Below are positions 1 to 54,982 of a stretch of DNA of 54,982 nucleotides, one piece after another (within the stretch, counting starts at the first letter, position 1; each line of letters opens with the position of its first letter). The notes beneath the pieces are model-generated. The model made no database searches. It was given only the letters and a program-made list of their open reading frames with translations, and was not told the DNA's origin. The stretch lies in IMG/VR virus record IMGVR_UViG_3300037510_000213, positions 1 to 54,982 of that record; one strand, written 5' to 3'. This DNA comes from a virus (lineage: Duplodnaviria; Caudoviricetes). Position numbers and translations under genes: made by a program.

Positions 1-127
1 GGGGTGATGGTGGCAACTTTCAGGCCATTGATCATCGCGCTTTACTCCATTCTGCAAAACACCTAGCGGGGACGCGATTCATTGTCCAGTTGAGCATATC
101 TGCGCATGATGTTCTGTTCAGTGTTTC
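1..127. repeat. Terminal direct repeat, left copy (circular assembly overlap)
   Basis: 1..127 is identical to 54856..54982; 127 is a common assembler k-mer size. Confidence 0.95.
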
Positions 128-421
128 GATTGCAATGGCATTCCAAATTGAAATAAAAATAAACATCACAAGAAACAAAAATCCAAGTGGGATGGCAAAA
201 GCCAACGCACATCCCAAAGCGGTCCCTGGACCAGCCCATTCATGCACAACATCTCCAAACGATTTTGGAATGCCCTTGCGCTTGGGTTTATCAGTGCATA
301 CAGGCTCAATATCAAACTCTTCTTCGATTGTGCCCACAACAGGCACCGATTCAGGATCAGGATCACGGCCCCCAAACAGGTCTTCTACAGTTTCTTGCCA
401 GAGTTTACCGTGCTCGTTCAT
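32..421 (-). CDS. Hypothetical membrane protein
   Basis: Start MNEHG (ATG at 421) overlaps the upstream stop as ATGA; one long hydrophobic segment LAFAIPLGFLFLVMFIFISIW. Confidence 0.7.
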   Translation of the reverse strand: MNEHGKLWQETVEDLFGGRDPDPESVPVVGTIEEEFDIEPVCTDKPKRKGIPKSFGDVVHEWAGPGTALGCALAFAIPLGFLFLVMFIFISIWNAIAIETLNRTSCADMLNWTMNRVPARCFAEWSKAR

Positions 422-1212
422 AGCGCCTTCTCCACATAGGATCGAAACGAATTGCTGATACACAACATATCATGCAATTCATCGGCCTTGTGCCTCAGTA
501 ATTGGGGGTATCGGCGGATCATCATCGCCGTGTAGCCATCCAACTCCTCATAATCGGCGTACAGCACCGCCTTGTTGAAGACACCACACTCCTGTACCGT
601 TTCGCTGATCAGTGGCTTGTGATACGCAGCAGCCAGGGCAAAGCGCAGCGGAGCCACGGTGTGGACGCGCTCATGCTGGTGAATGTGCAGGATTACGTGT
701 GAGGCCTTGAGAATGGCGTCCCGTTCCGCGTCCCAGGCGTTGGGCGCAATCGTCAACCCCGCCTCACGCAGGGCGTTGACCGCTGTTTGACGCCGCCCCC
801 AAATGTAGGACATCAAGGCGACATCGAATGTCTGATCAGTCTGGGCCGTGCCGACAAGCCCCGCATGCGACCCCAATGGCACATACTGCGCGCCGATGCG
901 CTCGGCATACCATTGATCGGAGGCCCATACACGCGACACAAATGGCGGCTTGGTGAGGGCTGATTCGCCCCAATCGTAGGAGGACTCTTTCAATCGCCAC
1001 TCCAGATCCCACAAAATGATCGTGGCCTTCACTGGACGATCCCAACGCCGCTCCCACTCGGCAGACAGAGGGGTGAAAATATAGGCGTTGTCGCTGTCCA
1101 CATTCACGGCGTCATAGTCGATGATGGGGTAGCCTGACAGCTCGACAAGCCGCCAATAATCGGTGTAGGACTGATACTGATGCACGGTCTTGACGAAGTA
1201 GACGCCGCTCAT
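418..1212 (-). CDS. Glycosyltransferase-like protein (GT-B/CgeB-like C-terminal half)
   Basis: FDVALMSY..RR, ERDAILKASHVILHIH, RFALAAAYHKPLISE pattern resembles GT-B donor-binding domains. Confidence 0.65.
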   Translation of the reverse strand: MSGVYFVKTVHQYQSYTDYWRLVELSGYPIIDYDAVNVDSDNAYIFTPLSAEWERRWDRPVKATIILWDLEWRLKESSYDWGESALTKPPFVSRVWASDQWYAERIGAQYVPLGSHAGLVGTAQTDQTFDVALMSYIWGRRQTAVNALREAGLTIAPNAWDAERDAILKASHVILHIHQHERVHTVAPLRFALAAAYHKPLISETVQECGVFNKAVLYADYEELDGYTAMMIRRYPQLLRHKADELHDMLCISNSFRSYVEKAL

Positions 1213-1352
1213 ATGGCCGATCCGATGAACATCAGCAGAACAATCAGCACCACCAGCATGCCCAACGCGAAATTGTTGAGCAGAATCAGCGCGCCGACGC
1301 CCAACGCAATCACGAATGAGGCTTCGGCAAGGGGGCGGGCGTTAGGGGTCAT
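1209..1352 (-). CDS. Small hydrophobic membrane peptide (47 aa, MTPNARPLAEASFVIALGVG...)
   Basis: Read manually; ATGA-coupled to both neighbours; almost entirely hydrophobic. Confidence 0.6.
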   Translation of the reverse strand: MTPNARPLAEASFVIALGVGALILLNNFALGMLVVLIVLLMFIGSAI

Positions 1353-1531
1353 TTCCCGATATCACCCTTTGGCTTGCCCCATTTCGTGACAAGTTTTTTG
1401 AAATCGTCAAGTGAAGGGTAGTTGAATGGAGGTTCATCCTGTCGCTCCACAGGCTTGTTAAAGAGATTGTCAAGCATCTCTTGTGGCATTGTTGAATATG
1501 GACGATTAATCCAATCATTTTTTTCGTTCAT
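1349..1531 (-). CDS. Hypothetical protein (60 aa, AT-rich, probably inserted)
   Basis: ORF track; bracketed by a 16-bp direct repeat. Confidence 0.55.
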   Translation of the reverse strand: MNEKNDWINRPYSTMPQEMLDNLFNKPVERQDEPPFNYPSLDDFKKLVTKWGKPKGDIGK

Positions 1532-1584
1532 TTCTTACGTGTCCTTATCTTCTCACATGCTTTGCATGGTTCATGCGTTAGGGG

Positions 1585-1686
1585 TCATTTGGTGTCTCTC
1601 GCCAACACCCAAAACACCGCAACAATGGTTGCACACAGAATTGCGAAAACAACGATTAGGGTTAATCCAGCTACACCAAGGCTCAT
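1585..1686 (-). CDS. Small single-TM peptide (33 aa, MSLGVAGLTLIVVFAILCATIVAVFWVLARDTK)
   Basis: Read manually; ATGA overlap with the GT2 stop. Confidence 0.55.
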   Translation of the reverse strand: MSLGVAGLTLIVVFAILCATIVAVFWVLARDTK

Positions 1687-2729
1687 CCCAAATCATTCCC
1701 TTCCACCTTGACCCACTCTTGCGCCTTTGCCACAACGCTGGCCTTGCTGGTCTGCGCACGGTTGGGCTTGTACTCCACAGGCTGACTCACGGGTTGCGGC
1801 TGACCGCCCCCAAACAAGCCCGCCATGACCTCCTGCCAGTTGCCATCCGAGGGTCTGTACTCCGGCTTCAGGATCACGCCGTTGGCGGCCTGCTGAGGCG
1901 ATTGGACGCGCTTCCACAGGTGCGGGGCAGCGTTGACATCATCGGGGGAGACATAGGAGAGTTTGGGGAACGAGGTGCGCGGATAGAAGCGACCCGTGGC
2001 GCGCCCGCGTTCGATGCGATTGCCGTTCCACAGCGCTTGTGCGAGAACGTCGCCATCAAGCGGCTCGTTGGTGGGCGTGATTGGCCCCTTTGTGTTGTCT
2101 CCGCAGCAGCCCATGAGTGAATATCCTCCATACCGTCTTGTCATATACTCTTGTGCAAGTGCTTCCTGCCCCGATGCCCGCGCCTGAATGCTGCGCTGGC
2201 CACCCTCTCGATAGCTCACAAGCGGAGCGTTGACGTGAATCCCACACAGGCCCGACAGACGCAGGCGTACATAAAAGTCAGCGTCTTCAACCCCTGTCAT
2301 GACCTCATCAAAGCCGCCAATCAGTCGCACGCGCTCGGTGGGCAGAACGGTGGTCACGAGGTGAAACGTCTTCTCTGTCCATGCGATACAGGGGTCGGGT
2401 GCTTGATGCGCCACATTGTGCAGTCCGAGCCAGTCGGTGTAGACATAGCGCGGGTCGGTGTTGCCAGACTGCGCATACTGATCGAGCACACCGAGGCAGA
2501 TCTCAGCAAAGTGAGGGTCCAGGATGTCGTCAGCGTCAAGGAAAGTGATATAAGGTGTGGTTGCGCGGGCAATGCCTTGATTGCGCGCGTGGCCTGCCCC
2601 GTTACCGTCACGATCATGAATCACAATGATTTCACAGGGGACGGTTTGGGCTTCTGCGCTGTCAACAGCCTCATGGAAGATGTGTTCATGGTTCGGACCG
2701 ACGGGGATGATGATGGTGAGTTTAGGCAT
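1683..2729 (-). CDS. GT2 glycosyltransferase fused to a C-terminal MGCCG-type domain
   Basis: TIIIPV, GAGHARNQG, TFLDADD (DxD), GGFDE, EDADF motifs; probable ATG at 2729 after AGGTG. Confidence 0.85.
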   Translation of the reverse strand: MPKLTIIIPVGPNHEHIFHEAVDSAEAQTVPCEIIVIHDRDGNGAGHARNQGIARATTPYITFLDADDILDPHFAEICLGVLDQYAQSGNTDPRYVYTDWLGLHNVAHQAPDPCIAWTEKTFHLVTTVLPTERVRLIGGFDEVMTGVEDADFYVRLRLSGLCGIHVNAPLVSYREGGQRSIQARASGQEALAQEYMTRRYGGYSLMGCCGDNTKGPITPTNEPLDGDVLAQALWNGNRIERGRATGRFYPRTSFPKLSYVSPDDVNAAPHLWKRVQSPQQAANGVILKPEYRPSDGNWQEVMAGLFGGGQPQPVSQPVEYKPNRAQTSKASVVAKAQEWVKVEGNDLG

Positions 2730-2823
2730 AACACCTGTGGTTGTGAGGGGAGAGTGTTGGAACACTCGTTCCCCTCTAGTCTATCACGAAATGAAGCAGA
2801 AATGCAAGCGGACTGGTGTCCGA

Positions 2824-4260
2824 TTACACGCGGTAGGTCACGCCGCCGTTCTTGTACAGGAACGTGGTGGCAGGATCGGCCACGCGGGTCTGCGCGCCAT
2901 AGCTGAATGAAATGTCATCCCAACGAGCGGCCAGGAAGGGTGTCTCAAGGAAAACGCGCATCTTCATGCTGATTTCGATCTCCACACACCCGCCCGCCTC
3001 ACGCTTGTTCATCATATACATGCCATCATTGATGAACTCAGCGCTTGGATAGACGATGCCTGCAAACTCACGCGCATAGACATTGCCCATGTCGTGATAT
3101 TCAGGGCGAATCAGCGGACGCCCATTCCATGAAATGGGCAGCAGATAGGCGTCAGCGCGCAAGACTTTGGGCGTGCCGCCTCCCAACTGTTCCAACTGAA
3201 TGCCATCACTGAAAATGACAGGCACAGGGACGCCATCAATCAAAAGGTACTGGCCTGTTTGCATCTCAAGGCGCAGACGGTTGGTTTCATCACCCGTGAT
3301 CTGGATGGGCTGCCCTGCGTTACTCGACTGGCACCGATACGTAAGGTATTGGCAAGACCACACCTCAGTGAGCGCACGGAACTGCTCAACGCGCATGACA
3401 AAGGCGAACTCAACGCCATCCAGACCCACTTGCCGCGCCGTATCACGCACTGCGTAATACTGATCTGACATGGACTGAACGATGTTGCTGCCACTCACCG
3501 TCGCGCCCACATCGGCGTTCCATGAGATGACAATCGAGTCAGCGGCGGGGCACGGTGTCCCGTAAATGTCCGCATAGCCCGTCTTCACCAGACTGTCCAG
3601 CCCTGCGAAGTCCTTCCACCACCCTGTGATGCTGGTGTTTGAGCCTGACACGCCGCGCCACAGTTCTATCTCAAACGAGCGCTCAGCTTGCACGCCCAGA
3701 GTGAAGAGTTCGTATTGGAGCTGGTTGCGCGTGTCTGTCAGTTGATACATGCGGTCAGGGATGAATGGATTTTCACGCGGGGGACGATTCAGAATCTCGC
3801 CAGGAATATCAGCGCGATTGCGCAGCAACCCCACCTCCTGAATCGGCGTGATGCGTGTGTTCATTTTGAAGTTGCCAAAGGTGTACACCTGTTGGCATGT
3901 TTTCAGGACACCAGCCAGCGCGCCAGGGGCACACCAATCGGTCTGATTGGTGGTCGTGCCTGCGGTCTGCCCTGTCATGATTTCAACAATCTCGTTGCCA
4001 TACTCCGACTTCATCGGGCGCAGGATCGAGGCCATTGAGCGGGGACGCATAAGAGCGCTAAAGCGTTCAGGGCGCACGCCTGGATACGAGAACAGCCCGT
4101 ATTGATTGGCGTTTGTGTATGATGTTCCCTGAAGGACTTGTGATTGTGTCGGTGTGCTGCTGGACGGGTCATTCTTCTGCCCGATGTTCAACAGCCCCAT
4201 TTTGCTCATGTCACTGATTTGCTTCTCAGTGAACTCAATTCCGTTGACGATAACACCCAT
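2824..4260 (-). CDS. Major capsid protein (putative)
   Basis: 478 aa, directly downstream of protease/scaffold; FAGLDSLV and similar HK97-like MCP segments; synteny. Confidence 0.75.
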   Translation of the reverse strand: MGVIVNGIEFTEKQISDMSKMGLLNIGQKNDPSSSTPTQSQVLQGTSYTNANQYGLFSYPGVRPERFSALMRPRSMASILRPMKSEYGNEIVEIMTGQTAGTTTNQTDWCAPGALAGVLKTCQQVYTFGNFKMNTRITPIQEVGLLRNRADIPGEILNRPPRENPFIPDRMYQLTDTRNQLQYELFTLGVQAERSFEIELWRGVSGSNTSITGWWKDFAGLDSLVKTGYADIYGTPCPAADSIVISWNADVGATVSGSNIVQSMSDQYYAVRDTARQVGLDGVEFAFVMRVEQFRALTEVWSCQYLTYRCQSSNAGQPIQITGDETNRLRLEMQTGQYLLIDGVPVPVIFSDGIQLEQLGGGTPKVLRADAYLLPISWNGRPLIRPEYHDMGNVYAREFAGIVYPSAEFINDGMYMMNKREAGGCVEIEISMKMRVFLETPFLAARWDDISFSYGAQTRVADPATTFLYKNGGVTYRV

Positions 4261-4280
4261 TGCGCATCCTCACTCTCTCG

Positions 4281-5585
4281 TTATTTGTGAAGGGGCTTCA
4301 TTGGCCCCCAGAATGGATCAATGATCAGCTCGCCCTCTTCGCGCGACTTCTCCGCCTTGTCGATGGCCACCTTGAGTTCATCCGCCGTGCCGCCCTTCTT
4401 ATGCGTGACGCTGCGCGGGGCGAGGCTCAGCTTCTTTTCAGCGGACACCACCCGCTCTTCCAGCGCCTTGATTTTGGCCTCAAGGCTGTCAATCGTGACC
4501 TTTTCCGCTGATTTCTCAGCCATGCGTGTCTCCTTCAATTCGTCAAGCGATTTCATCATGCCGACACGATCCATCTCTGAGGCGGCTTGCGCGTCCATCA
4601 TGGTTTGAAGCATGTTGTAGAACGAATCGAGCACCGTGAGCATGCGCTGCATATCGGGCACGGCGTCAGCGGCGGGCGTCTCTGCCTTGTCGTCTTCCTC
4701 TTCCACCATGTCCTCAGCCATATCCGCCGCTTCCGTGGTGGCTACGGCGTCCGCTTCGACGGGGGGTATGGGCTTCTTGGGCGGCGTCGGTGGCAGCGCC
4801 TTGTGGATCAGACCCAGGGCCTCAAATTCCTTGTCAATTTCGCCCGTTTTGGCGTGAAACTTTGCGGCTGCGTTTTTGATCCCGATGGGTTCGAAGATCT
4901 GATCAATGAGCTTGTCACTTTGAGGACTTGCCATATTCACCACCCCTGCATAGGTTTTGTCATTGGCCGCGAGGCTGCGTTCTGGGAGATAGCTGGTTTC
5001 CTGCTTGAAGATGCGGTGATACGTGCCATCGGGATCGCGGTCCTTTTCAAGGTACCCGAATCGATGGGATGCGCCTGCCTTGTCGCCATTCTGCTCAGCG
5101 AAGTCAAACAGCGTCTTGGACACAGGGTTAGGCAGTTCGCGCGCCACCTCAATGAGAAAGGGTTCGCTGTAATTCACGGCGATGATCTCACCCATCACAA
5201 TGTCATCATCGTGCCACCACAACAGGGGATTGTCGCAGTGGAACAGATCCTCCCCAGGGTAACAGGACGCTTCATAGGCTTTCAGCGCCTCAGATGTGAT
5301 GGTTTCCTTCTCACGATCCTCGTAGCTGTTCGATGTGATGATCGTCATAAGGCGCAGCCCGTCCGACTTCTCACGGACGATGTGCATTCCAGGCTTCAAC
5401 GCCTCACCCTTGAACCACTTCACAATGCGCTCGACAAAGCCGCTGTCTTGCCGTGGTGTGGCGATGAACGTTTTCATCTCCTCGTGGGCGTGCTTGTGGT
5501 TCATTTCCGCTTGCGACGGATACCACGGCTCGTTATCCTCATCGGGTGTGTTGGCGATGGCGTCATGTTCGATGATGTCAGTCAT
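4281..5585 (-). CDS. Prohead protease / scaffold fusion
   Basis: DREKETIT...PLLWWHD...ASHRF...ETSYLP resembles HK97-type protease; acidic coiled-coil C-terminus; lies between portal and MCP. Confidence 0.7.
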   Translation of the reverse strand: MTDIIEHDAIANTPDEDNEPWYPSQAEMNHKHAHEEMKTFIATPRQDSGFVERIVKWFKGEALKPGMHIVREKSDGLRLMTIITSNSYEDREKETITSEALKAYEASCYPGEDLFHCDNPLLWWHDDDIVMGEIIAVNYSEPFLIEVARELPNPVSKTLFDFAEQNGDKAGASHRFGYLEKDRDPDGTYHRIFKQETSYLPERSLAANDKTYAGVVNMASPQSDKLIDQIFEPIGIKNAAAKFHAKTGEIDKEFEALGLIHKALPPTPPKKPIPPVEADAVATTEAADMAEDMVEEEDDKAETPAADAVPDMQRMLTVLDSFYNMLQTMMDAQAASEMDRVGMMKSLDELKETRMAEKSAEKVTIDSLEAKIKALEERVVSAEKKLSLAPRSVTHKKGGTADELKVAIDKAEKSREEGELIIDPFWGPMKPLHK

Positions 5586-5814
5586 GGGTATCCTCGGCTA
5601 ACTCAAGCGTGATGTAGTATTCCTGATTGAGCTTGAAGCCTTCAACCACGTGAGAGAGCACCGTCATCATGAGATTTCCAGATGGGGTGTATTTCCAATA
5701 CTTTGCATTCTCATGGCTGGGATCGTCCGAGTAGACAGCCATGAGATTGACCGATGTGTGCCCCTCACCTTGAGGAGTGATGTCAATGACCTTAAACTTT
5801 GCGCGAATGTTCAT
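5578..5814 (-). CDS. Conserved small phage protein (RAKF...EN..YWKYTPSG family), function unknown
   Basis: Recognisable motif of a widespread small phage protein; tight coupling to both neighbours. Confidence 0.7.
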   Translation of the reverse strand: MNIRAKFKVIDITPQGEGHTSVNLMAVYSDDPSHENAKYWKYTPSGNLMMTVLSHVVEGFKLNQEYYITLELAEDTHD

Positions 5815-7884
5815 CTAAAACCGTCCTCTCGCCTTGTCACTCGTGCGGACAAGCTGGCATTTACAGTTGTATCCCTTGCATGCGAGGCTGCTGGCCCGTG
5901 GGAGGATGCCGCGCGCCTCATAGGTCTTGAAGCGGTGCACCTGCCCGTTCATGCGCAAGCAGTCTTTGCAGTGCTCAGCAAGACCATAGCGCCATTCAAA
6001 CATCGCATTGGCGGCGGCGCTGCCCAATCCCTTGTCCGTGAACTGTTGGAGCGACTTACCCCACATCATCGCGCGGTCTTGTGCGTTGGCCCCATTCACG
6101 GCCTTTGTCTTGTACACGTCATCGGCCAAACCGTTGATGTACTGGTTCTGATCCACCAACACGCCCATGTAGCGCGCGTTGTCATCAGGGTCTAAGGCGT
6201 CCACATACACCTGCCCTTGTGCCAACCCATCCTTGTAGGCTTGCAAGCCGTAATTCTTGAGGAAACTGCGCATGACGACGGTGAAGGCGCGACGATCAAG
6301 ATAGGTGTTTGGCTGACTGGCTGACACCAACAGATCGCGCACATCCTGAACGAATAATGCTTGCGTGGTGAGATAGTCCTTCTGCGCTTTGGCCGTGATG
6401 TCGTCATTCACATCATCGTTGATGTTCACCTGTGGCTTGGGGGCTTGCCCTGGGACGCCCCCAGGTGTGCCGTTTTGTGCCACAGGGGTAACAGGGGCCG
6501 CGCCGGATGTGTTGTCTTCCGCCGTAAAGGGCACATTGACCACATCATTGGCGCGCGGGGTGTTTTCAATGGCATCGCGCACAGGCTCGATCTCATTGGC
6601 CAGAAGTGTGCGCTGCTCATTGGGTGACAGGGCCGCGCCCATGCTGGCCACTGCTGCCCCCAGGATTTGCATCTTTTGCGCGTCTTCCAACGCCTCTTGA
6701 GAGTCACGATACTTAAATTCAAACGTGTACTCATCGGGGAGAAGGTCATTCAACCGACGTTCCAACTCTTGCAAGAGAAAGCCGATGGTCTTGCCGCGCG
6801 CCTTCTGTGCGAGGATCATGCTTTGACCCTGTGATCCAATCGCGCCGCCGCCACTGAGCTGCATTAGCTCCTGTCGATCCACGCCCAATGACAGCGCCAG
6901 CCGATCCACGTTAAGATCGGTGTAAACGCGATAGTCGAACTTTTCAGGCGCAGATTGGAAATCATAGTTCTGGAGTTTCACCTCATGTTCAGCGCTCATG
7001 CCAAACACGAACACGCGCTGACCAAATGTTGTCTTGCCATCGGTGTGCTGCTGCGTCTGATACTTTTGGAGAATTTCGTCCCATGCAGGCTTTAAGAGAT
7101 TGCTGACCGCTGTTACCCCAGGCGGCGGCTGATCATCCAGGCGTGATGTGATGTAGCGCTGAATCCAGATCTCTTGCTGCGCCACAGGCACGGCACGCGA
7201 CAGGGCGCTGTGGCCATAGCCAGGGCGCAATTCATCGGTGTCGAGCATGTCCACCATACGAATGATGCGCGAATGATGCATGACATGGAGGCCGCCATAG
7301 CGATCATAGTAGACCGCTGGATACCGTGGATCGCCTGTGGGGTAGCATTTGAGTGTGTCGAGATTGGCCAGTCCCACAATCGCGCCCAATGGCCGATCGT
7401 AGGCATCCCCCGGCGCAATGACCTCAAGGAACCATCCTGTGTCGTAGCGCAGATAGTTCAGGACGCCTTGCGTGATGAATGTCCCCCATCCCGCGCCAAA
7501 TTGCGCTTGACGGAACACCTCCTGGAAGTATTCGACGCCGTTGCTCTTGCGCAGCCGCCACCCCTGTGTCGCCGCCATCTGACCAAACGCGGCGTTCTCC
7601 TCATCGCTGCCCTTGATCTCCCAGGGAAGCGAGGCAATGGCTTTGGCCACGCCTGTGAACGCCCCCTGAATGAGCGAGGTTTCATCCATAAGGTAGAGAT
7701 CGCGCAGCGCGTACTCGCGTGTGCGTGTGCCCCACGCAGGCAGATAGGTGCCGCGAACGCCGCCGATACTGAACTGCGATTGGATGCCATCACGCGAGAC
7801 GGAGGGCAGGACTTGAGCCGAGTCCTGAATCGCACGATTGATTTGCGCATCGGGAGAGGTGCCAGTGGTCTGAACGGGGATCAT
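5815..7884 (-). CDS. Portal protein with C-terminal MuF-like (minor head) Cys-rich domain
   Basis: Follows TerL; AIASLPWEI, PGYGHSAL portal-like motifs; C-terminus HCKDC...LACKGYNCKCQL. Confidence 0.8.
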   Translation of the reverse strand: MIPVQTTGTSPDAQINRAIQDSAQVLPSVSRDGIQSQFSIGGVRGTYLPAWGTRTREYALRDLYLMDETSLIQGAFTGVAKAIASLPWEIKGSDEENAAFGQMAATQGWRLRKSNGVEYFQEVFRQAQFGAGWGTFITQGVLNYLRYDTGWFLEVIAPGDAYDRPLGAIVGLANLDTLKCYPTGDPRYPAVYYDRYGGLHVMHHSRIIRMVDMLDTDELRPGYGHSALSRAVPVAQQEIWIQRYITSRLDDQPPPGVTAVSNLLKPAWDEILQKYQTQQHTDGKTTFGQRVFVFGMSAEHEVKLQNYDFQSAPEKFDYRVYTDLNVDRLALSLGVDRQELMQLSGGGAIGSQGQSMILAQKARGKTIGFLLQELERRLNDLLPDEYTFEFKYRDSQEALEDAQKMQILGAAVASMGAALSPNEQRTLLANEIEPVRDAIENTPRANDVVNVPFTAEDNTSGAAPVTPVAQNGTPGGVPGQAPKPQVNINDDVNDDITAKAQKDYLTTQALFVQDVRDLLVSASQPNTYLDRRAFTVVMRSFLKNYGLQAYKDGLAQGQVYVDALDPDDNARYMGVLVDQNQYINGLADDVYKTKAVNGANAQDRAMMWGKSLQQFTDKGLGSAAANAMFEWRYGLAEHCKDCLRMNGQVHRFKTYEARGILPRASSLACKGYNCKCQLVRTSDKARGRF

Positions 7885-7885
7885 G

Positions 7886-9193
7886 TTAATACCTTAGTGC
7901 ATGGCACATGTAGCGGCAGGCGTCCGCTGTGTGATCGTCAACCTTCAGTGGCTTCGGCTCTCCTGTCACGGAGATGTCATAGCGATAGGTCTGATGCTCT
8001 CGAATAGACAGCTTGCAGCGTGGATGAAATCGAAGAAGACGCTGGCCCTGCCCATCGCAAAGGAGGCGACGAACGTTCTTGATGCCTTCGTTAACCTTGT
8101 GCGTTGCGCCAAAGGTCTGGATACCGAGTGCCCAGATACGCGCCTTCAACTGTGCCGCGCTGCTGTCCACATACGCGATGTCAGGGCGGGGGTATCCCTT
8201 TGCCAAGGCGTTTGCCAGGGTGGTTTCTTCAACCTCCCCCGTTGCCGCATACTCGTCAAAAATGTTCAATCCGCCGCGTGCTGTGAATTGGCCAAACAGG
8301 ATCACACGCGGATGATAGGAGGCCGAGCCAGGGCCATCGCCATAGACATAGCCATCATCCACGCCCCACACCACAGGCAGGTTGGGATCATATTTTGCCT
8401 CTTCACTGACATTGCCTGTGTTCAACGTAAGGTCAAAGTTGTCGTAAATCGCGCCTGCGTCCTCTTCAAAGGAGGCGGTGTACTCTTGCGCAAAGGAGCG
8501 CGTGGGGAGAAGCTTGCGCTGCATTTCGATTTCAGCAGGATCAATGTGGGGGTTGGCGTACTCATGCCCCACCGTTGGAAATTTCCATGATGCCCACAAC
8601 GGCTCATCAGGGTCTTGTCCCATCTGAAACAACTTAAAGAAGTCATTGAATCCGCATGGGGTGCTGAGAAAGTACGCTGTGCCCTTGCGCTTGCTAAGAG
8701 TGGGCAGCAGGATCTCAGTCCACTTGGAAAACAGAGACGGAACAAACGCCGCCTCATCGATCACAATTGTGTCGTACTCAAACGGGCGAACGCTGTCAGC
8801 AGCGGTGGTGTCGAGTGACCATCCCGTGTAACGCGCGCCATTGGGCAGCTCAATCTTAAGCGTGCCCTCGTTGACTTTGGCCTCAGCAGGGAGCCGTGGC
8901 TTCAAATACTCCCAGATCGCCCGCGTGGTCTTGTAGGCAGGGGCAAGCGATGCCACAAGTTTGCCTTTGCGCAGATCAGCGTTCAGGATCTCAGCGGCAA
9001 AGTCTGTCTTGCCCCACTTGCGACCACAGCACAGCAGCTTGAAGCGGGCGGGTGAATTGGCAATGAGGCGCTGCCCTGGGTGAAGGCGGGCCAGCCCATC
9101 GTAAGCCGCCGCCTCAGCCTTGATCTTCTCCAACCGATATTGGTACCTCAGCCTTTGCAAAGAGGGATCTAACGAGGGTGTAGTCATGGTCAA
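7886..9193 (-). CDS. terL: Terminase large subunit
   Basis: Walker A CGRKWGKT, Walker B IVIDEAA, STPCG coupling motif, nuclease GVDDG...DHTADACRY; the start may be the ATG at 9187. Confidence 0.92.
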   Translation of the reverse strand: MTMTTPSLDPSLQRLRYQYRLEKIKAEAAAYDGLARLHPGQRLIANSPARFKLLCCGRKWGKTDFAAEILNADLRKGKLVASLAPAYKTTRAIWEYLKPRLPAEAKVNEGTLKIELPNGARYTGWSLDTTAADSVRPFEYDTIVIDEAAFVPSLFSKWTEILLPTLSKRKGTAYFLSTPCGFNDFFKLFQMGQDPDEPLWASWKFPTVGHEYANPHIDPAEIEMQRKLLPTRSFAQEYTASFEEDAGAIYDNFDLTLNTGNVSEEAKYDPNLPVVWGVDDGYVYGDGPGSASYHPRVILFGQFTARGGLNIFDEYAATGEVEETTLANALAKGYPRPDIAYVDSSAAQLKARIWALGIQTFGATHKVNEGIKNVRRLLCDGQGQRLLRFHPRCKLSIREHQTYRYDISVTGEPKPLKVDDHTADACRYMCHALRY

Positions 9194-9764
9194 ATGTGTC
9201 CAGCGCGTCGGGATAGGTCAGCTTGCCCGCCTTGATGAGTGCAACTGTTTCGTCCTGCCATGTGAGTTCAATCTTGAGTCTCTCGGTGAACAAGCCAAAC
9301 TGCTTACCGAGGAGTGTTAACGCCTTTTGAGGGTCATGGAGTTCAATGGTGTCTTCGAAGATCTCTGTTTCCTCGGCATTTGGCCCATCACCGCGAGAGA
9401 TGCGCGTGGTCTTGTGATAGAAGCGCTTGATAAGATTGGTCTTCTTTGCGGCGCGGGCAGCAACCCAATCAATCTGTTGTGTTTCTTCGTCCCACAACTC
9501 ACCAATGTCACCACGGGCATGCTGTGTCAGAAGCATCATGACCTCTTTGGCCTCCATTGTGTTCTCAGCAAAGAAGGCATCAATCTCTTGACGGATGTCT
9601 ACATTTGACAACAGTCGGCTGCCCTGCTGACGGGCGGTGTCTTCCGAATATCCAGCGGTAAGCGCAGCCTTTGTAGCATTAAATCCATTGGATAGATAAG
9701 CGATGAGAAAGGCGCGTTGTTTGTCCGTAAGATTGGAGGGAGGGGTTTCAGGGGTATCAGTCAT
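9114..9764 (-). CDS. terS: Terminase small subunit
   Basis: LTDKQRAF...NATKAALTAGYS..TARQQGSRLL and DPQKALTLLGK signatures. Confidence 0.92.
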   Translation of the reverse strand: MTDTPETPPSNLTDKQRAFLIAYLSNGFNATKAALTAGYSEDTARQQGSRLLSNVDIRQEIDAFFAENTMEAKEVMMLLTQHARGDIGELWDEETQQIDWVAARAAKKTNLIKRFYHKTTRISRGDGPNAEETEIFEDTIELHDPQKALTLLGKQFGLFTERLKIELTWQDETVALIKAGKLTYPDALDTFDHDYTLVRSLFAKAEVPISVGEDQG

Positions 9765-9774
9765 AACGTCACCA

Positions 9775-9805
9775 GAATCAAAAACGCGCCTGTGCAGAGG
9801 CGCGT
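9775..9805 (-). terminator. Intrinsic terminator in the late-operon leader
   Basis: Minus strand ACGCGCCT-CTGCAC-AGGCGCGT then TTTTGATTCT. Confidence 0.6.
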
Positions 9806-9863
9806 CATGTCATGTATTGAAGGGGGTCGTGTTCCGTGGCAGAGAGAACGCGAACTGTCTATG

Positions 9864-9893
9864 AGTGTACGCTGAAAATAGGTGACATGTCAA
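9864..9893 (-). promoter_or_regulatory. Sigma70-like late promoter overlapping a TGACATGTCA palindrome
   Basis: TTGACA-N18-TACACT on the minus strand, upstream of terS. Confidence 0.6.
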
Positions 9894-10222
9894 GCAATTG
9901 TGGAACGCTTGCGCATGTCCGCCTGACACGTGGTGCAGTAGTAGCAGCGGCCCCGCCGGAGCGTGCGCGATTTGTCCCGCGCAAACGCCTTATCTTTCTT
10001 CCACTGTCCACACCTGCTGCACATGAGCATGGTGTGGATGTTGACGACCTGACCGTTCATGGTGCGCACGTTGGGCGGTGTCTCAAGATCCTTGCGCAGC
10101 AGATCGTGTAAGGCGGTCTCTTCCACCTCGCGGGGTTTCAGGCTCACTTGCACTGTGTCGTCATTGTAGCGGTTGCCATCGGGGGAGGTGTAATGAAGAA
10201 TCGCCAACATCGTCATGCTCAT
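9890..10222 (-). CDS. Zinc-finger protein (CxxC...CxxC), possible late regulator
   Basis: CSRCGQWK...CYYCTTC; last gene before terS; own promoter at about 10272-10299. Confidence 0.6.
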   Translation of the reverse strand: MSMTMLAILHYTSPDGNRYNDDTVQVSLKPREVEETALHDLLRKDLETPPNVRTMNGQVVNIHTMLMCSRCGQWKKDKAFARDKSRTLRRGRCYYCTTCQADMRKRSTIA

Positions 10223-10271
10223 GAGGAACCTCTTTATGCGGTTGTCGAGTGCAAGTGCGCCGTTTATGACT

Positions 10272-10306
10272 ATTCTAGCGCGTTTACATGACACGTCAAG
10301 TAAACG
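10272..10306 (-). promoter_or_regulatory. Promoter with palindromic operator
   Basis: TTGACG-N16-TAGAAT (minus); inverted repeat CGTTTAC-A-TGACACGTCA-A-GTAAACG at 10281..10306. Confidence 0.6.
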
Positions 10307-10358
10307 TGTTCAGTTTCGGGGCATGGCAGACGCCCGTGGGTGCGGGCGTCGCGGAAGT

Positions 10359-10634
10359 CTAAGAGGCGCTGGGCTTTTTCTTGACGACGTGCCCCATATC
10401 ATCAAACTCCAACTGCTCAACGGTTTCACGTACAGCTTCCAAGACAGATTGATAGTCCGCTGATGTGCCATAGAGGAACCAATGGGCGTCAGATTCCGTT
10501 TCTCGATTGAAGCGATATACGCACTTGAGCGCTGAACAATACACCTCAAGCAATTCCACCTCAAGCTCATTGCATGCGCGGATCACATAACTCATGATGC
10601 GATTTTGGCGCGGGATCATGCCCTGTGCGCTCAT
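10359..10634 (-). CDS. Hypothetical protein
   Basis: 91-aa ORF preceded by AGGAGG. Confidence 0.65.
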   Translation of the reverse strand: MSAQGMIPRQNRIMSYVIRACNELEVELLEVYCSALKCVYRFNRETESDAHWFLYGTSADYQSVLEAVRETVEQLEFDDMGHVVKKKPSAS

Positions 10635-10703
10635 TGCTGGCCTCCTGTGTGGTCTAATTCCATCCCCATGACTTGCAGATGTCGGGGTGAAAGCGCTGAA
10701 ATG

Positions 10704-11213
10704 TTATGCCCAACCTTTTGCTTTCAGCCATTTGGTCAAACTTTCTTTTCGAGCCGCCTCTGCGCGGGTCTTTGCGAGATCCATAAGATACTCTCGCACT
10801 GTTACCCCATACCATTCCCAGAATACATCATCAAAAGGGTCAAGCGTGACTGCGCGATTAAGAACGGGGGTTGTGGGGTACTCTCTTCCAAGCGCATAGA
10901 CCTCAAAATCACGCGCCTCAGCTTGAGCAATGTATTTATCCCCAGGATGATCCAAGAATAGGATAATCTTCGAACCATACCCCAGGTCAAAAGATCGCGC
11001 ATAGGAGTCGACCTGTCTCATTGCATCCCCTGTAGACATGATGGACATCTTGCATTCGATGATTGAGACATGTCCTGTCTCAGGGTGAATGGTCAGGAAG
11101 TCAATAATCCCTCCTGGCACCTTAAACTCATGCAAATACAGGAGTCCATTGCCAGTAATCCAATGGGCGGCACGGGGATGCAAGATCTGATGTTCATGCG
11201 GTATCTTAATCAT
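10704..11213 (-). CDS. PD-(D/E)XK nuclease family protein
   Basis: HEFKVPGGIIDFLT...IIECK...QVDSY motif; overlaps the ParR stop. Confidence 0.7.
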   Translation of the reverse strand: MIKIPHEHQILHPRAAHWITGNGLLYLHEFKVPGGIIDFLTIHPETGHVSIIECKMSIMSTGDAMRQVDSYARSFDLGYGSKIILFLDHPGDKYIAQAEARDFEVYALGREYPTTPVLNRAVTLDPFDDVFWEWYGVTVREYLMDLAKTRAEAARKESLTKWLKAKGWA

Positions 11214-11613
11214 CCTCATCGTCTCCATACGACTTTGATGTTCCGAACAACTGCACCACACTCTTGTTGAGCTTGCTGGTCGTATCCTGATAGCGCTGTT
11301 CATCCCAATCAGGCGATTGACGCGCAGCAGACAGATCAACTGTCGAAAGCATGTTGACATGCTCCATGATCAGCTTCAGGGTGTGGCGCATCTCGCGAGT
11401 GAACTTGATCTCATTGTCTTCGTGCGGGGTGTACCCTGCGTCAAGCTTCTCACGCAGGGCAATCAGCGCTTCTTTCATGATCAGCCGATCCGTCCATTCA
11501 GGATTCGTTTTCAGCCAATCATAGGCCTCGATTGCCTGAACCTCTGAGGGGAAGTCATCGCGCAGCCGCGCTTGAATGTGGCGGCTATGGCGGTCTGGTT
11601 TCGCGCGCGTCAT
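11206..11613 (-). CDS. ParR-like centromere-binding adaptor (RHH-like)
   Basis: ATGA-coupled downstream of the actin-like gene; beta-helix-helix N-terminus (HIQARL...DRLIMKEALIAL); acidic tail. Confidence 0.65.
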   Translation of the reverse strand: MTRAKPDRHSRHIQARLRDDFPSEVQAIEAYDWLKTNPEWTDRLIMKEALIALREKLDAGYTPHEDNEIKFTREMRHTLKLIMEHVNMLSTVDLSAARQSPDWDEQRYQDTTSKLNKSVVQLFGTSKSYGDDEDD

Positions 11614-12740
11614 GCGAACACCAGCCGTTGATTGTCACCCACCCACACCTTCAACGCTTCCATGCCGCCGCGCAGATTGGCAAGGTGAAGCTTTCCAGGC
11701 TCTTCGGCCATGTAGACGAAATCATGCTGCAAAATACCGTCTCTCTTGTTGGCAAGATAGGGGAAGAGACGTTCGCCGCCGCCGCCGCCTACGACAATGC
11801 CGGAGAAGTTTTTACCACCTTCCATGCGATCCACGTAGATGCCTTGGGTGCGATCCAAGATAGGGGCGATGGCATTGAGAACAGCCTGCGACACATCCAC
11901 CCACTTGTTGGAGATCTTGACCTTCTTAAGTTGCAGGGCGCTTTCAAGGATGTTGGCAGGAACATCCTTGAACTCTTTGAACGTGTCTGGATAGAGGCTC
12001 TTCAACTCTTCCTCTAAGGCCTTCAAGACATTCTGAATACCGAGATTGAACACAGCAGCTTGATCAAACAGCGGCTTGACGGTTTTGTTCTTGCCGATGC
12101 GAACGGGGGTGATACTGCTAATCTTGCCACCAAAGTCGAAGACAAGGATGTAATCGCCATCCGCAAGGTTAACGGGATTGCCTGCCTCAGAATTGCGAAT
12201 GATGAAGCGAATCAGCGCACCGCTCGGCTCATCCCAGGGGACGATGTGGCGAACGACGTAGGTCAGTTCATCGCCCTTGATGGTGCGGATTTTGTGGACG
12301 CCCCCAAGCAGATCCATCATCTGCTCAACATAGGGGATTGCGTCCGGGGGATGGGCAATGGCAAGAACGATATTGTTATGGCCTTCGGGGAAATGACGGA
12401 GAAGCTTTGCACAGAAAGCCACATCCCAGACGCCTTCCACATACTTGCCAGCACCTGTGACGCGCTTGATCTGACCGCCGCGTGTGGCCTCTTCACCCAC
12501 AACATAGGGCATGTACTCTTTGTTGCTGCGATGGCGCATCTCAAACACAGCGCTGTCATCCTGCGCATCCGTGCGGTATTTGGCGCGTGTCTTGCGCGCA
12601 CCATACGACGCATCGCTCGGTGTCTGAATCGCGTAGGGAATCACATCCTCATAGCCGTATTGTCCCATCAACCCTGACTTGCCATTTGTGTTTCCCTGAT
12701 CATCGATCAGAAACACGGGAGAGTCTTTCACCTTTGCCAC
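11610..12740 (-). CDS. parM: Actin-like ATPase, ParM/StbA family (type II partition)
   Basis: Phosphate-1 DDQGNTNGK, connect-1 EPSGA, phosphate-2 VFDFGG, adenosine VVGGGG; GTG start with GGAGG. Confidence 0.85.
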   Translation of the reverse strand: MAKVKDSPVFLIDDQGNTNGKSGLMGQYGYEDVIPYAIQTPSDASYGARKTRAKYRTDAQDDSAVFEMRHRSNKEYMPYVVGEEATRGGQIKRVTGAGKYVEGVWDVAFCAKLLRHFPEGHNNIVLAIAHPPDAIPYVEQMMDLLGGVHKIRTIKGDELTYVVRHIVPWDEPSGALIRFIIRNSEAGNPVNLADGDYILVFDFGGKISSITPVRIGKNKTVKPLFDQAAVFNLGIQNVLKALEEELKSLYPDTFKEFKDVPANILESALQLKKVKISNKWVDVSQAVLNAIAPILDRTQGIYVDRMEGGKNFSGIVVGGGGGERLFPYLANKRDGILQHDFVYMAEEPGKLHLANLRGGMEALKVWVGDNQRLVFA

Positions 12741-12762
12741 GAACAGCCTCCTTAAAAAAATA

Positions 12763-12825
12763 GGTGATACGCCGTGGTATCACATGTGTATCACCAGTAT
12801 ATCACCTTAAGGAATCGCTGTCACC
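12763..12825 (-). promoter_or_regulatory. parC-like centromere repeats overlapping the parMR promoter
   Basis: RTATCAC at 12777, 12788, 12799 (11-bp period), inverted GTGATAC at 12764; promoter GTGACA-N17-TATACT on the minus strand. Confidence 0.65.
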
Positions 12826-12836
12826 TTACAATCCTC

Positions 12837-13178
12837 TCACCTCCTGGCCCGATGCCCATCCGTCCACCATAGGTTTTCTATATGCGTGTCATAAACATCG
12901 CCATTGCGATAGATGACCTTGCGTCGATGCATATTGCCCACAGGGTTGAAGGCCTCCATGACCAGCCGCCCCGCGTAAATCCACCGCCTGCGTCCCCCAT
13001 GCAAGATCAGATCGTAGAAGACGCCGCGCGGCTCCTTGTAGCCAACAAGAAAGCGGTTGCGCACAGGCGACCAGCACCGCCCCCACGTTGACACCTCATA
13101 GGGGTGGGCATACCCCTTAAGCTCAATCCATCGCTCCGGCGCATAAGTGTTGGAGTCAGGGGCAGGGAGTCCGATCAT
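12837..13178 (-). CDS. NUMOD4 / degenerate HNH domain protein
   Basis: WIELKGY..PYEVSTWGRCWS (NUMOD4); RLVMEAF...VIYRNGD...IENLWW lacks the catalytic His. Confidence 0.7.
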   Translation of the reverse strand: MIGLPAPDSNTYAPERWIELKGYAHPYEVSTWGRCWSPVRNRFLVGYKEPRGVFYDLILHGGRRRWIYAGRLVMEAFNPVGNMHRRKVIYRNGDVYDTHIENLWWTDGHRARR

Positions 13179-13405
13179 GGCAAATCCTTTGATCTCTCAT
13201 ACGCCTCCACCAGATCGAACGCCGCCATGTGATCCCACACCCCTGTGTCGACATAATACGCCATGCGATACAGGGGATAGAAGCGCGTCACGATGTGCGA
13301 TCCCCAGGGGTGCAGGGTGTACCACAGCACCGCCTCACCCGTGGGCGTCAGATGCGCTGTCAGGGTGTAGACGGTGTGGTCAGTGGCGAGGCGCAGCGTG
13401 GGCAT
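13175..13405 (-). CDS. Hypothetical protein
   Basis: MPTLRLATDH start immediately after the thyX stop; ATGA-coupled to the next gene. Confidence 0.55.
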   Translation of the reverse strand: MPTLRLATDHTVYTLTAHLTPTGEAVLWYTLHPWGSHIVTRFYPLYRMAYYVDTGVWDHMAAFDLVEAYERSKDLP

Positions 13406-13407
13406 GA

Positions 13408-14148
13408 TCAGGCGTCCCGATTGCTCATCCGCACAATGGGCGCAGGCAGGGTGTATGTCTCGAATGCCTCCGCAGTCCACGGCATGAGCGGCTTGAACGT
13501 CTGCTCATACATGACGTTGGCGTATTGGCGAATCTCCCATTGGGCGTCCTGGGCCATACGCAGCTTGAAGAAATTCAGCGCATTGTGGGCATCCATCTTG
13601 ACCATGAACGTGTAGTAGCTGGCCCATCCTGGCAAGAACAGGCGCGCCTGTTCACGTGCCACGCCGCGATCAAGCGCCAACTGATACAGATCAAAGGAGT
13701 TCATATAGTGGCTTCTTAGCCGCACGGTCAGATCTTGCGCGTCGTCAAAGTCGATCAGCCCATCACTGCCTTGCTTGTTGCTCTGGGATTGTGCCCGCCA
13801 CTCATCAGGGACATAAAACTCATCCTCTGTAAACTCGACATAGCGCCCCGATTGCGCTGAATAGCTGGCCATGCGGTGACGGACCCACTGCCACCAGACA
13901 AGCACAGGAGCCTTGATGCGCCATTGAAAGACAACCATCTCAAACGGGCTGGTGTGGCGATCCTTGTACAGGCGCATGAGCAAGCGCTTGTCAGCGTCCT
14001 CCCCCTTGCTGGCCCCATTGAACGACACGCGGGCCGCATTCACCACCGCCATATCTGGTGTAATACCTGTGAGAGGGTGGGGCAGCAGATCGATCAGCGT
14101 CACGTGCCCCTTGTCGAGTACAGGGAACGGGGTATTAATGATGGTCAT
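13408..14148 (-). CDS. thyX: Flavin-dependent thymidylate synthase
   Basis: AARVSF, HTSPFE, RHRMASYSAQSGRY (RHRx7SxR), AREQAR, AQWEIR. Confidence 0.95.
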   Translation of the reverse strand: MTIINTPFPVLDKGHVTLIDLLPHPLTGITPDMAVVNAARVSFNGASKGEDADKRLLMRLYKDRHTSPFEMVVFQWRIKAPVLVWWQWVRHRMASYSAQSGRYVEFTEDEFYVPDEWRAQSQSNKQGSDGLIDFDDAQDLTVRLRSHYMNSFDLYQLALDRGVAREQARLFLPGWASYYTFMVKMDAHNALNFFKLRMAQDAQWEIRQYANVMYEQTFKPLMPWTAEAFETYTLPAPIVRMSNRDA

Positions 14149-14489
14149 GAAACATCCTTCCATCTTTCACCATTGGCAATTCTACGGATAGTGGGTGACG
14201 ACACCCCATAGGCGCGGGCAATGGCAGCCTTTGATTCATTTCCTCTCACAAGCCGCTGTTTGATCTCACGCACCTGCGTTGGAGCCAGTTTTTGGCGCGC
14301 GCGTGCTCTGGGAAAGGGATCTTTCAGGGGCGGTGCAAGATGGATGTGAGTGACGCCGTTGATGATCTTCCACACCGCCATATCAGTCACGCCGTAAATC
14401 TCACCAATCTGGCGGTAGTTCTCCTCAGTGGTCAACCATCGATCCCAGATAGCACACACATCCGCATCTGACAGCTTGCCATCCATCAC
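14145..14489 (-). CDS. Tandem HTH DNA-binding protein
   Basis: Two repeats KL...IGEIYGVTDMAVWKI / IARAYGVSSPTIRRI. Confidence 0.75.
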   Translation of the reverse strand: MMDGKLSDADVCAIWDRWLTTEENYRQIGEIYGVTDMAVWKIINGVTHIHLAPPLKDPFPRARARQKLAPTQVREIKQRLVRGNESKAAIARAYGVSSPTIRRIANGERWKDVS

Positions 14490-14797
14490 CCACCCCCTGC
14501 CATGATCTCACGCGCACGGGTGAGGAGGGCGATCCAATGATCAAGATCTTCTTGATTCATGGTTGGGCCAAACATCCCTTGCTCATCCACGGGCCACAAC
14601 CAACCTGCCTTCAAATTCACCGCAAGGTGTAATGTATGCCCAAGTGGATGGGGTTGTGTCTTAAGCATCGTAAAATCATGTCCATTGCGAGACAGCCCAT
14701 ATGTATCAATCTCAATCGCGGGCGTCTCCGGCATCGCATCATGCAGCGCAGCCGCCTGCAATCTGCGCACACGTTCGGCGTCAATGATGTGAGTCAT
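14486..14797 (-). CDS. Hypothetical protein
   Basis: ORF coupled to both neighbours. Confidence 0.6.
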   Translation of the reverse strand: MTHIIDAERVRRLQAAALHDAMPETPAIEIDTYGLSRNGHDFTMLKTQPHPLGHTLHLAVNLKAGWLWPVDEQGMFGPTMNQEDLDHWIALLTRAREIMAGGG

Positions 14798-15069
14798 GGC
14801 GTCTCGCCTTTCTGGGGGATGTAAATGCAGGCAAAGGGAGGGGAGGGGTAGCGCTCATACCCCGTCTGATGGTAGCGGCGAATCGTCCACTGACCCTGGC
14901 ATGAGACGCATGTATAAGGCATGTCGTCAACACGATTTGACCCCCACACAATCTGACTGTCGTCATCTGCGATGTGCTGGCCTGTCTTGCCGCAATGAGG
15001 ACAAAGGGCGTGATCTCGCTTGCGGCCAAAGAACTCAAACCGCGCGTTGTCTTCGAACCCTGTGATCAT
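14794..15069 (-). CDS. Zn-ribbon protein
   Basis: CPHCG...CVSC. Confidence 0.6.
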   Translation of the reverse strand: MITGFEDNARFEFFGRKRDHALCPHCGKTGQHIADDDSQIVWGSNRVDDMPYTCVSCQGQWTIRRYHQTGYERYPSPPFACIYIPQKGETP

Positions 15070-15812
15070 GGTGTCACCTTTCCAACGCGCTCAACAGTGT
15101 TGGTGTCGGGGTTCCATGCGTGTGTGGCAGGGGTGCGGGCGTCCAGCTTTGCCAGCGTGTCGTGTGCAGCGCGGTCTATGTGTCGATGGTCGATCCCATT
15201 CGCCCAGAGAAACCCGCCAACCGTCACCAGCAGATCAATCGCTTCACGGGCGGCGTTGATTTCAGCCTCCTGCTCAATGGCCGCGCTGTGATGCGCCTCA
15301 ACACACTGACGATACTCATCAACCGCTTCGATCAGTTCGGCAAATTCTTCCTGCATCTTGGTCAGCGCACCCTGCATTGATGGCTCACCGCCGAAGCGCG
15401 TCACATAGGCTTCGGAGGTGGTCATGATCTGCGCAAACAGATCTTGCATCCCTTCTCGTTCTGCCTTCTCCTCATGCGCCTCATACCATGCGAGATCAAG
15501 CGCAAGCCGTGCAACCTTCGTCTCGATCTCTTCCGTGTGCGAGAGGTGGTACTCAGTGGCGGGGACGATGTTCATGCTGCGCATGGGATCAATCTGCAAC
15601 TCTTTGAGTGCAGCAGCCATCGCCTTCGATGCGTCTTCCCCCATCACAAGCAGTCCTGGGAGGGGAGAGGCAAACAGCGCCATGATCTTGTCAGCAAACA
15701 CCTCTTCAACGCGCCTGTCAGGGACCATCACACGGCCATCGTGCAGCTCGATCTCTTTGGCGGTGGGAATCTGACTCAACAGACTGATAAGCTTGTCGCG
15801 GGTGGTCATCAT
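15066..15812 (-). CDS. Protein with C-terminal MazG-like nucleotide pyrophosphohydrolase domain
   Basis: KMQEEFAELIEA...EAIDLLVTV (EExxE...ExxD). Confidence 0.65.
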   Translation of the reverse strand: MMTTRDKLISLLSQIPTAKEIELHDGRVMVPDRRVEEVFADKIMALFASPLPGLLVMGEDASKAMAAALKELQIDPMRSMNIVPATEYHLSHTEEIETKVARLALDLAWYEAHEEKAEREGMQDLFAQIMTTSEAYVTRFGGEPSMQGALTKMQEEFAELIEAVDEYRQCVEAHHSAAIEQEAEINAAREAIDLLVTVGGFLWANGIDHRHIDRAAHDTLAKLDARTPATHAWNPDTNTVERVGKVTP

Positions 15813-15875
15813 TTGGTTATCTCTTTCGCTTTGCGGCGGATCTGGTTGCGCTCCGTGCCAGACACGCGGCCTGAT

Positions 15876-16130
15876 TTAATCAAACTCATGGTCGGCCCAT
15901 TCATTCATCTCATCTTCTGTTTCGAATGCCCAACCGTCATATGTCCACTGCCCACACTCAACGCATGGGCTTTCGCTCAACACATGGTCGTTGACCGTGC
16001 TGCAATTGCCGCACCACTTTTCATAGCAGTGATAGCAGATGTTCGGCACATAGCTGATTGTGAATGATTTGGCAGGGCGCATCTGACGACAGCGCGGACA
16101 TTCTTGATATTCGGTGGTGATGGCGGTCAT
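15876..16130 (-). CDS. Cys-rich Zn-binding small protein
   Basis: Four CxxC pairs; AAGGAGG RBS. Confidence 0.65.
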   Translation of the reverse strand: MTAITTEYQECPRCRQMRPAKSFTISYVPNICYHCYEKWCGNCSTVNDHVLSESPCVECGQWTYDGWAFETEDEMNEWADHEFD

Positions 16131-16187
16131 GGTACCTCCTTATCAAACTAGAAAAGGGGATGCGTGATTGCATTCCCTAAGGTAGGG

Positions 16188-16724
16188 CTATTCAGGTATT
16201 TCGTTTAGGCGCGCAAATTCACCGTAGTGTTCTAATGCGGCTTTGTTATAAGCAACTGCCGCTTGATGCTTGTCTGTAAATAGGCCTAAATACAAATTCT
16301 TGCCATTAACAACGATTTTAGCGATCCATTTGTTGGCGCATTTTCGCCACGAAACGCCCCTATAGCCTGATGTGTTTCGGGACTGAATTTTACTATTCAA
16401 TGTGTTCTGGTTATACGTTGCCAAACGAAGATTTTCGCGGCGATTGTCCAGTCCGTCGCCATTGATGTGGTCAACAATCTCCCCTTTGACAAGTTTGCGA
16501 TTAAGCACGCGCTCTAGTATCACTCTGTGCAAGAGTAAAAGAGATTGCCCTCTAGGATGAGTGGGGTCTTTGCGAAGATGGGCTGCATAAGCAGTGTATT
16601 TACCGTTTATCCGCGTAGACCATTTAAAGCGCGCCAAATCAGCGTCTTGTAAAGAAACAATAGCTGTATAGCCGCGGGTCAACGGTATTTGAATAACAGA
16701 GGGATTCGGGGTATCATTTGTCAT
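16188..16724 (-). CDS. HNH homing endonuclease with AP2 domain
   Basis: LHRVI...VDHINGDGLDNRRENLR; SGYRGVSW...YLGLF...AYNKAA..YGEFARLN; AT-rich. Confidence 0.92.
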   Translation of the reverse strand: MTNDTPNPSVIQIPLTRGYTAIVSLQDADLARFKWSTRINGKYTAYAAHLRKDPTHPRGQSLLLLHRVILERVLNRKLVKGEIVDHINGDGLDNRRENLRLATYNQNTLNSKIQSRNTSGYRGVSWRKCANKWIAKIVVNGKNLYLGLFTDKHQAAVAYNKAALEHYGEFARLNEIPE

Positions 16725-16843
16725 AGGTATCACGCCTCCGCGTGGTATCTCAAGGCACAGGATGTTTCCGCATCGCTGTGCTTTTACGTTAGCCTCATTA
16801 TACCATAGGTTCTCGATGTGTATGTTAGTCAATATCATGGTAT

Positions 16844-17251
16844 TTAACCTTGACCCATCGCTTTGGCTTTGCGCCTAATCTGATTAGCCTCGGTACCCGA
16901 CACACGCCCACTTTGAGAAGAATGCTTTTCGGGTCGTATGTACAAAATGTCATAGTCACTGTCTTGCGTCATGGCGGCGTCTTTGGCTGTGTTCGACGTG
17001 TAGCCTCGCTTGGTGTCAAAGCCTGCATTGTGGCGGGGGATGGTCAGCACGTGATACACACACACGCGCGCCGCAGGATTGAGGATGGGACTCCACTTTT
17101 TCAGCAGCGCTTGCGCCATCTCATCGGCCCCTGGTGCATCGCCCACCACGAAGTCGTGGCTGCTGGCCAAGGCTGACAGGATGTGCGGGGCATACTGCGC
17201 GTCAAATTCGTCTTTCGTCAAATCTCGATGCCCGCTAATCATGGCAATCAT
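16844..17251 (-). CDS. SLOG/YspA-like nucleotide-binding protein
   Basis: ISGHR...VVGDAPGAD...KDAAM...SGTEAN pattern. Confidence 0.7.
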   Translation of the reverse strand: MIAMISGHRDLTKDEFDAQYAPHILSALASSHDFVVGDAPGADEMAQALLKKWSPILNPAARVCVYHVLTIPRHNAGFDTKRGYTSNTAKDAAMTQDSDYDILYIRPEKHSSQSGRVSGTEANQIRRKAKAMGQG

Positions 17252-17429
17252 CGTGCTACCTCCTGTGCTCTCATCCGCTTCGTGAATGGGTATGACTCGC
17301 GCAGCGCCTCGCACTCTGCGCACCGTGCCCCCATCGTCCCCGTGTCGACGCCGCACGACGGGCACGCCATGCGGTTGTAGGGCGTGGGGAACAGATCGAT
17401 ATAGCGTTCGGGTGGGGGTGGGGTGGGTC

Positions 17430-17747
17430 TCATGCGGGCACCCACGCGCCAATCTCGCGCCCATCCATGATCGAATAGAACACATAGCGATCTCCATGCT
17501 TCTCGGCACGCATGACCAGCTCATCGCCATGGGTGTTGCACAGGGTCAGCGTCATACCGTGGGGGATGAGCGAGGTCAGACTGATAGGGTGGCTGTACAG
17601 CGAAAACACGGGATTGACGAGCCGATAGTGGTACAACTGCCCCTCATGCATCCAACTGTGCAAGCCTGGATACAGACGCCACAACGTGCGCGCCATCGGC
17701 GAGGCAGGGCGGGCGTCGGCGGGGATGAGGGATGTGTGGATGCTCAT
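17430..17747 (-). CDS. Hypothetical protein
   Basis: ORF in a coupled chain, AGGAG RBS. Confidence 0.55.
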   Translation of the reverse strand: MSIHTSLIPADARPASPMARTLWRLYPGLHSWMHEGQLYHYRLVNPVFSLYSHPISLTSLIPHGMTLTLCNTHGDELVMRAEKHGDRYVFYSIMDGREIGAWVPA

Positions 17748-17923
17748 TTCGCATTCTCCTGTGTCAGATTCGCCATCGTGCGGTTGTAGGCATGGGTGAC
17801 CTTGCGGCGCTGGTCAGCCATCTCAGTCTTGTCGATGCGATGCGCGATATAGTCATTAGTGATGCGCTTGATCTCACGGCGGTACACCTCGGTGATGAGG
17901 GTGGGATTTTTGGTGTCAGTCAT
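17744..17923 (-). CDS. Hypothetical protein (59 aa, MTDTKNPTLITEVY...)
   Basis: Read manually; AGGAG RBS; ATGA overlap with the next gene. Confidence 0.55.
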   Translation of the reverse strand: MTDTKNPTLITEVYRREIKRITNDYIAHRIDKTEMADQRRKVTHAYNRTMANLTQENAK

Positions 17924-17936
17924 GGTGTGCTCCTAT

Positions 17937-18146
17937 TCAAAACATCCGCATGGTTTGGCGCGGCGTGTGTTCTTCAATAATCCGCTTGCAAGTCGGGCAA
18001 GCCGACTCAATCTCTGTGCAAGGTGTTTCACGGGTCACAATCCATCCATTTTTGACCCATCCACGCACCCACATCATCTCGTTGTCTCCCTCTTCGCAGG
18101 CGTCAATCACACACCCGCAGGGAAGACGTGCGATATAGATCACCAT
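17937..18146 (-). CDS. Small Cys-containing hypothetical protein
   Basis: PCGC...CPTC; overlaps the upstream gene. Confidence 0.5.
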   Translation of the reverse strand: MVIYIARLPCGCVIDACEEGDNEMMWVRGWVKNGWIVTRETPCTEIESACPTCKRIIEEHTPRQTMRMF

Positions 18147-18316
18147 TTGTTGGCAGGGGTCCGGTTATTCTTTTCCAGGTCCCGCTCCAACAGGACTTCC
18201 GAGACACGGGCCATGCTCACACCAAATTGCACAGCGATGTTCTTGAGAGCTACGCCACGCGTGCGCAGCTCGATCATCTTTGCGATTTTCTTCTCATCCA
18301 GGATTGTCTTAGGCAT
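18140..18316 (-). CDS. Small HTH protein
   Basis: MIELRTRGVALKNIAVQFGVSMARVSEVL. Confidence 0.65.
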   Translation of the reverse strand: MPKTILDEKKIAKMIELRTRGVALKNIAVQFGVSMARVSEVLLERDLEKNNRTPANKW

Positions 18317-18354
18317 AGCATCTCCAATGGGGCAGGGGTCGCCTGCCCTGGGGT

Positions 18355-18591
18355 CTAGTTGTTGGCAGATGTACCTTTTTTGGTATATCTGCCTGGGGAG
18401 CCTTGCCAGCGCCCACGGCATGTCCATGTCAAGCGGGCTTTTGGGAAGGCAATCACAGCGTCGTCATGCACGTACTCCCAGAACACGGTGACGATTCTGT
18501 GCATAACCATGAACCCCTCTTTGCGCGGGGCGATCATGACGTATTTCTTGAATGTGATAGGGCGGGGACGCCGTTTCTCTTCGTAGCTCAC
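18355..18591 (-). CDS. Hypothetical protein
   Basis: GTGA-coupled to the antirepressor-like gene. Confidence 0.45.
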   Translation of the reverse strand: MSYEEKRRPRPITFKKYVMIAPRKEGFMVMHRIVTVFWEYVHDDAVIAFPKARLTWTCRGRWQGSPGRYTKKGTSANN

Positions 18592-19502
18592 TGCCGCCCT
18601 CCCGTCAACAGGGGCTTGCCCGTGATGAGATCAATTCCAAGACGCTCTGCCATTTCGCGCGCCTGAATGCCGATGGCTGATGCCACACTTTTGATCTCCC
18701 GATACACCACAGACTCGTGAACGATTTCGTTCTCGCCATAGTCTTCAAGGCGCAAGCGTGTCGCCTCTTCGTTGACCATCGTGTAAGCCAGCGCAAGGCG
18801 GCTCATCCCATCGCGCGGGTTTGCCCCTGGCTTTTGCCCTAGCAGGGCATTCAGCCCTTTGGCATTCGCGCCAAGCGTGCCCTCATATCCGAGATTGGTG
18901 GCAACGCCCAAATTGGCATTGGGGGAGATCTTCACAATGATCGCTGTCAACTGCTTGCGTGTGACCTTGCCCAACTCACGGACAAGAATCCATGCGTCAT
19001 CTTTGCCTTGAAGATCGGCTTTGGCGCGGGCATACAGGTTGATTGCGGTTTCAGCGGCTTCGGGGTCGCGGCGGGCGGCGTCGACAAACACACCAGATTG
19101 AGCCAGGTAGGAAAGGACTGTGTTGCGGACACCTGTATCAACGCCCATATGCTGTGTGATTGTGTAGATGGTTTGCCCATCCGCATAATCCATCTGATAG
19201 GTCTTGCCATCTGACGCCGTGTAGGGCAGTTGTACGCAGGATGCGTATACGTGAACATCGGCCTTTTTCATGCGCTTTTTGAGGTCTGCCCAGAAACGTG
19301 AGGGGTTATCCGTTTGCGCAATCCCAGACAACCAATCGCGGACGGCGTACATCTCGCGTCCGTCAGGCATGGTCACGCGTTGGAGAGGGAAGTTGTGCTC
19401 ACGTGATGCCTTGACGATTTCAGTTTCGTCAGGGTCACGGCGGGATGTCTCTTCAAGAAAAGACAATTGGCGGGACTCGGATTCCGTGCTATGCTTCGTC
19501 AT
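18588..19502 (-). CDS. BRO-N-like antirepressor
   Basis: YAVRDWL...RFWADLKKR...QLPYTASDGKTYQMDYAD (BRO-N-like); probable start MTKHS at 19502. Confidence 0.75.
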   Translation of the reverse strand: MTKHSTESESRQLSFLEETSRRDPDETEIVKASREHNFPLQRVTMPDGREMYAVRDWLSGIAQTDNPSRFWADLKKRMKKADVHVYASCVQLPYTASDGKTYQMDYADGQTIYTITQHMGVDTGVRNTVLSYLAQSGVFVDAARRDPEAAETAINLYARAKADLQGKDDAWILVRELGKVTRKQLTAIIVKISPNANLGVATNLGYEGTLGANAKGLNALLGQKPGANPRDGMSRLALAYTMVNEEATRLRLEDYGENEIVHESVVYREIKSVASAIGIQAREMAERLGIDLITGKPLLTGGRQ

Positions 19503-19646
19503 GGTGGATCTATTCTCCACTATGCCCTGCCAGTGCTTCATTCACTGACGGGGCGCTGAAATTTGGCCCTCTTTTTGTGCGATTGCACAGCTTAATTATA
19601 TCACATGTCACGTATTTTTGGGTGATTTTTAAGCACGAATCACACT

Positions 19647-19910
19647 TTACGCAGGGTCATTGGGCGGCTTGACATCCTTGACCACCGCCTGCGGGCGCAC
19701 CAGCCCCGACGGGCCAATGGGCATATCGTCAGTGGGGGCGGGCATGTTGGGCGGCGTGAGGTCCATCGTGCCATTCAGCACGTCCTCAGTCACACAGGCG
19801 ATGCGCTCAATGAGATTGCCATCCAGGGGGATGAGTTCAAGAAAGATGTATGTGCCAATCAAGCGCGCGATGAGCTGGCGATGATTGGACTTGCGGAGGG
19901 GTTGGGGCAT
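19647..19910 (-). CDS. Hypothetical protein
   Basis: ORF with GGAG RBS. Confidence 0.5.
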   Translation of the reverse strand: MPQPLRKSNHRQLIARLIGTYIFLELIPLDGNLIERIACVTEDVLNGTMDLTPPNMPAPTDDMPIGPSGLVRPQAVVKDVKPPNDPA

Positions 19911-19991
19911 TCGGTAAACTCCGTTGTGTTTGGGGGAAGGGTGGTCTAGACCCTCCCCTAGATTCTAACCCAGTTTTGTGGAGGTGATCGC

Positions 19992-20276
19992 TTAGGCGGT
20001 TGCCTTCCATGCATACGACGCGAACCCGCGAATACGATTGACAGCGATCCACTTGCTGCCGACAAGCGCCTCACCGTGCGAGTCATCAGTGATGAAGCGG
20101 ACGTACACCCCGCCCCGCTGCATGGTCTTGACCGCTGTCACCGTGCCCAGATAGCGATCATGGCGATAGTACGGATCATCCAGAGGGCAGGCCACAACCA
20201 GCGCGTTGATGAAGGTGCTCGGATCGGTGGTTGCGTCGACAGGGGTGACGATCACGTTTGATGGAAACTTATCCAT
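19992..20276 (-). CDS. Hypothetical protein
   Basis: AAGGA RBS; promoter TTGACA-N16-TACCAT upstream. Confidence 0.6.
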   Translation of the reverse strand: MDKFPSNVIVTPVDATTDPSTFINALVVACPLDDPYYRHDRYLGTVTAVKTMQRGGVYVRFITDDSHGEALVGSKWIAVNRIRGFASYAWKATA

Positions 20277-20377
20277 AGAAGTATCCTTTGTTGACTAAAA
20301 GCGGATTTTCGTGCTACACTCTATGGTATCATCTATGGCTAACTTGTCAACTACCTAACTCGCGAGGATTAATTGAG

Positions 20378-20596
20378 ATGTCCAACGAATCACCACAGTT
20401 GCGGATTCCAGTCGGCAAAAAGACGCGTCAAGCATTGAAGCAATTGGCTCTGAATCAAGAAACATCCATTGCACAGATCACACGGGACGCGCTACAGGAA
20501 TATCTTTCCAAACGGGGGATTGATATTGATATGTCTGATGGGATCGAATCGTGGGGAGGCGCTGGGCGCAAAGGCAAAGATGAGGATGAGGAGTAG
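20378..20596 (+). CDS. Ribbon-helix-helix (CopG/Arc-like) regulator
   Basis: QLRIPVGKKTRQALKQLA..ETSIAQITRDALQEYL; GAGGA RBS; promoter TTGACT-N18-TACACT. Confidence 0.8.
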   Translation: MSNESPQLRIPVGKKTRQALKQLALNQETSIAQITRDALQEYLSKRGIDIDMSDGIESWGGAGRKGKDEDEE

Positions 20597-20602
20597 GGGC
20601 GG

Positions 20603-21085
20603 ATGATCAAGACAACGTTTTACCATATTCCTTGCGGAGAACGGACGATTGTCATCATGGGGGCTGTGCGTGATGAGCATGAGATTTGCCTTCGCATTGG
20701 CCTGGGAAACACCCTACTGCCTGAAAGTGTTGAGACGCGGGAACTACCTGATCTTGGGGTGTTTCGCAATTATCAAATGGTTCTCCCTGCGCCTTTTTCT
20801 TTTGCGCCGCTGGCAATGGAAGCGCCTGCATTTGGCAGTTTCGATCTAGACCGCGTGAGATTTGGCGAGGCTGAGCGCATTCGCACAAGCGCCATGCATC
20901 AAGGCATCCCGCACATGTTGTTTGCGTGGTTTGAGCACGAAGGGGAGACGCGTCAATGCTTTTCCATTCTTGTGGAGAAAGGCCGCGATGCGCTGAAATG
21001 CACGACGCCACGCGATGAGATCAACATCTTTGAGTCTATTGAACGGTTCTTTACGCCGCGCGTGAAGGGGCGGGATGAGGAGTAG
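20603..21085 (+). CDS. Hypothetical protein
   Basis: 160-aa ORF with GAGGAG RBS. Confidence 0.65.
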   Translation: MIKTTFYHIPCGERTIVIMGAVRDEHEICLRIGLGNTLLPESVETRELPDLGVFRNYQMVLPAPFSFAPLAMEAPAFGSFDLDRVRFGEAERIRTSAMHQGIPHMLFAWFEHEGETRQCFSILVEKGRDALKCTTPRDEINIFESIERFFTPRVKGRDEE

Positions 21086-21155
21086 CGGTAATTCTTAATC
21101 CTTAACTTGACTCATCCCCTCATCCCGCGCTACCCTCTGCAAAAAGGGGGTACTC

Positions 21156-21491
21156 ATGCCAGACGGCCTTTCGAGAGACAAAATCCAGACCATCAACGAC
21201 CTCGTGCGCAGCGGCCAGATCGACGCCGCCCGCTCCCTGCTGACCGCATGGAACGCCAAAGACAGCCTCGCCAAGCTGAATGCCAAGCATCCCCCAGAGG
21301 TCAAGGCCACCAAACCCGCGCAGCCTGCCCCGCCGCCGCAAGCTGCGCAGAAGCAGGGCAGATCCACGTATGAGCGTGTGCGCAACTTCGCGCTGTTTGT
21401 GCTGCTCATCGTGCTCGTGATTGGCGCGATTGCGATGCAGCAGCAGTGGCAGCGGGATTATGACGCGGCGGCGGCGATGTTTAGTCGTTAG
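21156..21491 (+). CDS. Single-pass membrane protein
   Basis: TM segment FALFVLLIVLVIGAIAM; promoter TTGACT-N18-TACCCT upstream. Confidence 0.65.
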   Translation: MPDGLSRDKIQTINDLVRSGQIDAARSLLTAWNAKDSLAKLNAKHPPEVKATKPAQPAPPPQAAQKQGRSTYERVRNFALFVLLIVLVIGAIAMQQQWQRDYDAAAAMFSR

Positions 21492-22840
21492 TCGCCGTGC
21501 GTCAGTGAGACGTGCTCAATGTCAACGTCATAAAAATGGGTGATGGTCCGATCAAAACCCTGTCTCACCGTCTTGGTGTCCCCGTCGCGGTTTTTGGCCA
21601 CAATCAGATCGGCCAGGGTCGGGTCGGCTGTTTGATCATACATACAGGCACGATACAGAAACATGACCACATCGGCCTCCTCTTCAATTCGCCCTGATTG
21701 GCGCAGATCCGACAGCATCGGGCGCTTGTCATTGCGGCTCTCGACATCACGATTCAACTGATGCGTTGCCATCACAGGGATCATCAATTCACGGGCAATG
21801 TCTTTCAACCCTTTGGCGATTTGCGACGTGGCGCGCGTTTCATCCCCCTTTGTGTCGTAGTCCGGCGACATGCGATAGATCCCATCCACAAAGATCATGC
21901 GCACGTCGTTTGAGCGCACATACCACTCTGACTTTGCCATCACGTCACGCGGGGTTGGAGAGGGGGAGTCCTCGATATAGATGGGCAGTTCTGCCAGAAC
22001 ACCAAAGGCCGCCACCGCCACCCGCTGCTCTGACACTGACATGCGGCGCTTGGGGTCAGCGATCTTGGTTGTGGACACCCCCGATTGAATAGCAAGAAGG
22101 CGATTGAGGAGCTGCTCTGTGCTCATCTCCATCGTGTGCATGAGCACAGGGACGCCCGCGCGCGCCATATTCAGGAACGCAGACAGCACCCATGCGGTCT
22201 TCCCCATGCCAGGACGCCCCGCCAAAACATAAAGGCGTTGATCCTCAAATCCGTTGATAAGCGCATCGACATCCTGAAAGCCTGTCAGGATATCGGTGGA
22301 TGGGGCATCGTCGGGAGCCTGCAACCGCTGCACAAAGTTGTCATAGTGCGTCTCGATCAAGTCCCCGATCCATCCCCCACGCCGTTTGATGTGGCGAGAG
22401 GTCACGTCAAGCACAGCCTTTTCAGACTTGCGATTTACCTCTTCGATGGCAATTCCCTCATTAACAGCATGCTGGCGAATGTCGTCAGCCGCCTTCATGA
22501 GCTTGCGACGGGTAGAGGCGCGCTCAACAATACGGGCGTAAGCCTCGGCATGCTCGGCATTGGGGGCGCTGCCAACGAGATGCACCAGATACGCATATCC
22601 CCCGACGCCCTCCAACTCCTTTAACTCTCCCAATCGGGCCGATATGGTGGTGAGATCAATCACATCATGCTTGCTGCGCAGATGCATCAGCACATCCCAC
22701 AGGACGCGGTGACGCGTCAGAAAGAAATCATCAGCGCGCAAAAAGAACAATCCATCAATCACGTGTGGGCTGATCATCACAGACCCGATTACCGATTCTT
22801 CGGCCTCCTGGCTAAAGGGGGCGGTCAGGGCGTTATTCAT
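21488..22840 (-). CDS. dnaB: Replicative DNA helicase
   Basis: PFSQEAEESVIGS, AGRPGMGKT, EMSTEQL, QLNRDVESRNDKRPMLSDLRQSGRIEEEADVV, AKNRDG. Confidence 0.95.
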   Translation of the reverse strand: MNNALTAPFSQEAEESVIGSVMISPHVIDGLFFLRADDFFLTRHRVLWDVLMHLRSKHDVIDLTTISARLGELKELEGVGGYAYLVHLVGSAPNAEHAEAYARIVERASTRRKLMKAADDIRQHAVNEGIAIEEVNRKSEKAVLDVTSRHIKRRGGWIGDLIETHYDNFVQRLQAPDDAPSTDILTGFQDVDALINGFEDQRLYVLAGRPGMGKTAWVLSAFLNMARAGVPVLMHTMEMSTEQLLNRLLAIQSGVSTTKIADPKRRMSVSEQRVAVAAFGVLAELPIYIEDSPSPTPRDVMAKSEWYVRSNDVRMIFVDGIYRMSPDYDTKGDETRATSQIAKGLKDIARELMIPVMATHQLNRDVESRNDKRPMLSDLRQSGRIEEEADVVMFLYRACMYDQTADPTLADLIVAKNRDGDTKTVRQGFDRTITHFYDVDIEHVSLTHGD

Positions 22841-24071
22841 TGGCAGCTCTCTTTCGCTGGCGCATTTGTTCAAGACCTTGACGCAGGATTTCGCGGCTCT
22901 CTTCGTGTTCTTCCTGTGTCATAGCAGGACGCTCAGGAAGGCCTCTAAAAGGCTCGTGGTACGCTTTTGATGTTGTTTGCGTATATTCTAGCGTGGGGGG
23001 GGTCTGTTGTGCGCCTCCTTGCCCCGCGTGGCGGTCACGGGCGGCCACATATTTGCTGATCCTCCCTTTTCCGACCAACCCCCAGATCGTGTCGATCACA
23101 TAACCCCTTGCCGCAGCCTCACGGGTCTGAAACTGGACATACCACTTAAACTCTTTGTCAGGGACGCCATTGCTCACCAGCTTTTGCGCCACCATGAGAT
23201 AATCCTTCTCATCCGCCTTGACCGCCGGAATGCCCCATGCCGTGCCCATGCTGGTGATTAACAGGTCGTTTGCCTCATCGCGGGCCTGCTGCTTGGCGGT
23301 GCGGGGCCTGACCTCCTTCGGGTCGGCTGTGTCCATTGGGGAAGGGGGGCGCGCGGCGGGCTTTTGGGGGATGGGGGTAGTCGCGTTCTTCCCATTGGTG
23401 CGTTGCTTAGAAGCAGACTGTTTGCTGTCTTGCTGTTCAGCCTCTTGCACGTGTGTATGAGTATGGGAAATGCTTGTGTCTTCCAGGCGTTCACTTGCTG
23501 TGGTGGCAAAGATCTTTCCGCCAATGTTCCACCCGCCCCCGTCTGCTGCGTCAGCAGCGGACAAAGATTCTTTTTCTTTTATGGTTTTCTCTGTAGTACT
23601 CTCTGTATATTCATGACACAGAGAATGTGTGTTGGATGGCACATTTTTTGTGTCATGGGATGATACATTTTTTGTGTCATGCATCGCACCGTTTTGCACG
23701 ATGGCGTAAAGCTTATCAAGATCGATACTGTACCACTTGCGCCGATCTCGTGGATTCTCAACGCCTTGCATGGTCATGACGACACCCGACTTTTCCAAGC
23801 CAAGCATGATTGTCTGTAATCCGCGCTCACTCAACCACGGGAAATGCTCGTTACACCATTGCTCATAGCTGTTATAGACCCACCAGCGATCATGGAGAAA
23901 ATGGCGCTCGCTCTTCTTTTTGCGATTGACGTTCATGTAGAAATAGATCTGCTGCAACACAATCGCCTCGTTGACACCAAACACCACGGCAAGGTTCGGA
24001 TAGAAAGTGATAGGCTCTTCATCAAGCAGGGAGGGGATGCGTTCGGCGTACTGTTTCTTGCTGGTAGTCAT
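22833..24071 (-). CDS. Phage replication initiator (winged-helix N-terminus, lambda-O-like organisation)
   Basis: GVNEAIVLQQIYF...WVYNSYEQW...FPWLS...KWYSID motif; internal iterons; immediately upstream of dnaB. Confidence 0.8.
   Translation of the reverse strand: MTTSKKQYAERIPSLLDEEPITFYPNLAVVFGVNEAIVLQQIYFYMNVNRKKKSERHFLHDRWWVYNSYEQWCNEHFPWLSERGLQTIMLGLEKSGVVMTMQGVENPRDRRKWYSIDLDKLYAIVQNGAMHDTKNVSSHDTKNVPSNTHSLCHEYTESTTEKTIKEKESLSAADAADGGGWNIGGKIFATTASERLEDTSISHTHTHVQEAEQQDSKQSASKQRTNGKNATTPIPQKPAARPPSPMDTADPKEVRPRTAKQQARDEANDLLITSMGTAWGIPAVKADEKDYLMVAQKLVSNGVPDKEFKWYVQFQTREAAARGYVIDTIWGLVGKGRISKYVAARDRHAGQGGAQQTPPTLEYTQTTSKAYHEPFRGLPERPAMTQEEHEESREILRQGLEQMRQRKRAANE
23612..23681. repeat. 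Iterons / probable replication origin inside the initiator gene
   Basis: ACATTTTTTGTGTCATG at 23641 and 23665 (24-bp period), inverted variant at 23612..23628; T-rich tract near 23568-23590. Confidence 0.7.
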
Positions 24072-24565
24072 GACACACCTTCCCCAAACAATGCGCGCTG
24101 TCCTGTTGCTGCAATCTTTTGCTGCCTCTTGCGCAGCCGTGTCTTCTTTGAGTTTTCTTTGTGTTCGTCTCTATCGAAGTTAAGATGACAAGCTTGACAA
24201 AGCGCCGCCAAATTCTCAGGCCGCACGTCCATCTTGTCGTGCTTGTCGCCAGGACGCCCGTCAGGGTGAGGCGTTCCAAGATGCGCCACGGTAAGAATGA
24301 CCAGTGTCGGCTTTTTGTAGTCGTACTCTTCGATAAATTCAGGGAGGGTATGAAGGTGAAATTCTTCCCCATCCATATCCCTGTACCCAGAGCACCCGAA
24401 CATATCATCCATGATCATGATCAGATAGTCAGATGTGCCACGCTTGCGGATGATCCAAGCGTGATTGGGAACACCGCACCACTCACACTTCTGGCCTGCC
24501 TGTTCACGCCGCGCAAGACTGATCTGTTTCCAGTTGGCAGGGTAACGTTTAGGATCAATGCTCAT
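24068..24565 (-). CDS. HNH-type nuclease (Zn-binding)
   Basis: YPANW..CEWCG...LTVAHL...ENLAALCQACHLNFD. Confidence 0.8.
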   Translation of the reverse strand: MSIDPKRYPANWKQISLARREQAGQKCEWCGVPNHAWIIRKRGTSDYLIMIMDDMFGCSGYRDMDGEEFHLHTLPEFIEEYDYKKPTLVILTVAHLGTPHPDGRPGDKHDKMDVRPENLAALCQACHLNFDRDEHKENSKKTRLRKRQQKIAATGQRALFGEGVS

Positions 24566-24780
24566 GACTTCTTCTCCCGTTTCGCTTCCCAGGCGGCAAA
24601 GTCTTCTTCGTTGATCAGAAAGTAAGGCTTGCCCACAACGGGATTCTCAATCAGTTCGGCCTTCAGATTGCCACGCTTGATCTCGGCACGAATGTAATGC
24701 ACCGTGACGCCTGTGCTGCCTTTACGATTGCGTGCGCGCTCGGCAGCTTCTTTGACACCAAAGACGGTTGTCATGTCCAT
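24562..24780 (-). CDS. Excisionase-like (MerR-type HTH) DNA-binding protein
   Basis: VKEAAE...VTVHYIRAEIKRGNLKA...LINEEDF. Confidence 0.7.
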   Translation of the reverse strand: MDMTTVFGVKEAAERARNRKGSTGVTVHYIRAEIKRGNLKAELIENPVVGKPYFLINEEDFAAWEAKREKKS

Positions 24781-24835
24781 GTTGATCCTCGCAATAAAGC
24801 CCCACGCGCTGGTGGGGCATAGATTAGCAGTGAGA

Positions 24836-25585
24836 TTATTCGGCTTTCGTTTTTTTGAGATCCCAGACCTTGACCCACAGTTCTTCGTTGCCAGAACTAA
24901 TGCGACGTTCGGTTCCATACATTGAGGTTTCAAGAATGAGAACCCGCTTCCCCTCGTAGTATGCATGTGACCCTGTAGGCAGTTTTTCACGGGCTTCGTC
25001 CAGTGTCATCTCATTCTCATCATCGTTGTCAGAGACGTTGAGTTCTGCAATCTGCGCCTGCAACGCCTTTACCTGTGCTTCCAGCTCGGCAATGCGGGCG
25101 TCACGGGGGTCAACAGGGGACGGTGCTGGCTTAGAAAGGCGACACACATGCGTCACATCAGTGCCACCATTTTCGTATTCAATTTCAGCATGGTTCGCAT
25201 GAATAAACTTAATGGTGGCACGATTGCCCTTGACAAGAACCTCATCGCCCTCTTCAAAGAGAGGTGATTCAGGCTCGGCAACGGGCGTCTCAACCGTCTG
25301 GGCGGGGGTGTCTTTGATCACGGGCTGCGTGTTGCTGCGTGCCTCATTCTCAGCCAGGGCCATTTCGTGAACTTCGTCCATTGCGTCGTTCCAATTGATG
25401 CCGACGAACTCACATCCTGTTGGGGTGATGGCGAACTTTGACACGCCAATCTTCTTAATAAGTTTATGGTCCTCAAGAATTGTCACCTGAGTTGTGTTCT
25501 TGATGCAGTGGCCACCAGCAAGGCCAAACTCGCCTATTTCTTTCAAAACTTTGCGCTGAGCAGGGCTAATCTTCCAAGTACCCAT
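24836..25585 (-). CDS. Hypothetical multidomain early protein (SH3-like segments, coiled coil)
   Basis: 249 aa; AAGGA RBS; own promoter. Confidence 0.7.
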   Translation of the reverse strand: MGTWKISPAQRKVLKEIGEFGLAGGHCIKNTTQVTILEDHKLIKKIGVSKFAITPTGCEFVGINWNDAMDEVHEMALAENEARSNTQPVIKDTPAQTVETPVAEPESPLFEEGDEVLVKGNRATIKFIHANHAEIEYENGGTDVTHVCRLSKPAPSPVDPRDARIAELEAQVKALQAQIAELNVSDNDDENEMTLDEAREKLPTGSHAYYEGKRVLILETSMYGTERRISSGNEELWVKVWDLKKTKAE

Positions 25586-25633
25586 GACCTATATCCTTTG
25601 CACGTTCGAGTGTGTGTTGCGTTCGATAAATAC

Positions 25634-25662
25634 AGTATATATCTACATGGTAACAAGCGCAA
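25634..25662 (-). promoter_or_regulatory. Early promoter TTGCGC-N17-TATACT
   Basis: Same -35/-10 hexamers and flanks as the plus-strand promoter at 29555..29583. Confidence 0.65.
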
Positions 25663-25864
25663 TAGGCAATCTCTACCAATTCGTTCATATATGGTTAGAA
25701 CATTGTAACCCTGAAATCGATGTGCGGCGTCATGAGAGATCGTTTGCGGGGAATCAAAAACGAGCGCGAGATGCGCCCGTTTGTGCTATACTGGAAGCAT
25801 CGACCACAATCCAGATTCAGGGTTGCATGCTGTCGACACTCAGGGGATGGGCGGCAGCGCCCAT

Positions 25865-26338
25865 TTAGTCGCCTTTGTGATACCCTGTGATGGGGTCGGT
25901 CTCCGTAAAATCCAGAATTGAATCCACGTAGCGGTCATAGACCCGCTGTGCCACAATCTCTACCTGCCTGTACAGGCCCTCTTCTGAAAAGCCCGATCCC
26001 TGCTGCAAGACATTGTTGATATGCAGCCTCAACATCTCTTCCGCCAGCACGACGTGAATGAGCATGAGATAGGGCAGGCATTGGTTGCGCAGATTCGTCT
26101 TTTTGTCCGCACCATAGATGGCACGCAACTCGTCCTCTGTGTGTCCGAGAATGCCCTGGTAGATGATGTCCTGCACCTTGTCGAGATCCACATTGTGGTT
26201 GGCGCGAATGAGTGTGTAGACAAACAGGTTGTGCGGCTGCGGGATGTTGTCGATGTCGTCAGGACTGCGGCGCGATGAGGTGAGGGGAAGGAGCGTCAGT
26301 TGTTTCGAGACGCGTTTTGATGTATTCTTGATGGACAT
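25865..26338 (-). CDS. Paralog of the antirepressor lacking the BRO-N-like domain
   Basis: KQLTLL...SRRSPDD and NLRN...EEMLRLHI...DPITG match segments of 18588..19502. Confidence 0.65.
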   Translation of the reverse strand: MSIKNTSKRVSKQLTLLPLTSSRRSPDDIDNIPQPHNLFVYTLIRANHNVDLDKVQDIIYQGILGHTEDELRAIYGADKKTNLRNQCLPYLMLIHVVLAEEMLRLHINNVLQQGSGFSEEGLYRQVEIVAQRVYDRYVDSILDFTETDPITGYHKGD

Positions 26339-26755
26339 TAAAACTCCCTCCCTTTGCACATAGGGGGTTTGATTTTTCCGCCGCGCGATCAACGCGGCGT
26401 TTTTGTTTGAGATGCTTAGACGTGATGATACAGGCATTTTATCTGCAACGCAAATCACAAACGGCATGCAGGAACGCAAAAACGGTTTGTGTCCTGTTAC
26501 AGTGGTCACAAACGACGGGGGAGTGGGTGACGATCAGTGGGAAATCTTAATCAGACTGATGCGATTCGCGCGTCTGATGTGGGGTAAGATGCCATTGATG
26601 GTCACAGTATGCGTGATCCTCAACCGAGGAACGGGGATGCGCAACCATCCCCGCCCTCTTTGCTGTTCTGTCATCATACTCCAAATGTTATGAATCTGTA
26701 AATAATGGCCTGCCTACCCGTGGGGCAAGCGTGGGGCAGAGTGACCAAAACATCC

Positions 26756-27001
26756 TTACACCGTCTCTGTCTCTTCGTGTGGCTTCGGCAGCGTCAACTC
26801 GAACGCCTTCAGCATGACCATCGCATTGCTGATCAAAACGCGCTGCTCAGCGGGCTGGCCCTGTGCTTCCATCAAGGCGCGGGCGAGATCCCGCATGGCG
26901 CGCGATTCGTTGTCGAGCTGCGCGGCGCGGCCTTCGAGATAGCCGACGATGGTGTATAGAGGGTTGCGGGCGTCTTTGGGCTTCTCGTGATTGTCAGGCA
27001 T
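26756..27001 (-). CDS. Hypothetical protein
   Basis: MPDNHEK start after GAGGAGG. Confidence 0.6.
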   Translation of the reverse strand: MPDNHEKPKDARNPLYTIVGYLEGRAAQLDNESRAMRDLARALMEAQGQPAEQRVLISNAMVMLKAFELTLPKPHEETETV

Positions 27002-27002
27002 T

Positions 27003-27215
27003 CTACACCTCCTCGTGTGTGCGCTTGAACTTGCCCCAATACGCCTGCTTTGCGGTGTCGCTGGCATCCAACTGTTCAGACAGCGCCGTGAGTTCCTGGG
27101 TGTTGAGTTTGGAAAGGGGATCAACAGCGGCGGTCATGCCCTTCGGATCAATGCGATTGATGGCATAGCCGCCATCGGGCGTGCGCTCTTGCGAGACGAT
27201 GATTTTGTTATTCAT
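27003..27215 (-). CDS. Hypothetical protein
   Basis: AAGGA RBS; leader motif upstream. Confidence 0.6.
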   Translation of the reverse strand: MNNKIIVSQERTPDGGYAINRIDPKGMTAAVDPLSKLNTQELTALSEQLDASDTAKQAYWGKFKRTHEEV

Positions 27216-27293
27216 GATGTATCCTTTGTGGGGCGGGGTATCAAGGCCGCCCCTGTACGTTCGAGTGTTAGACTTGCTATAAGGTGCTGCTGA

Positions 27294-28226
27294 CTAGCTG
27301 GCGTGACGCTTGCTCTTGCTGACCCAATCCGTGACCGCTTTCATGGCACGTTTGGCAGGGGTCTCCTTGAAGCTGGTTCCGTCGATCTCATACAACGCGC
27401 TCAACACATCATCGCGTGTCATGTCGTGCGTGTCTTTGGCCCACTGGACAAAGCTTGTGAAGCGCTCAGTATCGGCAAAGCGCAGCATGTCGACAGGGAT
27501 AGCCTGGGGGGCGGGATCAATGTACGATTGCGCATCAACGGCGGCGGCGGCGTCCACATCCAGCGATGGGGCAGGCGTCCCTTCTGCAAACATTCCCGAC
27601 GCTTTGAGGAATGATTCGTAGGCTACGACGGGCATGGTACGCCCCATATTGAGGCCGCGCGATTTTTCAACCAGCCCCGTGTGATCGCCTGTCATGCGGA
27701 TGATGAAGTCAAACATGTACACTAGGCGCTTGTCGGCATCGGGCTTGAAGCCCACGCGCCGCAGTTCTTTGCCGACGGTTTCGTATTCGATGGCCTCACG
27801 CGCTGTCACGACCACATGCACATTCAAGTTTGCCAGCGCGTTATACAGATACACCATGCGATTGTTGACCTTGCCCCATTCGCGATAACCGAGACCGTTG
27901 TTCTGGTTGGCCTTGTCTGCGGCTTCTTTTTGAACGTCATACAACACGCTCACACTGTCAACGATGAGCGTCTCAATGGTCTTGCTGTTGTCAGCCTGAA
28001 TGAAGCGCATGGCCTCTTCCACCTGAGCAAGAGAGTTTGCACGCATGACATTGAAGGCAGGCACGCCCGCGCGCCCTGCGTACAGGTCGGTGCCGCCCTC
28101 TGTGTCGATCACCGCCGCACGGGGGAAGGTGAGCGCGGCCAGCGTCTTGCCGCTGCCCGATGCGCCGTAGAGAAGCACCTTCAATTTCTTTGCCACCTTT
28201 GTGGCGGGTTTAAAGGGATTGTTCAT
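27294..28226 (-). CDS. Sak4-like AAA recombinase (single-strand annealing ATPase)
   Basis: LLYGASGSGKT, IDTEGG, LIVDS, HVVVTARE, YMFDFI. Confidence 0.85.
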   Translation of the reverse strand: MNNPFKPATKVAKKLKVLLYGASGSGKTLAALTFPRAAVIDTEGGTDLYAGRAGVPAFNVMRANSLAQVEEAMRFIQADNSKTIETLIVDSVSVLYDVQKEAADKANQNNGLGYREWGKVNNRMVYLYNALANLNVHVVVTAREAIEYETVGKELRRVGFKPDADKRLVYMFDFIIRMTGDHTGLVEKSRGLNMGRTMPVVAYESFLKASGMFAEGTPAPSLDVDAAAAVDAQSYIDPAPQAIPVDMLRFADTERFTSFVQWAKDTHDMTRDDVLSALYEIDGTSFKETPAKRAMKAVTDWVSKSKRHAS

Positions 28227-28280
28227 GATCGATCCTTAAGGGGCGGCGAACCGCCCACGTTCGAGTGTTGGCTATTTGTC

Positions 28281-28820
28281 TTAGAAGGGGATGATATTGA
28301 CGTTGACGCGAAACAGCACCTCTTTCATGGCTGCGTCGATCTGTTCTGGCGTTGATGTGTCATCATCCCGCACGGCCTCATACTGCTTGTAGGCTGTCTC
28401 AATCTCATCAGGCAGGCGATACGACGTTTGGAGATGCGTCACATGCACAACAGGCGTCGACACAGGCGCGACCTTGAGCCATCCCCCCATACTGCGCGGG
28501 TCAATGGTCACACGCCCCTTCTGCTCAAGGCGCTTTGCGATAGGGAAAGATGGATTCTCGAAAAACATATAGAGTCCGTCCTCGCCCGCCTCTGAGATCA
28601 TGCTCATCACATCATCTTCACTCTGAGGCGCAGGCGCGGGCGCGTCGCTTGTGTAATTCATATCGATGTACGCCCATTCGTCGTGAGACAGATCAATCGA
28701 TTCTTCGCCCGTCGGATAGACACGCACATAATCATTGAACATCTTCGCCGTGACGATGTGATCAGGGTTGATCCACGTCTGGCGTCCTGAAAGATCCTTC
28801 ACCTTAATCAGTTTGCTCAT
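28281..28820 (-). CDS. Hypothetical protein (FlbD-like N-terminus)
   Basis: LIKVKDLSGRQTWINPDHI pattern. Confidence 0.6.
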   Translation of the reverse strand: MSKLIKVKDLSGRQTWINPDHIVTAKMFNDYVRVYPTGEESIDLSHDEWAYIDMNYTSDAPAPAPQSEDDVMSMISEAGEDGLYMFFENPSFPIAKRLEQKGRVTIDPRSMGGWLKVAPVSTPVVHVTHLQTSYRLPDEIETAYKQYEAVRDDDTSTPEQIDAAMKEVLFRVNVNIIPF

Positions 28821-29287
28821 TTGCTGCCCTTCTCTTTCTTCTTTTTGGCCTTCTTGTACCGTGCGATCAAGTCGCTTAAGGCGTTGCGGAAAATGTCCGC
28901 TTCTGTCGCCCCTGTCTCATCCCGTATCTCATCAATGTCTTTGCGCATCTCTGGAGACACCCGCGCCATCTTCTGAAAGGGGAACTCAGCATCCCGCCCA
29001 TGCCCGCCGCTTGCCTTGTTTGTCATCGCTGTGTTGATGGCGCGATAGTGAGCAATCCAGCGCTTTTCTGCGGCTTCCCATGTGTCGGGTGTGCATTCTT
29101 CGAGGATTGTCATCTGAGGTCGTTTACCTTGTGCCTTCAACTGTGCAATCCACTCGAATTTGCCCTTGTTGCCTTTGGCAGATGAGTTGAGATGCCCCTC
29201 CATTCTGCGTTTCGGATCGTTGGTTCTCCCCACGTACCGCACTTCATTGGTGATGGGATCAATCAGCGCGTAGATATAGATGATCAT
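28817..29287 (-). CDS. GIY-YIG endonuclease fused to a ribbon-helix-helix domain
   Basis: YIYALIDP..VRYVGRT..R..H...E..WI...TN; C-terminal ARVSPEMRKDIDE..ATEADIFRNAL. Confidence 0.85.
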   Translation of the reverse strand: MIIYIYALIDPITNEVRYVGRTNDPKRRMEGHLNSSAKGNKGKFEWIAQLKAQGKRPQMTILEECTPDTWEAAEKRWIAHYRAINTAMTNKASGGHGRDAEFPFQKMARVSPEMRKDIDEIRDETGATEADIFRNALSDLIARYKKAKKKKEKGSK

Positions 29288-29478
29288 CTGCCGCCCTTCT
29301 GTCTCTTTCTCTTCTCCCGTGATAGATACTCCTTGATTGCCGTGCGCACCATCTCCGCTTCTGTGAGTTCCTTGTCCTCCTGTAAGAGCAAATCCATCTC
29401 TTCGCGCATTTCGTCGGTGATGCTGATGACGGAAAGTTTTGAAGGATAGCGCTTGCGCTTTGGACTCTGTTCGGTCAT
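29284..29478 (-). CDS. Ribbon-helix-helix repressor (Arc/Mnt/CopG-like)
   Basis: SVISITDEMREEMD...TEAEMVRTAIKEYL; AAGGAG RBS; first gene of the leftward early operon. Confidence 0.8.
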   Translation of the reverse strand: MTEQSPKRKRYPSKLSVISITDEMREEMDLLLQEDKELTEAEMVRTAIKEYLSREKRKRQKGGR

Positions 29479-29489
29479 GAAATTAACTC

Positions 29490-29585
29490 CTTCGATATTT
29501 CTATCTTATCCCAATTCGATATGAAGTCAATATGTAAAACATGCGAATTACATATTGCGCTTTGCAGAGAATGATTGTATACTGT
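29490..29585. promoter_or_regulatory. Divergent promoter/operator region (genetic switch)
   Basis: Minus TTGACT-N16-TAAGAT; plus TTGCGC-N17-TATACT; perfect inverted repeat CAATATGTAA-N10-TTACATATTG at 29528..29557; TTCGATAT twice. Confidence 0.7.
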
Positions 29586-29690
29586 TCTATAGATGGAAAC
29601 AAAAAAGCGCCCGACGTTTGATCCGTGGGCGCACTAACACTCGAACGTGGGGTCAAAGGATAGACCACACGTATACCAAAAGGATACCAT

Positions 29691-30353
29691 ATGCAATCCG
29701 TATCACAATCCTCCAGTCTGCCTATCCTTCGCGTGCTGCTGGGGCAGATCCACGATCAGGCGTATGCCGCCTATGCCCGCAAGCAGGATGAACTCAACAG
29801 TCTGCCCGCCGCTGACCAGTTCGACGCGTCCATGCAAGAGCCATATCACAGCGAATGCCAGCGCCTTTACCGTGACTACACCGCCGCCCGTGATGCATGG
29901 CAGGCCGCGCCTGTGTCGGAGCCGCTGCTGCTGCCTGCCACAACGTTGACGCGCGCCGTGTCGCCTGTGAAGGATGTCATGCCGACACGCAAGACGGGTG
30001 TCATCAAGTGGTTCAAGGCGGATCGCAATGTCGAAAAGGCCTATGGCTACATCAAGCGCAGCGACGGGGCAGACGTGTACTTTCGCGCCTGCGATGTGTT
30101 CGGTGCGCGCCTGGGTCTGACCCTCAAGGAAGGCGACGCCGTTGAGTTTTCAATGGCGCTGGTGGTGGAAGGCAAGCCCAAAGCGATCAACATCGTGTCG
30201 GTGGACCGTCAGATCAGCATCGATGCGGCACAGCGCGCCCAGGGCCAGCACGCCACACGGCTGGCGGCACAGAAGGCCGAGGCCGAGAAGGCAGCGGCAC
30301 GCAAAGAACAGCGGCACGAGCGCATCTCTCGTATGCGCGCAGCGGGGATGTAG
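29691..30353 (+). CDS. Cold-shock (OB-fold) domain protein
   Basis: TGVIKWF...KAYGYI...DVYF...LKEGDAVEF...KAINI. Confidence 0.85.
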   Translation: MQSVSQSSSLPILRVLLGQIHDQAYAAYARKQDELNSLPAADQFDASMQEPYHSECQRLYRDYTAARDAWQAAPVSEPLLLPATTLTRAVSPVKDVMPTRKTGVIKWFKADRNVEKAYGYIKRSDGADVYFRACDVFGARLGLTLKEGDAVEFSMALVVEGKPKAINIVSVDRQISIDAAQRAQGQHATRLAAQKAEAEKAAARKEQRHERISRMRAAGM

Positions 30354-30355
30354 CC

Positions 30356-30565
30356 ATGATCGTGCCTGATTGTCCCCACACACAGCACCACATGCCCAAC
30401 GCCCGCGAATGCGCGGATTGTTGGATCGCGCGCATGGAGGCAGAGGATGCGCAGGCAGAGGCCAGCAATGAGGCGCTGCCGTTCGATGGGCCTGTGCAGG
30501 ATACGGAGTACGCGGGGCTGGTGATGTATGCACCAGCACGCAAGCGGGCGAAGGCTAAGCGGTGA
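30356..30565 (+). CDS. Hypothetical protein
   Basis: Compact ORF following the cold-shock gene. Confidence 0.55.
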   Translation: MIVPDCPHTQHHMPNARECADCWIARMEAEDAQAEASNEALPFDGPVQDTEYAGLVMYAPARKRAKAKR

Positions 30566-30607
30566 GATATGGCATTCTGACAACTCAGCAGAATTTTGAG
30601 GTGAAAC

Positions 30608-30889
30608 ATGGATATGAAAAGCCCTGAGCATTGGCTACTGCTCGTGACATATGAAGATGGCTCAAAGGGGTGTATCAACCTTTGGCAGGCTATCGAAGAG
30701 GGACGGTTGACGGTCAAGATGAATCCGCTCAATCGGGCGAAAGTTTACAGCACGTGCGCCGATACATCTGAGAATCGACAGGACTATGGCGGCGATGATG
30801 AGGCGTGCCCAGACTGTGGATTTGATCCGTGCGAGTGCGATACCGACGACCCAGACTATTGGGGTGAAGATGAGGCGGTGCAATCGTGA
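30608..30889 (+). CDS. Acidic protein with C-terminal CxxC..CxC motif
   Basis: GAGGTG RBS; CPDCGFDPCEC. Confidence 0.6.
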   Translation: MDMKSPEHWLLLVTYEDGSKGCINLWQAIEEGRLTVKMNPLNRAKVYSTCADTSENRQDYGGDDEACPDCGFDPCECDTDDPDYWGEDEAVQS

Positions 30890-31122
30890 CAAAGGTTGCC
30901 TACAAGGTGTATCCCACGTGGAAGAAAAACGAGAAGGGTAAGCGCCTGTGTCCGATCTGTGGTGCGCCTGCAATTGCCCGTGTGGGCGAACAGGATAGCG
31001 AACTGACGGAGACAGGTGAGGCGCTCTATCCGACGTGGTGCAAGGCGTGTGATGCCACGCTCTACGAGACGCGCTGGTCTGGCTTCAAGGTGAAGCGTGT
31101 CTATCACTGGCCCGACGAATAA
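30886..31122 (+). CDS. Zn-ribbon protein (paralog of 33255..33476)
   Basis: CPICG...CKAC...YETR. Confidence 0.65.
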   Translation: MTKVAYKVYPTWKKNEKGKRLCPICGAPAIARVGEQDSELTETGEALYPTWCKACDATLYETRWSGFKVKRVYHWPDE

Positions 31123-31166
31123 CTGACCGTACATGTGAGGCTTTCTGTAGGTACTGAGGAATCGCG

Positions 31167-31988
31167 ATGGATTTTTACTACACACTCTCCGCAGATCGGG
31201 TAAAGCCCCAATGGATGCCAGATGACTTGTGTTATCTGTTGCCAGCATCCTCATGGGCGCGGCTCGGTTTGCGTGCGCCAAAATTGCCTGATGGCATTCG
31301 CACGGCGGCGGATTGTGGCGGGTTCGTGGCAACAAAGGTTTGGGGTGATTATCGCTATACACCTCAGCAGTATGTGAATTGGCTGTTTACCTTTACGCCC
31401 GAATGGGCCGCCACGATGGATTACTGCTGCGAAGATGAGATCACAGGTGGCACACCTGGGATTGTCCGTTTTCGTCAGCAGCGCACAACTGAGATGGCTT
31501 ATCACTTCTGGCAAAACTACCGCTTTGCGCCCTGGGCATGGGTGCCCACTGTGCAGGGATGGAATGTTGAAGACTATAGAGAGCACGCCGCCGATCTGCG
31601 CCCGCTCATTTTGGAAATGAAGGCGTTCTATGAGGCGATGGGCAATCCTCACTTCCGTGTTGGTATCGGGACGCTGTGCAATCGCGCCGATAACGCCATG
31701 ATCCTCTCTGTGATTCAAGCCGTGCGTGATGTGTTGCCAGAGTGCAAGTTCCATCTGTGGGGCGTGAAACTGAAGGCGCTTCAGTCACGTGTTGCGTTGC
31801 CGAATGTCGTGAGTGTTGATAGCGCGGCGTGGGCATTTTCAACGATGGCAAGCCGCCACAGAAAGCGAGCCGCGCAGATCGCTTTGGGCATGACACAGCG
31901 CGAATACGATCACAAGATTGCTCTGCCTGCCTATCGCGCCAAAGTTGACGCGGCGCTCGGAGAAGTCAAACAGCAGCATTTGCTTTAA
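31167..31988 (+). CDS. dpdA: DpdA-like (TGT-fold) deazapurine DNA transglycosylase
   Basis: DCGGF, MDYCCE, PTVQGW, VGIGTLC, HLWGVK, SVDSAAW motifs of TGT/DpdA-like phage proteins. Confidence 0.75.
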   Translation: MDFYYTLSADRVKPQWMPDDLCYLLPASSWARLGLRAPKLPDGIRTAADCGGFVATKVWGDYRYTPQQYVNWLFTFTPEWAATMDYCCEDEITGGTPGIVRFRQQRTTEMAYHFWQNYRFAPWAWVPTVQGWNVEDYREHAADLRPLILEMKAFYEAMGNPHFRVGIGTLCNRADNAMILSVIQAVRDVLPECKFHLWGVKLKALQSRVALPNVVSVDSAAWAFSTMASRHRKRAAQIALGMTQREYDHKIALPAYRAKVDAALGEVKQQHLL

Positions 31989-32061
31989 ACGCACTCAGCA
32001 CCTTACGAGCCAGCGGCGGATAAGGTGCATTAGCTCAACTCAGCACGAAAGGAGGTATCAA

Positions 32062-32715
32062 ATGCGCGTTTTAGTGGCTTGCGAGTTCTCCGGAACAGTG
32101 CGTGATGCCTTTACACAGCTTGGGCATGACGCTTGGTCGTGTGATCTCCTGCCAACTGAATCACCCGGTAATCACATTCAGGGCAATGTGCTGGATATTC
32201 TGGATGCTGGTTGGGATCTTATGGTTGCGCACCCTCCCTGTACGTATCTGGCAAAAAGCGGTGTGCAACATCTATGGCGCGGCCGGAAGCGTGAAAACGG
32301 ACGGAATGAGGAACGCTGGATTGCTCTTGAGGAGAGTACATCTCTCTTCCTGGCATTGCTGAACTGCAAAACGATCCCTCGGATTGCGGTTGAAAACCCT
32401 GTGCCTCATTCCTACGCAGGATTACCGCCATACTCGCAAATCGTACAGCCTTATCACTTTGGTGAGGCTCAACAGAAGATGACTTGCCTCTGGCTGAGAA
32501 ACCTCCCTCTGCTTTTGCCGACAAACGTTGTCGGTAAAGGGGAACGGTATTTCACCAAAGAAGGCAGAAGCAACGGCTCGAAGTGGTATCAACTACCACC
32601 AGGTAAAGACCGCTGGAAACATCGCAGCAAGACGTTTGAAGGCATTGCCCAGGCGATGGCTACACAGTGGGGCAGCAAAGAGATACGACCAGCGCAACAG
32701 CGGATGTTCGCGTAA
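32062..32715 (+). CDS. Phage C5-cytosine DNA methyltransferase-like protein
   Basis: MRVLVACEFSG, AHPPCTYL (PC), ENPV, QPYHFG, RSKTFEGIAQAMATQWG. Confidence 0.85.
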   Translation: MRVLVACEFSGTVRDAFTQLGHDAWSCDLLPTESPGNHIQGNVLDILDAGWDLMVAHPPCTYLAKSGVQHLWRGRKRENGRNEERWIALEESTSLFLALLNCKTIPRIAVENPVPHSYAGLPPYSQIVQPYHFGEAQQKMTCLWLRNLPLLLPTNVVGKGERYFTKEGRSNGSKWYQLPPGKDRWKHRSKTFEGIAQAMATQWGSKEIRPAQQRMFA

Positions 32716-32749
32716 GCAGTCCGTGGGTAAAGGATTTTTCAACAACTCA

Positions 32750-32776
32750 GTAGGGGCGCAGGATGCTGCGCCCCTA
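32750..32776 (+). repeat. GTAG-led GC-rich hairpin (REP-like) before RBS
   Basis: G-TAGGGGCGCAG-GATG-CTGCGCCCCTA, perfect 11-bp stem. Confidence 0.6.
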
Positions 32777-32789
32777 GAAAGGATGCAAT

Positions 32790-33191
32790 ATGCCGCGCTT
32801 CTGTCGACCACACTTCAAGCGATTTTATCAGGCAAAGATCGCCGTTCCTGTGTCGTGGGGGCCGATGCTTGATAAATACTTCGATTGTGAAGACCCTGTC
32901 GAGCTGGGTAGCATGGTTGAGGAACTCAGTTCGCTTGGTATCTGCTATCTCGATATTGCAAACATGGTGGCTGTCCTCAATCGCTTCAAAATGAGCGAGG
33001 TCATCAAGCACGCAGGGCCATGTGTCGAAATTGATGTGACGTGGTTGCGTATCGCTCGCTTCTATGGCGATGATGCAATTGATGATGATGAGGCACTCGG
33101 CCTTATCTCAGTGATCGCTGAGGCATGGCGCGATAGAGGCAAACAGGTGAAACGGCGGTTCAGAGTACTTGATCGCGCCGTGCTTGGATAA
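32790..33191 (+). CDS. Hypothetical protein
   Basis: AAGGA RBS; 133 aa. Confidence 0.65.
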   Translation: MPRFCRPHFKRFYQAKIAVPVSWGPMLDKYFDCEDPVELGSMVEELSSLGICYLDIANMVAVLNRFKMSEVIKHAGPCVEIDVTWLRIARFYGDDAIDDDEALGLISVIAEAWRDRGKQVKRRFRVLDRAVLG

Positions 33192-33210
33192 GCGTCATTA
33201 GGTACACACA

Positions 33211-33236
33211 GTAGGGGCATGGTACGCCATGCCCCT
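33211..33236 (+). repeat. GTAG-led GC-rich hairpin (REP-like) before RBS
   Basis: GT-AGGGGCATGG-TACG-CCATGCCCCT, perfect 10-bp stem. Confidence 0.6.
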
Positions 33237-33254
33237 TAGACAAGGATTTAAGCG

Positions 33255-33476
33255 ATGGAAATTGAAGGCTGGAACGGCTGGACACACAACAAAAAAGGCC
33301 AGCGCATTTGCCCGCTGTGTGGCAAAGCAACTATGGGACGCGCTCGTAAGTCAAACAGCGAGACTGATTCGGGTGAACGCCTGTACAGCGTCGGGTGTAA
33401 GTCCTGCAAGAAAACGGTCTATGAAACTCGTCATAGCGATCTGTCGGTCAAACATCTCTATCACTGGAAAGGGTGA
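33255..33476 (+). CDS. Zn-ribbon protein (paralog of 30886..31122)
   Basis: CPLCG...CKSC...YETR. Confidence 0.65.
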   Translation: MEIEGWNGWTHNKKGQRICPLCGKATMGRARKSNSETDSGERLYSVGCKSCKKTVYETRHSDLSVKHLYHWKG

Positions 33477-33733
33477 TCACGATGCAAGGTAAACGCCACG
33501 ATCTGCCAGAAGACGAATATAACCTTGAGCCAGGGGAATACGGCAAAAGTCCTGAAGGATGGTTCTGTCGTCCGCCTGGGGGAAAGCATGGTGTGGGTGG
33601 CATCAACAAACATACCATCACTGAGCATGAGGATGGGACGATCACCGTCTCACCATCGATTCTCTTCTATGACAATGATGGCAATCCAGGCTGGCACGGC
33701 TATCTTGAGCACGGTGTCTGGAAAGAGGTGTGA
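33473..33733 (+). CDS. DUF6527-like small protein
   Basis: TITVSPSIL...WHGYLEHGVW motif. Confidence 0.6.
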   Translation: MITMQGKRHDLPEDEYNLEPGEYGKSPEGWFCRPPGGKHGVGGINKHTITEHEDGTITVSPSILFYDNDGNPGWHGYLEHGVWKEV

Positions 33734-34536
33734 GCATGACTGATATTTCATCACCACCCCTTCGATACACAGGTGGCAAGTGGAACATGGCCCCAAAGAT
33801 TATCACGCTGTTTCCTGAGCATACGTGCTATGTGGAGACACACGCGGGTGGCGCTGGTGTGTTCTTTCGCAAGGTGCCGTCTACAGCTGAGGTGTTGAAC
33901 GATCTAAATCAAGAGATTGTGACGTTCTTCGATGTGCTGCGTGAACGGCGCGCCGACCTGATTGAAGCGATTGAATGCACGCCTTACAGTCGCGTGGAAT
34001 TGCAGCGGGCCACAGAGCCAGCATCCGACCCATTGGAACGGGCGCGCCGTTTCTACATCCGTTCGCTGCAATCCTTCTCCAATGGCGAGGGTGAACGGTC
34101 TCTCAATTGGCGCTTTCAGATCAACAAGGATTCACTCGTCAATCGCTGGAATAAGACCAGTCATCTGTGGGCCTGCGCACAGCGTTTGAAGGCGGCTCAG
34201 CTCGAGTGTGATACAGCTGCCAATGTGATCGAGCGCTTCGATGACCCCAACACGTTGTTCTATGTCGATCCGCCCTACGTGCACGACACGCGCGGCGAAT
34301 CACGTATCTATCGCTTTGAGATGACTGACGATGACCACAGAGCGTTGGCTGATCAGTTGAAGCGTGTACAGGGCGCTGTGATCCTCAGTGGCTATGACAG
34401 CGATCTCTATCGCGAGTTGTACCCTGACTGGCGCATGGTGTCATTCGAGATGGATACAGTGCAGAAGACGAAGCGGGCTGAATGCCTCTGGCTCTCGCCA
34501 CGCACAAAGGTTCGTGAGCAAAGAGCACTGTTTTAG
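33730..34536 (+). CDS. N6-adenine DNA methyltransferase (Dam/D12 class)
   Basis: PLRYTGGKW, YVETHAGG, LNDLN, FYVDPPY, LSGY, ECLW. Confidence 0.92.
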   Translation: MSMTDISSPPLRYTGGKWNMAPKIITLFPEHTCYVETHAGGAGVFFRKVPSTAEVLNDLNQEIVTFFDVLRERRADLIEAIECTPYSRVELQRATEPASDPLERARRFYIRSLQSFSNGEGERSLNWRFQINKDSLVNRWNKTSHLWACAQRLKAAQLECDTAANVIERFDDPNTLFYVDPPYVHDTRGESRIYRFEMTDDDHRALADQLKRVQGAVILSGYDSDLYRELYPDWRMVSFEMDTVQKTKRAECLWLSPRTKVREQRALF

Positions 34537-34604
34537 CTGAGCGTCTATAACAAGCCTTCTACAGGGGTTGCGCTGCAACCCCTTACAAAATGAAAGAGGT
34601 TCGC

Positions 34605-35084
34605 ATGATGACTCAAGATGAAATAGAACATCTCATGACGCTGGTAAACACTCACGGATATGAGACATGGGGGAAACAGGAGGGCGCGCCGAATGCTGAT
34701 CCGTATGCGGCATGGGTGAAGGTCAGAGATTATGTCAATGACCTGCTCGATAAAAAGAATGCTGAGATTGAGCGCTCGAAAACCCCACAGCCAACACCTG
34801 CAACCATCACAGACTATATCAACGACGACGTGCTTCTTCACCCTCTCACGGAGGAATTTTGTCAGGCGATGGATGAAGCGTGGGCTAATGGGGTTGGTGG
34901 TGGACTTTTGGAGGTCATTTACCGCTGGCGAAATGGAAAGCTCATCATCCCGCAAGTTGCACGCTTGATTGATGAATCGGACTGGTCGCTGCCTATTCGA
35001 CTGGCAAACGCACACACGGCGCTTATGTTGAATTGGGATGGTGCAAATTACGAAGGGCGGCACGCAAAGAAGCCCATCGAATAG
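34605..35084 (+). CDS. Hypothetical protein
   Basis: AAAGAGG RBS; ORF of about 160 aa. Confidence 0.6.
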   Translation: MMTQDEIEHLMTLVNTHGYETWGKQEGAPNADPYAAWVKVRDYVNDLLDKKNAEIERSKTPQPTPATITDYINDDVLLHPLTEEFCQAMDEAWANGVGGGLLEVIYRWRNGKLIIPQVARLIDESDWSLPIRLANAHTALMLNWDGANYEGRHAKKPIE

Positions 35085-35301
35085 CTGGCCGTACAAAATT
35101 GACGATATAGACGGTCAGTCTCTAAAACTTATCACATCTATTTTGAGGGTCAAAGTTTAGGCGTTTTTGGCTCTCAAAATAGGGGCGTCAAGCGAAATCA
35201 TGTTCTAAGATTAAGCACGAAAATATGATATAATGGGGTAACGTAAGTGCCACGGCAGCGCGTCAACGCTCCGTGGCTGATCGCACACAGGAGTGCAATC
35301 C

Positions 35302-35919
35302 ATGACCAACGATGCTATCGTTTCCCCTTCGATTCCACAAGAGCAAACCGAGATTTGGATGGATATTCCCTCCTACATCGGTATCTATCAGGCCAGCAAC
35401 TTAGGGCGATTTCGTTCTGTCACATGCCGAATGCGCACAAGAATGGGCGATATTTTGCATGGGTCACGGCTTCCAGTTGGCTATCGATATATTCGCCTGA
35501 CAGATGCGAATGGTATTAAGACGCGCTATTTGTCACATCGGGTTATTCTATCCACATTCAGCCCTATTGATGGCTGGGAGTCTTTGGATGTCAATCATAA
35601 GAACGGTGACAAAGGGGATAACCGTCTTGAGAATCTTGAATGGATGACCCATAAGGACAATATCATTCACGCCCGTCAAGTCCTCGACTCATGGAAGGCG
35701 TCACGCGAACGTCGCCCCAAGAAGATCAAAGTCTTGAAAGGTACCGCCAGAGGCGAAAGGATCGTTTCATCAAAGTTGAGCGCAGAAGACGTGAGGCAGA
35801 TCAGAGAATTTGGCAAACGCGGCAAAATGACGCAAAGCGAAATCGCCGCACTGTTTGGAGTTTCAAGCACTACCGTCTGCTTGATCATTAACCGTAAGCA
35901 ATGGGCGCACATCGAATAG
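35302..35919 (+). CDS. NUMOD4-HNH homing endonuclease with C-terminal HTH
   Basis: EIWMDIPSY.GIYQASNLGRFRS; HRVI...VNHKNGDKGDNRLENLEW; IAALFGVS. Confidence 0.92.
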   Translation: MTNDAIVSPSIPQEQTEIWMDIPSYIGIYQASNLGRFRSVTCRMRTRMGDILHGSRLPVGYRYIRLTDANGIKTRYLSHRVILSTFSPIDGWESLDVNHKNGDKGDNRLENLEWMTHKDNIIHARQVLDSWKASRERRPKKIKVLKGTARGERIVSSKLSAEDVRQIREFGKRGKMTQSEIAALFGVSSTTVCLIINRKQWAHIE

Positions 35920-36079
35920 TACTTATCACAATAAACAATCGGCTCTCGAAATAGGGCCGATTGTGAAAAAATATCTCAGCCTATAACAGCCAGTATCGGC
36001 CCTTAGAAGCAAAAACGCCCAAAATCACCCGCCGTCACAAGTATTGTGACTTATCACGAATAAGAAAGGGGTTGCACAG

Positions 36080-36415
36080 ATGACCGATGAAAAGCATGTG
36101 ATTGACTGGCAGGCATTCGCGGCGCGGGTGCCTGCAGGGACATTTGTAAAGCGAGATCAATGGTGTGGTGTTCTTATGGAGTCCAAAAACTATCGGTCTG
36201 ATGATGCATATACTTATGTACGCGCGCATCTCGGAAGCGAGGATTTCGAGCAAATCTACAATGACACTATACTCTCCAAGAGGGATGAGGAGTATGTGAG
36301 TTATCAATTTTTCGCAGCAACAGGGCTGACAACTATGCATCCATCAGAGGTGCACTATCTCATCAATGGCCAATGGCTCACCTTCGATCAAGTCATGGCG
36401 CTGCCCCTGCCCTAA
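36080..36415 (+). CDS. Hypothetical protein (paralog of 53059..53382)
   Basis: C-terminus YLINGQWLTFDQVMA. Confidence 0.65.
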   Translation: MTDEKHVIDWQAFAARVPAGTFVKRDQWCGVLMESKNYRSDDAYTYVRAHLGSEDFEQIYNDTILSKRDEEYVSYQFFAATGLTTMHPSEVHYLINGQWLTFDQVMALPLP

Positions 36416-36457
36416 CGCACAAGCGCCCCAGGTGAGGCGCTCATGCTGCTGCGAGGG

Positions 36458-36982
36458 CTAGCCTCCGAACGGGCCAGCGGGCGGCGGCATGGTCCGCATG
36501 GTGGTGGTCGACGTGAACGACGATGATCCAATCGAGTTAGGAGGATCGCCAAGTGTGTAGGTGGTCGGCGGCGCGCTGAGGCTCTCAGTGTCGGATTTGA
36601 GCAGCACAGTGTTCGTTTCGACTGTGCTGTTTCCCTGTGCTGTGTGATAGCCTGTGTCATCTTTCGTGACGGTGTACCCCATTTTGCGCAGCGCAGCGGT
36701 CAGAAACGCCTCGTCAAGCGTGATTGGGGTTTGCTCAGCCGCTTCAAGCGCGATGTCAGCCACAGGGGGGATTAACTGTTTCAGCACGTCGGCGGGCACG
36801 AGCGGAGCCATGATGCGGAAGATGTCAGGCAACTTGAGCACGACCAGCGCTGCGATGATCACAGCTCCAACGATGAGGATATTTTGCGTCGTCAATCCTG
36901 TTGAGGGATCGGCAACGGTGTCCTGTGCGCTGACGGCACTCGCCATGCACAGCAGCAGAATGAAGATGATGAGACGTTTCAT
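36458..36982 (-). CDS. Signal-peptide plus TM membrane protein (lysis-position operon)
   Basis: MKRLIIFILLLCMASAVSA-QD signal peptide, then TM ILIVGAVIIAALVVL. Confidence 0.7.
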   Translation of the reverse strand: MKRLIIFILLLCMASAVSAQDTVADPSTGLTTQNILIVGAVIIAALVVLKLPDIFRIMAPLVPADVLKQLIPPVADIALEAAEQTPITLDEAFLTAALRKMGYTVTKDDTGYHTAQGNSTVETNTVLLKSDTESLSAPPTTYTLGDPPNSIGSSSFTSTTTMRTMPPPAGPFGG

Positions 36983-37266
36983 GTGGACTCCTTGTGCATA
37001 AACTGTTGAATGAGAACGATGAGCGTCTTGACCTCTGTGTTCAAGGCCTCAACGGTGTCGGATAGATGATCCATGCGCCGATTGGTTTCTGAGGCACTTT
37101 CAAGCGCAGTTTTGGCGATCATATACGGCCCTTCCAGCACCATCGCCCGCGCCTGTGATCCCTGTGTCAGGACGCCCATAACCTCCCTGACAAGCATTGG
37201 AACTGCCTTGTAAATCGTCAAGTAGATCAGGACGATTGGGCCAAACTCTCGAATGAGATCATTCAT
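36979..37266 (-). CDS. Small N-terminal-TM coiled-coil protein (holin-like)
   Basis: FGPIVLIYLTIY TM plus heptad-rich C-terminus. Confidence 0.55.
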   Translation of the reverse strand: MNDLIREFGPIVLIYLTIYKAVPMLVREVMGVLTQGSQARAMVLEGPYMIAKTALESASETNRRMDHLSDTVEALNTEVKTLIVLIQQFMHKEST

Positions 37267-38176
37267 GATGATCCCCCGCTGCTATGGGCGGGGTGTAGTC
37301 TTTGGCCTGTATCAGCGCAAAGAAAACCCCTAGCAAGACGATCAATCCATTCACGCACACGCCAAGCAGAGATGACATGCTCGTGGCTGTGAAGAACGCC
37401 GCTGATAGGAATGCAAACACTGCCACACCAATGAGCCGTTTGGCCATTTCATCGGGTGTCAAATGATTCTGCCGGAGCTGCCCATGCCCCCAGGCCAGCG
37501 GCACAATCAGCGCCAGAAACACAACCCCGCCAAACCGATGCGCCTCTTGAATGAAGCGAGCAATGGCACTGTCCTGCCACGCAATAAGCGACACACCAAG
37601 GAGTGCCATAAGCGTGCTGAGAAGTGGGTAAATGAGCGCTTTGACAGGATATTTGACAGCGGGCTGATACGATTGAATGACCGTCACCATGCCCACCAAT
37701 GACAGCAGGAACACACCGCAGTACCCATACAACGCGATGGGAGACAAGCGCCCTGTAAGCGTGTAAACCACGGTTATAGTTGCCAAAAGCGCCTGTCCAC
37801 TGAGAGAGAACAGAAGCCCCCATGTGGCCTGAATACCGCGCTGTGTCTGGAAGATGTCAGACAGGAACACAAACGCAATGACACCGATGATAACCAATCG
37901 GGCAGCGCTCATGGGTTCGTTGGGGTGTAGTGTGCTGATGTCTTCAATGAGGGGGCGAAGCACGCCAGAGGAGCTATCAGGGATGAGAGCCATCCAGAAG
38001 AGGCAGAAGAGGATAACGCTGTTTTCGAAGACGGTGAAGCGGAGGAAGTTTAAGCGCAGATCGGAGGCCGCAATAACACCTCCCACCCTTTTGAGGAGAT
38101 TCGGCCAGGGAGACGCGCGCGTGATCGCTGGTGGCATAGGGGTTCCCCGTGCTGTTGAGTGCAATTTTGTAGCCAT
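37259..38176 (-). CDS. Polytopic membrane protein (about 8 TM)
   Basis: Multiple hydrophobic helices; start MATKL after AAGGA. Confidence 0.75.
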   Translation of the reverse strand: MATKLHSTARGTPMPPAITRASPWPNLLKRVGGVIAASDLRLNFLRFTVFENSVILFCLFWMALIPDSSSGVLRPLIEDISTLHPNEPMSAARLVIIGVIAFVFLSDIFQTQRGIQATWGLLFSLSGQALLATITVVYTLTGRLSPIALYGYCGVFLLSLVGMVTVIQSYQPAVKYPVKALIYPLLSTLMALLGVSLIAWQDSAIARFIQEAHRFGGVVFLALIVPLAWGHGQLRQNHLTPDEMAKRLIGVAVFAFLSAAFFTATSMSSLLGVCVNGLIVLLGVFFALIQAKDYTPPIAAGDHHE

Positions 38177-38423
38177 ATGTCGATCCTTGCCCAAGATATG
38201 TGACATGTCATGTGTCCACTCTGAAAATGAACACATTCAGTTTTGATCATACGCGATAATTGATCATTTGTCATCAAGCGGATTTCTAACGCAAAAACGC
38301 CACAGGAAGCCTATGGCGCATGCGTCTCTTGGGCAAGAGATGTTTTCAGCATAGCATGAAAGCGGGTTGACGGTGTATGCGGATTGCGTTGGTCTTTTGT
38401 AAGAGCAGATGAAAACGGGATGA

Positions 38424-38453
38424 TTGACGCGCGGATTCGAGTAGGTGTATGAT
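38424..38453 (+). promoter_or_regulatory. Sigma70-like promoter for the tRNA-like transcript
   Basis: TTGACG-N18-TATGAT. Confidence 0.55.
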
Positions 38454-38541
38454 GGTCGCACCGTTGGCGACGGTTTGGTATCGCACGCAGGGAGGACACT
38501 GACAACGTGAACAGTCTAAGCGTTGTTATTCCAATCTGACA

Positions 38542-38623
38542 GGACTTGTAGCTCAGCGGCTAGAGTAACGGGCTGACATGACTGTAGGTTCCGCATGCAT
38601 GGGTTCGAGTCCCATCAAGTTCC
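38542..38623 (+). tRNA. tRNA-like gene (Val-GAC-like) with elongated anticodon arm; possibly pseudo-tRNA
   Basis: Acceptor GGACTTG/CAAGTTC, D-arm TA-GCTC-AGCGGCTA-GAGT, T-arm ATGGG-TTCGAGT-CCCAT; anticodon region about 10 nt too long; no encoded CCA. Confidence 0.7.
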
Positions 38624-38630
38624 GCGCATT

Positions 38631-38659
38631 GCCCCCACAATTGGGGGCTTTGTGTTTTT
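38631..38659 (+). terminator. Intrinsic terminator after the tRNA-like gene
   Basis: GCCCCCA-CAAT-TGGGGGC then TTTGTGTTTTT. Confidence 0.75.
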
Positions 38660-38801
38660 CAGAAATGGAAACTTTTGACGCGATGATCTGTGATATAGTG
38701 TCAATGCGAGATGACATCACACTCCTTTCTGGACTAAAGATGAGCTGGGCAGACTCGCAAGCCACACGCCGCTCTCGTGTGAGAAACGGCGTGTGTGCAT
38801 T

Positions 38802-39326
38802 CTAACCGCGAATGAGCACCGTTTCCACCCCTACCCCGATGGCGATGAATTGATAGGCGCATGCGTTGATCGCCTGTGCCTGTGCCTGTGTGGGGGATGT
38901 TGGCAGATCGCCCGACACAAGCGTGATCGCCGTGGTGCGTGTCAGATACCACAGGAAGCGATTGTACATGGCCAGATGGTTGGTATCGCTGGCCTTGTTC
39001 TGGCGCACGGCGGCATACACCGCTGTGGTGGTGTCGGTCAGGCTGGGCGTGGTCTTCCACAACGCAATCAAGTCCCGCTGCGCGCGATAGAAATAGTCGG
39101 CATAGACAATGAGATCCTGATTGTTATCAATGAGATTGTTATAGGCTTGACGTGCAGGTTTTGGGCGCTCGACTGTGGCCAGCGCTGCCACCACCGCCGC
39201 TTCAATCTGTTCTGATGGGGTGTTGGCGGGAATGCTCACGCGCTGTCCATCCAATTCATAGATAGCCAGCATTTGAGAGAGATCGCTGCCATCGGAGCCG
39301 TTTGAGTCGTATGCAATCAAAATCAT
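38802..39326 (-). CDS. Hypothetical protein downstream of the tail fibre (possible fibre chaperone)
   Basis: ATGA-coupled to the fibre gene; followed by a hairpin at 38763..38795. Confidence 0.6.
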   Translation of the reverse strand: MILIAYDSNGSDGSDLSQMLAIYELDGQRVSIPANTPSEQIEAAVVAALATVERPKPARQAYNNLIDNNQDLIVYADYFYRAQRDLIALWKTTPSLTDTTTAVYAAVRQNKASDTNHLAMYNRFLWYLTRTTAITLVSGDLPTSPTQAQAQAINACAYQFIAIGVGVETVLIRG

Positions 39327-41854
39327 GGATATTCCGCCGTTCTGATGAATTGGAGCCATGACAGGCTGATAAAGTAATTGCTTGATGAGGCGTTCTTTGA
39401 GGCTGCCTTGATGCTTAGCGTGTGGTTCCCTGGCAGATTGATGTTGAAATTCGAGGATGAGCCGCGCGTGTTATACGCCGTTGCTGCTGAGTAGAGATCA
39501 TGCGTTGAGACAGTTGAGGCGTCGATGATGATCGACATGACGCCCGCGCCCGCGCCTTTCACGGCCATATACTCGATATGGTACGTTCCTGCCGGAAGTG
39601 CCACGGTGTAATCGGTCTGATCGTTCACGGCCCCCGTGTTTTTGCGCCAATACCCTGCCCCTGATTGGCTCGTGTCTGACACCCAGACGAGCGCCGCGCC
39701 GCTGATGTTCGTGTGCTCGGAGAAGGGATTGAGCATCTCTGAGTAATACGGACGTCGCAAATTGATCCAATCGGACCCCGTATACATTGACAGATCATCT
39801 TGATCAGTGACCTGTACTTGCATGCCCTCTACAGGCGACGAAATCGCATCGCGCTGTGTGGTGGTCATCTTGGGTGCGGGAATGCTGGCGTCCGTTGTGC
39901 TGTGAACATCAAGTATTGCTCCAGGTGTATTTATGCCAATCCCGATGCGCTTGGCACTTGCATCAAGGAAGAACATATCAGGCTCACCCACAGCCTCCAT
40001 GCGGACATCGCGATTGTTCCCTGATTCATTGATGGTCACAGCGCCATCGATGTTAACCACGCCCGTGCTCTTGGGCAGAATGTCGATCCCAATGGTGCCA
40101 TCCCCGCCCGTGGCTGATATTGCGGGTTTGCTGCCTGTGGCGGCATTTGCAATCGTTAATTCGTTGACAGCGCTGGCCGTGGGGGTGAACTTGATCTCCT
40201 CATTGCCGTTGCTGTCGAGGATCTCGTTGACTTTGGGGCTGGTCAGCGTCTTGCTGGTGAGTGTTTCAGCTCCCGCCAACGTCGCAATCGTGCCATCGTA
40301 ATCGGGCGGCGTCAGAACGCGCGTTTGTCCTGTGGTGAATCCGTCCACCTCAATGCGCAAGAGTTTCGTGGCATCGACGCTGCCTTTGATGATGGTCTGC
40401 GTGTCGACAAATGGTGGTGAGGTGATGTCCGATGTAAGCGCAATCGTGCCGCTGGCGTTGGGGAACGTGTAGGTTCTATCCGCGCTGTTGGCATGCGTGA
40501 AAATGCCCTTGAATCCGCCAATGAGAAGGCTCAACGCCGTGGCGATCAACGAGGACGCCGTGATGGTCTTGTTGCTGAGGCCCTCCGCTCCTGTGGGGCT
40601 GGTGTAATCCGTGCCTGCAACTGCAATGGATTGAACGCCTGTGCCTGTCGTGCTTTTGACGATGCCTGTGCCGAGTGCGCCCATTGCTTGCGCGTTGGGC
40701 AGGCTGCCGTTGGCGACTTGCAGGAGATAGGTGGCATTGTCAGGCGCGAATGAGCCACCACTGCCTGACACGGCATCCCACACCGCTGCGCCCAATGTCA
40801 CATCGCTGGCGACATACAGGATGCTTGTGGAGGTGTCAAACCACTGCGATCCGACACTGTATCCCGAATCGCTGTCATCCGTTCCTGTGGGCGCGGTGTT
40901 TGTGATATTTGACTTGTGAACGATGATGACCTGTGCGCCCGTTTCGCTGGTGTCGAGATCCCCCACCCCCGATGTTGTGAAGGGGCCTGTCACGAATGTG
41001 TAATTGGCGCGCACACGCTCCAACGTTGTCAGGACATTGGGGAATCCCAGGACGTTGGGCATGTCGAGCCATTGGCGCACATCCACATCAAGATCGCTCT
41101 GCGTGATTGATCCCTGATTGTTCGAGAGATAGAACGCCTTGAACATGACCGCATCGGGGGGGCGCGATGCGGCGGCCCGCACCACGCACTCTTGTAAATC
41201 CGAATCTCCTAGAGGGGATGACAGCGCTTGTGTCACGCTTGTGGTGACGGAGGCTGTATTCAGATACGTGTCCAGCCACACCATTGCGTAACAGTGCGTG
41301 TCAGCAGCAGGGATGTAGGACGCAAGGTCAATTTTGTCCGCTTGCAGGGGGGTGTCAAAGGGTTGGAGAAGATTGCCGCCTGTGTAGTGACGGATCTTTT
41401 TAATGGTGATCAGTGTTGATGGGGATGAGGCACTGCCCACGGCGTTGGCCAGCCCATAGGTGAGCTGCCACGGATACACGAAGCGGCTTTGCTGATTCAG
41501 TGGATTGAGCGCTTGCGTGTTAATGCCCATCGCATCAAGGCTTTTGTTGTGCGCTGCCTTGATGCACAGGTCGCCATCATAGCCGTAGCCGATCCACAGG
41601 CCTGTGCCTGGGACATTGGGAAAGGCCACCCCCGCCGCGCGCACCATCGTCGGGTTGGTGTATGAAACATTGCCATTGGCGTCTGCCCCATTCAGGAAGC
41701 GCACATACACCCACCCAGACTTGCCAGGGACATCGGTCCGCGCACCGCTGGCTGACGAGTCCCCAAGGACCGCATACCACGCATCACCGACGCGATTTTG
41801 AAACAGGCGTCTGAGGATTTCTGTCTCAGTGGTGGAAGGCAAATAACTCATCAT
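39323..41854 (-). CDS. Tail fibre / receptor-binding protein
   Basis: Ser/Thr/Gly-rich; repeats RTYTFPNASGTIA/RVLTPPDYDGTIA and LSNKTIT/LTSKTLT; C-terminal beta-sandwich (LPAGTYHI...GNHTLSIK). Confidence 0.75.
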   Translation of the reverse strand: MMSYLPSTTETEILRRLFQNRVGDAWYAVLGDSSASGARTDVPGKSGWVYVRFLNGADANGNVSYTNPTMVRAAGVAFPNVPGTGLWIGYGYDGDLCIKAAHNKSLDAMGINTQALNPLNQQSRFVYPWQLTYGLANAVGSASSPSTLITIKKIRHYTGGNLLQPFDTPLQADKIDLASYIPAADTHCYAMVWLDTYLNTASVTTSVTQALSSPLGDSDLQECVVRAAASRPPDAVMFKAFYLSNNQGSITQSDLDVDVRQWLDMPNVLGFPNVLTTLERVRANYTFVTGPFTTSGVGDLDTSETGAQVIIVHKSNITNTAPTGTDDSDSGYSVGSQWFDTSTSILYVASDVTLGAAVWDAVSGSGGSFAPDNATYLLQVANGSLPNAQAMGALGTGIVKSTTGTGVQSIAVAGTDYTSPTGAEGLSNKTITASSLIATALSLLIGGFKGIFTHANSADRTYTFPNASGTIALTSDITSPPFVDTQTIIKGSVDATKLLRIEVDGFTTGQTRVLTPPDYDGTIATLAGAETLTSKTLTSPKVNEILDSNGNEEIKFTPTASAVNELTIANAATGSKPAISATGGDGTIGIDILPKSTGVVNIDGAVTINESGNNRDVRMEAVGEPDMFFLDASAKRIGIGINTPGAILDVHSTTDASIPAPKMTTTQRDAISSPVEGMQVQVTDQDDLSMYTGSDWINLRRPYYSEMLNPFSEHTNISGAALVWVSDTSQSGAGYWRKNTGAVNDQTDYTVALPAGTYHIEYMAVKGAGAGVMSIIIDASTVSTHDLYSAATAYNTRGSSSNFNINLPGNHTLSIKAASKNASSSNYFISLSWLQFIRTAEYP

Positions 41855-44586
41855 GCCTCCTTTGGGCACACGTCGAGGTAGAGAATGGCCGATTGGTTGT
41901 CACTGTAATCACTGTCTTCAAAGCGGGCAAGAAGGACCGATCCGGTGCCTGTGAATGGAATCGTGTACTTGTGGTTTTCACTGAAGGGAGGCGGCACACT
42001 GATCGCACTGTTGTCAAGGCGCAGCCCTCCCGTGGTGTTCAATTGAACGTTGACAATGTTTCCATCGTCATCTTTCTCCCAGGTGTAAAAGGCGTCCGCA
42101 TAAACAGGACGCGGGGGCGGTCCATCTGTCAGACTGATGTCAACCACAAACGTGCCAATGCCGCTGCCCATATCGAAATAGCGCACGCTGGCGGGGAGTG
42201 ATCCGAATAAGATCGAATTGCCAGCGCAGTCAAGCACTGTTCCTGTGGTGATGCCGCCGCTGATGATGGAAAAGCTCATCGTCCAGCAGTTGTCAGGGTC
42301 TAAGGTGTTTCCCCAGAAAATCGTGTTCCCCACACTCTCCATGCGATAAATATCACCGACCTGACTCAGGAGGGTTCCTGTGGTAAACAGCTCAAGCGCT
42401 GTCTTGGTCAGATCATCAACCTGTGCACTGCCTGATACGGTGATCAGGTAGGGATCTCCCAACATAGTCGTAAAGGATGATGACACGTTGCCACTGTTGC
42501 GAAAATTGACAGGCGGATTCATGCTCTTGCAGCCTGGGGACGCTTGACGTGCCGCTGCTCTGGCTGCCACATCCGGGGGCAGTGGCGAATAGGCCATCAT
42601 GCCTGTGAATGGATCAATCGGCTGACGATCTGCAAGAGGCGGGAAATCCGTAGGATAGTTCTCGGCGGGATCGGTTGGGAACGCAAGATCGTTCGGCAAG
42701 GCAGGCAAAACAGGATTCATACCGTCGAGATTGACAGGCAGAAGCGTGGCTTGCGCCTGGGCATCGTCAAAGGTTGTCTCCGCAGGCCACTGTCCTGACA
42801 CATCAATGGAGCCATCGGTGTTGATGGTGAGAGATATGCTTTGCAGCAGCCAATAGTCGGTGTCTGTCCATGCCCGCCCCAACGTGTTTGAAGACGCAGG
42901 CAGTACAGCAGACCAGCGCTGAAAGTTGGATGGAATGACCACGCCTGAATAGCTGTCAAACAGAGACAGCGCCATGAGCGGTTTTGAGTTTTCAGCGGCA
43001 TAGTGATCGCTGGCCCGTTGCTTGAGTTCATTGCGCGCGTCGTCAATGCTGGCATCAAGGGTCAGGATCTCGCGATTTAACTCGCGTGTTTCGCCTTCCA
43101 GATACACAACCGTCGGCGCGTTGGCGCTGTAGAGCACAAAGGTATTGGCAGCGCTGTCAAACGATCCCCCATACGCCACAACCTGAGACACGATGTTGGA
43201 GCTGTCAAGATCGACGCTGTATGAGATCATGTCATCAAGAGCGAAGGTCGTCACAACGGGGACGCCGCTGCGATCCCGCTTGTAGTTCACATCAATCGCA
43301 AGATACACCTCGCCATCGGGGGCATAATTGGGCGCGGCATGGATCGGAGACAGAAGCGTTTCAAGAACATCCGTCGCGTATTTGCCATCAATCCCGCGCG
43401 GTTCCCCTCCAATTTGCCAATCGGCAAAGGCTCCGTCCTCAACGCCGAATGATCCAATGTTGGTGAGCGTCGAATAGGCCCACATGGCATAGACAGCCAT
43501 GCGGTACGGCGTCGGCGCGGTGATCTCGCCCCATTCGTCGGGGCTGGCCACAGGGCGAACGATGTCATTGGGGAAGCTGAGGCGGCGCATGTAAGAGGTA
43601 ATGCCCTCGACAGCAAAGCTCACCTGCTGCACCTGCCCCGCCTCCGCACTACCCTCAGTTTGGATGGACGATGAGCGCACACGCCCACTCATGAGGACAT
43701 TGGAGACGATCGGCGTGCTGCTGTCATCACCAAAGTGCTGCACATGGAAGAGTGCGCAGTGTGTGCGATCAAGAATGCCTGTCACATCGCCGTAGGCGGT
43801 CACGCTGGCAGTCCATCCATCGTCACACTCAATTGATCCCGTGACAATCGGTTGTACCACAGGCGCGTCAAAGGTGCGTGTCACCGCGTAGACATGCGAG
43901 ATCTGATAGTTCGACTCATTGTTGTCATCGGTGTATACAACGCGGATGAGATAGTGATACCCCGCCTCAAAGGTAAAGGTGGGATGTTCAAGCGTCGGAT
44001 CGTCAATGCTGGATGTGCCACTGCCCCACACCGACCACTGCCAATCATCCACAGTCGTGGCCAACGCATCCACAGGAATGCCCGTCTGATCAGGTGTCAG
44101 CGTCACCTGCCCATCAGCGTCACTGTCATACAGCACAAAAACGGACGGAAGTCCAGTTAGGACAGGGGGCAGCGCGTGATAGGCCACACTGTCATCAATC
44201 AGCGTGTCATTGCGGTGACGGGTGAACAGGTCCACATCGGCCACAACCGTGATGTAATCGCCATCATTCAGGAGGGTGCTGTTATAGGAGATATAGAACG
44301 TGTTTGATGATGGAGCGAGACGCACGCGGCCTCGGTATTTGAAATCGGTGAGATCGGTGGTGGTTGAGACATAGACGACCAATCCTTCCCAGACATCCGC
44401 ATAACTGCCAATCGTTTCCGTGTCCCACGCGAATGAGGTGAATGGTGCGTCAGTGATCGTCTGATTGGCACGGGCCTGCCACACGATGTCATTGGGATTC
44501 AGGCAGGCCAACACACGACTCCAATAGCCGGAGGTGCGCAGCGTGGCAATCTGAGGAGATGTCAGGGATGGGGGAAACGGGGGCAT
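41851..44586 (-). CDS. Large baseplate / tail-tip protein
   Basis: 911 aa, acidic and beta-rich; position after the Dit-like gene. Confidence 0.7.
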   Translation of the reverse strand: MPPFPPSLTSPQIATLRTSGYWSRVLACLNPNDIVWQARANQTITDAPFTSFAWDTETIGSYADVWEGLVVYVSTTTDLTDFKYRGRVRLAPSSNTFYISYNSTLLNDGDYITVVADVDLFTRHRNDTLIDDSVAYHALPPVLTGLPSVFVLYDSDADGQVTLTPDQTGIPVDALATTVDDWQWSVWGSGTSSIDDPTLEHPTFTFEAGYHYLIRVVYTDDNNESNYQISHVYAVTRTFDAPVVQPIVTGSIECDDGWTASVTAYGDVTGILDRTHCALFHVQHFGDDSSTPIVSNVLMSGRVRSSSIQTEGSAEAGQVQQVSFAVEGITSYMRRLSFPNDIVRPVASPDEWGEITAPTPYRMAVYAMWAYSTLTNIGSFGVEDGAFADWQIGGEPRGIDGKYATDVLETLLSPIHAAPNYAPDGEVYLAIDVNYKRDRSGVPVVTTFALDDMISYSVDLDSSNIVSQVVAYGGSFDSAANTFVLYSANAPTVVYLEGETRELNREILTLDASIDDARNELKQRASDHYAAENSKPLMALSLFDSYSGVVIPSNFQRWSAVLPASSNTLGRAWTDTDYWLLQSISLTINTDGSIDVSGQWPAETTFDDAQAQATLLPVNLDGMNPVLPALPNDLAFPTDPAENYPTDFPPLADRQPIDPFTGMMAYSPLPPDVAARAAARQASPGCKSMNPPVNFRNSGNVSSSFTTMLGDPYLITVSGSAQVDDLTKTALELFTTGTLLSQVGDIYRMESVGNTIFWGNTLDPDNCWTMSFSIISGGITTGTVLDCAGNSILFGSLPASVRYFDMGSGIGTFVVDISLTDGPPPRPVYADAFYTWEKDDDGNIVNVQLNTTGGLRLDNSAISVPPPFSENHKYTIPFTGTGSVLLARFEDSDYSDNQSAILYLDVCPKEA

Positions 44587-45017
44587 TACAGCGGCTCCAC
44601 AAGCACGAGTTCAACCACAAAGCCTTCATAACCATTGCCCTTGATGGTCAATGAGGTTGTTTGATTCATATCGATGTTGCACACGGCGTTAAAGTTGGCG
44701 ATCACCAGCTTGGACTTGCTGGTGGGCTTGTGAACCGCCACGGTGACATTCTGACCACTGAACGTGGACTCAAGATAATCCACCTGCCCATAGGACACCC
44801 ACGGGAATGTCTGACGTGAGATGTTCAGCCCTGACATGAGCACGCGCCCTGTTGGGATAGGGCGATCCACCCCGTCTGTGTATCCGTTGCGATCATTGGG
44901 AGGCAGAAAGGCCAACCCATCCGTGCCGAAATAGGCTGTCCAGTTTTTGAGGTTTGACTGATTGCTCCAACCAAGAACGATCATCTGTCCCTGGTTGGGA
45001 TAGCGTGGAAGCATCAT
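44586..45017 (-). CDS. Distal tail (Dit-like) protein
   Basis: ATGA-coupled directly after the tape measure; 143 aa. Confidence 0.6.
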   Translation of the reverse strand: MMLPRYPNQGQMIVLGWSNQSNLKNWTAYFGTDGLAFLPPNDRNGYTDGVDRPIPTGRVLMSGLNISRQTFPWVSYGQVDYLESTFSGQNVTVAVHKPTSKSKLVIANFNAVCNIDMNQTTSLTIKGNGYEGFVVELVLVEPL

Positions 45018-47101
45018 CGGCTGATTACCCCTCTCATGGCTTTGAAGGAAAAGGCTTGCGGGGCGCTGCGTGTGGTCGTGCCCCCTACTGCCATACCACT
45101 GATCTGATTCAAGGCCTGCTGTGTCTGACCGACAACGGCCTTCCAATACTGTCCACGTAAGGCCAACTCCGCATTCAGCCCCTCACTGGCCGCCTGTAAT
45201 GCGCGCTGACGGGTGAGATTTGCCTGGGCCAAATCGCGCGTCTGGGCAATGCGCGCATCGGTCAACTGACGGTCATAGGCCAACACACGATCACTGCGCT
45301 GACGTTCCGCTGCCCGGAGTGCATCATCACGCGCGTCTCGATAGTCCTGCTGACGCTTGCGCTGTGAGGTGTCAATCGTCGCCTGTTCCTGCTTTAGCGT
45401 CTCCGCTTCCTTCTGACGTGCCAGGAAGAGAGCCTTAAAGTCACCCTCTCGAAGCGCGTCTTGCTCCTCTTTGCTGCCATTCTCGCGAATCTTGAGAAGA
45501 TCGTCTTGCTGGTCAAGCGCTGCATCCCGTTCCGCCCTGTTGAACTTTAAAGCGAGGTCAAATTCATCGCGGTGATACTTGGTGGCAATGTCAACCGTGT
45601 CGCGTCCGAATTTGGTGGCATTGTCGGCGGCCACCTGACGATAGCGTGTGCCGATGTCCTGTGTGGACTGTGTAAACTGCTTGCCCGCGTTCTCAATCGA
45701 TTTGGTGTATTGAAGCTGGGCTTGCTCAGCTTTCTTAGCGGCGTCTTCCGCGTCTTTTTTGGCCTTCTTTTCCGCATCATTGGCACGTGACACTTCAAGC
45801 GCCGTGTTCTTGATGAACTCGCTCTCTTTGCCCAACGATCCCAATTGACCATTGAGCGCGGCAAGCTTGGCTGTGACCTCTTCGGAGGTGTCACCCGACT
45901 CCGTGAGAACGTCAATCTGCGCCTGAATAACGGCCTTTTCATCATCAATGGCCTCAAGGCGCTTGGTGTTCTGTTCCTCAGTGGCATTCAGGGCCTTTTG
46001 CTGCGCGGCCAACTCCTTACCAGCGGTGTCAGCGGCGGTGAGAGTTGCCTTCGTCCGCTCCTCGACCAGCTTCTTCTCAGCTTCGGCGGCGTCATTGGCC
46101 GCCAATGTGCCATCGTTTTGCGCATCAGTGAGGGTTTTTGTATTGGCTTCGTAGCCTGCGATCAAATCTTTACTTTTTTGGATTTGATCGGCCAGCGCTT
46201 GCTCATCTGCGCTCGCGGCTTTCGCGACGTTTGCAAGGATTTCTGTTCCAGCTCGCGCCCCAAAAAGGCCTTGTATTAACGGTTTCTGCGCCTCCGCTGT
46301 CTCTCTTGCCTGTCTCTCTGATTCGTCGTAAGCCGCTTGAAGCTTTGCGAGGGTTTGAACCTCTCGATCCCGTCGCTCCTTGATCTCATCAGCTTCTTTT
46401 TGTGCGTCGTCTGATGTTAATCCATTGGCGATTTTGTCGCTTAGGGCGCGTTGCGCGTCTGCAAATGAATTGATATTTGCGACTTGCTGACTTGTAGAGT
46501 CTGAGAAGCTTTTAATTGCCAGCCCAAGCGCGCCAACAATTAAGATTAACGGCCCTGCAACAGCAGCAACGCCCGCAAATCCCGCCGCTGTTGCCCCCAA
46601 TACAGGGGTAAGGGACGCTGTCACTGATTCCATCAGTGATGTTGCACCTGCGGCCTCGCCTAACGCGCCTGTGAGACGGGTGATATTGGCAATGGCATCC
46701 GTCCCGATGCCTGTCCCTGGAATCTGGATGGAAGGAAGCGAACGAAGACCGGACCCCGCACGCTGTAAAAGATTGCCCCCAGGACCATTCCCGCCCCCGC
46801 CGCCGCTTTGCGCCTCATTAAAGGCCTGCGCAACGGCCTGAATCTCGTCTTTGGTGGCCCCAAGAGAGGTTAGCTGCTTGCTGAGATCGGCCACCGCCCC
46901 ACTGACATCGCCTGTCTTTTTGGCCAGCACGCCCATATCCGCCCCCAACTTTTGCAGTTGGTCGGCGCGGGACAGCTTGCCAAGTTCCTGTTGTAGGGTG
47001 GTGGTGGTGGTGCCGATCTTTTTGAGTTCAGCTTCAACCTCTTTGGCTCCCACCTCCTTGATCGAGAGGGTGAGCTGTGCTTCCCGCTTGCTGTCTGCCA
47101 T
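45014..47101 (-). CDS. Tape measure protein
   Basis: 695 aa, Ala/Gln-rich helical with a hydrophobic segment; follows the tail chaperones. Confidence 0.85.
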   Translation of the reverse strand: MADSKREAQLTLSIKEVGAKEVEAELKKIGTTTTTLQQELGKLSRADQLQKLGADMGVLAKKTGDVSGAVADLSKQLTSLGATKDEIQAVAQAFNEAQSGGGGGNGPGGNLLQRAGSGLRSLPSIQIPGTGIGTDAIANITRLTGALGEAAGATSLMESVTASLTPVLGATAAGFAGVAAVAGPLILIVGALGLAIKSFSDSTSQQVANINSFADAQRALSDKIANGLTSDDAQKEADEIKERRDREVQTLAKLQAAYDESERQARETAEAQKPLIQGLFGARAGTEILANVAKAASADEQALADQIQKSKDLIAGYEANTKTLTDAQNDGTLAANDAAEAEKKLVEERTKATLTAADTAGKELAAQQKALNATEEQNTKRLEAIDDEKAVIQAQIDVLTESGDTSEEVTAKLAALNGQLGSLGKESEFIKNTALEVSRANDAEKKAKKDAEDAAKKAEQAQLQYTKSIENAGKQFTQSTQDIGTRYRQVAADNATKFGRDTVDIATKYHRDEFDLALKFNRAERDAALDQQDDLLKIRENGSKEEQDALREGDFKALFLARQKEAETLKQEQATIDTSQRKRQQDYRDARDDALRAAERQRSDRVLAYDRQLTDARIAQTRDLAQANLTRQRALQAASEGLNAELALRGQYWKAVVGQTQQALNQISGMAVGGTTTRSAPQAFSFKAMRGVISR

Positions 47102-47104
47102 CGC

Positions 47105-47436
47105 TTACCCTCCCATCAAATCCTCCCACGGCGTGTCAGCCATTGGGATCTTGAGTGTGCTAAAATCGTCATTCATCACGCGCGTGTAGTAGACGTTCAT
47201 CGTGTGCCAATCGAGCATGAGATAGGCATCTTGATCGTTGTAGCCGCCTGGGTCGGGATAGAGGTGATGGATCTTGTGTTCCAGCCATGTCCTGATCACG
47301 TAATCAACATCGTAGAAGAAGGTTCGCGGGGTGGTAGAGGTGTATTCAAGCTCCTCTCCCTTGTCGATCTTGACAACATCCCGCATGAAGTCCTCAATGG
47401 TGTCAATGTCTTTCAGGTGACTTCCGTTGTTTTTTT
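47105..47436 (-). CDS. Tail assembly chaperone, -1 frameshift extension (gpT-like)
   Basis: Open -1 frame from the A8 tract into MRDVVK...YPDPGGYNDQD. Confidence 0.7.
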
Positions 47437-47772
47437 TGGCGGCTGCGTGGCGATGTTGGCCGACACGAATTTGAAATACAGCTCAGGCCCCTGATGCATG
47501 AAGAGTTCGTAAGCAGCGGCCACCTGCTCAGGCGTCGATGTGGACACCACCCACCACGGAGCCGTGGTGGTACACTGTGACATGCCATCTGAGTATTCTT
47601 TGTAGTTGTCCCACTCTTCAGGATTTTGCGCGGCGGCTGTTTCCCCGTCTGGATACCCATAAAAGGTGATCAGGGCCACAAGATAGCGATTGCGTCGTAA
47701 CTGCGCGCGAACGGTTGTCGGGACATACGTCACGGTGTGCCCATCGTGTTCAAAGGTGTATGTGTCATCCAT
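47413..47772 (-). CDS. Tail assembly chaperone (gpG-like)
   Basis: Between tail tube and tape measure; ends CCA AAA AAA ACA ACG GAA GTC ACC TGA. Confidence 0.75.
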   Translation of the reverse strand: MDDTYTFEHDGHTVTYVPTTVRAQLRRNRYLVALITFYGYPDGETAAAQNPEEWDNYKEYSDGMSQCTTTAPWWVVSTSTPEQVAAAYELFMHQGPELYFKFVSANIATQPPKKTTEVT

Positions 47773-47780
47773 ACGCGCCC

Positions 47781-48599
47781 CTACTGGTACTCATAGAAGA
47801 CAAGGCCAGGACGCCCCGCGCTCACGCTGCCACTGAGGGTCAGGAGCTTCGGGGTCGGTGTGTTGATGCTGGTCACGCCAATGGCCACCTTGTCGGAGAA
47901 GGGCCGTGTGGTGCTGACAGCCACAGGGCTGCGATTCAGGGTGAAGCTGGACAGCGCGCCGCGAAAGGCGTCCATCGTCAGCGGATGTGCCGATTTGAAG
48001 GGGCGCGCATAGGCTCCGATGGGTGTTCCCGCCTTGTTGACGATGGTTGTGCCCCACGGATTGTTATAGGCCTGTTGTGCCACGGCCTTGTAGCGCACCA
48101 CGCCCGCCGTGCGGCCCGCCCATGTCTCGCGATTGAGCGGCAAGAGCTGAACGTAGGGGTAAATGATGCCGGACCATGCCGCCAATCCCTCAGACCCCTG
48201 ATCACGATTCACAGCCTTGCCCTGAATGATCAGCGCGCCTGTGCCAAGCACAATGTTGGCGAGATCGATCAGACCCATTTCAATCGATCCGAACGTGTCC
48301 ACATCGGTGTTTTGCAGTCGTGCCTCAAGCGTAAGATCCATCTGCCCAAAGTTCAGGACAATCTCACGGGGTGCATCGCTGGCAAATTCAATCGCACCGA
48401 GCGATCCATCGTCCCCAGGGATGGTCACGGCCTTCGATTCAGGCACCGCAGACGGGGCCTCCTGAATGCCCACCAGCTTGTACGCGCCTGCACTGGTGGC
48501 ATTGGCGAGAGCGTCGGGGGTGTCCCCGCTCGGATCGCCGTTGCTGTCGTAAAACATGAACCACGCCTCTTGCGTGCCTGCCTGGATTGTTTTTGGCAT
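47781..48599 (-). CDS. Major tail (tube) protein
   Basis: 272 aa, beta-rich; synteny; GGAG RBS. Confidence 0.7.
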   Translation of the reverse strand: MPKTIQAGTQEAWFMFYDSNGDPSGDTPDALANATSAGAYKLVGIQEAPSAVPESKAVTIPGDDGSLGAIEFASDAPREIVLNFGQMDLTLEARLQNTDVDTFGSIEMGLIDLANIVLGTGALIIQGKAVNRDQGSEGLAAWSGIIYPYVQLLPLNRETWAGRTAGVVRYKAVAQQAYNNPWGTTIVNKAGTPIGAYARPFKSAHPLTMDAFRGALSSFTLNRSPVAVSTTRPFSDKVAIGVTSINTPTPKLLTLSGSVSAGRPGLVFYEYQ

Positions 48600-48610
48600 T
48601 CCCTGTCTCC

Positions 48611-49108
48611 TCAGTACTCAACTTGCTCGATAAACTCATCAAAAATGCATGCCACTTGCAGCTCACGCCCCACCTGATTGACTCCGAGGCCGCTGTTTTC
48701 AAAGATGCGAAAGCCACCATTGTCGGTCACACGCGCCGACTGAAGATGACTCATGCGCGCGGTGTATGGCCCCGTGGCCGTGGTCAGCCAGTTGGAACGC
48801 TTCTGAATGTAGGTTTTGACCACTGGCCCCCATTCATAGAGATTGCCTTCAGGCTCTCCCCTGTACCCCTCCGTCACATGCCCCACCACCAGACGGATGA
48901 TCACAAGGGGTTGATTGAGGTCTTCCACCTCGCTGCCATCATCCCCGACGGGATTGGACGCAATGCGGTTGGTGAAATACGGAAAGCGCTCGTTCACGTG
49001 CAAGGCGTAGGGTTTGGCGTCCGCATTCACGCCGATGCTTGCCATCGCCTCGATTTCCAGCGCCGCAAGCCGATTGAGCAGCTCTGTTTCATAGGTGGCC
49101 ATTGGCAC
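48611..49108 (-). CDS. Tail completion / terminator protein
   Basis: Size and position just upstream of the tail tube. Confidence 0.55.
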   Translation of the reverse strand: MPMATYETELLNRLAALEIEAMASIGVNADAKPYALHVNERFPYFTNRIASNPVGDDGSEVEDLNQPLVIIRLVVGHVTEGYRGEPEGNLYEWGPVVKTYIQKRSNWLTTATGPYTARMSHLQSARVTDNGGFRIFENSGLGVNQVGRELQVACIFDEFIEQVEY

Positions 49109-49111
49109 TCC

Positions 49112-49140
49112 AAACGCAAAAACCCGCGCAATGGCGGGCC
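49112..49140 (-). terminator. Intrinsic terminator inside the structural operon
   Basis: Minus strand CCCGC-CATTGC-GCGGG-TTTTTGCGTTT. Confidence 0.55.
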
Positions 49141-49170
49141 TGAGATCACATCAGATGGATGGTGCGGAGA

Positions 49171-50058
49171 CTACATATTCGCGAACAGATTCAGAAGCGC
49201 CGTGACCTCTGTCATCAGATCCGGCGGATAGTCGGTGTTCGTGATGCCCGTCATGGCGACATTGTTGAACGCCCCCTGGCGCGCGTACTGTGCGGCCACT
49301 TGCCGCGTGGTGGCACGACGAATCGAGCGATCCACCTGATACACACTCACAGGCGCGCTGATAAGATGTGTGGCGGCGGTGCTGCCATTCACGCCACGGA
49401 TCACGGTGACGATGTTGGTGGCCGTGTCCGTTGACACAACATCCATCCATTCACTGTCAATTTGGACCAGATTGCCCGCGCTGATGCGTGGTGTCTGTCC
49501 GTAAGCATTGGCCCCGTCCACATCGGCCACGGTGAATGTCGTGGCGGTGGTGGTCGTGATGGCAGCGGCCAGCGCATCCACCGCAAGCCACGCCTGAGCA
49601 TAGTTGCGATTGAAGCCCCACACCCCTGTCACACTGGCAAACTGAGGCCCCCACGCGTTGTCAGCGCAGTATGCGAGGCTGTACCATGATGTCCAGGCAC
49701 TCCCCAACAATTGAAGCTGATAATACGGTGGGCGTGGGGATGGCGGATAGGCGCGCACATTGGTTCCCACCACAAGGTTTGTTGTGTTGATGCCAACCCC
49801 TGTCAGACTCAGCAGCGGCGACACAACGCCCTGTGTGGTCCGCATGATGAGCGTGCGCAGGGCGCTGTTGATGTCAACGCCGTTGAGGGCGATGTCGCGG
49901 GCTTCAATGACAGGCACAAACAGCGGCACAGCGCTTTTGAACAGCTCATCAATGCGCTGTGACACCTGATAGATTTCATCCATCACCTGCATATCGCTGA
50001 CGGTGTTGCTGGCGTTGAGTTCCTTGCGGACATCGGCCAATGTGCAGTACACGCTCAC
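49171..50058 (-). CDS. Head-tail adaptor protein (with inserted beta domain)
   Basis: YCTLADVRKEL...VSQRIDE...VTGVWGF...IRRAT pattern of gp6/gp15-like adaptors. Confidence 0.7.
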   Translation of the reverse strand: MSVYCTLADVRKELNASNTVSDMQVMDEIYQVSQRIDELFKSAVPLFVPVIEARDIALNGVDINSALRTLIMRTTQGVVSPLLSLTGVGINTTNLVVGTNVRAYPPSPRPPYYQLQLLGSAWTSWYSLAYCADNAWGPQFASVTGVWGFNRNYAQAWLAVDALAAAITTTTATTFTVADVDGANAYGQTPRISAGNLVQIDSEWMDVVSTDTATNIVTVIRGVNGSTAATHLISAPVSVYQVDRSIRRATTRQVAAQYARQGAFNNVAMTGITNTDYPPDLMTEVTALLNLFANM

Positions 50059-50062
50059 GGGA

Positions 50063-50560
50063 TCACCCCTTCACCACCACGGCATTCAGCCAGTAGTCAA
50101 TCACGATGTCATTGGCCTTCTGCTCGGCTTTCAGCAGTACGTCGTCATACTGTGCCCAACCACTGTCATGATGGCTCGGCACCTGCTTCGGCCCTTGCAC
50201 GTAATCAAGCCCTGGGGTGCTGTTGGACACAGTGAGGATTGCGCCGCTGCCCGTGGCGGCGGCCTCTACCTTCCAATTGTTGACGAGGCCATGAGTGCGG
50301 ACATAGCGCCCGCCGCCCTTGCCTTTGACCTTGTTGGCAAAGTACCAGCGCCGCGCCTTTGCATTCTTCACAGGATCGTTTGACCACACGAAGGGCAGTG
50401 AGGGCGCACGCGGCTCGGTCACAAGCGGCGTCAACTCCTTGCGGATGAGCGCGGGCACGGTCTTCTCAGCAAAGATCGCAAGAGAGCGCGGGGCGTTGGC
50501 AACCTTTGCGCGCAGGGCGTCGATCACATCCTTGTCATAGGTCAGGGTGAAGCTAACCAT
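50063..50560 (-). CDS. Neck protein (HK97 gp10-like)
   Basis: YVRTHGLVNNW...VSNSTPGLDYVQG...H..GW. Confidence 0.65.
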   Translation of the reverse strand: MVSFTLTYDKDVIDALRAKVANAPRSLAIFAEKTVPALIRKELTPLVTEPRAPSLPFVWSNDPVKNAKARRWYFANKVKGKGGGRYVRTHGLVNNWKVEAAATGSGAILTVSNSTPGLDYVQGPKQVPSHHDSGWAQYDDVLLKAEQKANDIVIDYWLNAVVVKG

Positions 50561-50873
50561 GTTCAACAGCCTTGATGCGCTCAAAAACGTGATGGTCCAC
50601 AAAAATAGGATCTTTATCGTTTGACATTTTGTAAAGCTCCATGATGGCCTCACGCATACGCCGAACAATGATCGGAGAGCGATCCATTAAGCAGAAAATA
50701 TCCCCATTTATTGTCGACACTTTTTGGACATTACAGTAGCCATTGTTGGTGTAATCAATCGCGCTGGCTTTGCGGAATCCGTTTTTAATCCAATTCCGCC
50801 ATACCCACAAATGGGCTGACAGTCGAGGGTCTAAAGACCGAACACGTCTTTTGCGGACTTGCCTTGTCGTCAT
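50553..50873 (-). CDS. Hypothetical protein (AT-rich, moron-like)
   Basis: Overlaps both neighbours; lower GC. Confidence 0.55.
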   Translation of the reverse strand: MTTRQVRKRRVRSLDPRLSAHLWVWRNWIKNGFRKASAIDYTNNGYCNVQKVSTINGDIFCLMDRSPIIVRRMREAIMELYKMSNDKDPIFVDHHVFERIKAVEHG

Positions 50874-51142
50874 CCGTGTTCGCCTCCCGTATAACGCCAC
50901 ATCATCATCGCGCCCCCGCTAATCGCGCCCACATAGACCACAGGCACAAGAGGCGTGCTCATCAGGATGAACCCTATCAATGCCACCCAGATTGACGCGC
51001 AGTAGATGCAATTGAGCATCCCGCCCAACGTCGTCACCGCGCGAATACGGGCCATGAGTCGGAACGGCGCGTCCTCCTTGACCAGAAGATACGCGCCGCG
51101 CCATGTGAACAATGAGAGAATGAGGAGGTCAAGGGGTGTCAT
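50870..51142 (-). CDS. DUF1360-like membrane protein
   Basis: WRGAYLLVKEDAPF...R...MLNCIYCASIW. Confidence 0.75.
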   Translation of the reverse strand: MTPLDLLILSLFTWRGAYLLVKEDAPFRLMARIRAVTTLGGMLNCIYCASIWVALIGFILMSTPLVPVVYVGAISGGAMMMWRYTGGEHG

Positions 51143-51359
51143 TTGTCTTTTTTGCTATTCCGATGAGGTATGTATTGTCGCTGTAGGCATACCAAATCGT
51201 ACTGTATCGACATTCAGAGCACTCCCATCGAACCATCTTATATTTTTCATCAACGATTCGCGTGTGATCGCATGACCCGCATTTACAAACCTCGGTAGGC
51301 TTATAAAGAGATATTGTATCCAATAGAGAAAACGGGCCGTTATATTCAATGTCGATCAC
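51129..51359 (-). CDS. Small Zn-ribbon protein (AT-rich)
   Basis: CKCGSC...CSEC. Confidence 0.55.
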   Translation of the reverse strand: MIDIEYNGPFSLLDTISLYKPTEVCKCGSCDHTRIVDEKYKMVRWECSECRYSTIWYAYSDNTYLIGIAKKTNDTP

Positions 51360-53059
51360 AGCACCCTCGGCAAGATCTCAGTGAACAGTTGTTTCAGCCG
51401 TGCGTCAAATGAGTGATGCTCACACACATACGCATAGGCCTCACTGACGATTCTAGCACGCTTTTTCTCATTCTTGGGGGCCATGTAATACGAGATCTTC
51501 TTGCACAAGTCGTCAAAGTCTGTCCATTCGACGTAATGCACGCCTGCCTTCAATCCTGTGAACTCTTCCAGACGATCCACTCGCTGGTGAAGCAGTAGCG
51601 CGCCGCCCGATGCAAGGCAGTCAAAGATGCGATTGGAGACAAACCCTGTGTCTTTTTCATACTGATTGTCCCCCACTTCAATTTTTGCACTGCGTCGTAT
51701 CGCATTCGAGAGTTCAAACTGATAGGTGGTGTTGCCCGCGTTGTGAGGCTCAAGCTCCCCCACCCATCCCGATCCCACCAACCCCACGCTGTGAGGCAGA
51801 TCACACAGCAAACGCGCCAATTCGCGCCGCTTCTCGCTGTAGGCCGACCCCATCAACACAATCTCATAGGCATCTTCATCGGCAATCGTCACGTCACCGT
51901 TGACAGGCTCATAGGCACACTGCCAATAGGCAGCAGGGATGCCGTGCTCAGCATAGACAGGCAGGGCCGCGCCATTGACCATCAGTTGCACATCCACATT
52001 GGCCTTCAACCATGAGAGGGTGTCAGGAGACACCAACGCATCAAGGTACACATCACCATTCCAGTTGAGCACCAGCATGTCAGGTTGCGCGGCGCGGGCG
52101 GCGGTGAGATCCTTCAAATCGCGCTGACATTGGGTGAACAAGATGTTGGGCTGCCATGCGCGCACGATCTCAACGAGGTCGTATGGCTCATTCAGATAAT
52201 CGATCTCAATCACCTGGCCCATGCGCTGTAAGGCCTCTCGCAGGCCCCGTTTCATCGGGCGATGATGAGGATAGATCTTGCTTTCGAAGATGGGCAGATA
52301 CAGAATGCGCAGCCCTGACTCATGCTCAGGATTGCTAACCGTGGGGTGGGCCTTCATCTGTGGCGGCGTGGTGAAGCGCTGATAATAGCTGCTCGGACGC
52401 GACAATTCGGTGCGCGTGTTGTGTTCGCGTAAGCCATCATTTGCCACAATGTCCTTGACGCGCACGCCGTCCACCGCGTCGACGGTGTAGCCATGCTCAA
52501 CAATGCGCGCTGTGAGATAATTGTCCCCGCCATAGGTGTGTGAGGTGAACGTGGGATCATGCGCGCCCCACCATCCGCATAGATCCCCAAGCCAGCGCCG
52601 ATACAGACCCACCTGTGCATACGGAATGCTGACAGGCTGATTCTCCAAATTCAACACGGTCATGGTCTGGACATGATAGCCCGCTGGCTTGCCAATGGCA
52701 GCGCGATCATCGGAGAAGGCCACCGCGCCGCATGTGGGATGCTCTTGCAGGTAGGCAATGGCCGCAAGCAAGGAGTAGTCGATGAGTTCAACATCATCGT
52801 TGGCCAACAGCACAACCTCGCCCCGCGCCGCGTACGCCCCATCGGAGAAGGCTCGAATCGCGCCCAATAAGCCGCCATGCTCGATCAATCGCACGTCAGA
52901 CTGCGCTTTACACCACGCAATCGTGCCATCGGTGGAGCCGCCATCCACGACTATAATTTCGTATGAGAGGCCAAAATGGAGATAGCGCCGCACCGAGGCA
53001 ATCATGGCTTGCAGAAGGGGGAGGCGGTTGTAGCTGCCTGTCACGACAGAGAGAAGCAT
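51356..53059 (-). CDS. Bifunctional glycosyltransferase (GT2 N-terminal plus CgeB-like GT-B C-terminal)
   Basis: SVVTGSYNR, IVVDGGSTDGT, LANDD; SNRIFDCLASGG...HSFDARLKQL. Confidence 0.88.
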   Translation of the reverse strand: MLLSVVTGSYNRLPLLQAMIASVRRYLHFGLSYEIIVVDGGSTDGTIAWCKAQSDVRLIEHGGLLGAIRAFSDGAYAARGEVVLLANDDVELIDYSLLAAIAYLQEHPTCGAVAFSDDRAAIGKPAGYHVQTMTVLNLENQPVSIPYAQVGLYRRWLGDLCGWWGAHDPTFTSHTYGGDNYLTARIVEHGYTVDAVDGVRVKDIVANDGLREHNTRTELSRPSSYYQRFTTPPQMKAHPTVSNPEHESGLRILYLPIFESKIYPHHRPMKRGLREALQRMGQVIEIDYLNEPYDLVEIVRAWQPNILFTQCQRDLKDLTAARAAQPDMLVLNWNGDVYLDALVSPDTLSWLKANVDVQLMVNGAALPVYAEHGIPAAYWQCAYEPVNGDVTIADEDAYEIVLMGSAYSEKRRELARLLCDLPHSVGLVGSGWVGELEPHNAGNTTYQFELSNAIRRSAKIEVGDNQYEKDTGFVSNRIFDCLASGGALLLHQRVDRLEEFTGLKAGVHYVEWTDFDDLCKKISYYMAPKNEKKRARIVSEAYAYVCEHHSFDARLKQLFTEILPRVL

Positions 53060-53382
53060 CAGGCCATCACCTCATCAAACGTCTTCCATTGGCCATCAAT
53101 AAGGTACTCAAAATCACGCGGGCGCATCATATTGTAGTCGTGCTCTGTAGGGCGACGGTCAATTGGTTGAAAAGATAGAGCATCAAAATGATTTTTCATC
53201 CCATCAACGAGAACCCAATCAAGGAGTTCCTCATCCGCCCTTGCCGACGCTCCGGTATCCCAACAGGTATACGGATAATTCTCTAAAAGAATAGCGTTCG
53301 ACAGAGTGTGATCGTTTCCCATGTATCTTACACAGCATCCCACATGAACATGGGCAGAAAACTTGATCCAATCAGTGATCAT
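53059..53382 (-). CDS. Hypothetical protein (paralog of 36080..36415)
   Basis: C-terminus YLIDGQWKTFDEVMA; TGATG coupling. Confidence 0.65.
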   Translation of the reverse strand: MITDWIKFSAHVHVGCCVRYMGNDHTLSNAILLENYPYTCWDTGASARADEELLDWVLVDGMKNHFDALSFQPIDRRPTEHDYNMMRPRDFEYLIDGQWKTFDEVMA

Positions 53383-53594
53383 CAGACCTCTGTGAATGAA
53401 ATATGCCGGATGTCGCTGTAGAGAAACGATTGCTGCGTGCCATCCGTCGTCACAAATGAGTAAAACTTGATGCGCGTCTCGGCAATCAGGAAGGTGGGCA
53501 GATCATGGCGCAAGACATGAAACGTAAACGTGCGATCCCCATCGGTGAAGGTTCGAATGCAGACTTGCATCGTGCGCAGCGCTACGCCTGTCAT
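53382..53594 (-). CDS. Hypothetical protein
   Basis: Translationally coupled small ORF. Confidence 0.55.
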   Translation of the reverse strand: MTGVALRTMQVCIRTFTDGDRTFTFHVLRHDLPTFLIAETRIKFYSFVTTDGTQQSFLYSDIRHISFTEV

Positions 53595-53794
53595 GTCTTC
53601 ACCTCTTGCAATGACAGCAGCACAATCCCGCCATCCCCATAGCCAATTGTGTACAGCACGCCCGCGTCATTCTGCCCAAATTTAGGATTGCGAATGCCGC
53701 ACCGATCCTTGCACAGGCGCTCTGCCTCCTCAACGCTCTCACATGTGTCAACGGTGTATTCTGTGTAGGCCGAGGAGTAGATGAGGGCAAACAT
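53591..53794 (-). CDS. Hypothetical protein
   Basis: Translationally coupled small ORF. Confidence 0.55.
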   Translation of the reverse strand: MFALIYSSAYTEYTVDTCESVEEAERLCKDRCGIRNPKFGQNDAGVLYTIGYGDGGIVLLSLQEVKT

Positions 53795-53796
53795 GG

Positions 53797-54129
53797 TTAC
53801 GGTCTTTTCTCAAGTCTTTGGAAAATCGGGCTTAACAACGGGTACCAAACCCTAAGCTCTCTCTGTATATCCTCTGTAAACCAATCGATGCCCCACACTT
53901 CAACTCTTGATAAAATCGTGTGTACAGGCCCAATATAGTCTAGTGGCCGTGTATTGCTGGATACCTCAGAGGTCAAGTGGGGGGAAGATGTGTCAAACCA
54001 TGTTGCACATCCCAATCTGACCAATTCATTCATTTGAGAGGCTGTAAAGGCCGATTCTCCATACACCCCCTCACAATACACCTTCCCATAGGTTACCACC
54101 CCGTGCGGAGGGATAAGGTAGATGTTCAT
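53797..54129 (-). CDS. Hypothetical protein (AT-rich)
   Basis: TAATG coupling to the upstream GT. Confidence 0.55.
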   Translation of the reverse strand: MNIYLIPPHGVVTYGKVYCEGVYGESAFTASQMNELVRLGCATWFDTSSPHLTSEVSSNTRPLDYIGPVHTILSRVEVWGIDWFTEDIQRELRVWYPLLSPIFQRLEKRP

Positions 54130-54890
54130 TACTCAATCACATTCAACTGTGCATACGGATGGTCAAGCATAAAATCAGGCGGTGTCACAGGGTCGGGATG
54201 CGCCCATGAGTCCATGCCAATCGGGTGACAGTCGGTCTGTCGATTGGCCGCGTACACCTCTTCAAACCAATTCGGATTGGTGAACTCCCCGCGATGGCCG
54301 TGAATGCTCATCTTGTAGCGCACCACTGGCACGCGCTCTGCATAGCCGTAATGGTGGATGCGCATGGCATTGTCAGCGCTGTGATAGGTTGTCTCTTGCT
54401 TGGGGAGATGCCGAATATACACGCGCCCTGGTGCAGCGGGGTCATGGGTGAAGGCCCGATGAAATGAGCGCCAATAGTGCCGCAAGAGGACACGTGTCTC
54501 ATAGCAATTCTGCTCAACGGCATGGGCCACAACCGCCTCAAGCAGGCCAGGTGCCCAACACTCATCGGCATCCAGCTTCACAATCACATCGGCGTCAGTG
54601 TACTCCCACCCCGCGTTGAATTGATGCCCCTCATTCTCCCATCCCGTGTGATCGTACCAGCGCACCTTGTCGAGGTCGGCCAGAATACCCGACTCAAACA
54701 CCGATGCTTTCAAATCCGCCTCACTGTCAGGGCATGGGATCGACGTGTAAGGCGTGCCGTGCGAGGGGTGCGGGCTGTACATGATCAGCATGTCATCTGC
54801 GACGGACTCAAGACTGCGCAGCGCATACGGGAGATAGGCCGCGCCGTAGTGCAGAGGGGTGATGGTGGCAACTTTCAGGCCATTGATCAT
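54129..54890 (-). CDS. GT-A fold (GT2-like) glycosyltransferase
   Basis: YLPYALRSL..VAD, VKLDADE (DxD), IHHYGYA. Confidence 0.8.
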   Translation of the reverse strand: MINGLKVATITPLHYGAAYLPYALRSLESVADDMLIMYSPHPSHGTPYTSIPCPDSEADLKASVFESGILADLDKVRWYDHTGWENEGHQFNAGWEYTDADVIVKLDADECWAPGLLEAVVAHAVEQNCYETRVLLRHYWRSFHRAFTHDPAAPGRVYIRHLPKQETTYHSADNAMRIHHYGYAERVPVVRYKMSIHGHRGEFTNPNWFEEVYAANRQTDCHPIGMDSWAHPDPVTPPDFMLDHPYAQLNVIE

Positions 54891-54982
54891 CGCGCTTTAC
54901 TCCATTCTGCAAAACACCTAGCGGGGACGCGATTCATTGTCCAGTTGAGCATATCTGCGCATGATGTTCTGTTCAGTGTTTC
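54856..54982. repeat. Terminal direct repeat, right copy
   Basis: Identical to 1..127; the ORFs 32..421 and 54129..54890 abut across the junction. Confidence 0.95.

Follow-up and report, generated by a model that had tools for sequence, protein, structure and literature searches.

How actin-type systems segregate DNA is well understood for a few plasmids, and among phages only a handful of such systems have been documented. In the ParMRC system of plasmids R1 and NR1 (parC-parM-parR; stbA/stbB), a DNA site is followed by the gene for an actin-fold motor and then by the gene for an adaptor, and parC of R1 consists of ten 11-bp iterons phased over the operon promoter, against which the four heptamers of the locus described below are far fewer. 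ParM genes are also found on plasmids pCBH of Clostridium botulinum and pSK41 of Staphylococcus aureus. On the phage side, the AlpA/AlpC/alpS cassette of prophage CGP3 of Corynebacterium glutamicum combines an actin-like protein, a co-transcribed adaptor and repeats in the promoter region. According to the CGP3 paper (PMC4446434), AlpC and AlpA are encoded by early genes, AlpA binds the repeats in the promoter region of the operon, loss of either protein halves the copy number of CGP3 DNA though the prophage is integrated, and the cassette serves replication after induction. The plasmid prophages of Bacillus (IEBH, vB_BtS_B83 and the pBtic235-like groups) are tailed phages whose genomes measure about 50 kb and include an actin-type partition pair and a putative centromere; in PMC8026635, pairs of a ParM-like and an RHH protein are listed for IEBH, vB_BtS_B83 and Bp8p-C, most of these prophages carry Xer-type tyrosine recombinases, IEBH is listed with none, and readers are explicitly warned against taking a partition system as proof of a plasmid prophage. 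A first-pass annotation of the DNA studied here had counted only a few actin-based cases among phage-plasmids; such cases do exist, but the several Bacillus prophages in that list show that the number was understated.

The window, that is, the whole stretch of viral DNA that was analysed (54,982 nt), carries an actin-type motor gene, an adaptor candidate and a cluster of short repeats on its minus strand. Judged from the sequence, these parts have the layout of a type II system, in the order site-motor-adaptor and with phased repeats lying upstream over a promoter-like site. As in R1, the motor has an actin fold and precedes the adaptor; the R1 system is plasmid-borne, whereas this one is borne by a phage. 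We consider it likely, at a probability of roughly 0.8, that the locus is a type II (actin-type) ParMRC/AlpACS-like segregation cassette and a conserved module of a new lineage of tailed soil phages of about 55 kb, because the gene pair and the repeats recur in related loci, an adaptor strand and the repeat sequence covary, and the adaptor tail is predicted to dock on the motor. The features are as follows.

12796-12824, minus strand: candidate sigma-70-like promoter from a consensus scan, with -35 GTGACA, a 17-nt spacer and an extended -10, TG-n-TATACT
12764-12805, minus strand: putative parC-like site, three direct GTGATAY heptamers and one inverted
12805-12799, 12794-12788 and 12783-12777, minus strand: the direct GTGATAY heptamers, at 11-bp steps
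12770-12764, minus strand: the inverted copy, GTATCAC
12747-12795, minus strand: leader with a predicted hairpin formed by heptamers 2-4 (folding and terminator scan)
12753-12747, minus strand: Shine-Dalgarno sequence AAGGAGG upstream of the motor gene, which starts with GTG
11610-12740, minus strand: motor, actin-like ATPase of the ParM/Alp kind, 376 aa (ORF, profile, predicted model and fold search)
11206-11613, minus strand: adaptor candidate, 135 aa, ORF directly downstream of the motor; from N- to C-terminus, a conserved strand R-H-I-Q-A-R-L, a pair of helices, a middle part that is also helical, and the tail LFGTSKSYGDDEDD
10704-11228, minus strand: downstream ORF overlapping the end of the adaptor gene, outside the conserved module

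The motor of the window scored 16.1 bits (E 0.014) with the Pfam model ALP_N (PF17989), below its cut-off of 26.3 bits. Since a precomputed PF17989 assignment is present in 15 of the 26 motor-family members among the matches listed, the family borders on this model. When the profile of these 26 sequences was compared with the PDB, the ParM proteins of pSK41 (2e-07) and pCBH (5e-07) were matched, and R1 ParM more weakly (E 0.012-0.038); the motor also matched PHROG 691, annotated as 'partition protein' (4.5e-06). The AlphaFold2 model of the motor is of high quality (pLDDT 90.1, pTM 0.87), and the structures at the top of its Foldseek list were pCBH ParM, Ta0583, pSK41 ParM, BtParM, Alp7A, R1 ParM and Alp12 (E 3e-20 to 1e-14), ahead of MreB, Hsp70 and actin. 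The closest solved structure is pCBH ParM (6ixw/6izr; E 3e-20 to 7e-20, TM 0.66-0.73), pSK41 ParM (3js6) follows at 1.6e-17, and the R1 ParM chains lie at 3e-15 to 5e-14. Sequence identity is only 17-18% to the pCBH and pSK41 proteins, whose likeness covers the fold and the sequence profile, not the filament architecture, and only 17-19% to R1 ParM. In the alignment of the family the columns D14-x-G16-N17, D202/G204-G205 and G319-G321 are invariant, and we take these to be the expected places of the phosphate-1, phosphate-2 and adenosine motifs of the actin fold. We concluded that the motor has an actin fold of the ParM/Alp kind, and the initial description of a ParM-like ATPase with actin-fold motifs is thus borne out by profile matches, model, fold search and conserved columns. 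The family is sizeable, with 196 clusters at E<=1e-30, and has no name; NCBIfam gave nothing meaningful for the motor, the adaptor or eight other ORFs.

The start codon of the adaptor gene overlaps the stop codon of the motor gene (ATGA), an arrangement of translational coupling, and alignment of the relatives shows the conserved strand pattern x-H-x-Q-x-R-L. The AlphaFold2 monomer is poor (pLDDT 66); at this low confidence, it places an unstructured N-terminal stretch before helices at residues 24-34 and 42-58. Pfam assigned the window adaptor to no family, none of 19 adaptor-family members has an RHH family there, the PDB sequence search returned no match, the best Foldseek E value of 8.1 is not above noise, and the best Z of the wide VIA-align search, 3.7, also lies within noise. 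The RHH antitoxin ParD2 appears in the VIA-align list at Z 3.1 among unrelated helical entries, and the Atlas clusters Plasmid_stab_B (0.85) and RHH_1 (0.79) are leads only. Of the coupled, RHH-like adaptor proposed originally, the coupling therefore stands and the RHH assignment is unconfirmed. In favour of a ribbon-helix-helix fold one can cite the strand-helix-helix order of the model, the conserved strand pattern, the covariation of its His/Leu residue with the repeats (see below) and the Atlas leads. Likewise, no sequence or fold kinship between the window adaptor and the solved or Pfam ParR proteins was detectable.

Prediction of the complex of adaptor and motor gave an ipSAE of 0.67 (0.67, 0.70 and 0.66 in the individual runs), compared with 0.01 for the best of three controls; of 80 solved complexes, 58 attain the pass mark of this score, as do 2 of 110 mismatched pairs. 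At least 62% of the contacts are common to the runs, with a partner pLDDT of at least 44, and the predicted interface joins residues 113-133 of the adaptor to residues 122-181, 220-223 and 361-373 of the motor. The C-terminal tail of the adaptor is thus predicted to dock on the motor, as does the ParR peptide on ParM in the R1 complex 4a62, although the pass may reflect the memory that the model has of that very complex (PDB). The uncertain fold of the adaptor itself is a weak point of the prediction. As to the downstream ORF, which the first-pass annotation had included in its coordinates, no homologue was found in any of the seven related loci, and Pfam, PHROGs and NCBIfam assigned it to no family.

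Read on the plus strand, the repeat RTATCAC stands at 12777, 12788 and 12799, at exact steps of 11 bp as had been noticed at first sight, and an inverted copy lies at 12764-12770. Four heptamer sites within 45 bp were reached in 0 of 2,000 first-order Markov simulations of the genome, the maximum per 45 bp being one site in 1,758 simulations, two in 241 and three in 1. Over the whole genome, 25 sites were observed against 10.0 +/- 3.0 expected. The cluster is therefore non-random, far beyond chance. The promoter-like site matches the consensus at 10 of 12 positions, and its -10 element overlaps the first heptamer, which upholds, at the level of a consensus scan, the earlier remark that the repeats overlap a promoter. 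In the 2.8-kb region three such sites were found and 2.6 were expected; as matches of this kind are locally as frequent as chance, the site alone is weak evidence.

The heptamers might instead act primarily as an RNA hairpin, serving as an intrinsic terminator or an attenuator between the motor gene and the HNH gene that precedes it, and not as a protein-binding centromere. In the leader, the hairpin GGUGAUAC...GUAUCACC is followed by U7 (12760-12754) and then by AAGGAGG (12753-12747); its folding energy is -16.6 kcal/mol (z -2.43), a value equalled by 4 of 200 shuffles, and the terminator scan flags 12783-12764. In the corresponding position of one relative (L006) there is a stronger hairpin (-25.6 kcal/mol, z -5.4), followed by U5. 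Set against this, hairpin and U-run are missing from five of the seven upstream regions compared and are present in the window and L006 only: z is about 0 in L001 and L002 and about -1.3 in L003 and L005, and L004 has no inverted copy. Moreover, an RNA hairpin would give no meaning to the helical phasing of the direct repeats or to their covariation with a residue of the adaptor, described below. We consider a primarily RNA role to be improbable, while noting that the two roles of the heptamers are not exclusive.

The comparison comprised the window and seven related loci, L001 to L007, of which L007 has no upstream DNA, leaving seven upstream regions (the window and L001-L006). In all seven related loci the motor gene is followed by a homologue of the adaptor gene, which in L006 runs off the contig and in L002 and L007 is divided between two frames. 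Phased heptamers occur at the same place in most relatives: with up to one mismatch to GTGATAC and in either orientation, at least three copies at steps of 10-13 bp were found in four of the seven regions (the window, L003, L004 and L006), L004 having four copies in the same sense at steps of 10, 11 and 10 bp. Upstream of the motor, L001 has three copies of GTTACA, L002 has two copies of GTTAC 10 bp apart, and L005 has one TTGATAC and three copies of CTGTATA, an ambiguous pattern. In the five loci with TGATAC the sequence of the adaptor strand is H-[IL]-Q-x-R-L, and in the two with GTTAC it is A-L-I-Q-x-R-L. The motors of L002 (Leu, GTTAC) and L006 (His, TGATAC) share 80% identity, whereas the motor of L001 is only about 50% identical to all others; because L002 is near L006 and L001 far from all, the joint switch of His/Leu and TGATAC/GTTAC happened twice. 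In these seven loci, then, the repeat sequence covaries with the adaptor strand residue, twice independently. The small number of loci behind the covariation and the array of only four sites are weak points of the cassette assignment.

On these grounds the segregation cassette could work as follows. Adaptor dimers would bind the four GTGATAY heptamers through the N-terminal beta-strand (the H12-Q14-R16 side), the 11-bp phasing placing the heptamers on one face of the helix. Bound in this way over the -10 element and the start region of the promoter that serves the operon, the adaptor would repress its own expression, and it would also build a small nucleoprotein complex. Through the predicted docking of the adaptor tail (about residues 113-133) on the motor, filaments driven by ATP could grip and move the circular phage DNA. 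As in plasmid ParMR, and unlike in alpAC, the motor gene comes ahead of the adaptor gene (PMC4446434). According to the same paper, the adaptor gene precedes the actin gene in CGP3, an integrated prophage with 24 TTAAnnG repeats, whereas the window has the motor first and four GTGATAY sites, and thus shows neither the gene order nor the repeat type of AlpACS.

An exact terminal repeat of 127 bp closes the genome, and the record is classed under 'direct terminal repeats', yet its completeness figure is 65. Despite that figure, the repeat agrees with the earlier impression of a complete genome. The longest contigs of the relatives, 54,848 and 53,818 bp (other long ones have 46,887, 46,503 and 33,216 bp), also suggest that about 55 kb is the full genome size. 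The tailed-phage gene set is present (TerS, TerL, a tape-measure protein and a tail protein). The cassette is co-directional with a block of replication and nucleotide-metabolism genes and has the packaging genes directly downstream of it, and in L001 the pair keeps this place between the two; ORFs of the head region are common to both genomes, and their head and packaging proteins are 44-84% identical. The replication genes encode an O/DnaD-like initiator and a DnaB helicase, neither of them plasmid-specific, and no DNA polymerase was recognised among the ORFs scanned. Other genes specify ThyX, a MazG-like protein, a DpdA-like protein and two methyltransferases (nucleotide metabolism and DNA modification), and there are at least five homing endonuclease genes, of the HNH type at 12837, 16188, 24068 and 35293 and of the GIY-YIG type at 28817.

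A six-frame search with PF00589, PF00239, PF07508, PF00665 and PF16684 gave nothing at E<=1, while the positive controls were detected. This profile search over all frames, which the first-pass annotation had proposed as a check, agrees with its statement that no ORF for a tyrosine or serine integrase or a protelomerase was recognised, and it found no rve transposase either; divergent integration enzymes may lie outside the five Pfam models. In L002 a gene for a tyrosine recombinase stands some 5 kb away from that of the motor, and a Tn3-family transposase and glycosyltransferases are encoded next to it. Given these neighbours it is most likely transposon-borne, and we rejected it as a phage integrase.

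These data bear on the life-style of the phage, for which two readings were weighed. The phage may be temperate and persist as a low-copy circular plasmid prophage, with the cassette as its partition system during lysogeny. The empty recombinase search, the terminal repeat and the suggested full size of about 55 kb are consistent with this, as are the cassette's own promoter-operator (by consensus match), an initiator and DnaB with no recognised polymerase, as in many temperate phages and plasmids, and the ParM-like and RHH pairs of Bacillus IEBH, vB_BtS_B83 and Bp8p-C listed in PMC8026635. As ParA (AAA_31) is absent from the genome, the cassette would be the sole partition system. On the other hand, no lysogeny gene of any kind was recognised: there is no CI/Cro-type repressor, HTH_3 scoring only below the cut-off and inside endonuclease-like ORFs, no Peptidase_S24 repressor, and no regulator over threshold among ten small ORFs. 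Most of the roughly 78 ORFs have no family, so that both integrase-like and repressor-like functions could be hidden among them. Homing endonucleases, ThyX, MazG-like and DpdA-like proteins and methyltransferases are, in our judgement and not by a test, commoner in virulent phages. No relative of the motor was found in 72,556 plasmid records (PLSDB), nor by tblastn in 50,697 phage records (E<=1e-3), and a cassette of the same kind is reported from the integrating phage CGP3 (PMC4446434).

Alternatively, the cassette may position or spread replicating circular genomes during productive infection or after induction, a reading that is silent on plasmid lysogeny. The precedent is AlpA/AlpC/alpS of the integrated CGP3 (PMC4446434), and the warning in PMC8026635 that a partition system is no sign of a plasmid prophage points the same way. 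The place of the cassette beside the replication block and upstream of the packaging genes, kept in L001, and the content of homing endonuclease and nucleotide-metabolism genes fit as well, and actin-fold proteins are known in other phage proteomes, e.g. gp506 of Bacillus phage G (E 1.8e-18). What speaks against genome positioning is that an autoregulated, self-contained unit of centromere, motor and adaptor would be exactly what a plasmid prophage needs, together with the plasmid-like gene order that sets the locus apart from alpAC (PMC4446434). We regard genome positioning as a serious candidate at somewhat less than even odds. Plasmid lysogeny, with no lysogeny gene, many homing endonucleases and such a cassette in an integrated CGP3, is possible but not probable, and DNA positioning in the lytic cycle is no less likely. 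The initial proposal of a probable phage-plasmid accordingly gained no further support, there being no repressor, no plasmid relative, and a similar cassette in integrated CGP3.

The lineage stands apart from deposited phages, none of which matched the region by blastn or tblastn. TerL matched phage records at less than 30% identity only; SSU5-like phage-plasmids are among these matches, but the likeness is too distant to mean anything as kinship, and in IMG/VR the best matches of TerL were 24-44% identical over parts, with no close relative. In a class-level scan of 401 genomes around one genome with a close relative (G002), that genome alone had such a relative, and distant actin-like genes occurred in 5 of the 401; the scan yielded no prophage context. 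The host phylum probably differs from that of the Bacillus plasmid prophages, with leads to Anaerolineae only. DNA sharing words with the window was found in four soil metagenomes from four studies, three of them at 0.09-0.14 of the words and the fourth being the possible source, and no RNA data set was among those listed; the soil contigs on positions 1-20000 are short pieces, 10006-12673 has no cover, and these pieces speak neither for nor against integration. A more far-reaching proposal, which we consider rather doubtful, is that a minimal four-site actin cassette belongs to the core, vertically kept set of an integrase-less lineage of soil phages, possibly of Chloroflexota (Anaerolineae), that persist as low-copy plasmid prophages, and that its adaptor family, unrelated in sequence to known ParRs, has a DNA specificity switchable by one strand residue (His/Leu with TGATAC/GTTAC).

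For the calling of phage-plasmids the locus is a caution, as partition genes and the absence of an integrase are by themselves insufficient for such a call. A complete and compact cassette recurs in an uncultured soil-phage lineage that has no relatives among deposited phages and plasmids, and it would make a tidy test bed for actin-type segregation, with four heptamers, one strand residue and a docking tail of about 20 residues as its predicted working parts. Plasmid lysogeny, if true, would extend phage-plasmids to a new host group, and if the plasmid prophages are those of Chloroflexota, this would be the first phage-plasmid lineage of that phylum.

The cassette genes all lie on the minus strand, and the features of the locus, from its upstream end, are as follows.

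12824-12796, minus strand: promoter-like site found by consensus scan (GTGACA, 17 nt, TG-n-TATACT)
12805, 12794 and 12783, minus strand: direct heptamers 1 to 3 (GTGATAT, GTGATAC, GTGATAC) in exact 11-bp steps
12770-12764, minus strand: inverted heptamer 4 (GTATCAC), followed by seven T and then AAGGAGG
11610-12740, minus strand: motor ORF, 376 aa, GTG start
11206-11613, minus strand: partner ORF, 135 aa, its own ATG overlapping the TGA of the motor ORF
10704-11228, minus strand: third ORF, overlapping the end of the partner ORF, no family match

Counted over the two strands of the window together, RTATCAC is present 25 times, compared with 10.0 +/- 3.0 in shuffles, and 4 of the 25 sites are packed into 45 bp. 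When the genome was simulated 2000 times with a first-order Markov model, the largest cluster held one site in 1758 cases, two in 241 and three in 1, while four were reached in 0/2000. The upstream repeats at exact 11-bp spacing described in the first-pass annotation are thus confirmed. The third ORF has no counterpart at any related locus (0/7); inspection by eye shows in it a D...E-C-K stretch recalling PD-(D/E)xK nucleases.

The motor alone scored 16.1 bits against Pfam ALP_N, under the 26.3-bit cut-off, and matched PHROG 691 'partition protein' (4.5e-06). A word-indexed search returned 25 relatives with 26-83% identity, each of them from a metagenome or MAG, and PF17989 is present in 15 of the 26 motor-family rows listed. 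D14, G16, N17 and G204, together with G319-G321 and other residues, are invariant in the family alignment, and the family profile matched the solved structures of pSK41 ParM (2e-07), pCBH ParM (5e-07) and R1 ParM (0.012-0.038). AlphaFold2 models the motor confidently (pLDDT 90.1, pTM 0.87), and the best Foldseek matches of this model are exclusively plasmid or archaeal actin-like proteins (pCBH ParM at 3e-20, Ta0583, pSK41 ParM, BtParM, Alp7A, R1 ParM, Alp12 and CorM), with MreB, Hsp70 and actin ranking lower. The closest viral models are those of Bacillus phage G gp506 and of three unnamed proteins, at 1e-18 to 1e-14. The number of cluster representatives found in an exhaustive profile search falls from 805 at E<=1e-3 to 405 at E<=1e-10 and 196 at E<=1e-30; of ten representatives checked, one was named, 'ParM/StbA family protein [Anaerolineae bacterium]'. 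From these family counts and structure matches we concluded that the motor, annotated earlier as a ParM-like ATPase, is indeed a ParM/Alp-type actin, belonging to a sizeable but unnamed branch.

A homologue of the partner follows the motor gene in 7/7 related loci, the L006 copy being cut by the contig end. In two independent contigs the gene is split identically into two overlapping frames of 114 aa and 72 aa (L002, 6786-7252; L007, 1002-1468), which could be a genuine frameshift, the mark of a pseudogene, or a sequence feature that the two have in common. Fourteen relatives of the partner were found at 62-75% identity, and their alignment conserves an N-terminal R-H-I-Q-A-R-L stretch, a W-x-D-R...ALLALR helix and, at the C-terminus, L-F-G-x-S-K-x-Y ahead of an acidic tail. 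The partner contains no Pfam domain. Its monomer model is poor (pLDDT 66); the modelled order, with residues 1-23 unstructured, helices at 24-34 and 42-58 and a helical middle part, would fit a ribbon-helix-helix (RHH) protein prior to dimerising. None of the searches (PDB sequences, Pfam among relatives, Foldseek, VIA-align) confirmed this fold, and the Atlas clusters Plasmid_stab_B (0.85) and RHH_1 (0.79) are leads only, so the RHH assignment is unproven. Of the 'coupled RHH-like adaptor' proposed previously, the coupling therefore stands, through the ATG/TGA overlap and the conserved pairing, and the RHH part is not confirmed.

Complex prediction with the motor and partner residues 66-135 gave an ipSAE of 0.67 (runs 0.67, 0.70 and 0.66), whereas the highest-scoring of three controls gave 0.01; of the reference pairs, 58 of the 80 solved complexes and 2 of the 110 mismatched ones attain the ipSAE mark used. 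At least 62% of contacts are common to the runs, with partner pLDDT of at least 44, and the confident predicted interface places partner residues 113-133 against motor residues 122-181, 220-223 and 361-373. The R1 ParM-ParR peptide complex has already been solved, so this pass may in part reflect likeness to it.

Phased short repeats were also found upstream of the motor gene in relatives.

L004: four TGATAC in one sense, steps 10/11/10
L006: two direct and two inverted copies
L003: three GTATCA(C/G) and one degenerate copy
L001: three GTTACA
L002: two GTTAC, 10 bp apart
L005: pattern ambiguous

At the five TGATAC loci the partner strand has the form H-[IL]-Q-x-R-L, and at the two GTTAC loci it has the form A-L-I-Q-x-R-L. 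Since the L002 motor is 80% identical to that of L006 and the L001 motor stands at about 50% from all, His/Leu and TGATAC/GTTAC have changed together twice. The sample is small (7 loci), but such covariation would be expected if the partner strand read the heptamers directly. The heptamer cluster may in addition act as a terminator or attenuator in RNA: heptamers 2 and 4 can pair (-16.6 kcal/mol, z -2.43) ahead of U7, and L006 has a stronger hairpin followed by U5. However, no hairpin plus U-run element is present in the remaining five upstream regions, and such a role leaves the family-wide repeat pattern unexplained. On fold, gene order, a centromere layout read from sequence, and predicted docking, the locus holds its membership among cassettes like ParMRC (the plasmid R1 partition type) and AlpACS (the actin-type cassette of Corynebacterium glutamicum prophage CGP3), and we put the probability that the module works in this way at about 80%.

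The window (54,982 bp, 54.4% G+C) carries an exact 127-bp direct terminal repeat (1-127 and 54856-54982). A length of 127 bp is typical of the k-mer overlap that assemblers leave on circular or circularly permuted genomes, so the repeat does not speak for physical DTR ends. TerL, tape-measure and tail proteins, ThyX and an AAA_24 ATPase were recognised, in addition to the genes listed here; the majority of the remaining ORFs match nothing.

9114-9764: TerS
15066-15812: MazG-like pyrophosphohydrolase
21488-22873: DnaB helicase
22833-24071: O/DnaD-like initiator
from 12837, 16188-16838, 24068-24565 and 35293-35919: HNH endonucleases
28817-29287: GIY-YIG endonuclease

Free-standing homing-endonuclease genes are unusually dense, with four HNH (one with an AP2 domain, one with NUMOD4 and HTH) and one GIY-YIG, and an HTH protein (14145-14489) is similar to the DNA-binding domains found in these enzymes. 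The HNH gene directly upstream of the cassette promoter (12837-13178, minus strand) is apparently present or absent among strains: contigs from two public soil-metagenome runs (X1 and X4) connect 12841/12842 to 13128/13196, leaving out 285-354 bp, which fits a mobile homing endonuclease. A plus-strand island (31167-34536) encodes a DpdA-like protein (PF23859, 2.3e-13), an overlapping DNA methyltransferase (PHROG 757, 7e-56) and a Dam-type methyltransferase, possibly an anti-restriction block of DNA modification (7-deazaguanine plus methylation). An unusual phage cargo, encoded at a divergent gene junction (29691-30353, plus strand), is a 220-aa protein with a cold-shock domain (PF00313, 1.6e-09).

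The 29-kb viral contig L001 has head and packaging genes in common with the window (44-84% identity), and its cassette occupies the same position, between nucleotide-metabolism/replication genes and the terminase, which marks the cassette as a stable module of the phage lineage. In L002 the pair adjoins a sliding-clamp gene, a C5 methylase and an HNH gene. Farther on, 2.5 kb downstream of the cassette, a Tn3-family transposase (PF01526, 2e-137) diverges from a tyrosine recombinase (9302-12465), and glycosyltransferases come next. The arrangement resembles a transposon in or beside the element, of what we take to be the Tn4430 style, and the recombinase, considered as a phage integrase, is best read as transposon-borne given the adjacent transposase.

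Six-frame searches of the window found no tyrosine/serine recombinase, rve transposase, protelomerase, S24 peptidase or AAA_31 ParA, in agreement with the earlier failure to recognise an integrase or protelomerase; HTH_3 gave sub-cut-off scores only, and no regulator was seen in ten small ORFs. Contigs from the public runs, all of them soil metagenomes, gave no information on junctions. That the phage is a plasmid prophage partitioned by the cassette seems to us possible but not probable. A closed genome lacking an integration enzyme, a self-contained cassette with predicted autoregulation, and replication by initiator and helicase agree with it, as do the ParM-like plus RHH pairs of Bacillus plasmid prophages described in PMC8026635. 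Several points are contrary or neutral: no lysogeny gene and no relative among plasmids was found, homing endonucleases are numerous, the same paper warns explicitly that a partition system does not prove a plasmid prophage, and CGP3, according to PMC4446434, is an integrated prophage that uses its actin cassette for replication after induction. A role in replication or DNA positioning during productive infection is at least as likely, though this too is a tentative view. The previous label 'probable phage-plasmid' thus goes beyond the evidence for this phage. The cassette itself is a divergent addition to the known ParMRC/AlpACS-like type in an unstudied soil phage lineage, its motor sharing the actin fold with solved ParM/Alp proteins but only 12-19% identity.

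Follow-up and report, generated by a model that had tools for sequence, protein, structure and literature searches.

Why do two endonuclease genes of one phage, read from opposite strands, begin with nearly the same promoter, the same hairpin and the same four amino acids (MTND), when the DNA flanking these matching stretches is unrelated? The phage is an uncultured soil phage represented by an IMG/VR virus record of 54,982 bp that looks complete and has direct terminal repeats, the whole of which was analysed here (the window), and the sequencing runs listed for it are three soil-metagenome DNA runs, with no RNA run among them. The contigs of these three runs contained nothing over either leader. 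GenBank phages gave no DNA match to the window phage, IMG/VR gave no close relative of it, and its TerL has relatives at < 30% identity. In IMG/VR no relatives were found for the second endonuclease (P0002) or for the 689-aa protein of positions 5815-7884, which has no family match in the Pfam and PHROGs scans and which we take, by its position, to be the portal; the first endonuclease (P0001, 16188..16724) has distant relatives only. A preliminary description of this DNA had read the shared stretch as a leader RNA acting in cis on the nuclease mRNA. As judged from sequence, the best explanation appears to be that each copy is a two-promoter control cassette travelling with the gene behind it, and we think it probable that the cassette encodes a cis-antisense RNA of ~65 nt, similar to sar of phage P22, which would mask the ribosome site. 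The argument runs from the two copies and their covarying hairpin, through a family of relatives in other phages, an asymmetry between the strands and an antisense -10 box, to the layout of sar and ant in P22.

Two matching cassettes and the units that carry them

The features of the two copies, with the source of each assignment where it matters, are as follows.

16807..16713, minus strand: cassette, minus copy (sequence and alignment)
35224..35313, plus strand: cassette, plus copy (sequence and alignment)
16188..16724, minus strand: endonuclease gene P0001, HNH_3 with an AP2-like domain, start ATG ACA AAT GAT (domain scan)
35302..35919, plus strand: endonuclease gene P0002, NUMOD4 and HNH_3 with a weak HTH, start ATG ACC AAC GAT (domain scan)
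16797..16805, minus strand: sense promoter of the minus copy, extended -10 TGGTATAAT (sequence)
35226..35234, plus strand: sense promoter of the plus copy, extended -10 TGATATAAT (sequence)
16784..16791, minus strand: TAACGTAA box of the minus copy, which on the plus strand reads as the hairpin tail, TTTT then ACGTTA
35239..35246, plus strand: TAACGTAA box of the plus copy (sequence)
16754..16782, both strands: hairpin 1 of the minus copy, 6-7 bp, one bulged base, 4 bp and a six-base loop
35249..35277, both strands: hairpin 1 of the plus copy, 7 bp, a bulge, 4 bp and the loop CGTCAA
16725..16750, both strands: hairpin 2 of the minus copy, around the Shine-Dalgarno sequence (SD) (fold)
35279..35300, both strands: hairpin 2 of the plus copy (fold)
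15819..15871, both strands: diverged direct repeat of 16857-16909, 74% over 53 nt
35907..35959, both strands: downstream copies of resident sequence from 35072-35187 (GCnCATCGAATAG, GGCTCTCnAAATAGGGnCG, ACTTATCACA)

Both copies were found where the preliminary description had placed them, and they align over 95 columns with 78% mean identity, the similarity extending from TATG(G/A)TATAATG through codon 4. Each consists of an extended -10 promoter, the TAACGTAA box, a bulged hairpin, a hairpin at the SD and the start ATG-ACn-AAy-GAT. The sense promoter of the minus copy was not listed by a simple promoter scan because it has no -35 match. When a model built from the two copies was run unfiltered over the window, a search that is circular for the two copies themselves, it returned those two only, with the next match at E 6.5, and the element is missing at the other three endonuclease genes of the window (12837-13178, 24068-24565 and 28817-29287).

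Hairpin 1 occupies alignment columns 26-54, and both window copies have the bulged C (G when the minus copy is read on the plus strand) and a CGnnAA loop. Five of its 11 pairs are invariant, five are changed on both sides and one is unpaired in one copy, with none of the 10 core pairs broken, which bears out the compensatory changes and the common bulge described earlier. Within this pair of sequences 95.5% of cells are paired, a figure that drops to 23-48% on sliding the 3' partners, and with two sequences only the observed pairing was matched in 13 of 500 shuffles.

A second hairpin enclosing the SD is likewise present in both copies as claimed, but its registers differ, and homology between the two is for that reason unproven. 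In the minus copy the plus strand forms a stem of 10 bp, two of them G-U, closed by an anti-SD loop (CUCC), whereas the gene strand forms only 5 bp and interrupted pairs; in the plus copy the minus strand forms 8 bp with one G-U pair and the loop UCCUGU. On the gene strand the SD itself (GGAG in the minus copy, ACAGGA in the plus copy) lies in the loop of hairpin 2.

The two nucleases had been called unrelated, and this holds for their accessory domains, AP2 in P0001 (31.4 bits, below the Pfam cut-off of 33.3) versus NUMOD4 and a sub-threshold HTH in P0002, but not for their common HNH_3 core, which is 39% identical over 49 aa. Both genes lie in units that look inserted. On the minus strand the repeats bracket a 1038-bp insert in which the cassette and the HNH gene are accompanied by an ORF of 84 aa; the repeat at 15819..15871 encodes a second, untranslated copy of the C-terminus of the upstream gene (SGRVSGTERNQIRRKAKEITK*), and the stop codon of this duplicated C-terminus overlaps the ATG of the next gene. 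What may be a hairpin followed by a T-run comes after the minus HNH gene, a candidate terminator with a weak fold (z -1.53). The plus HNH unit has on either side repeated stretches of the sequence 3' of the stop codon of its upstream gene, the upstream copy of ACTTATCACA having been identified by eye. Both units being bracketed by repeats, the promoter and leader are therefore part of the mobile unit and do not belong to resident operons, in keeping with the portability that the preliminary description had proposed.

Relatives in other phages

A pattern made from the 15 letters common to the two hairpins retrieved 55 IMG/VR loci, of which eight had all four free pairs complementary, where about one would be expected at (6/16)^4. 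Most of these eight, and three further loci with three of four pairs, are intergenic, with a TGnTATAAT box on the 5' side and an SD-ATG 25-31 nt downstream. That letters of the hairpin should bring back relatives in the same context is, on the sequence evidence, independent support against chance. A covariance model (R2) built from 11 of the loci so retrieved gave 23 matches in 11 viral records, including further, more diverged copies in records already hit by the pattern, with up to four per genome (G000 2, G001 1, G002 1, G003 2, G004 4, G005 2, G006 1, G007 4, G008 3, G009 1, G010 2), and thus the further homologs for which such a model had been recommended do exist. With all searches taken together the cassette amounts to 29 matches, 25 of them distinct, in the 11 viral records and two further contigs.

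Across 10 viral records besides the window, the cassette heads non-homologous genes, which extends its portability well beyond the two nuclease units. HNH endonuclease genes stand behind the two window copies and at L093, L094 and L097, AntA/ANT antirepressor genes at L090 and at two places in L343, and KilA-N genes at L096, L098 and L350; a further eight of the proteins headed by the cassette have no Pfam family (this assignment covers all copies other than L294, L344 and L345). Over the 25 distinct sequences, eight of 10 pairs of hairpin 1 show two-sided changes (27 cells), 88.7% of cells pair, compared with 22-45% for slid partners, and none of 500 shuffles equalled the observed value, so that the covariation first suspected from two copies stands, with the qualification that R2, and alignments fitted to it, favour the modelled structure. 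The copies are also phylogenetically clumped, with ~14 of the 25 coming from one contig group rich in GCGATCGC, which we take to be cyanophage-like, and the family counts for this reason overstate the independent events, the number of independent lineages being nearer six.

A wider pattern in IMG/VR gave at least 120 loci, and among the matches listed ~17 had the family context, four of them new copies (L250, L294, L311 and L327). Nine loci of this pattern that lacked the context (L220, L228, L238, L240, L259, L270, L284, L308 and L329) had no R2 match at E 0.01. Several other candidates were set aside. Two loci, L051 and L067, have four of four pairs and score 27 bits with R2, but the hairpin abuts the ORF start and there is no promoter, and they were left out of later alignments. 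The promoter joined to TAACGTAA occurred at two IMG/VR loci, both hairpin-free and judged to be chance, and TAACGTAA joined to the 5' half of the hairpin at none. In the metagenome collection the pattern TGnTATAATGnGG(0-2)TAACGTAA gave 12 loci, all promoter-like and none of them with the hairpin, while a CACCGC...CGGTG pattern in genome_contigs gave at least 120 loci, of which the 11 with three of three free pairs among the matches listed lie in high-GC coding sequence that is missing the family context. The TAACGTAA box, which had been listed among the shared features of the element, is indeed common to the two window copies, but it is missing in the other 23 family members.

No Rfam family matched the cassette at any threshold tried, whether in the window, in the surroundings of both copies or in eight related loci. 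The sole sub-threshold match, at 19.7 bits (E 0.14, gathering score 61), was to SymR (RF01809) and lay on the antisense strand of the plus copy.

The strand opposite the gene and a predicted promoter in the first codons

Covariation of this kind is compatible with either strand, and we compared the strands by the mismatches that each tolerates. In a 20-sequence alignment (A6) the stem cells of the gene strand comprise 170 Watson-Crick pairs, no G-U pairs, 12 A-C mismatches and 10 others, some of the last being alignment artefacts at columns 10/44; the 12 A-C cells read as G-U pairs on the opposite strand. Minimum free energies agree. The folded segment began 10 nt 5' of the hairpin and reached the start codon; the comparison covers 22 of the 25 copies, the other three being truncated by a contig end (one) or lacking a start codon at the expected place (two), and the energy was lower on the antisense strand in 22 of 22, with a mean difference of -7.1 kcal/mol. 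Because an A/C-rich leader could by itself give such a result, z-scores against dinucleotide shuffles were compared as well, and these were lower on the antisense strand in 21 of 22 copies (mean -3.90, against -2.33 on the sense strand). For the window copies (minus and plus, respectively), antisense z-scores are -5.68 and -4.77, and those of the sense leaders -2.30 and -2.09.

The A-rich run on the 5' side of hairpin 1 becomes, when read antisense, the U-rich tail of a putative terminator, and TAACGTAA would on this reading be the tail of the antisense terminator in the window copies. The tails on the antisense strand are UUUUACGUU in the minus copy and ACUUACGUUA in the plus copy, and a simple terminator scan lists neither of the two hairpins, possibly due to the bulge. 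Among family members the tails range from UUUUUUAUAU down to weak ones, with poor U-tracts in the plus copy (5 U in 10) and in the high-GC members L094 and L097. Taken at the level of sequence, the selected fold appears to lie on the strand opposite the gene.

Within each gene a promoter for an RNA from that strand is predicted, and the predicted elements in the window are the following.

16689..16717, plus strand: predicted antisense promoter of the minus copy, TTGAAT-17-TATCAT, over codons 3-12 (promoter scan, 9/12)
35312..35340, minus strand: predicted antisense promoter of the plus copy, TTGTGG-17-TAGCAT (weak, 7/12)
16724..16791, plus strand: predicted antisense RNA of the minus copy, ~65 nt, fold -32.5 kcal/mol, z -5.68, with putative ends
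35239..35305, minus strand: predicted antisense RNA of the plus copy, ~65 nt, fold -33.7 kcal/mol, z -4.77, with putative ends

In the plus copy, whose antisense promoter the promoter scan did not list, TTGTGG is the complement of 35335-35340 and TAGCAT that of 35312-35317. Across the family, 19 of 22 copies have an antisense -10-like TAnnnT that precedes the start-codon complement by 3-7 nt, 16 of the 22 having the TGn extension, and the remaining three have TGnCAGnAT in place of TAnnnT. As controls, ORF starts of the window have a TAnnnT box in 4 of 82 cases (one with TG), and TAnnnT occurs at 2.6% of positions overall, or 0.25% with TG. The box is not tied to codon phase, since it stands at gene position +7 or +8, and the residues encoded over it differ between copies. 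Both window genes do start ATG-ACn-AAy-GAT, and this common MTND start, which had been noted as a property of the proteins, would on this reading arise because the conserved letters are those of the predicted antisense promoter.

The same observations can be weighed for a structured 5' leader that acts in cis from the gene strand with no antisense RNA, in which hairpin 1 would make the mRNA more stable or serve as the binding site of a regulator, and the SD would be displayed by hairpin 2. Such a leader would sit well with the sense extended -10 found upstream of the hairpin in 18 of 22 copies, which places the hairpin at or near the 5' end of the mRNA, with the nearly constant distance of 25-31 nt from hairpin to ATG, and with the covariation; most gene-strand loops moreover read C-GNRA-A, a stable type that would suit a sense-strand function and counts against the antisense reading. 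It is at odds, however, with the 12 A-C mismatches and the lack of any G-U pair on the gene strand, and with a sense fold that is weaker in 22 of 22 copies and has the weaker z-score in 21 of 22, and it leaves unexplained both the A-run before the hairpin and a conserved, phase-independent antisense TGnTAnnnT in codons 3-5. We therefore regard a leader without antisense RNA as unlikely, and the cis-acting leader RNA of the preliminary description as probably assigned to the wrong strand, given that stem mismatches, energies, z-scores, the antisense -10 and the A-run all favour the opposite one.

Much less probable is a promoter-proximal element, in which the TAACGT at ~+1 would be a -10-like pause site for sigma-70 and the hairpin an antitermination signal resembling nut, put or qut, with the two promoters heading operons and not the nuclease genes alone. 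TAACGT does have A2 and T6 of the -10 hexamer 4-5 nt past the true -10, lambda PR' and HK022 put use pause and antitermination elements of such a kind, and a hairpin with a T-run may follow the minus HNH gene. That hairpin is weak (z -1.53), however, the TAACGTAA box is missing from the other 23 family members, Pfam and PHROGs scans of 59 and 75 ORFs brought up no N- or Q-like protein, and both the antisense promoter and the strand asymmetry would go unexplained. Least probable of all is a site that works as DNA, whether as a repressor-binding inverted repeat or as a signal for recombination or homing of the mobile nuclease unit, for even though the element borders inserted units that have direct repeats on either side and, according to PMC2988022, T4 intron endonucleases repress their own promoters via operator sites, the two nucleases differ in their DNA-binding domains, the family also heads non-nuclease genes, the bulge, the non-palindromic loop and the one-strand G-U bias are signatures of RNA, and an A-C pair in duplex DNA, a mismatch on neither strand, would be meaningless.

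Likeness to sar and oop, and a proposed mode of action

The cis-antisense RNA that we favour has a close counterpart in P22, where sar, 68/69 nt long, prevents translation of ant through pairing, according to PMC12197685 and PMC2629481. In the annotation of NC_002371 the sar RNA occupies 15021-15090 on the strand opposite to ant, with its terminator at 15021-15058 and its promoter at 15097-15125 inside ant, the ATG of which is at 15091. In the sequence, the complement of the sar -10 lies at +7..+12 of ant and is followed by GCA, and the apex of the sar terminator reads G-CGGTAA-C on the mRNA strand, with A-C mismatches that are G-U pairs in sar. The cassettes, with their predicted antisense promoters and RNAs, are alike in that the promoter falls within the first few codons of the target gene and its -10 complement is followed by nCA (TGn), and in having an RNA start that adjoins the start codon (the length of sar being 68-70 nt), a 5' stem-loop and 3' terminator with the mRNA-strand apex G-CGNNAA-C, and G-U pairs on the RNA's own strand only; three family members (L090 and the two in L343) also head AntA/ANT genes. 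Folding gives sar, P22 oop and lambda oop a two-stem-loop shape like that of the predicted cassette RNAs.

The cassettes nonetheless differ from sar in several respects. The Rfam model of sar (RF00262) scores P22 at 97.8 bits (gathering 43) and no cassette copy, there being no match in the window at gathering, none with E up to 10 in the 251 nt around either copy, and none with E up to 1 in eight related loci, among them L090, which heads an Ant gene; R2 conversely leaves the P22 sar locus unlisted at E up to 10. The sense promoter of the cassette faces the antisense promoter from ~90 bp away, whereas P22 ant is read from Pant upstream of arc, and a bulge of one base is conserved in the cassette hairpin. 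A genome can contain several copies of the cassette, whose targets include HNH endonucleases and KilA-N proteins; in the window the targets are HNH endonucleases, not ant.

A second counterpart is oop of lambda and P22. It too is a short antisense RNA, with an extended -10 promoter that overlaps the beginning of the gene downstream, a terminator apex on the mRNA strand of CGGCAA (lambda) or CGGGAA (P22) and an A-run before the hairpin as in the cassettes. The best match of R2 in the whole P22 genome is the annotated oop terminator and promoter region (22.3 bits, E 0.0016), and a 1.2-kb piece containing lambda oop scores 15.6 bits (E 0.0035); both scores are weak and come in part from generic A-run, SD and ATG columns. 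Rfam reported nothing at oop of P22. Unlike the cassettes, oop has its place between cII/c1 and the replication gene, where it overlaps the upstream gene at its 3' end, cII being the known target of oop. Lambda oop starts 11 nt upstream of the O start codon, beyond AGGAG, and leaves the SD uncovered, whereas the predicted cassette RNAs cover the SD and end at least 50 nt before the upstream ORFs, which are unnamed. The table in PMC12197685 lists oop as controlling cII expression.

Facing promoters and a small, stable antisense RNA over the ribosome binding site of a harmful gene are also the arrangement of IS10 RNA-OUT/RNA-IN and of type I toxin-antitoxin systems such as SymE/SymR, and the facing promoters and predicted RBS-covering RNA of the cassettes resemble it. 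The cassette units, however, are without a transposase or a small toxin, a relation in sequence is unshown, and the SymR score is far below gathering.

Homing endonuclease genes are known to be held in check in another way. According to PMC2988022, those of T-even phages and Aeh1 (I-TevI, segB and mobE) have hairpins that sequester the RBS and contain embedded late promoters, and restraint of free-standing homing endonuclease genes is described as known only for T-even phages; PMC2677866 reports conserved 5'UTR hairpins at free-standing endonucleases from metagenomes. Such upstream hairpins are thought in the two papers to limit translation, and they share with the cassettes a conserved RNA hairpin and a dedicated promoter directly upstream of the endonuclease gene. 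There, however, the SD is buried in the hairpin and freed by the embedded late promoter TATAAATA, and no antisense RNA is invoked, whereas in the cassettes the SD is in a loop, the promoters are of the sigma-70 type (TGnTATAAT) and the better fold is on the opposite strand. In the literature searched, in which subscription journals were mostly absent, we found no description of an antisense RNA with HNH or homing endonucleases, or of sar with KilA-N. The cassette is accordingly a new family or variant, and not the undescribed class of motif that had been suggested, its kind being already known from P22 sar and from oop of lambda and P22.

Based on these comparisons, we propose that the extended -10, sigma-70-type promoter would start the nuclease mRNA a few bases before hairpin 1, and that the opposite-strand promoter in codons 3-12 would start a small RNA at about the start codon. 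This antisense RNA (~65 nt) would run back across the Shine-Dalgarno sequence and stop at hairpin 1, which on its strand would be a bulged terminator hairpin with a U-rich tail. Being fully complementary to the 5' UTR of the mRNA, it would pair with the mRNA and hide the ribosome binding site; pairing may begin at the complementary loops and would block 30S binding, the RNA duplex may invite RNase III, and the facing promoters, ~90 bp apart, may interfere with each other. The outcome would be low synthesis of a potentially harmful DNA-binding or DNA-cutting protein. The sequence itself shows the two copies, the covarying hairpin, the family in other phages, the strand asymmetry, the conserved antisense -10 box and a layout like that of P22 sar and ant; that the RNA is synthesised, where it would end and that it would repress are inferred. 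Hairpin 1 we read as the terminator of the antisense RNA and, unavoidably, also as the 5' hairpin of the mRNA, and the latter may matter too, as the sense extended -10 is also conserved (18/22).

More tentatively, and with a good deal more doubt than we attach to the antisense RNA itself, sar, oop and the cassette family might be diverged members of one old superfamily of mobile antisense-RNA "governors", having in common extended -10 promoters that face each other, a stem-loop against the SD and a terminator whose apex is UUNNCG. On this speculative view the cassettes might hop among phages whose hosts are unrelated (soil phage, cyanophage-like contigs and enterobacterial lambdoids) together with selfish or toxic genes for DNA-binding proteins, such as HNH homing endonucleases, Ant and KilA-N.

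The predicted antisense promoter would account for a puzzling conservation of nucleotides in the first codons of unrelated genes. If the antisense RNA is made, the 40-year-old paradigm of P22 sar would widen from one immunity region to a portable, multi-copy module, and control of the sar type would apply to genes for nucleases, antirepressors and KilA-N proteins in phages whose hosts differ greatly, with an RNA family that is missing from Rfam and for which the 25 sequences and their clear covariation could serve as a seed. Should the superfamily also prove real, antisense restraint would be a general condition for selfish or toxic genes to settle in phage genomes.

Hairpins resembling the cassette

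Beyond the two copies in the window, several further hairpins bear on the family, which is marked by an extended -10, a bulged hairpin and an SD-ATG.

Hairpins in the window and in other phages
Window 19570-19603, minus strand: TGATATAAT, an extended -10 box and the third perfect one in the window, with a hairpin after it
G007 (a viral record), locus L351 (= L061) 793-872: family hairpin, preceded by a terminator-like GC hairpin and T-run
P22 (L340) 15021-15058: terminator of the antisense RNA sar
P22 (L340) 32277-32319: terminator of the antisense RNA oop
Lambda (L341) 597-630: oop terminator

The third box is immediately followed by a small hairpin (TGTGC-AATC-GCACA); it does not belong to the family. 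A covariance-model search of the window returned just the two known copies. At the G007 locus the SD-ATG is absent at the usual distance from the hairpin, which may therefore be a decayed or orphan copy of the family. The terminators of sar and of both oop RNAs have in common the apical motif G-CGNNAA-C (mRNA strand; UUNNCG in RNA), and the two from P22 even share an upper stem, ACTG/CAGT.

A tRNA gene and putative DNA modification genes

Other genes of the window
31167-34536, plus strand: DpdA-like gene (PF23859) and two adjoining DNA methyltransferase genes
38542-38623, plus strand: tRNA gene (Rfam, 49 bits), the only one in the window
1683-2765, 51356-53059 and 54129-54890, minus strand: three glycosyltransferase family 2 genes, among structural genes

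The DpdA-like gene and its neighbors look like a DNA-modification block. They are located on the short rightward arm, whose last element is the plus-strand HNH unit. ARAGORN reported the tRNA gene as tRNA-???, with a four-base anticodon (gaca), and at 82 nt in length it has either an unusual anticodon loop or an inserted segment.

Surroundings of the HNH genes and thyX

Features near endonuclease genes
15876-16130, minus strand: cysteine-rich ORF of 84 aa, preceded by a strong SD, within the 1038-bp inserted unit of the minus-strand HNH gene
35138-35182, plus strand: 17-nt inverted repeat, upstream of the plus-strand cassette
35935-35964, plus strand: strong 12-bp hairpin (z -4.71), directly after the plus-strand HNH gene
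12837-13178, minus strand: short HNH-like ORF (N-terminal part of PHROG 59/959)
13408-14163: thyX, thymidylate synthase gene
14145-14489, minus strand: HTH ORF (C-terminal part of PHROG 59/959)

The 84-aa ORF had no family match in Pfam and PHROGs scans of the window ORFs. Around the plus-strand HNH unit, the repeated flank contains both the inverted repeat and the 12-bp hairpin, the latter being followed by an A-run and no U-run. The HNH-like and HTH ORFs, between which thyX lies, may be remnants of endonuclease genes.
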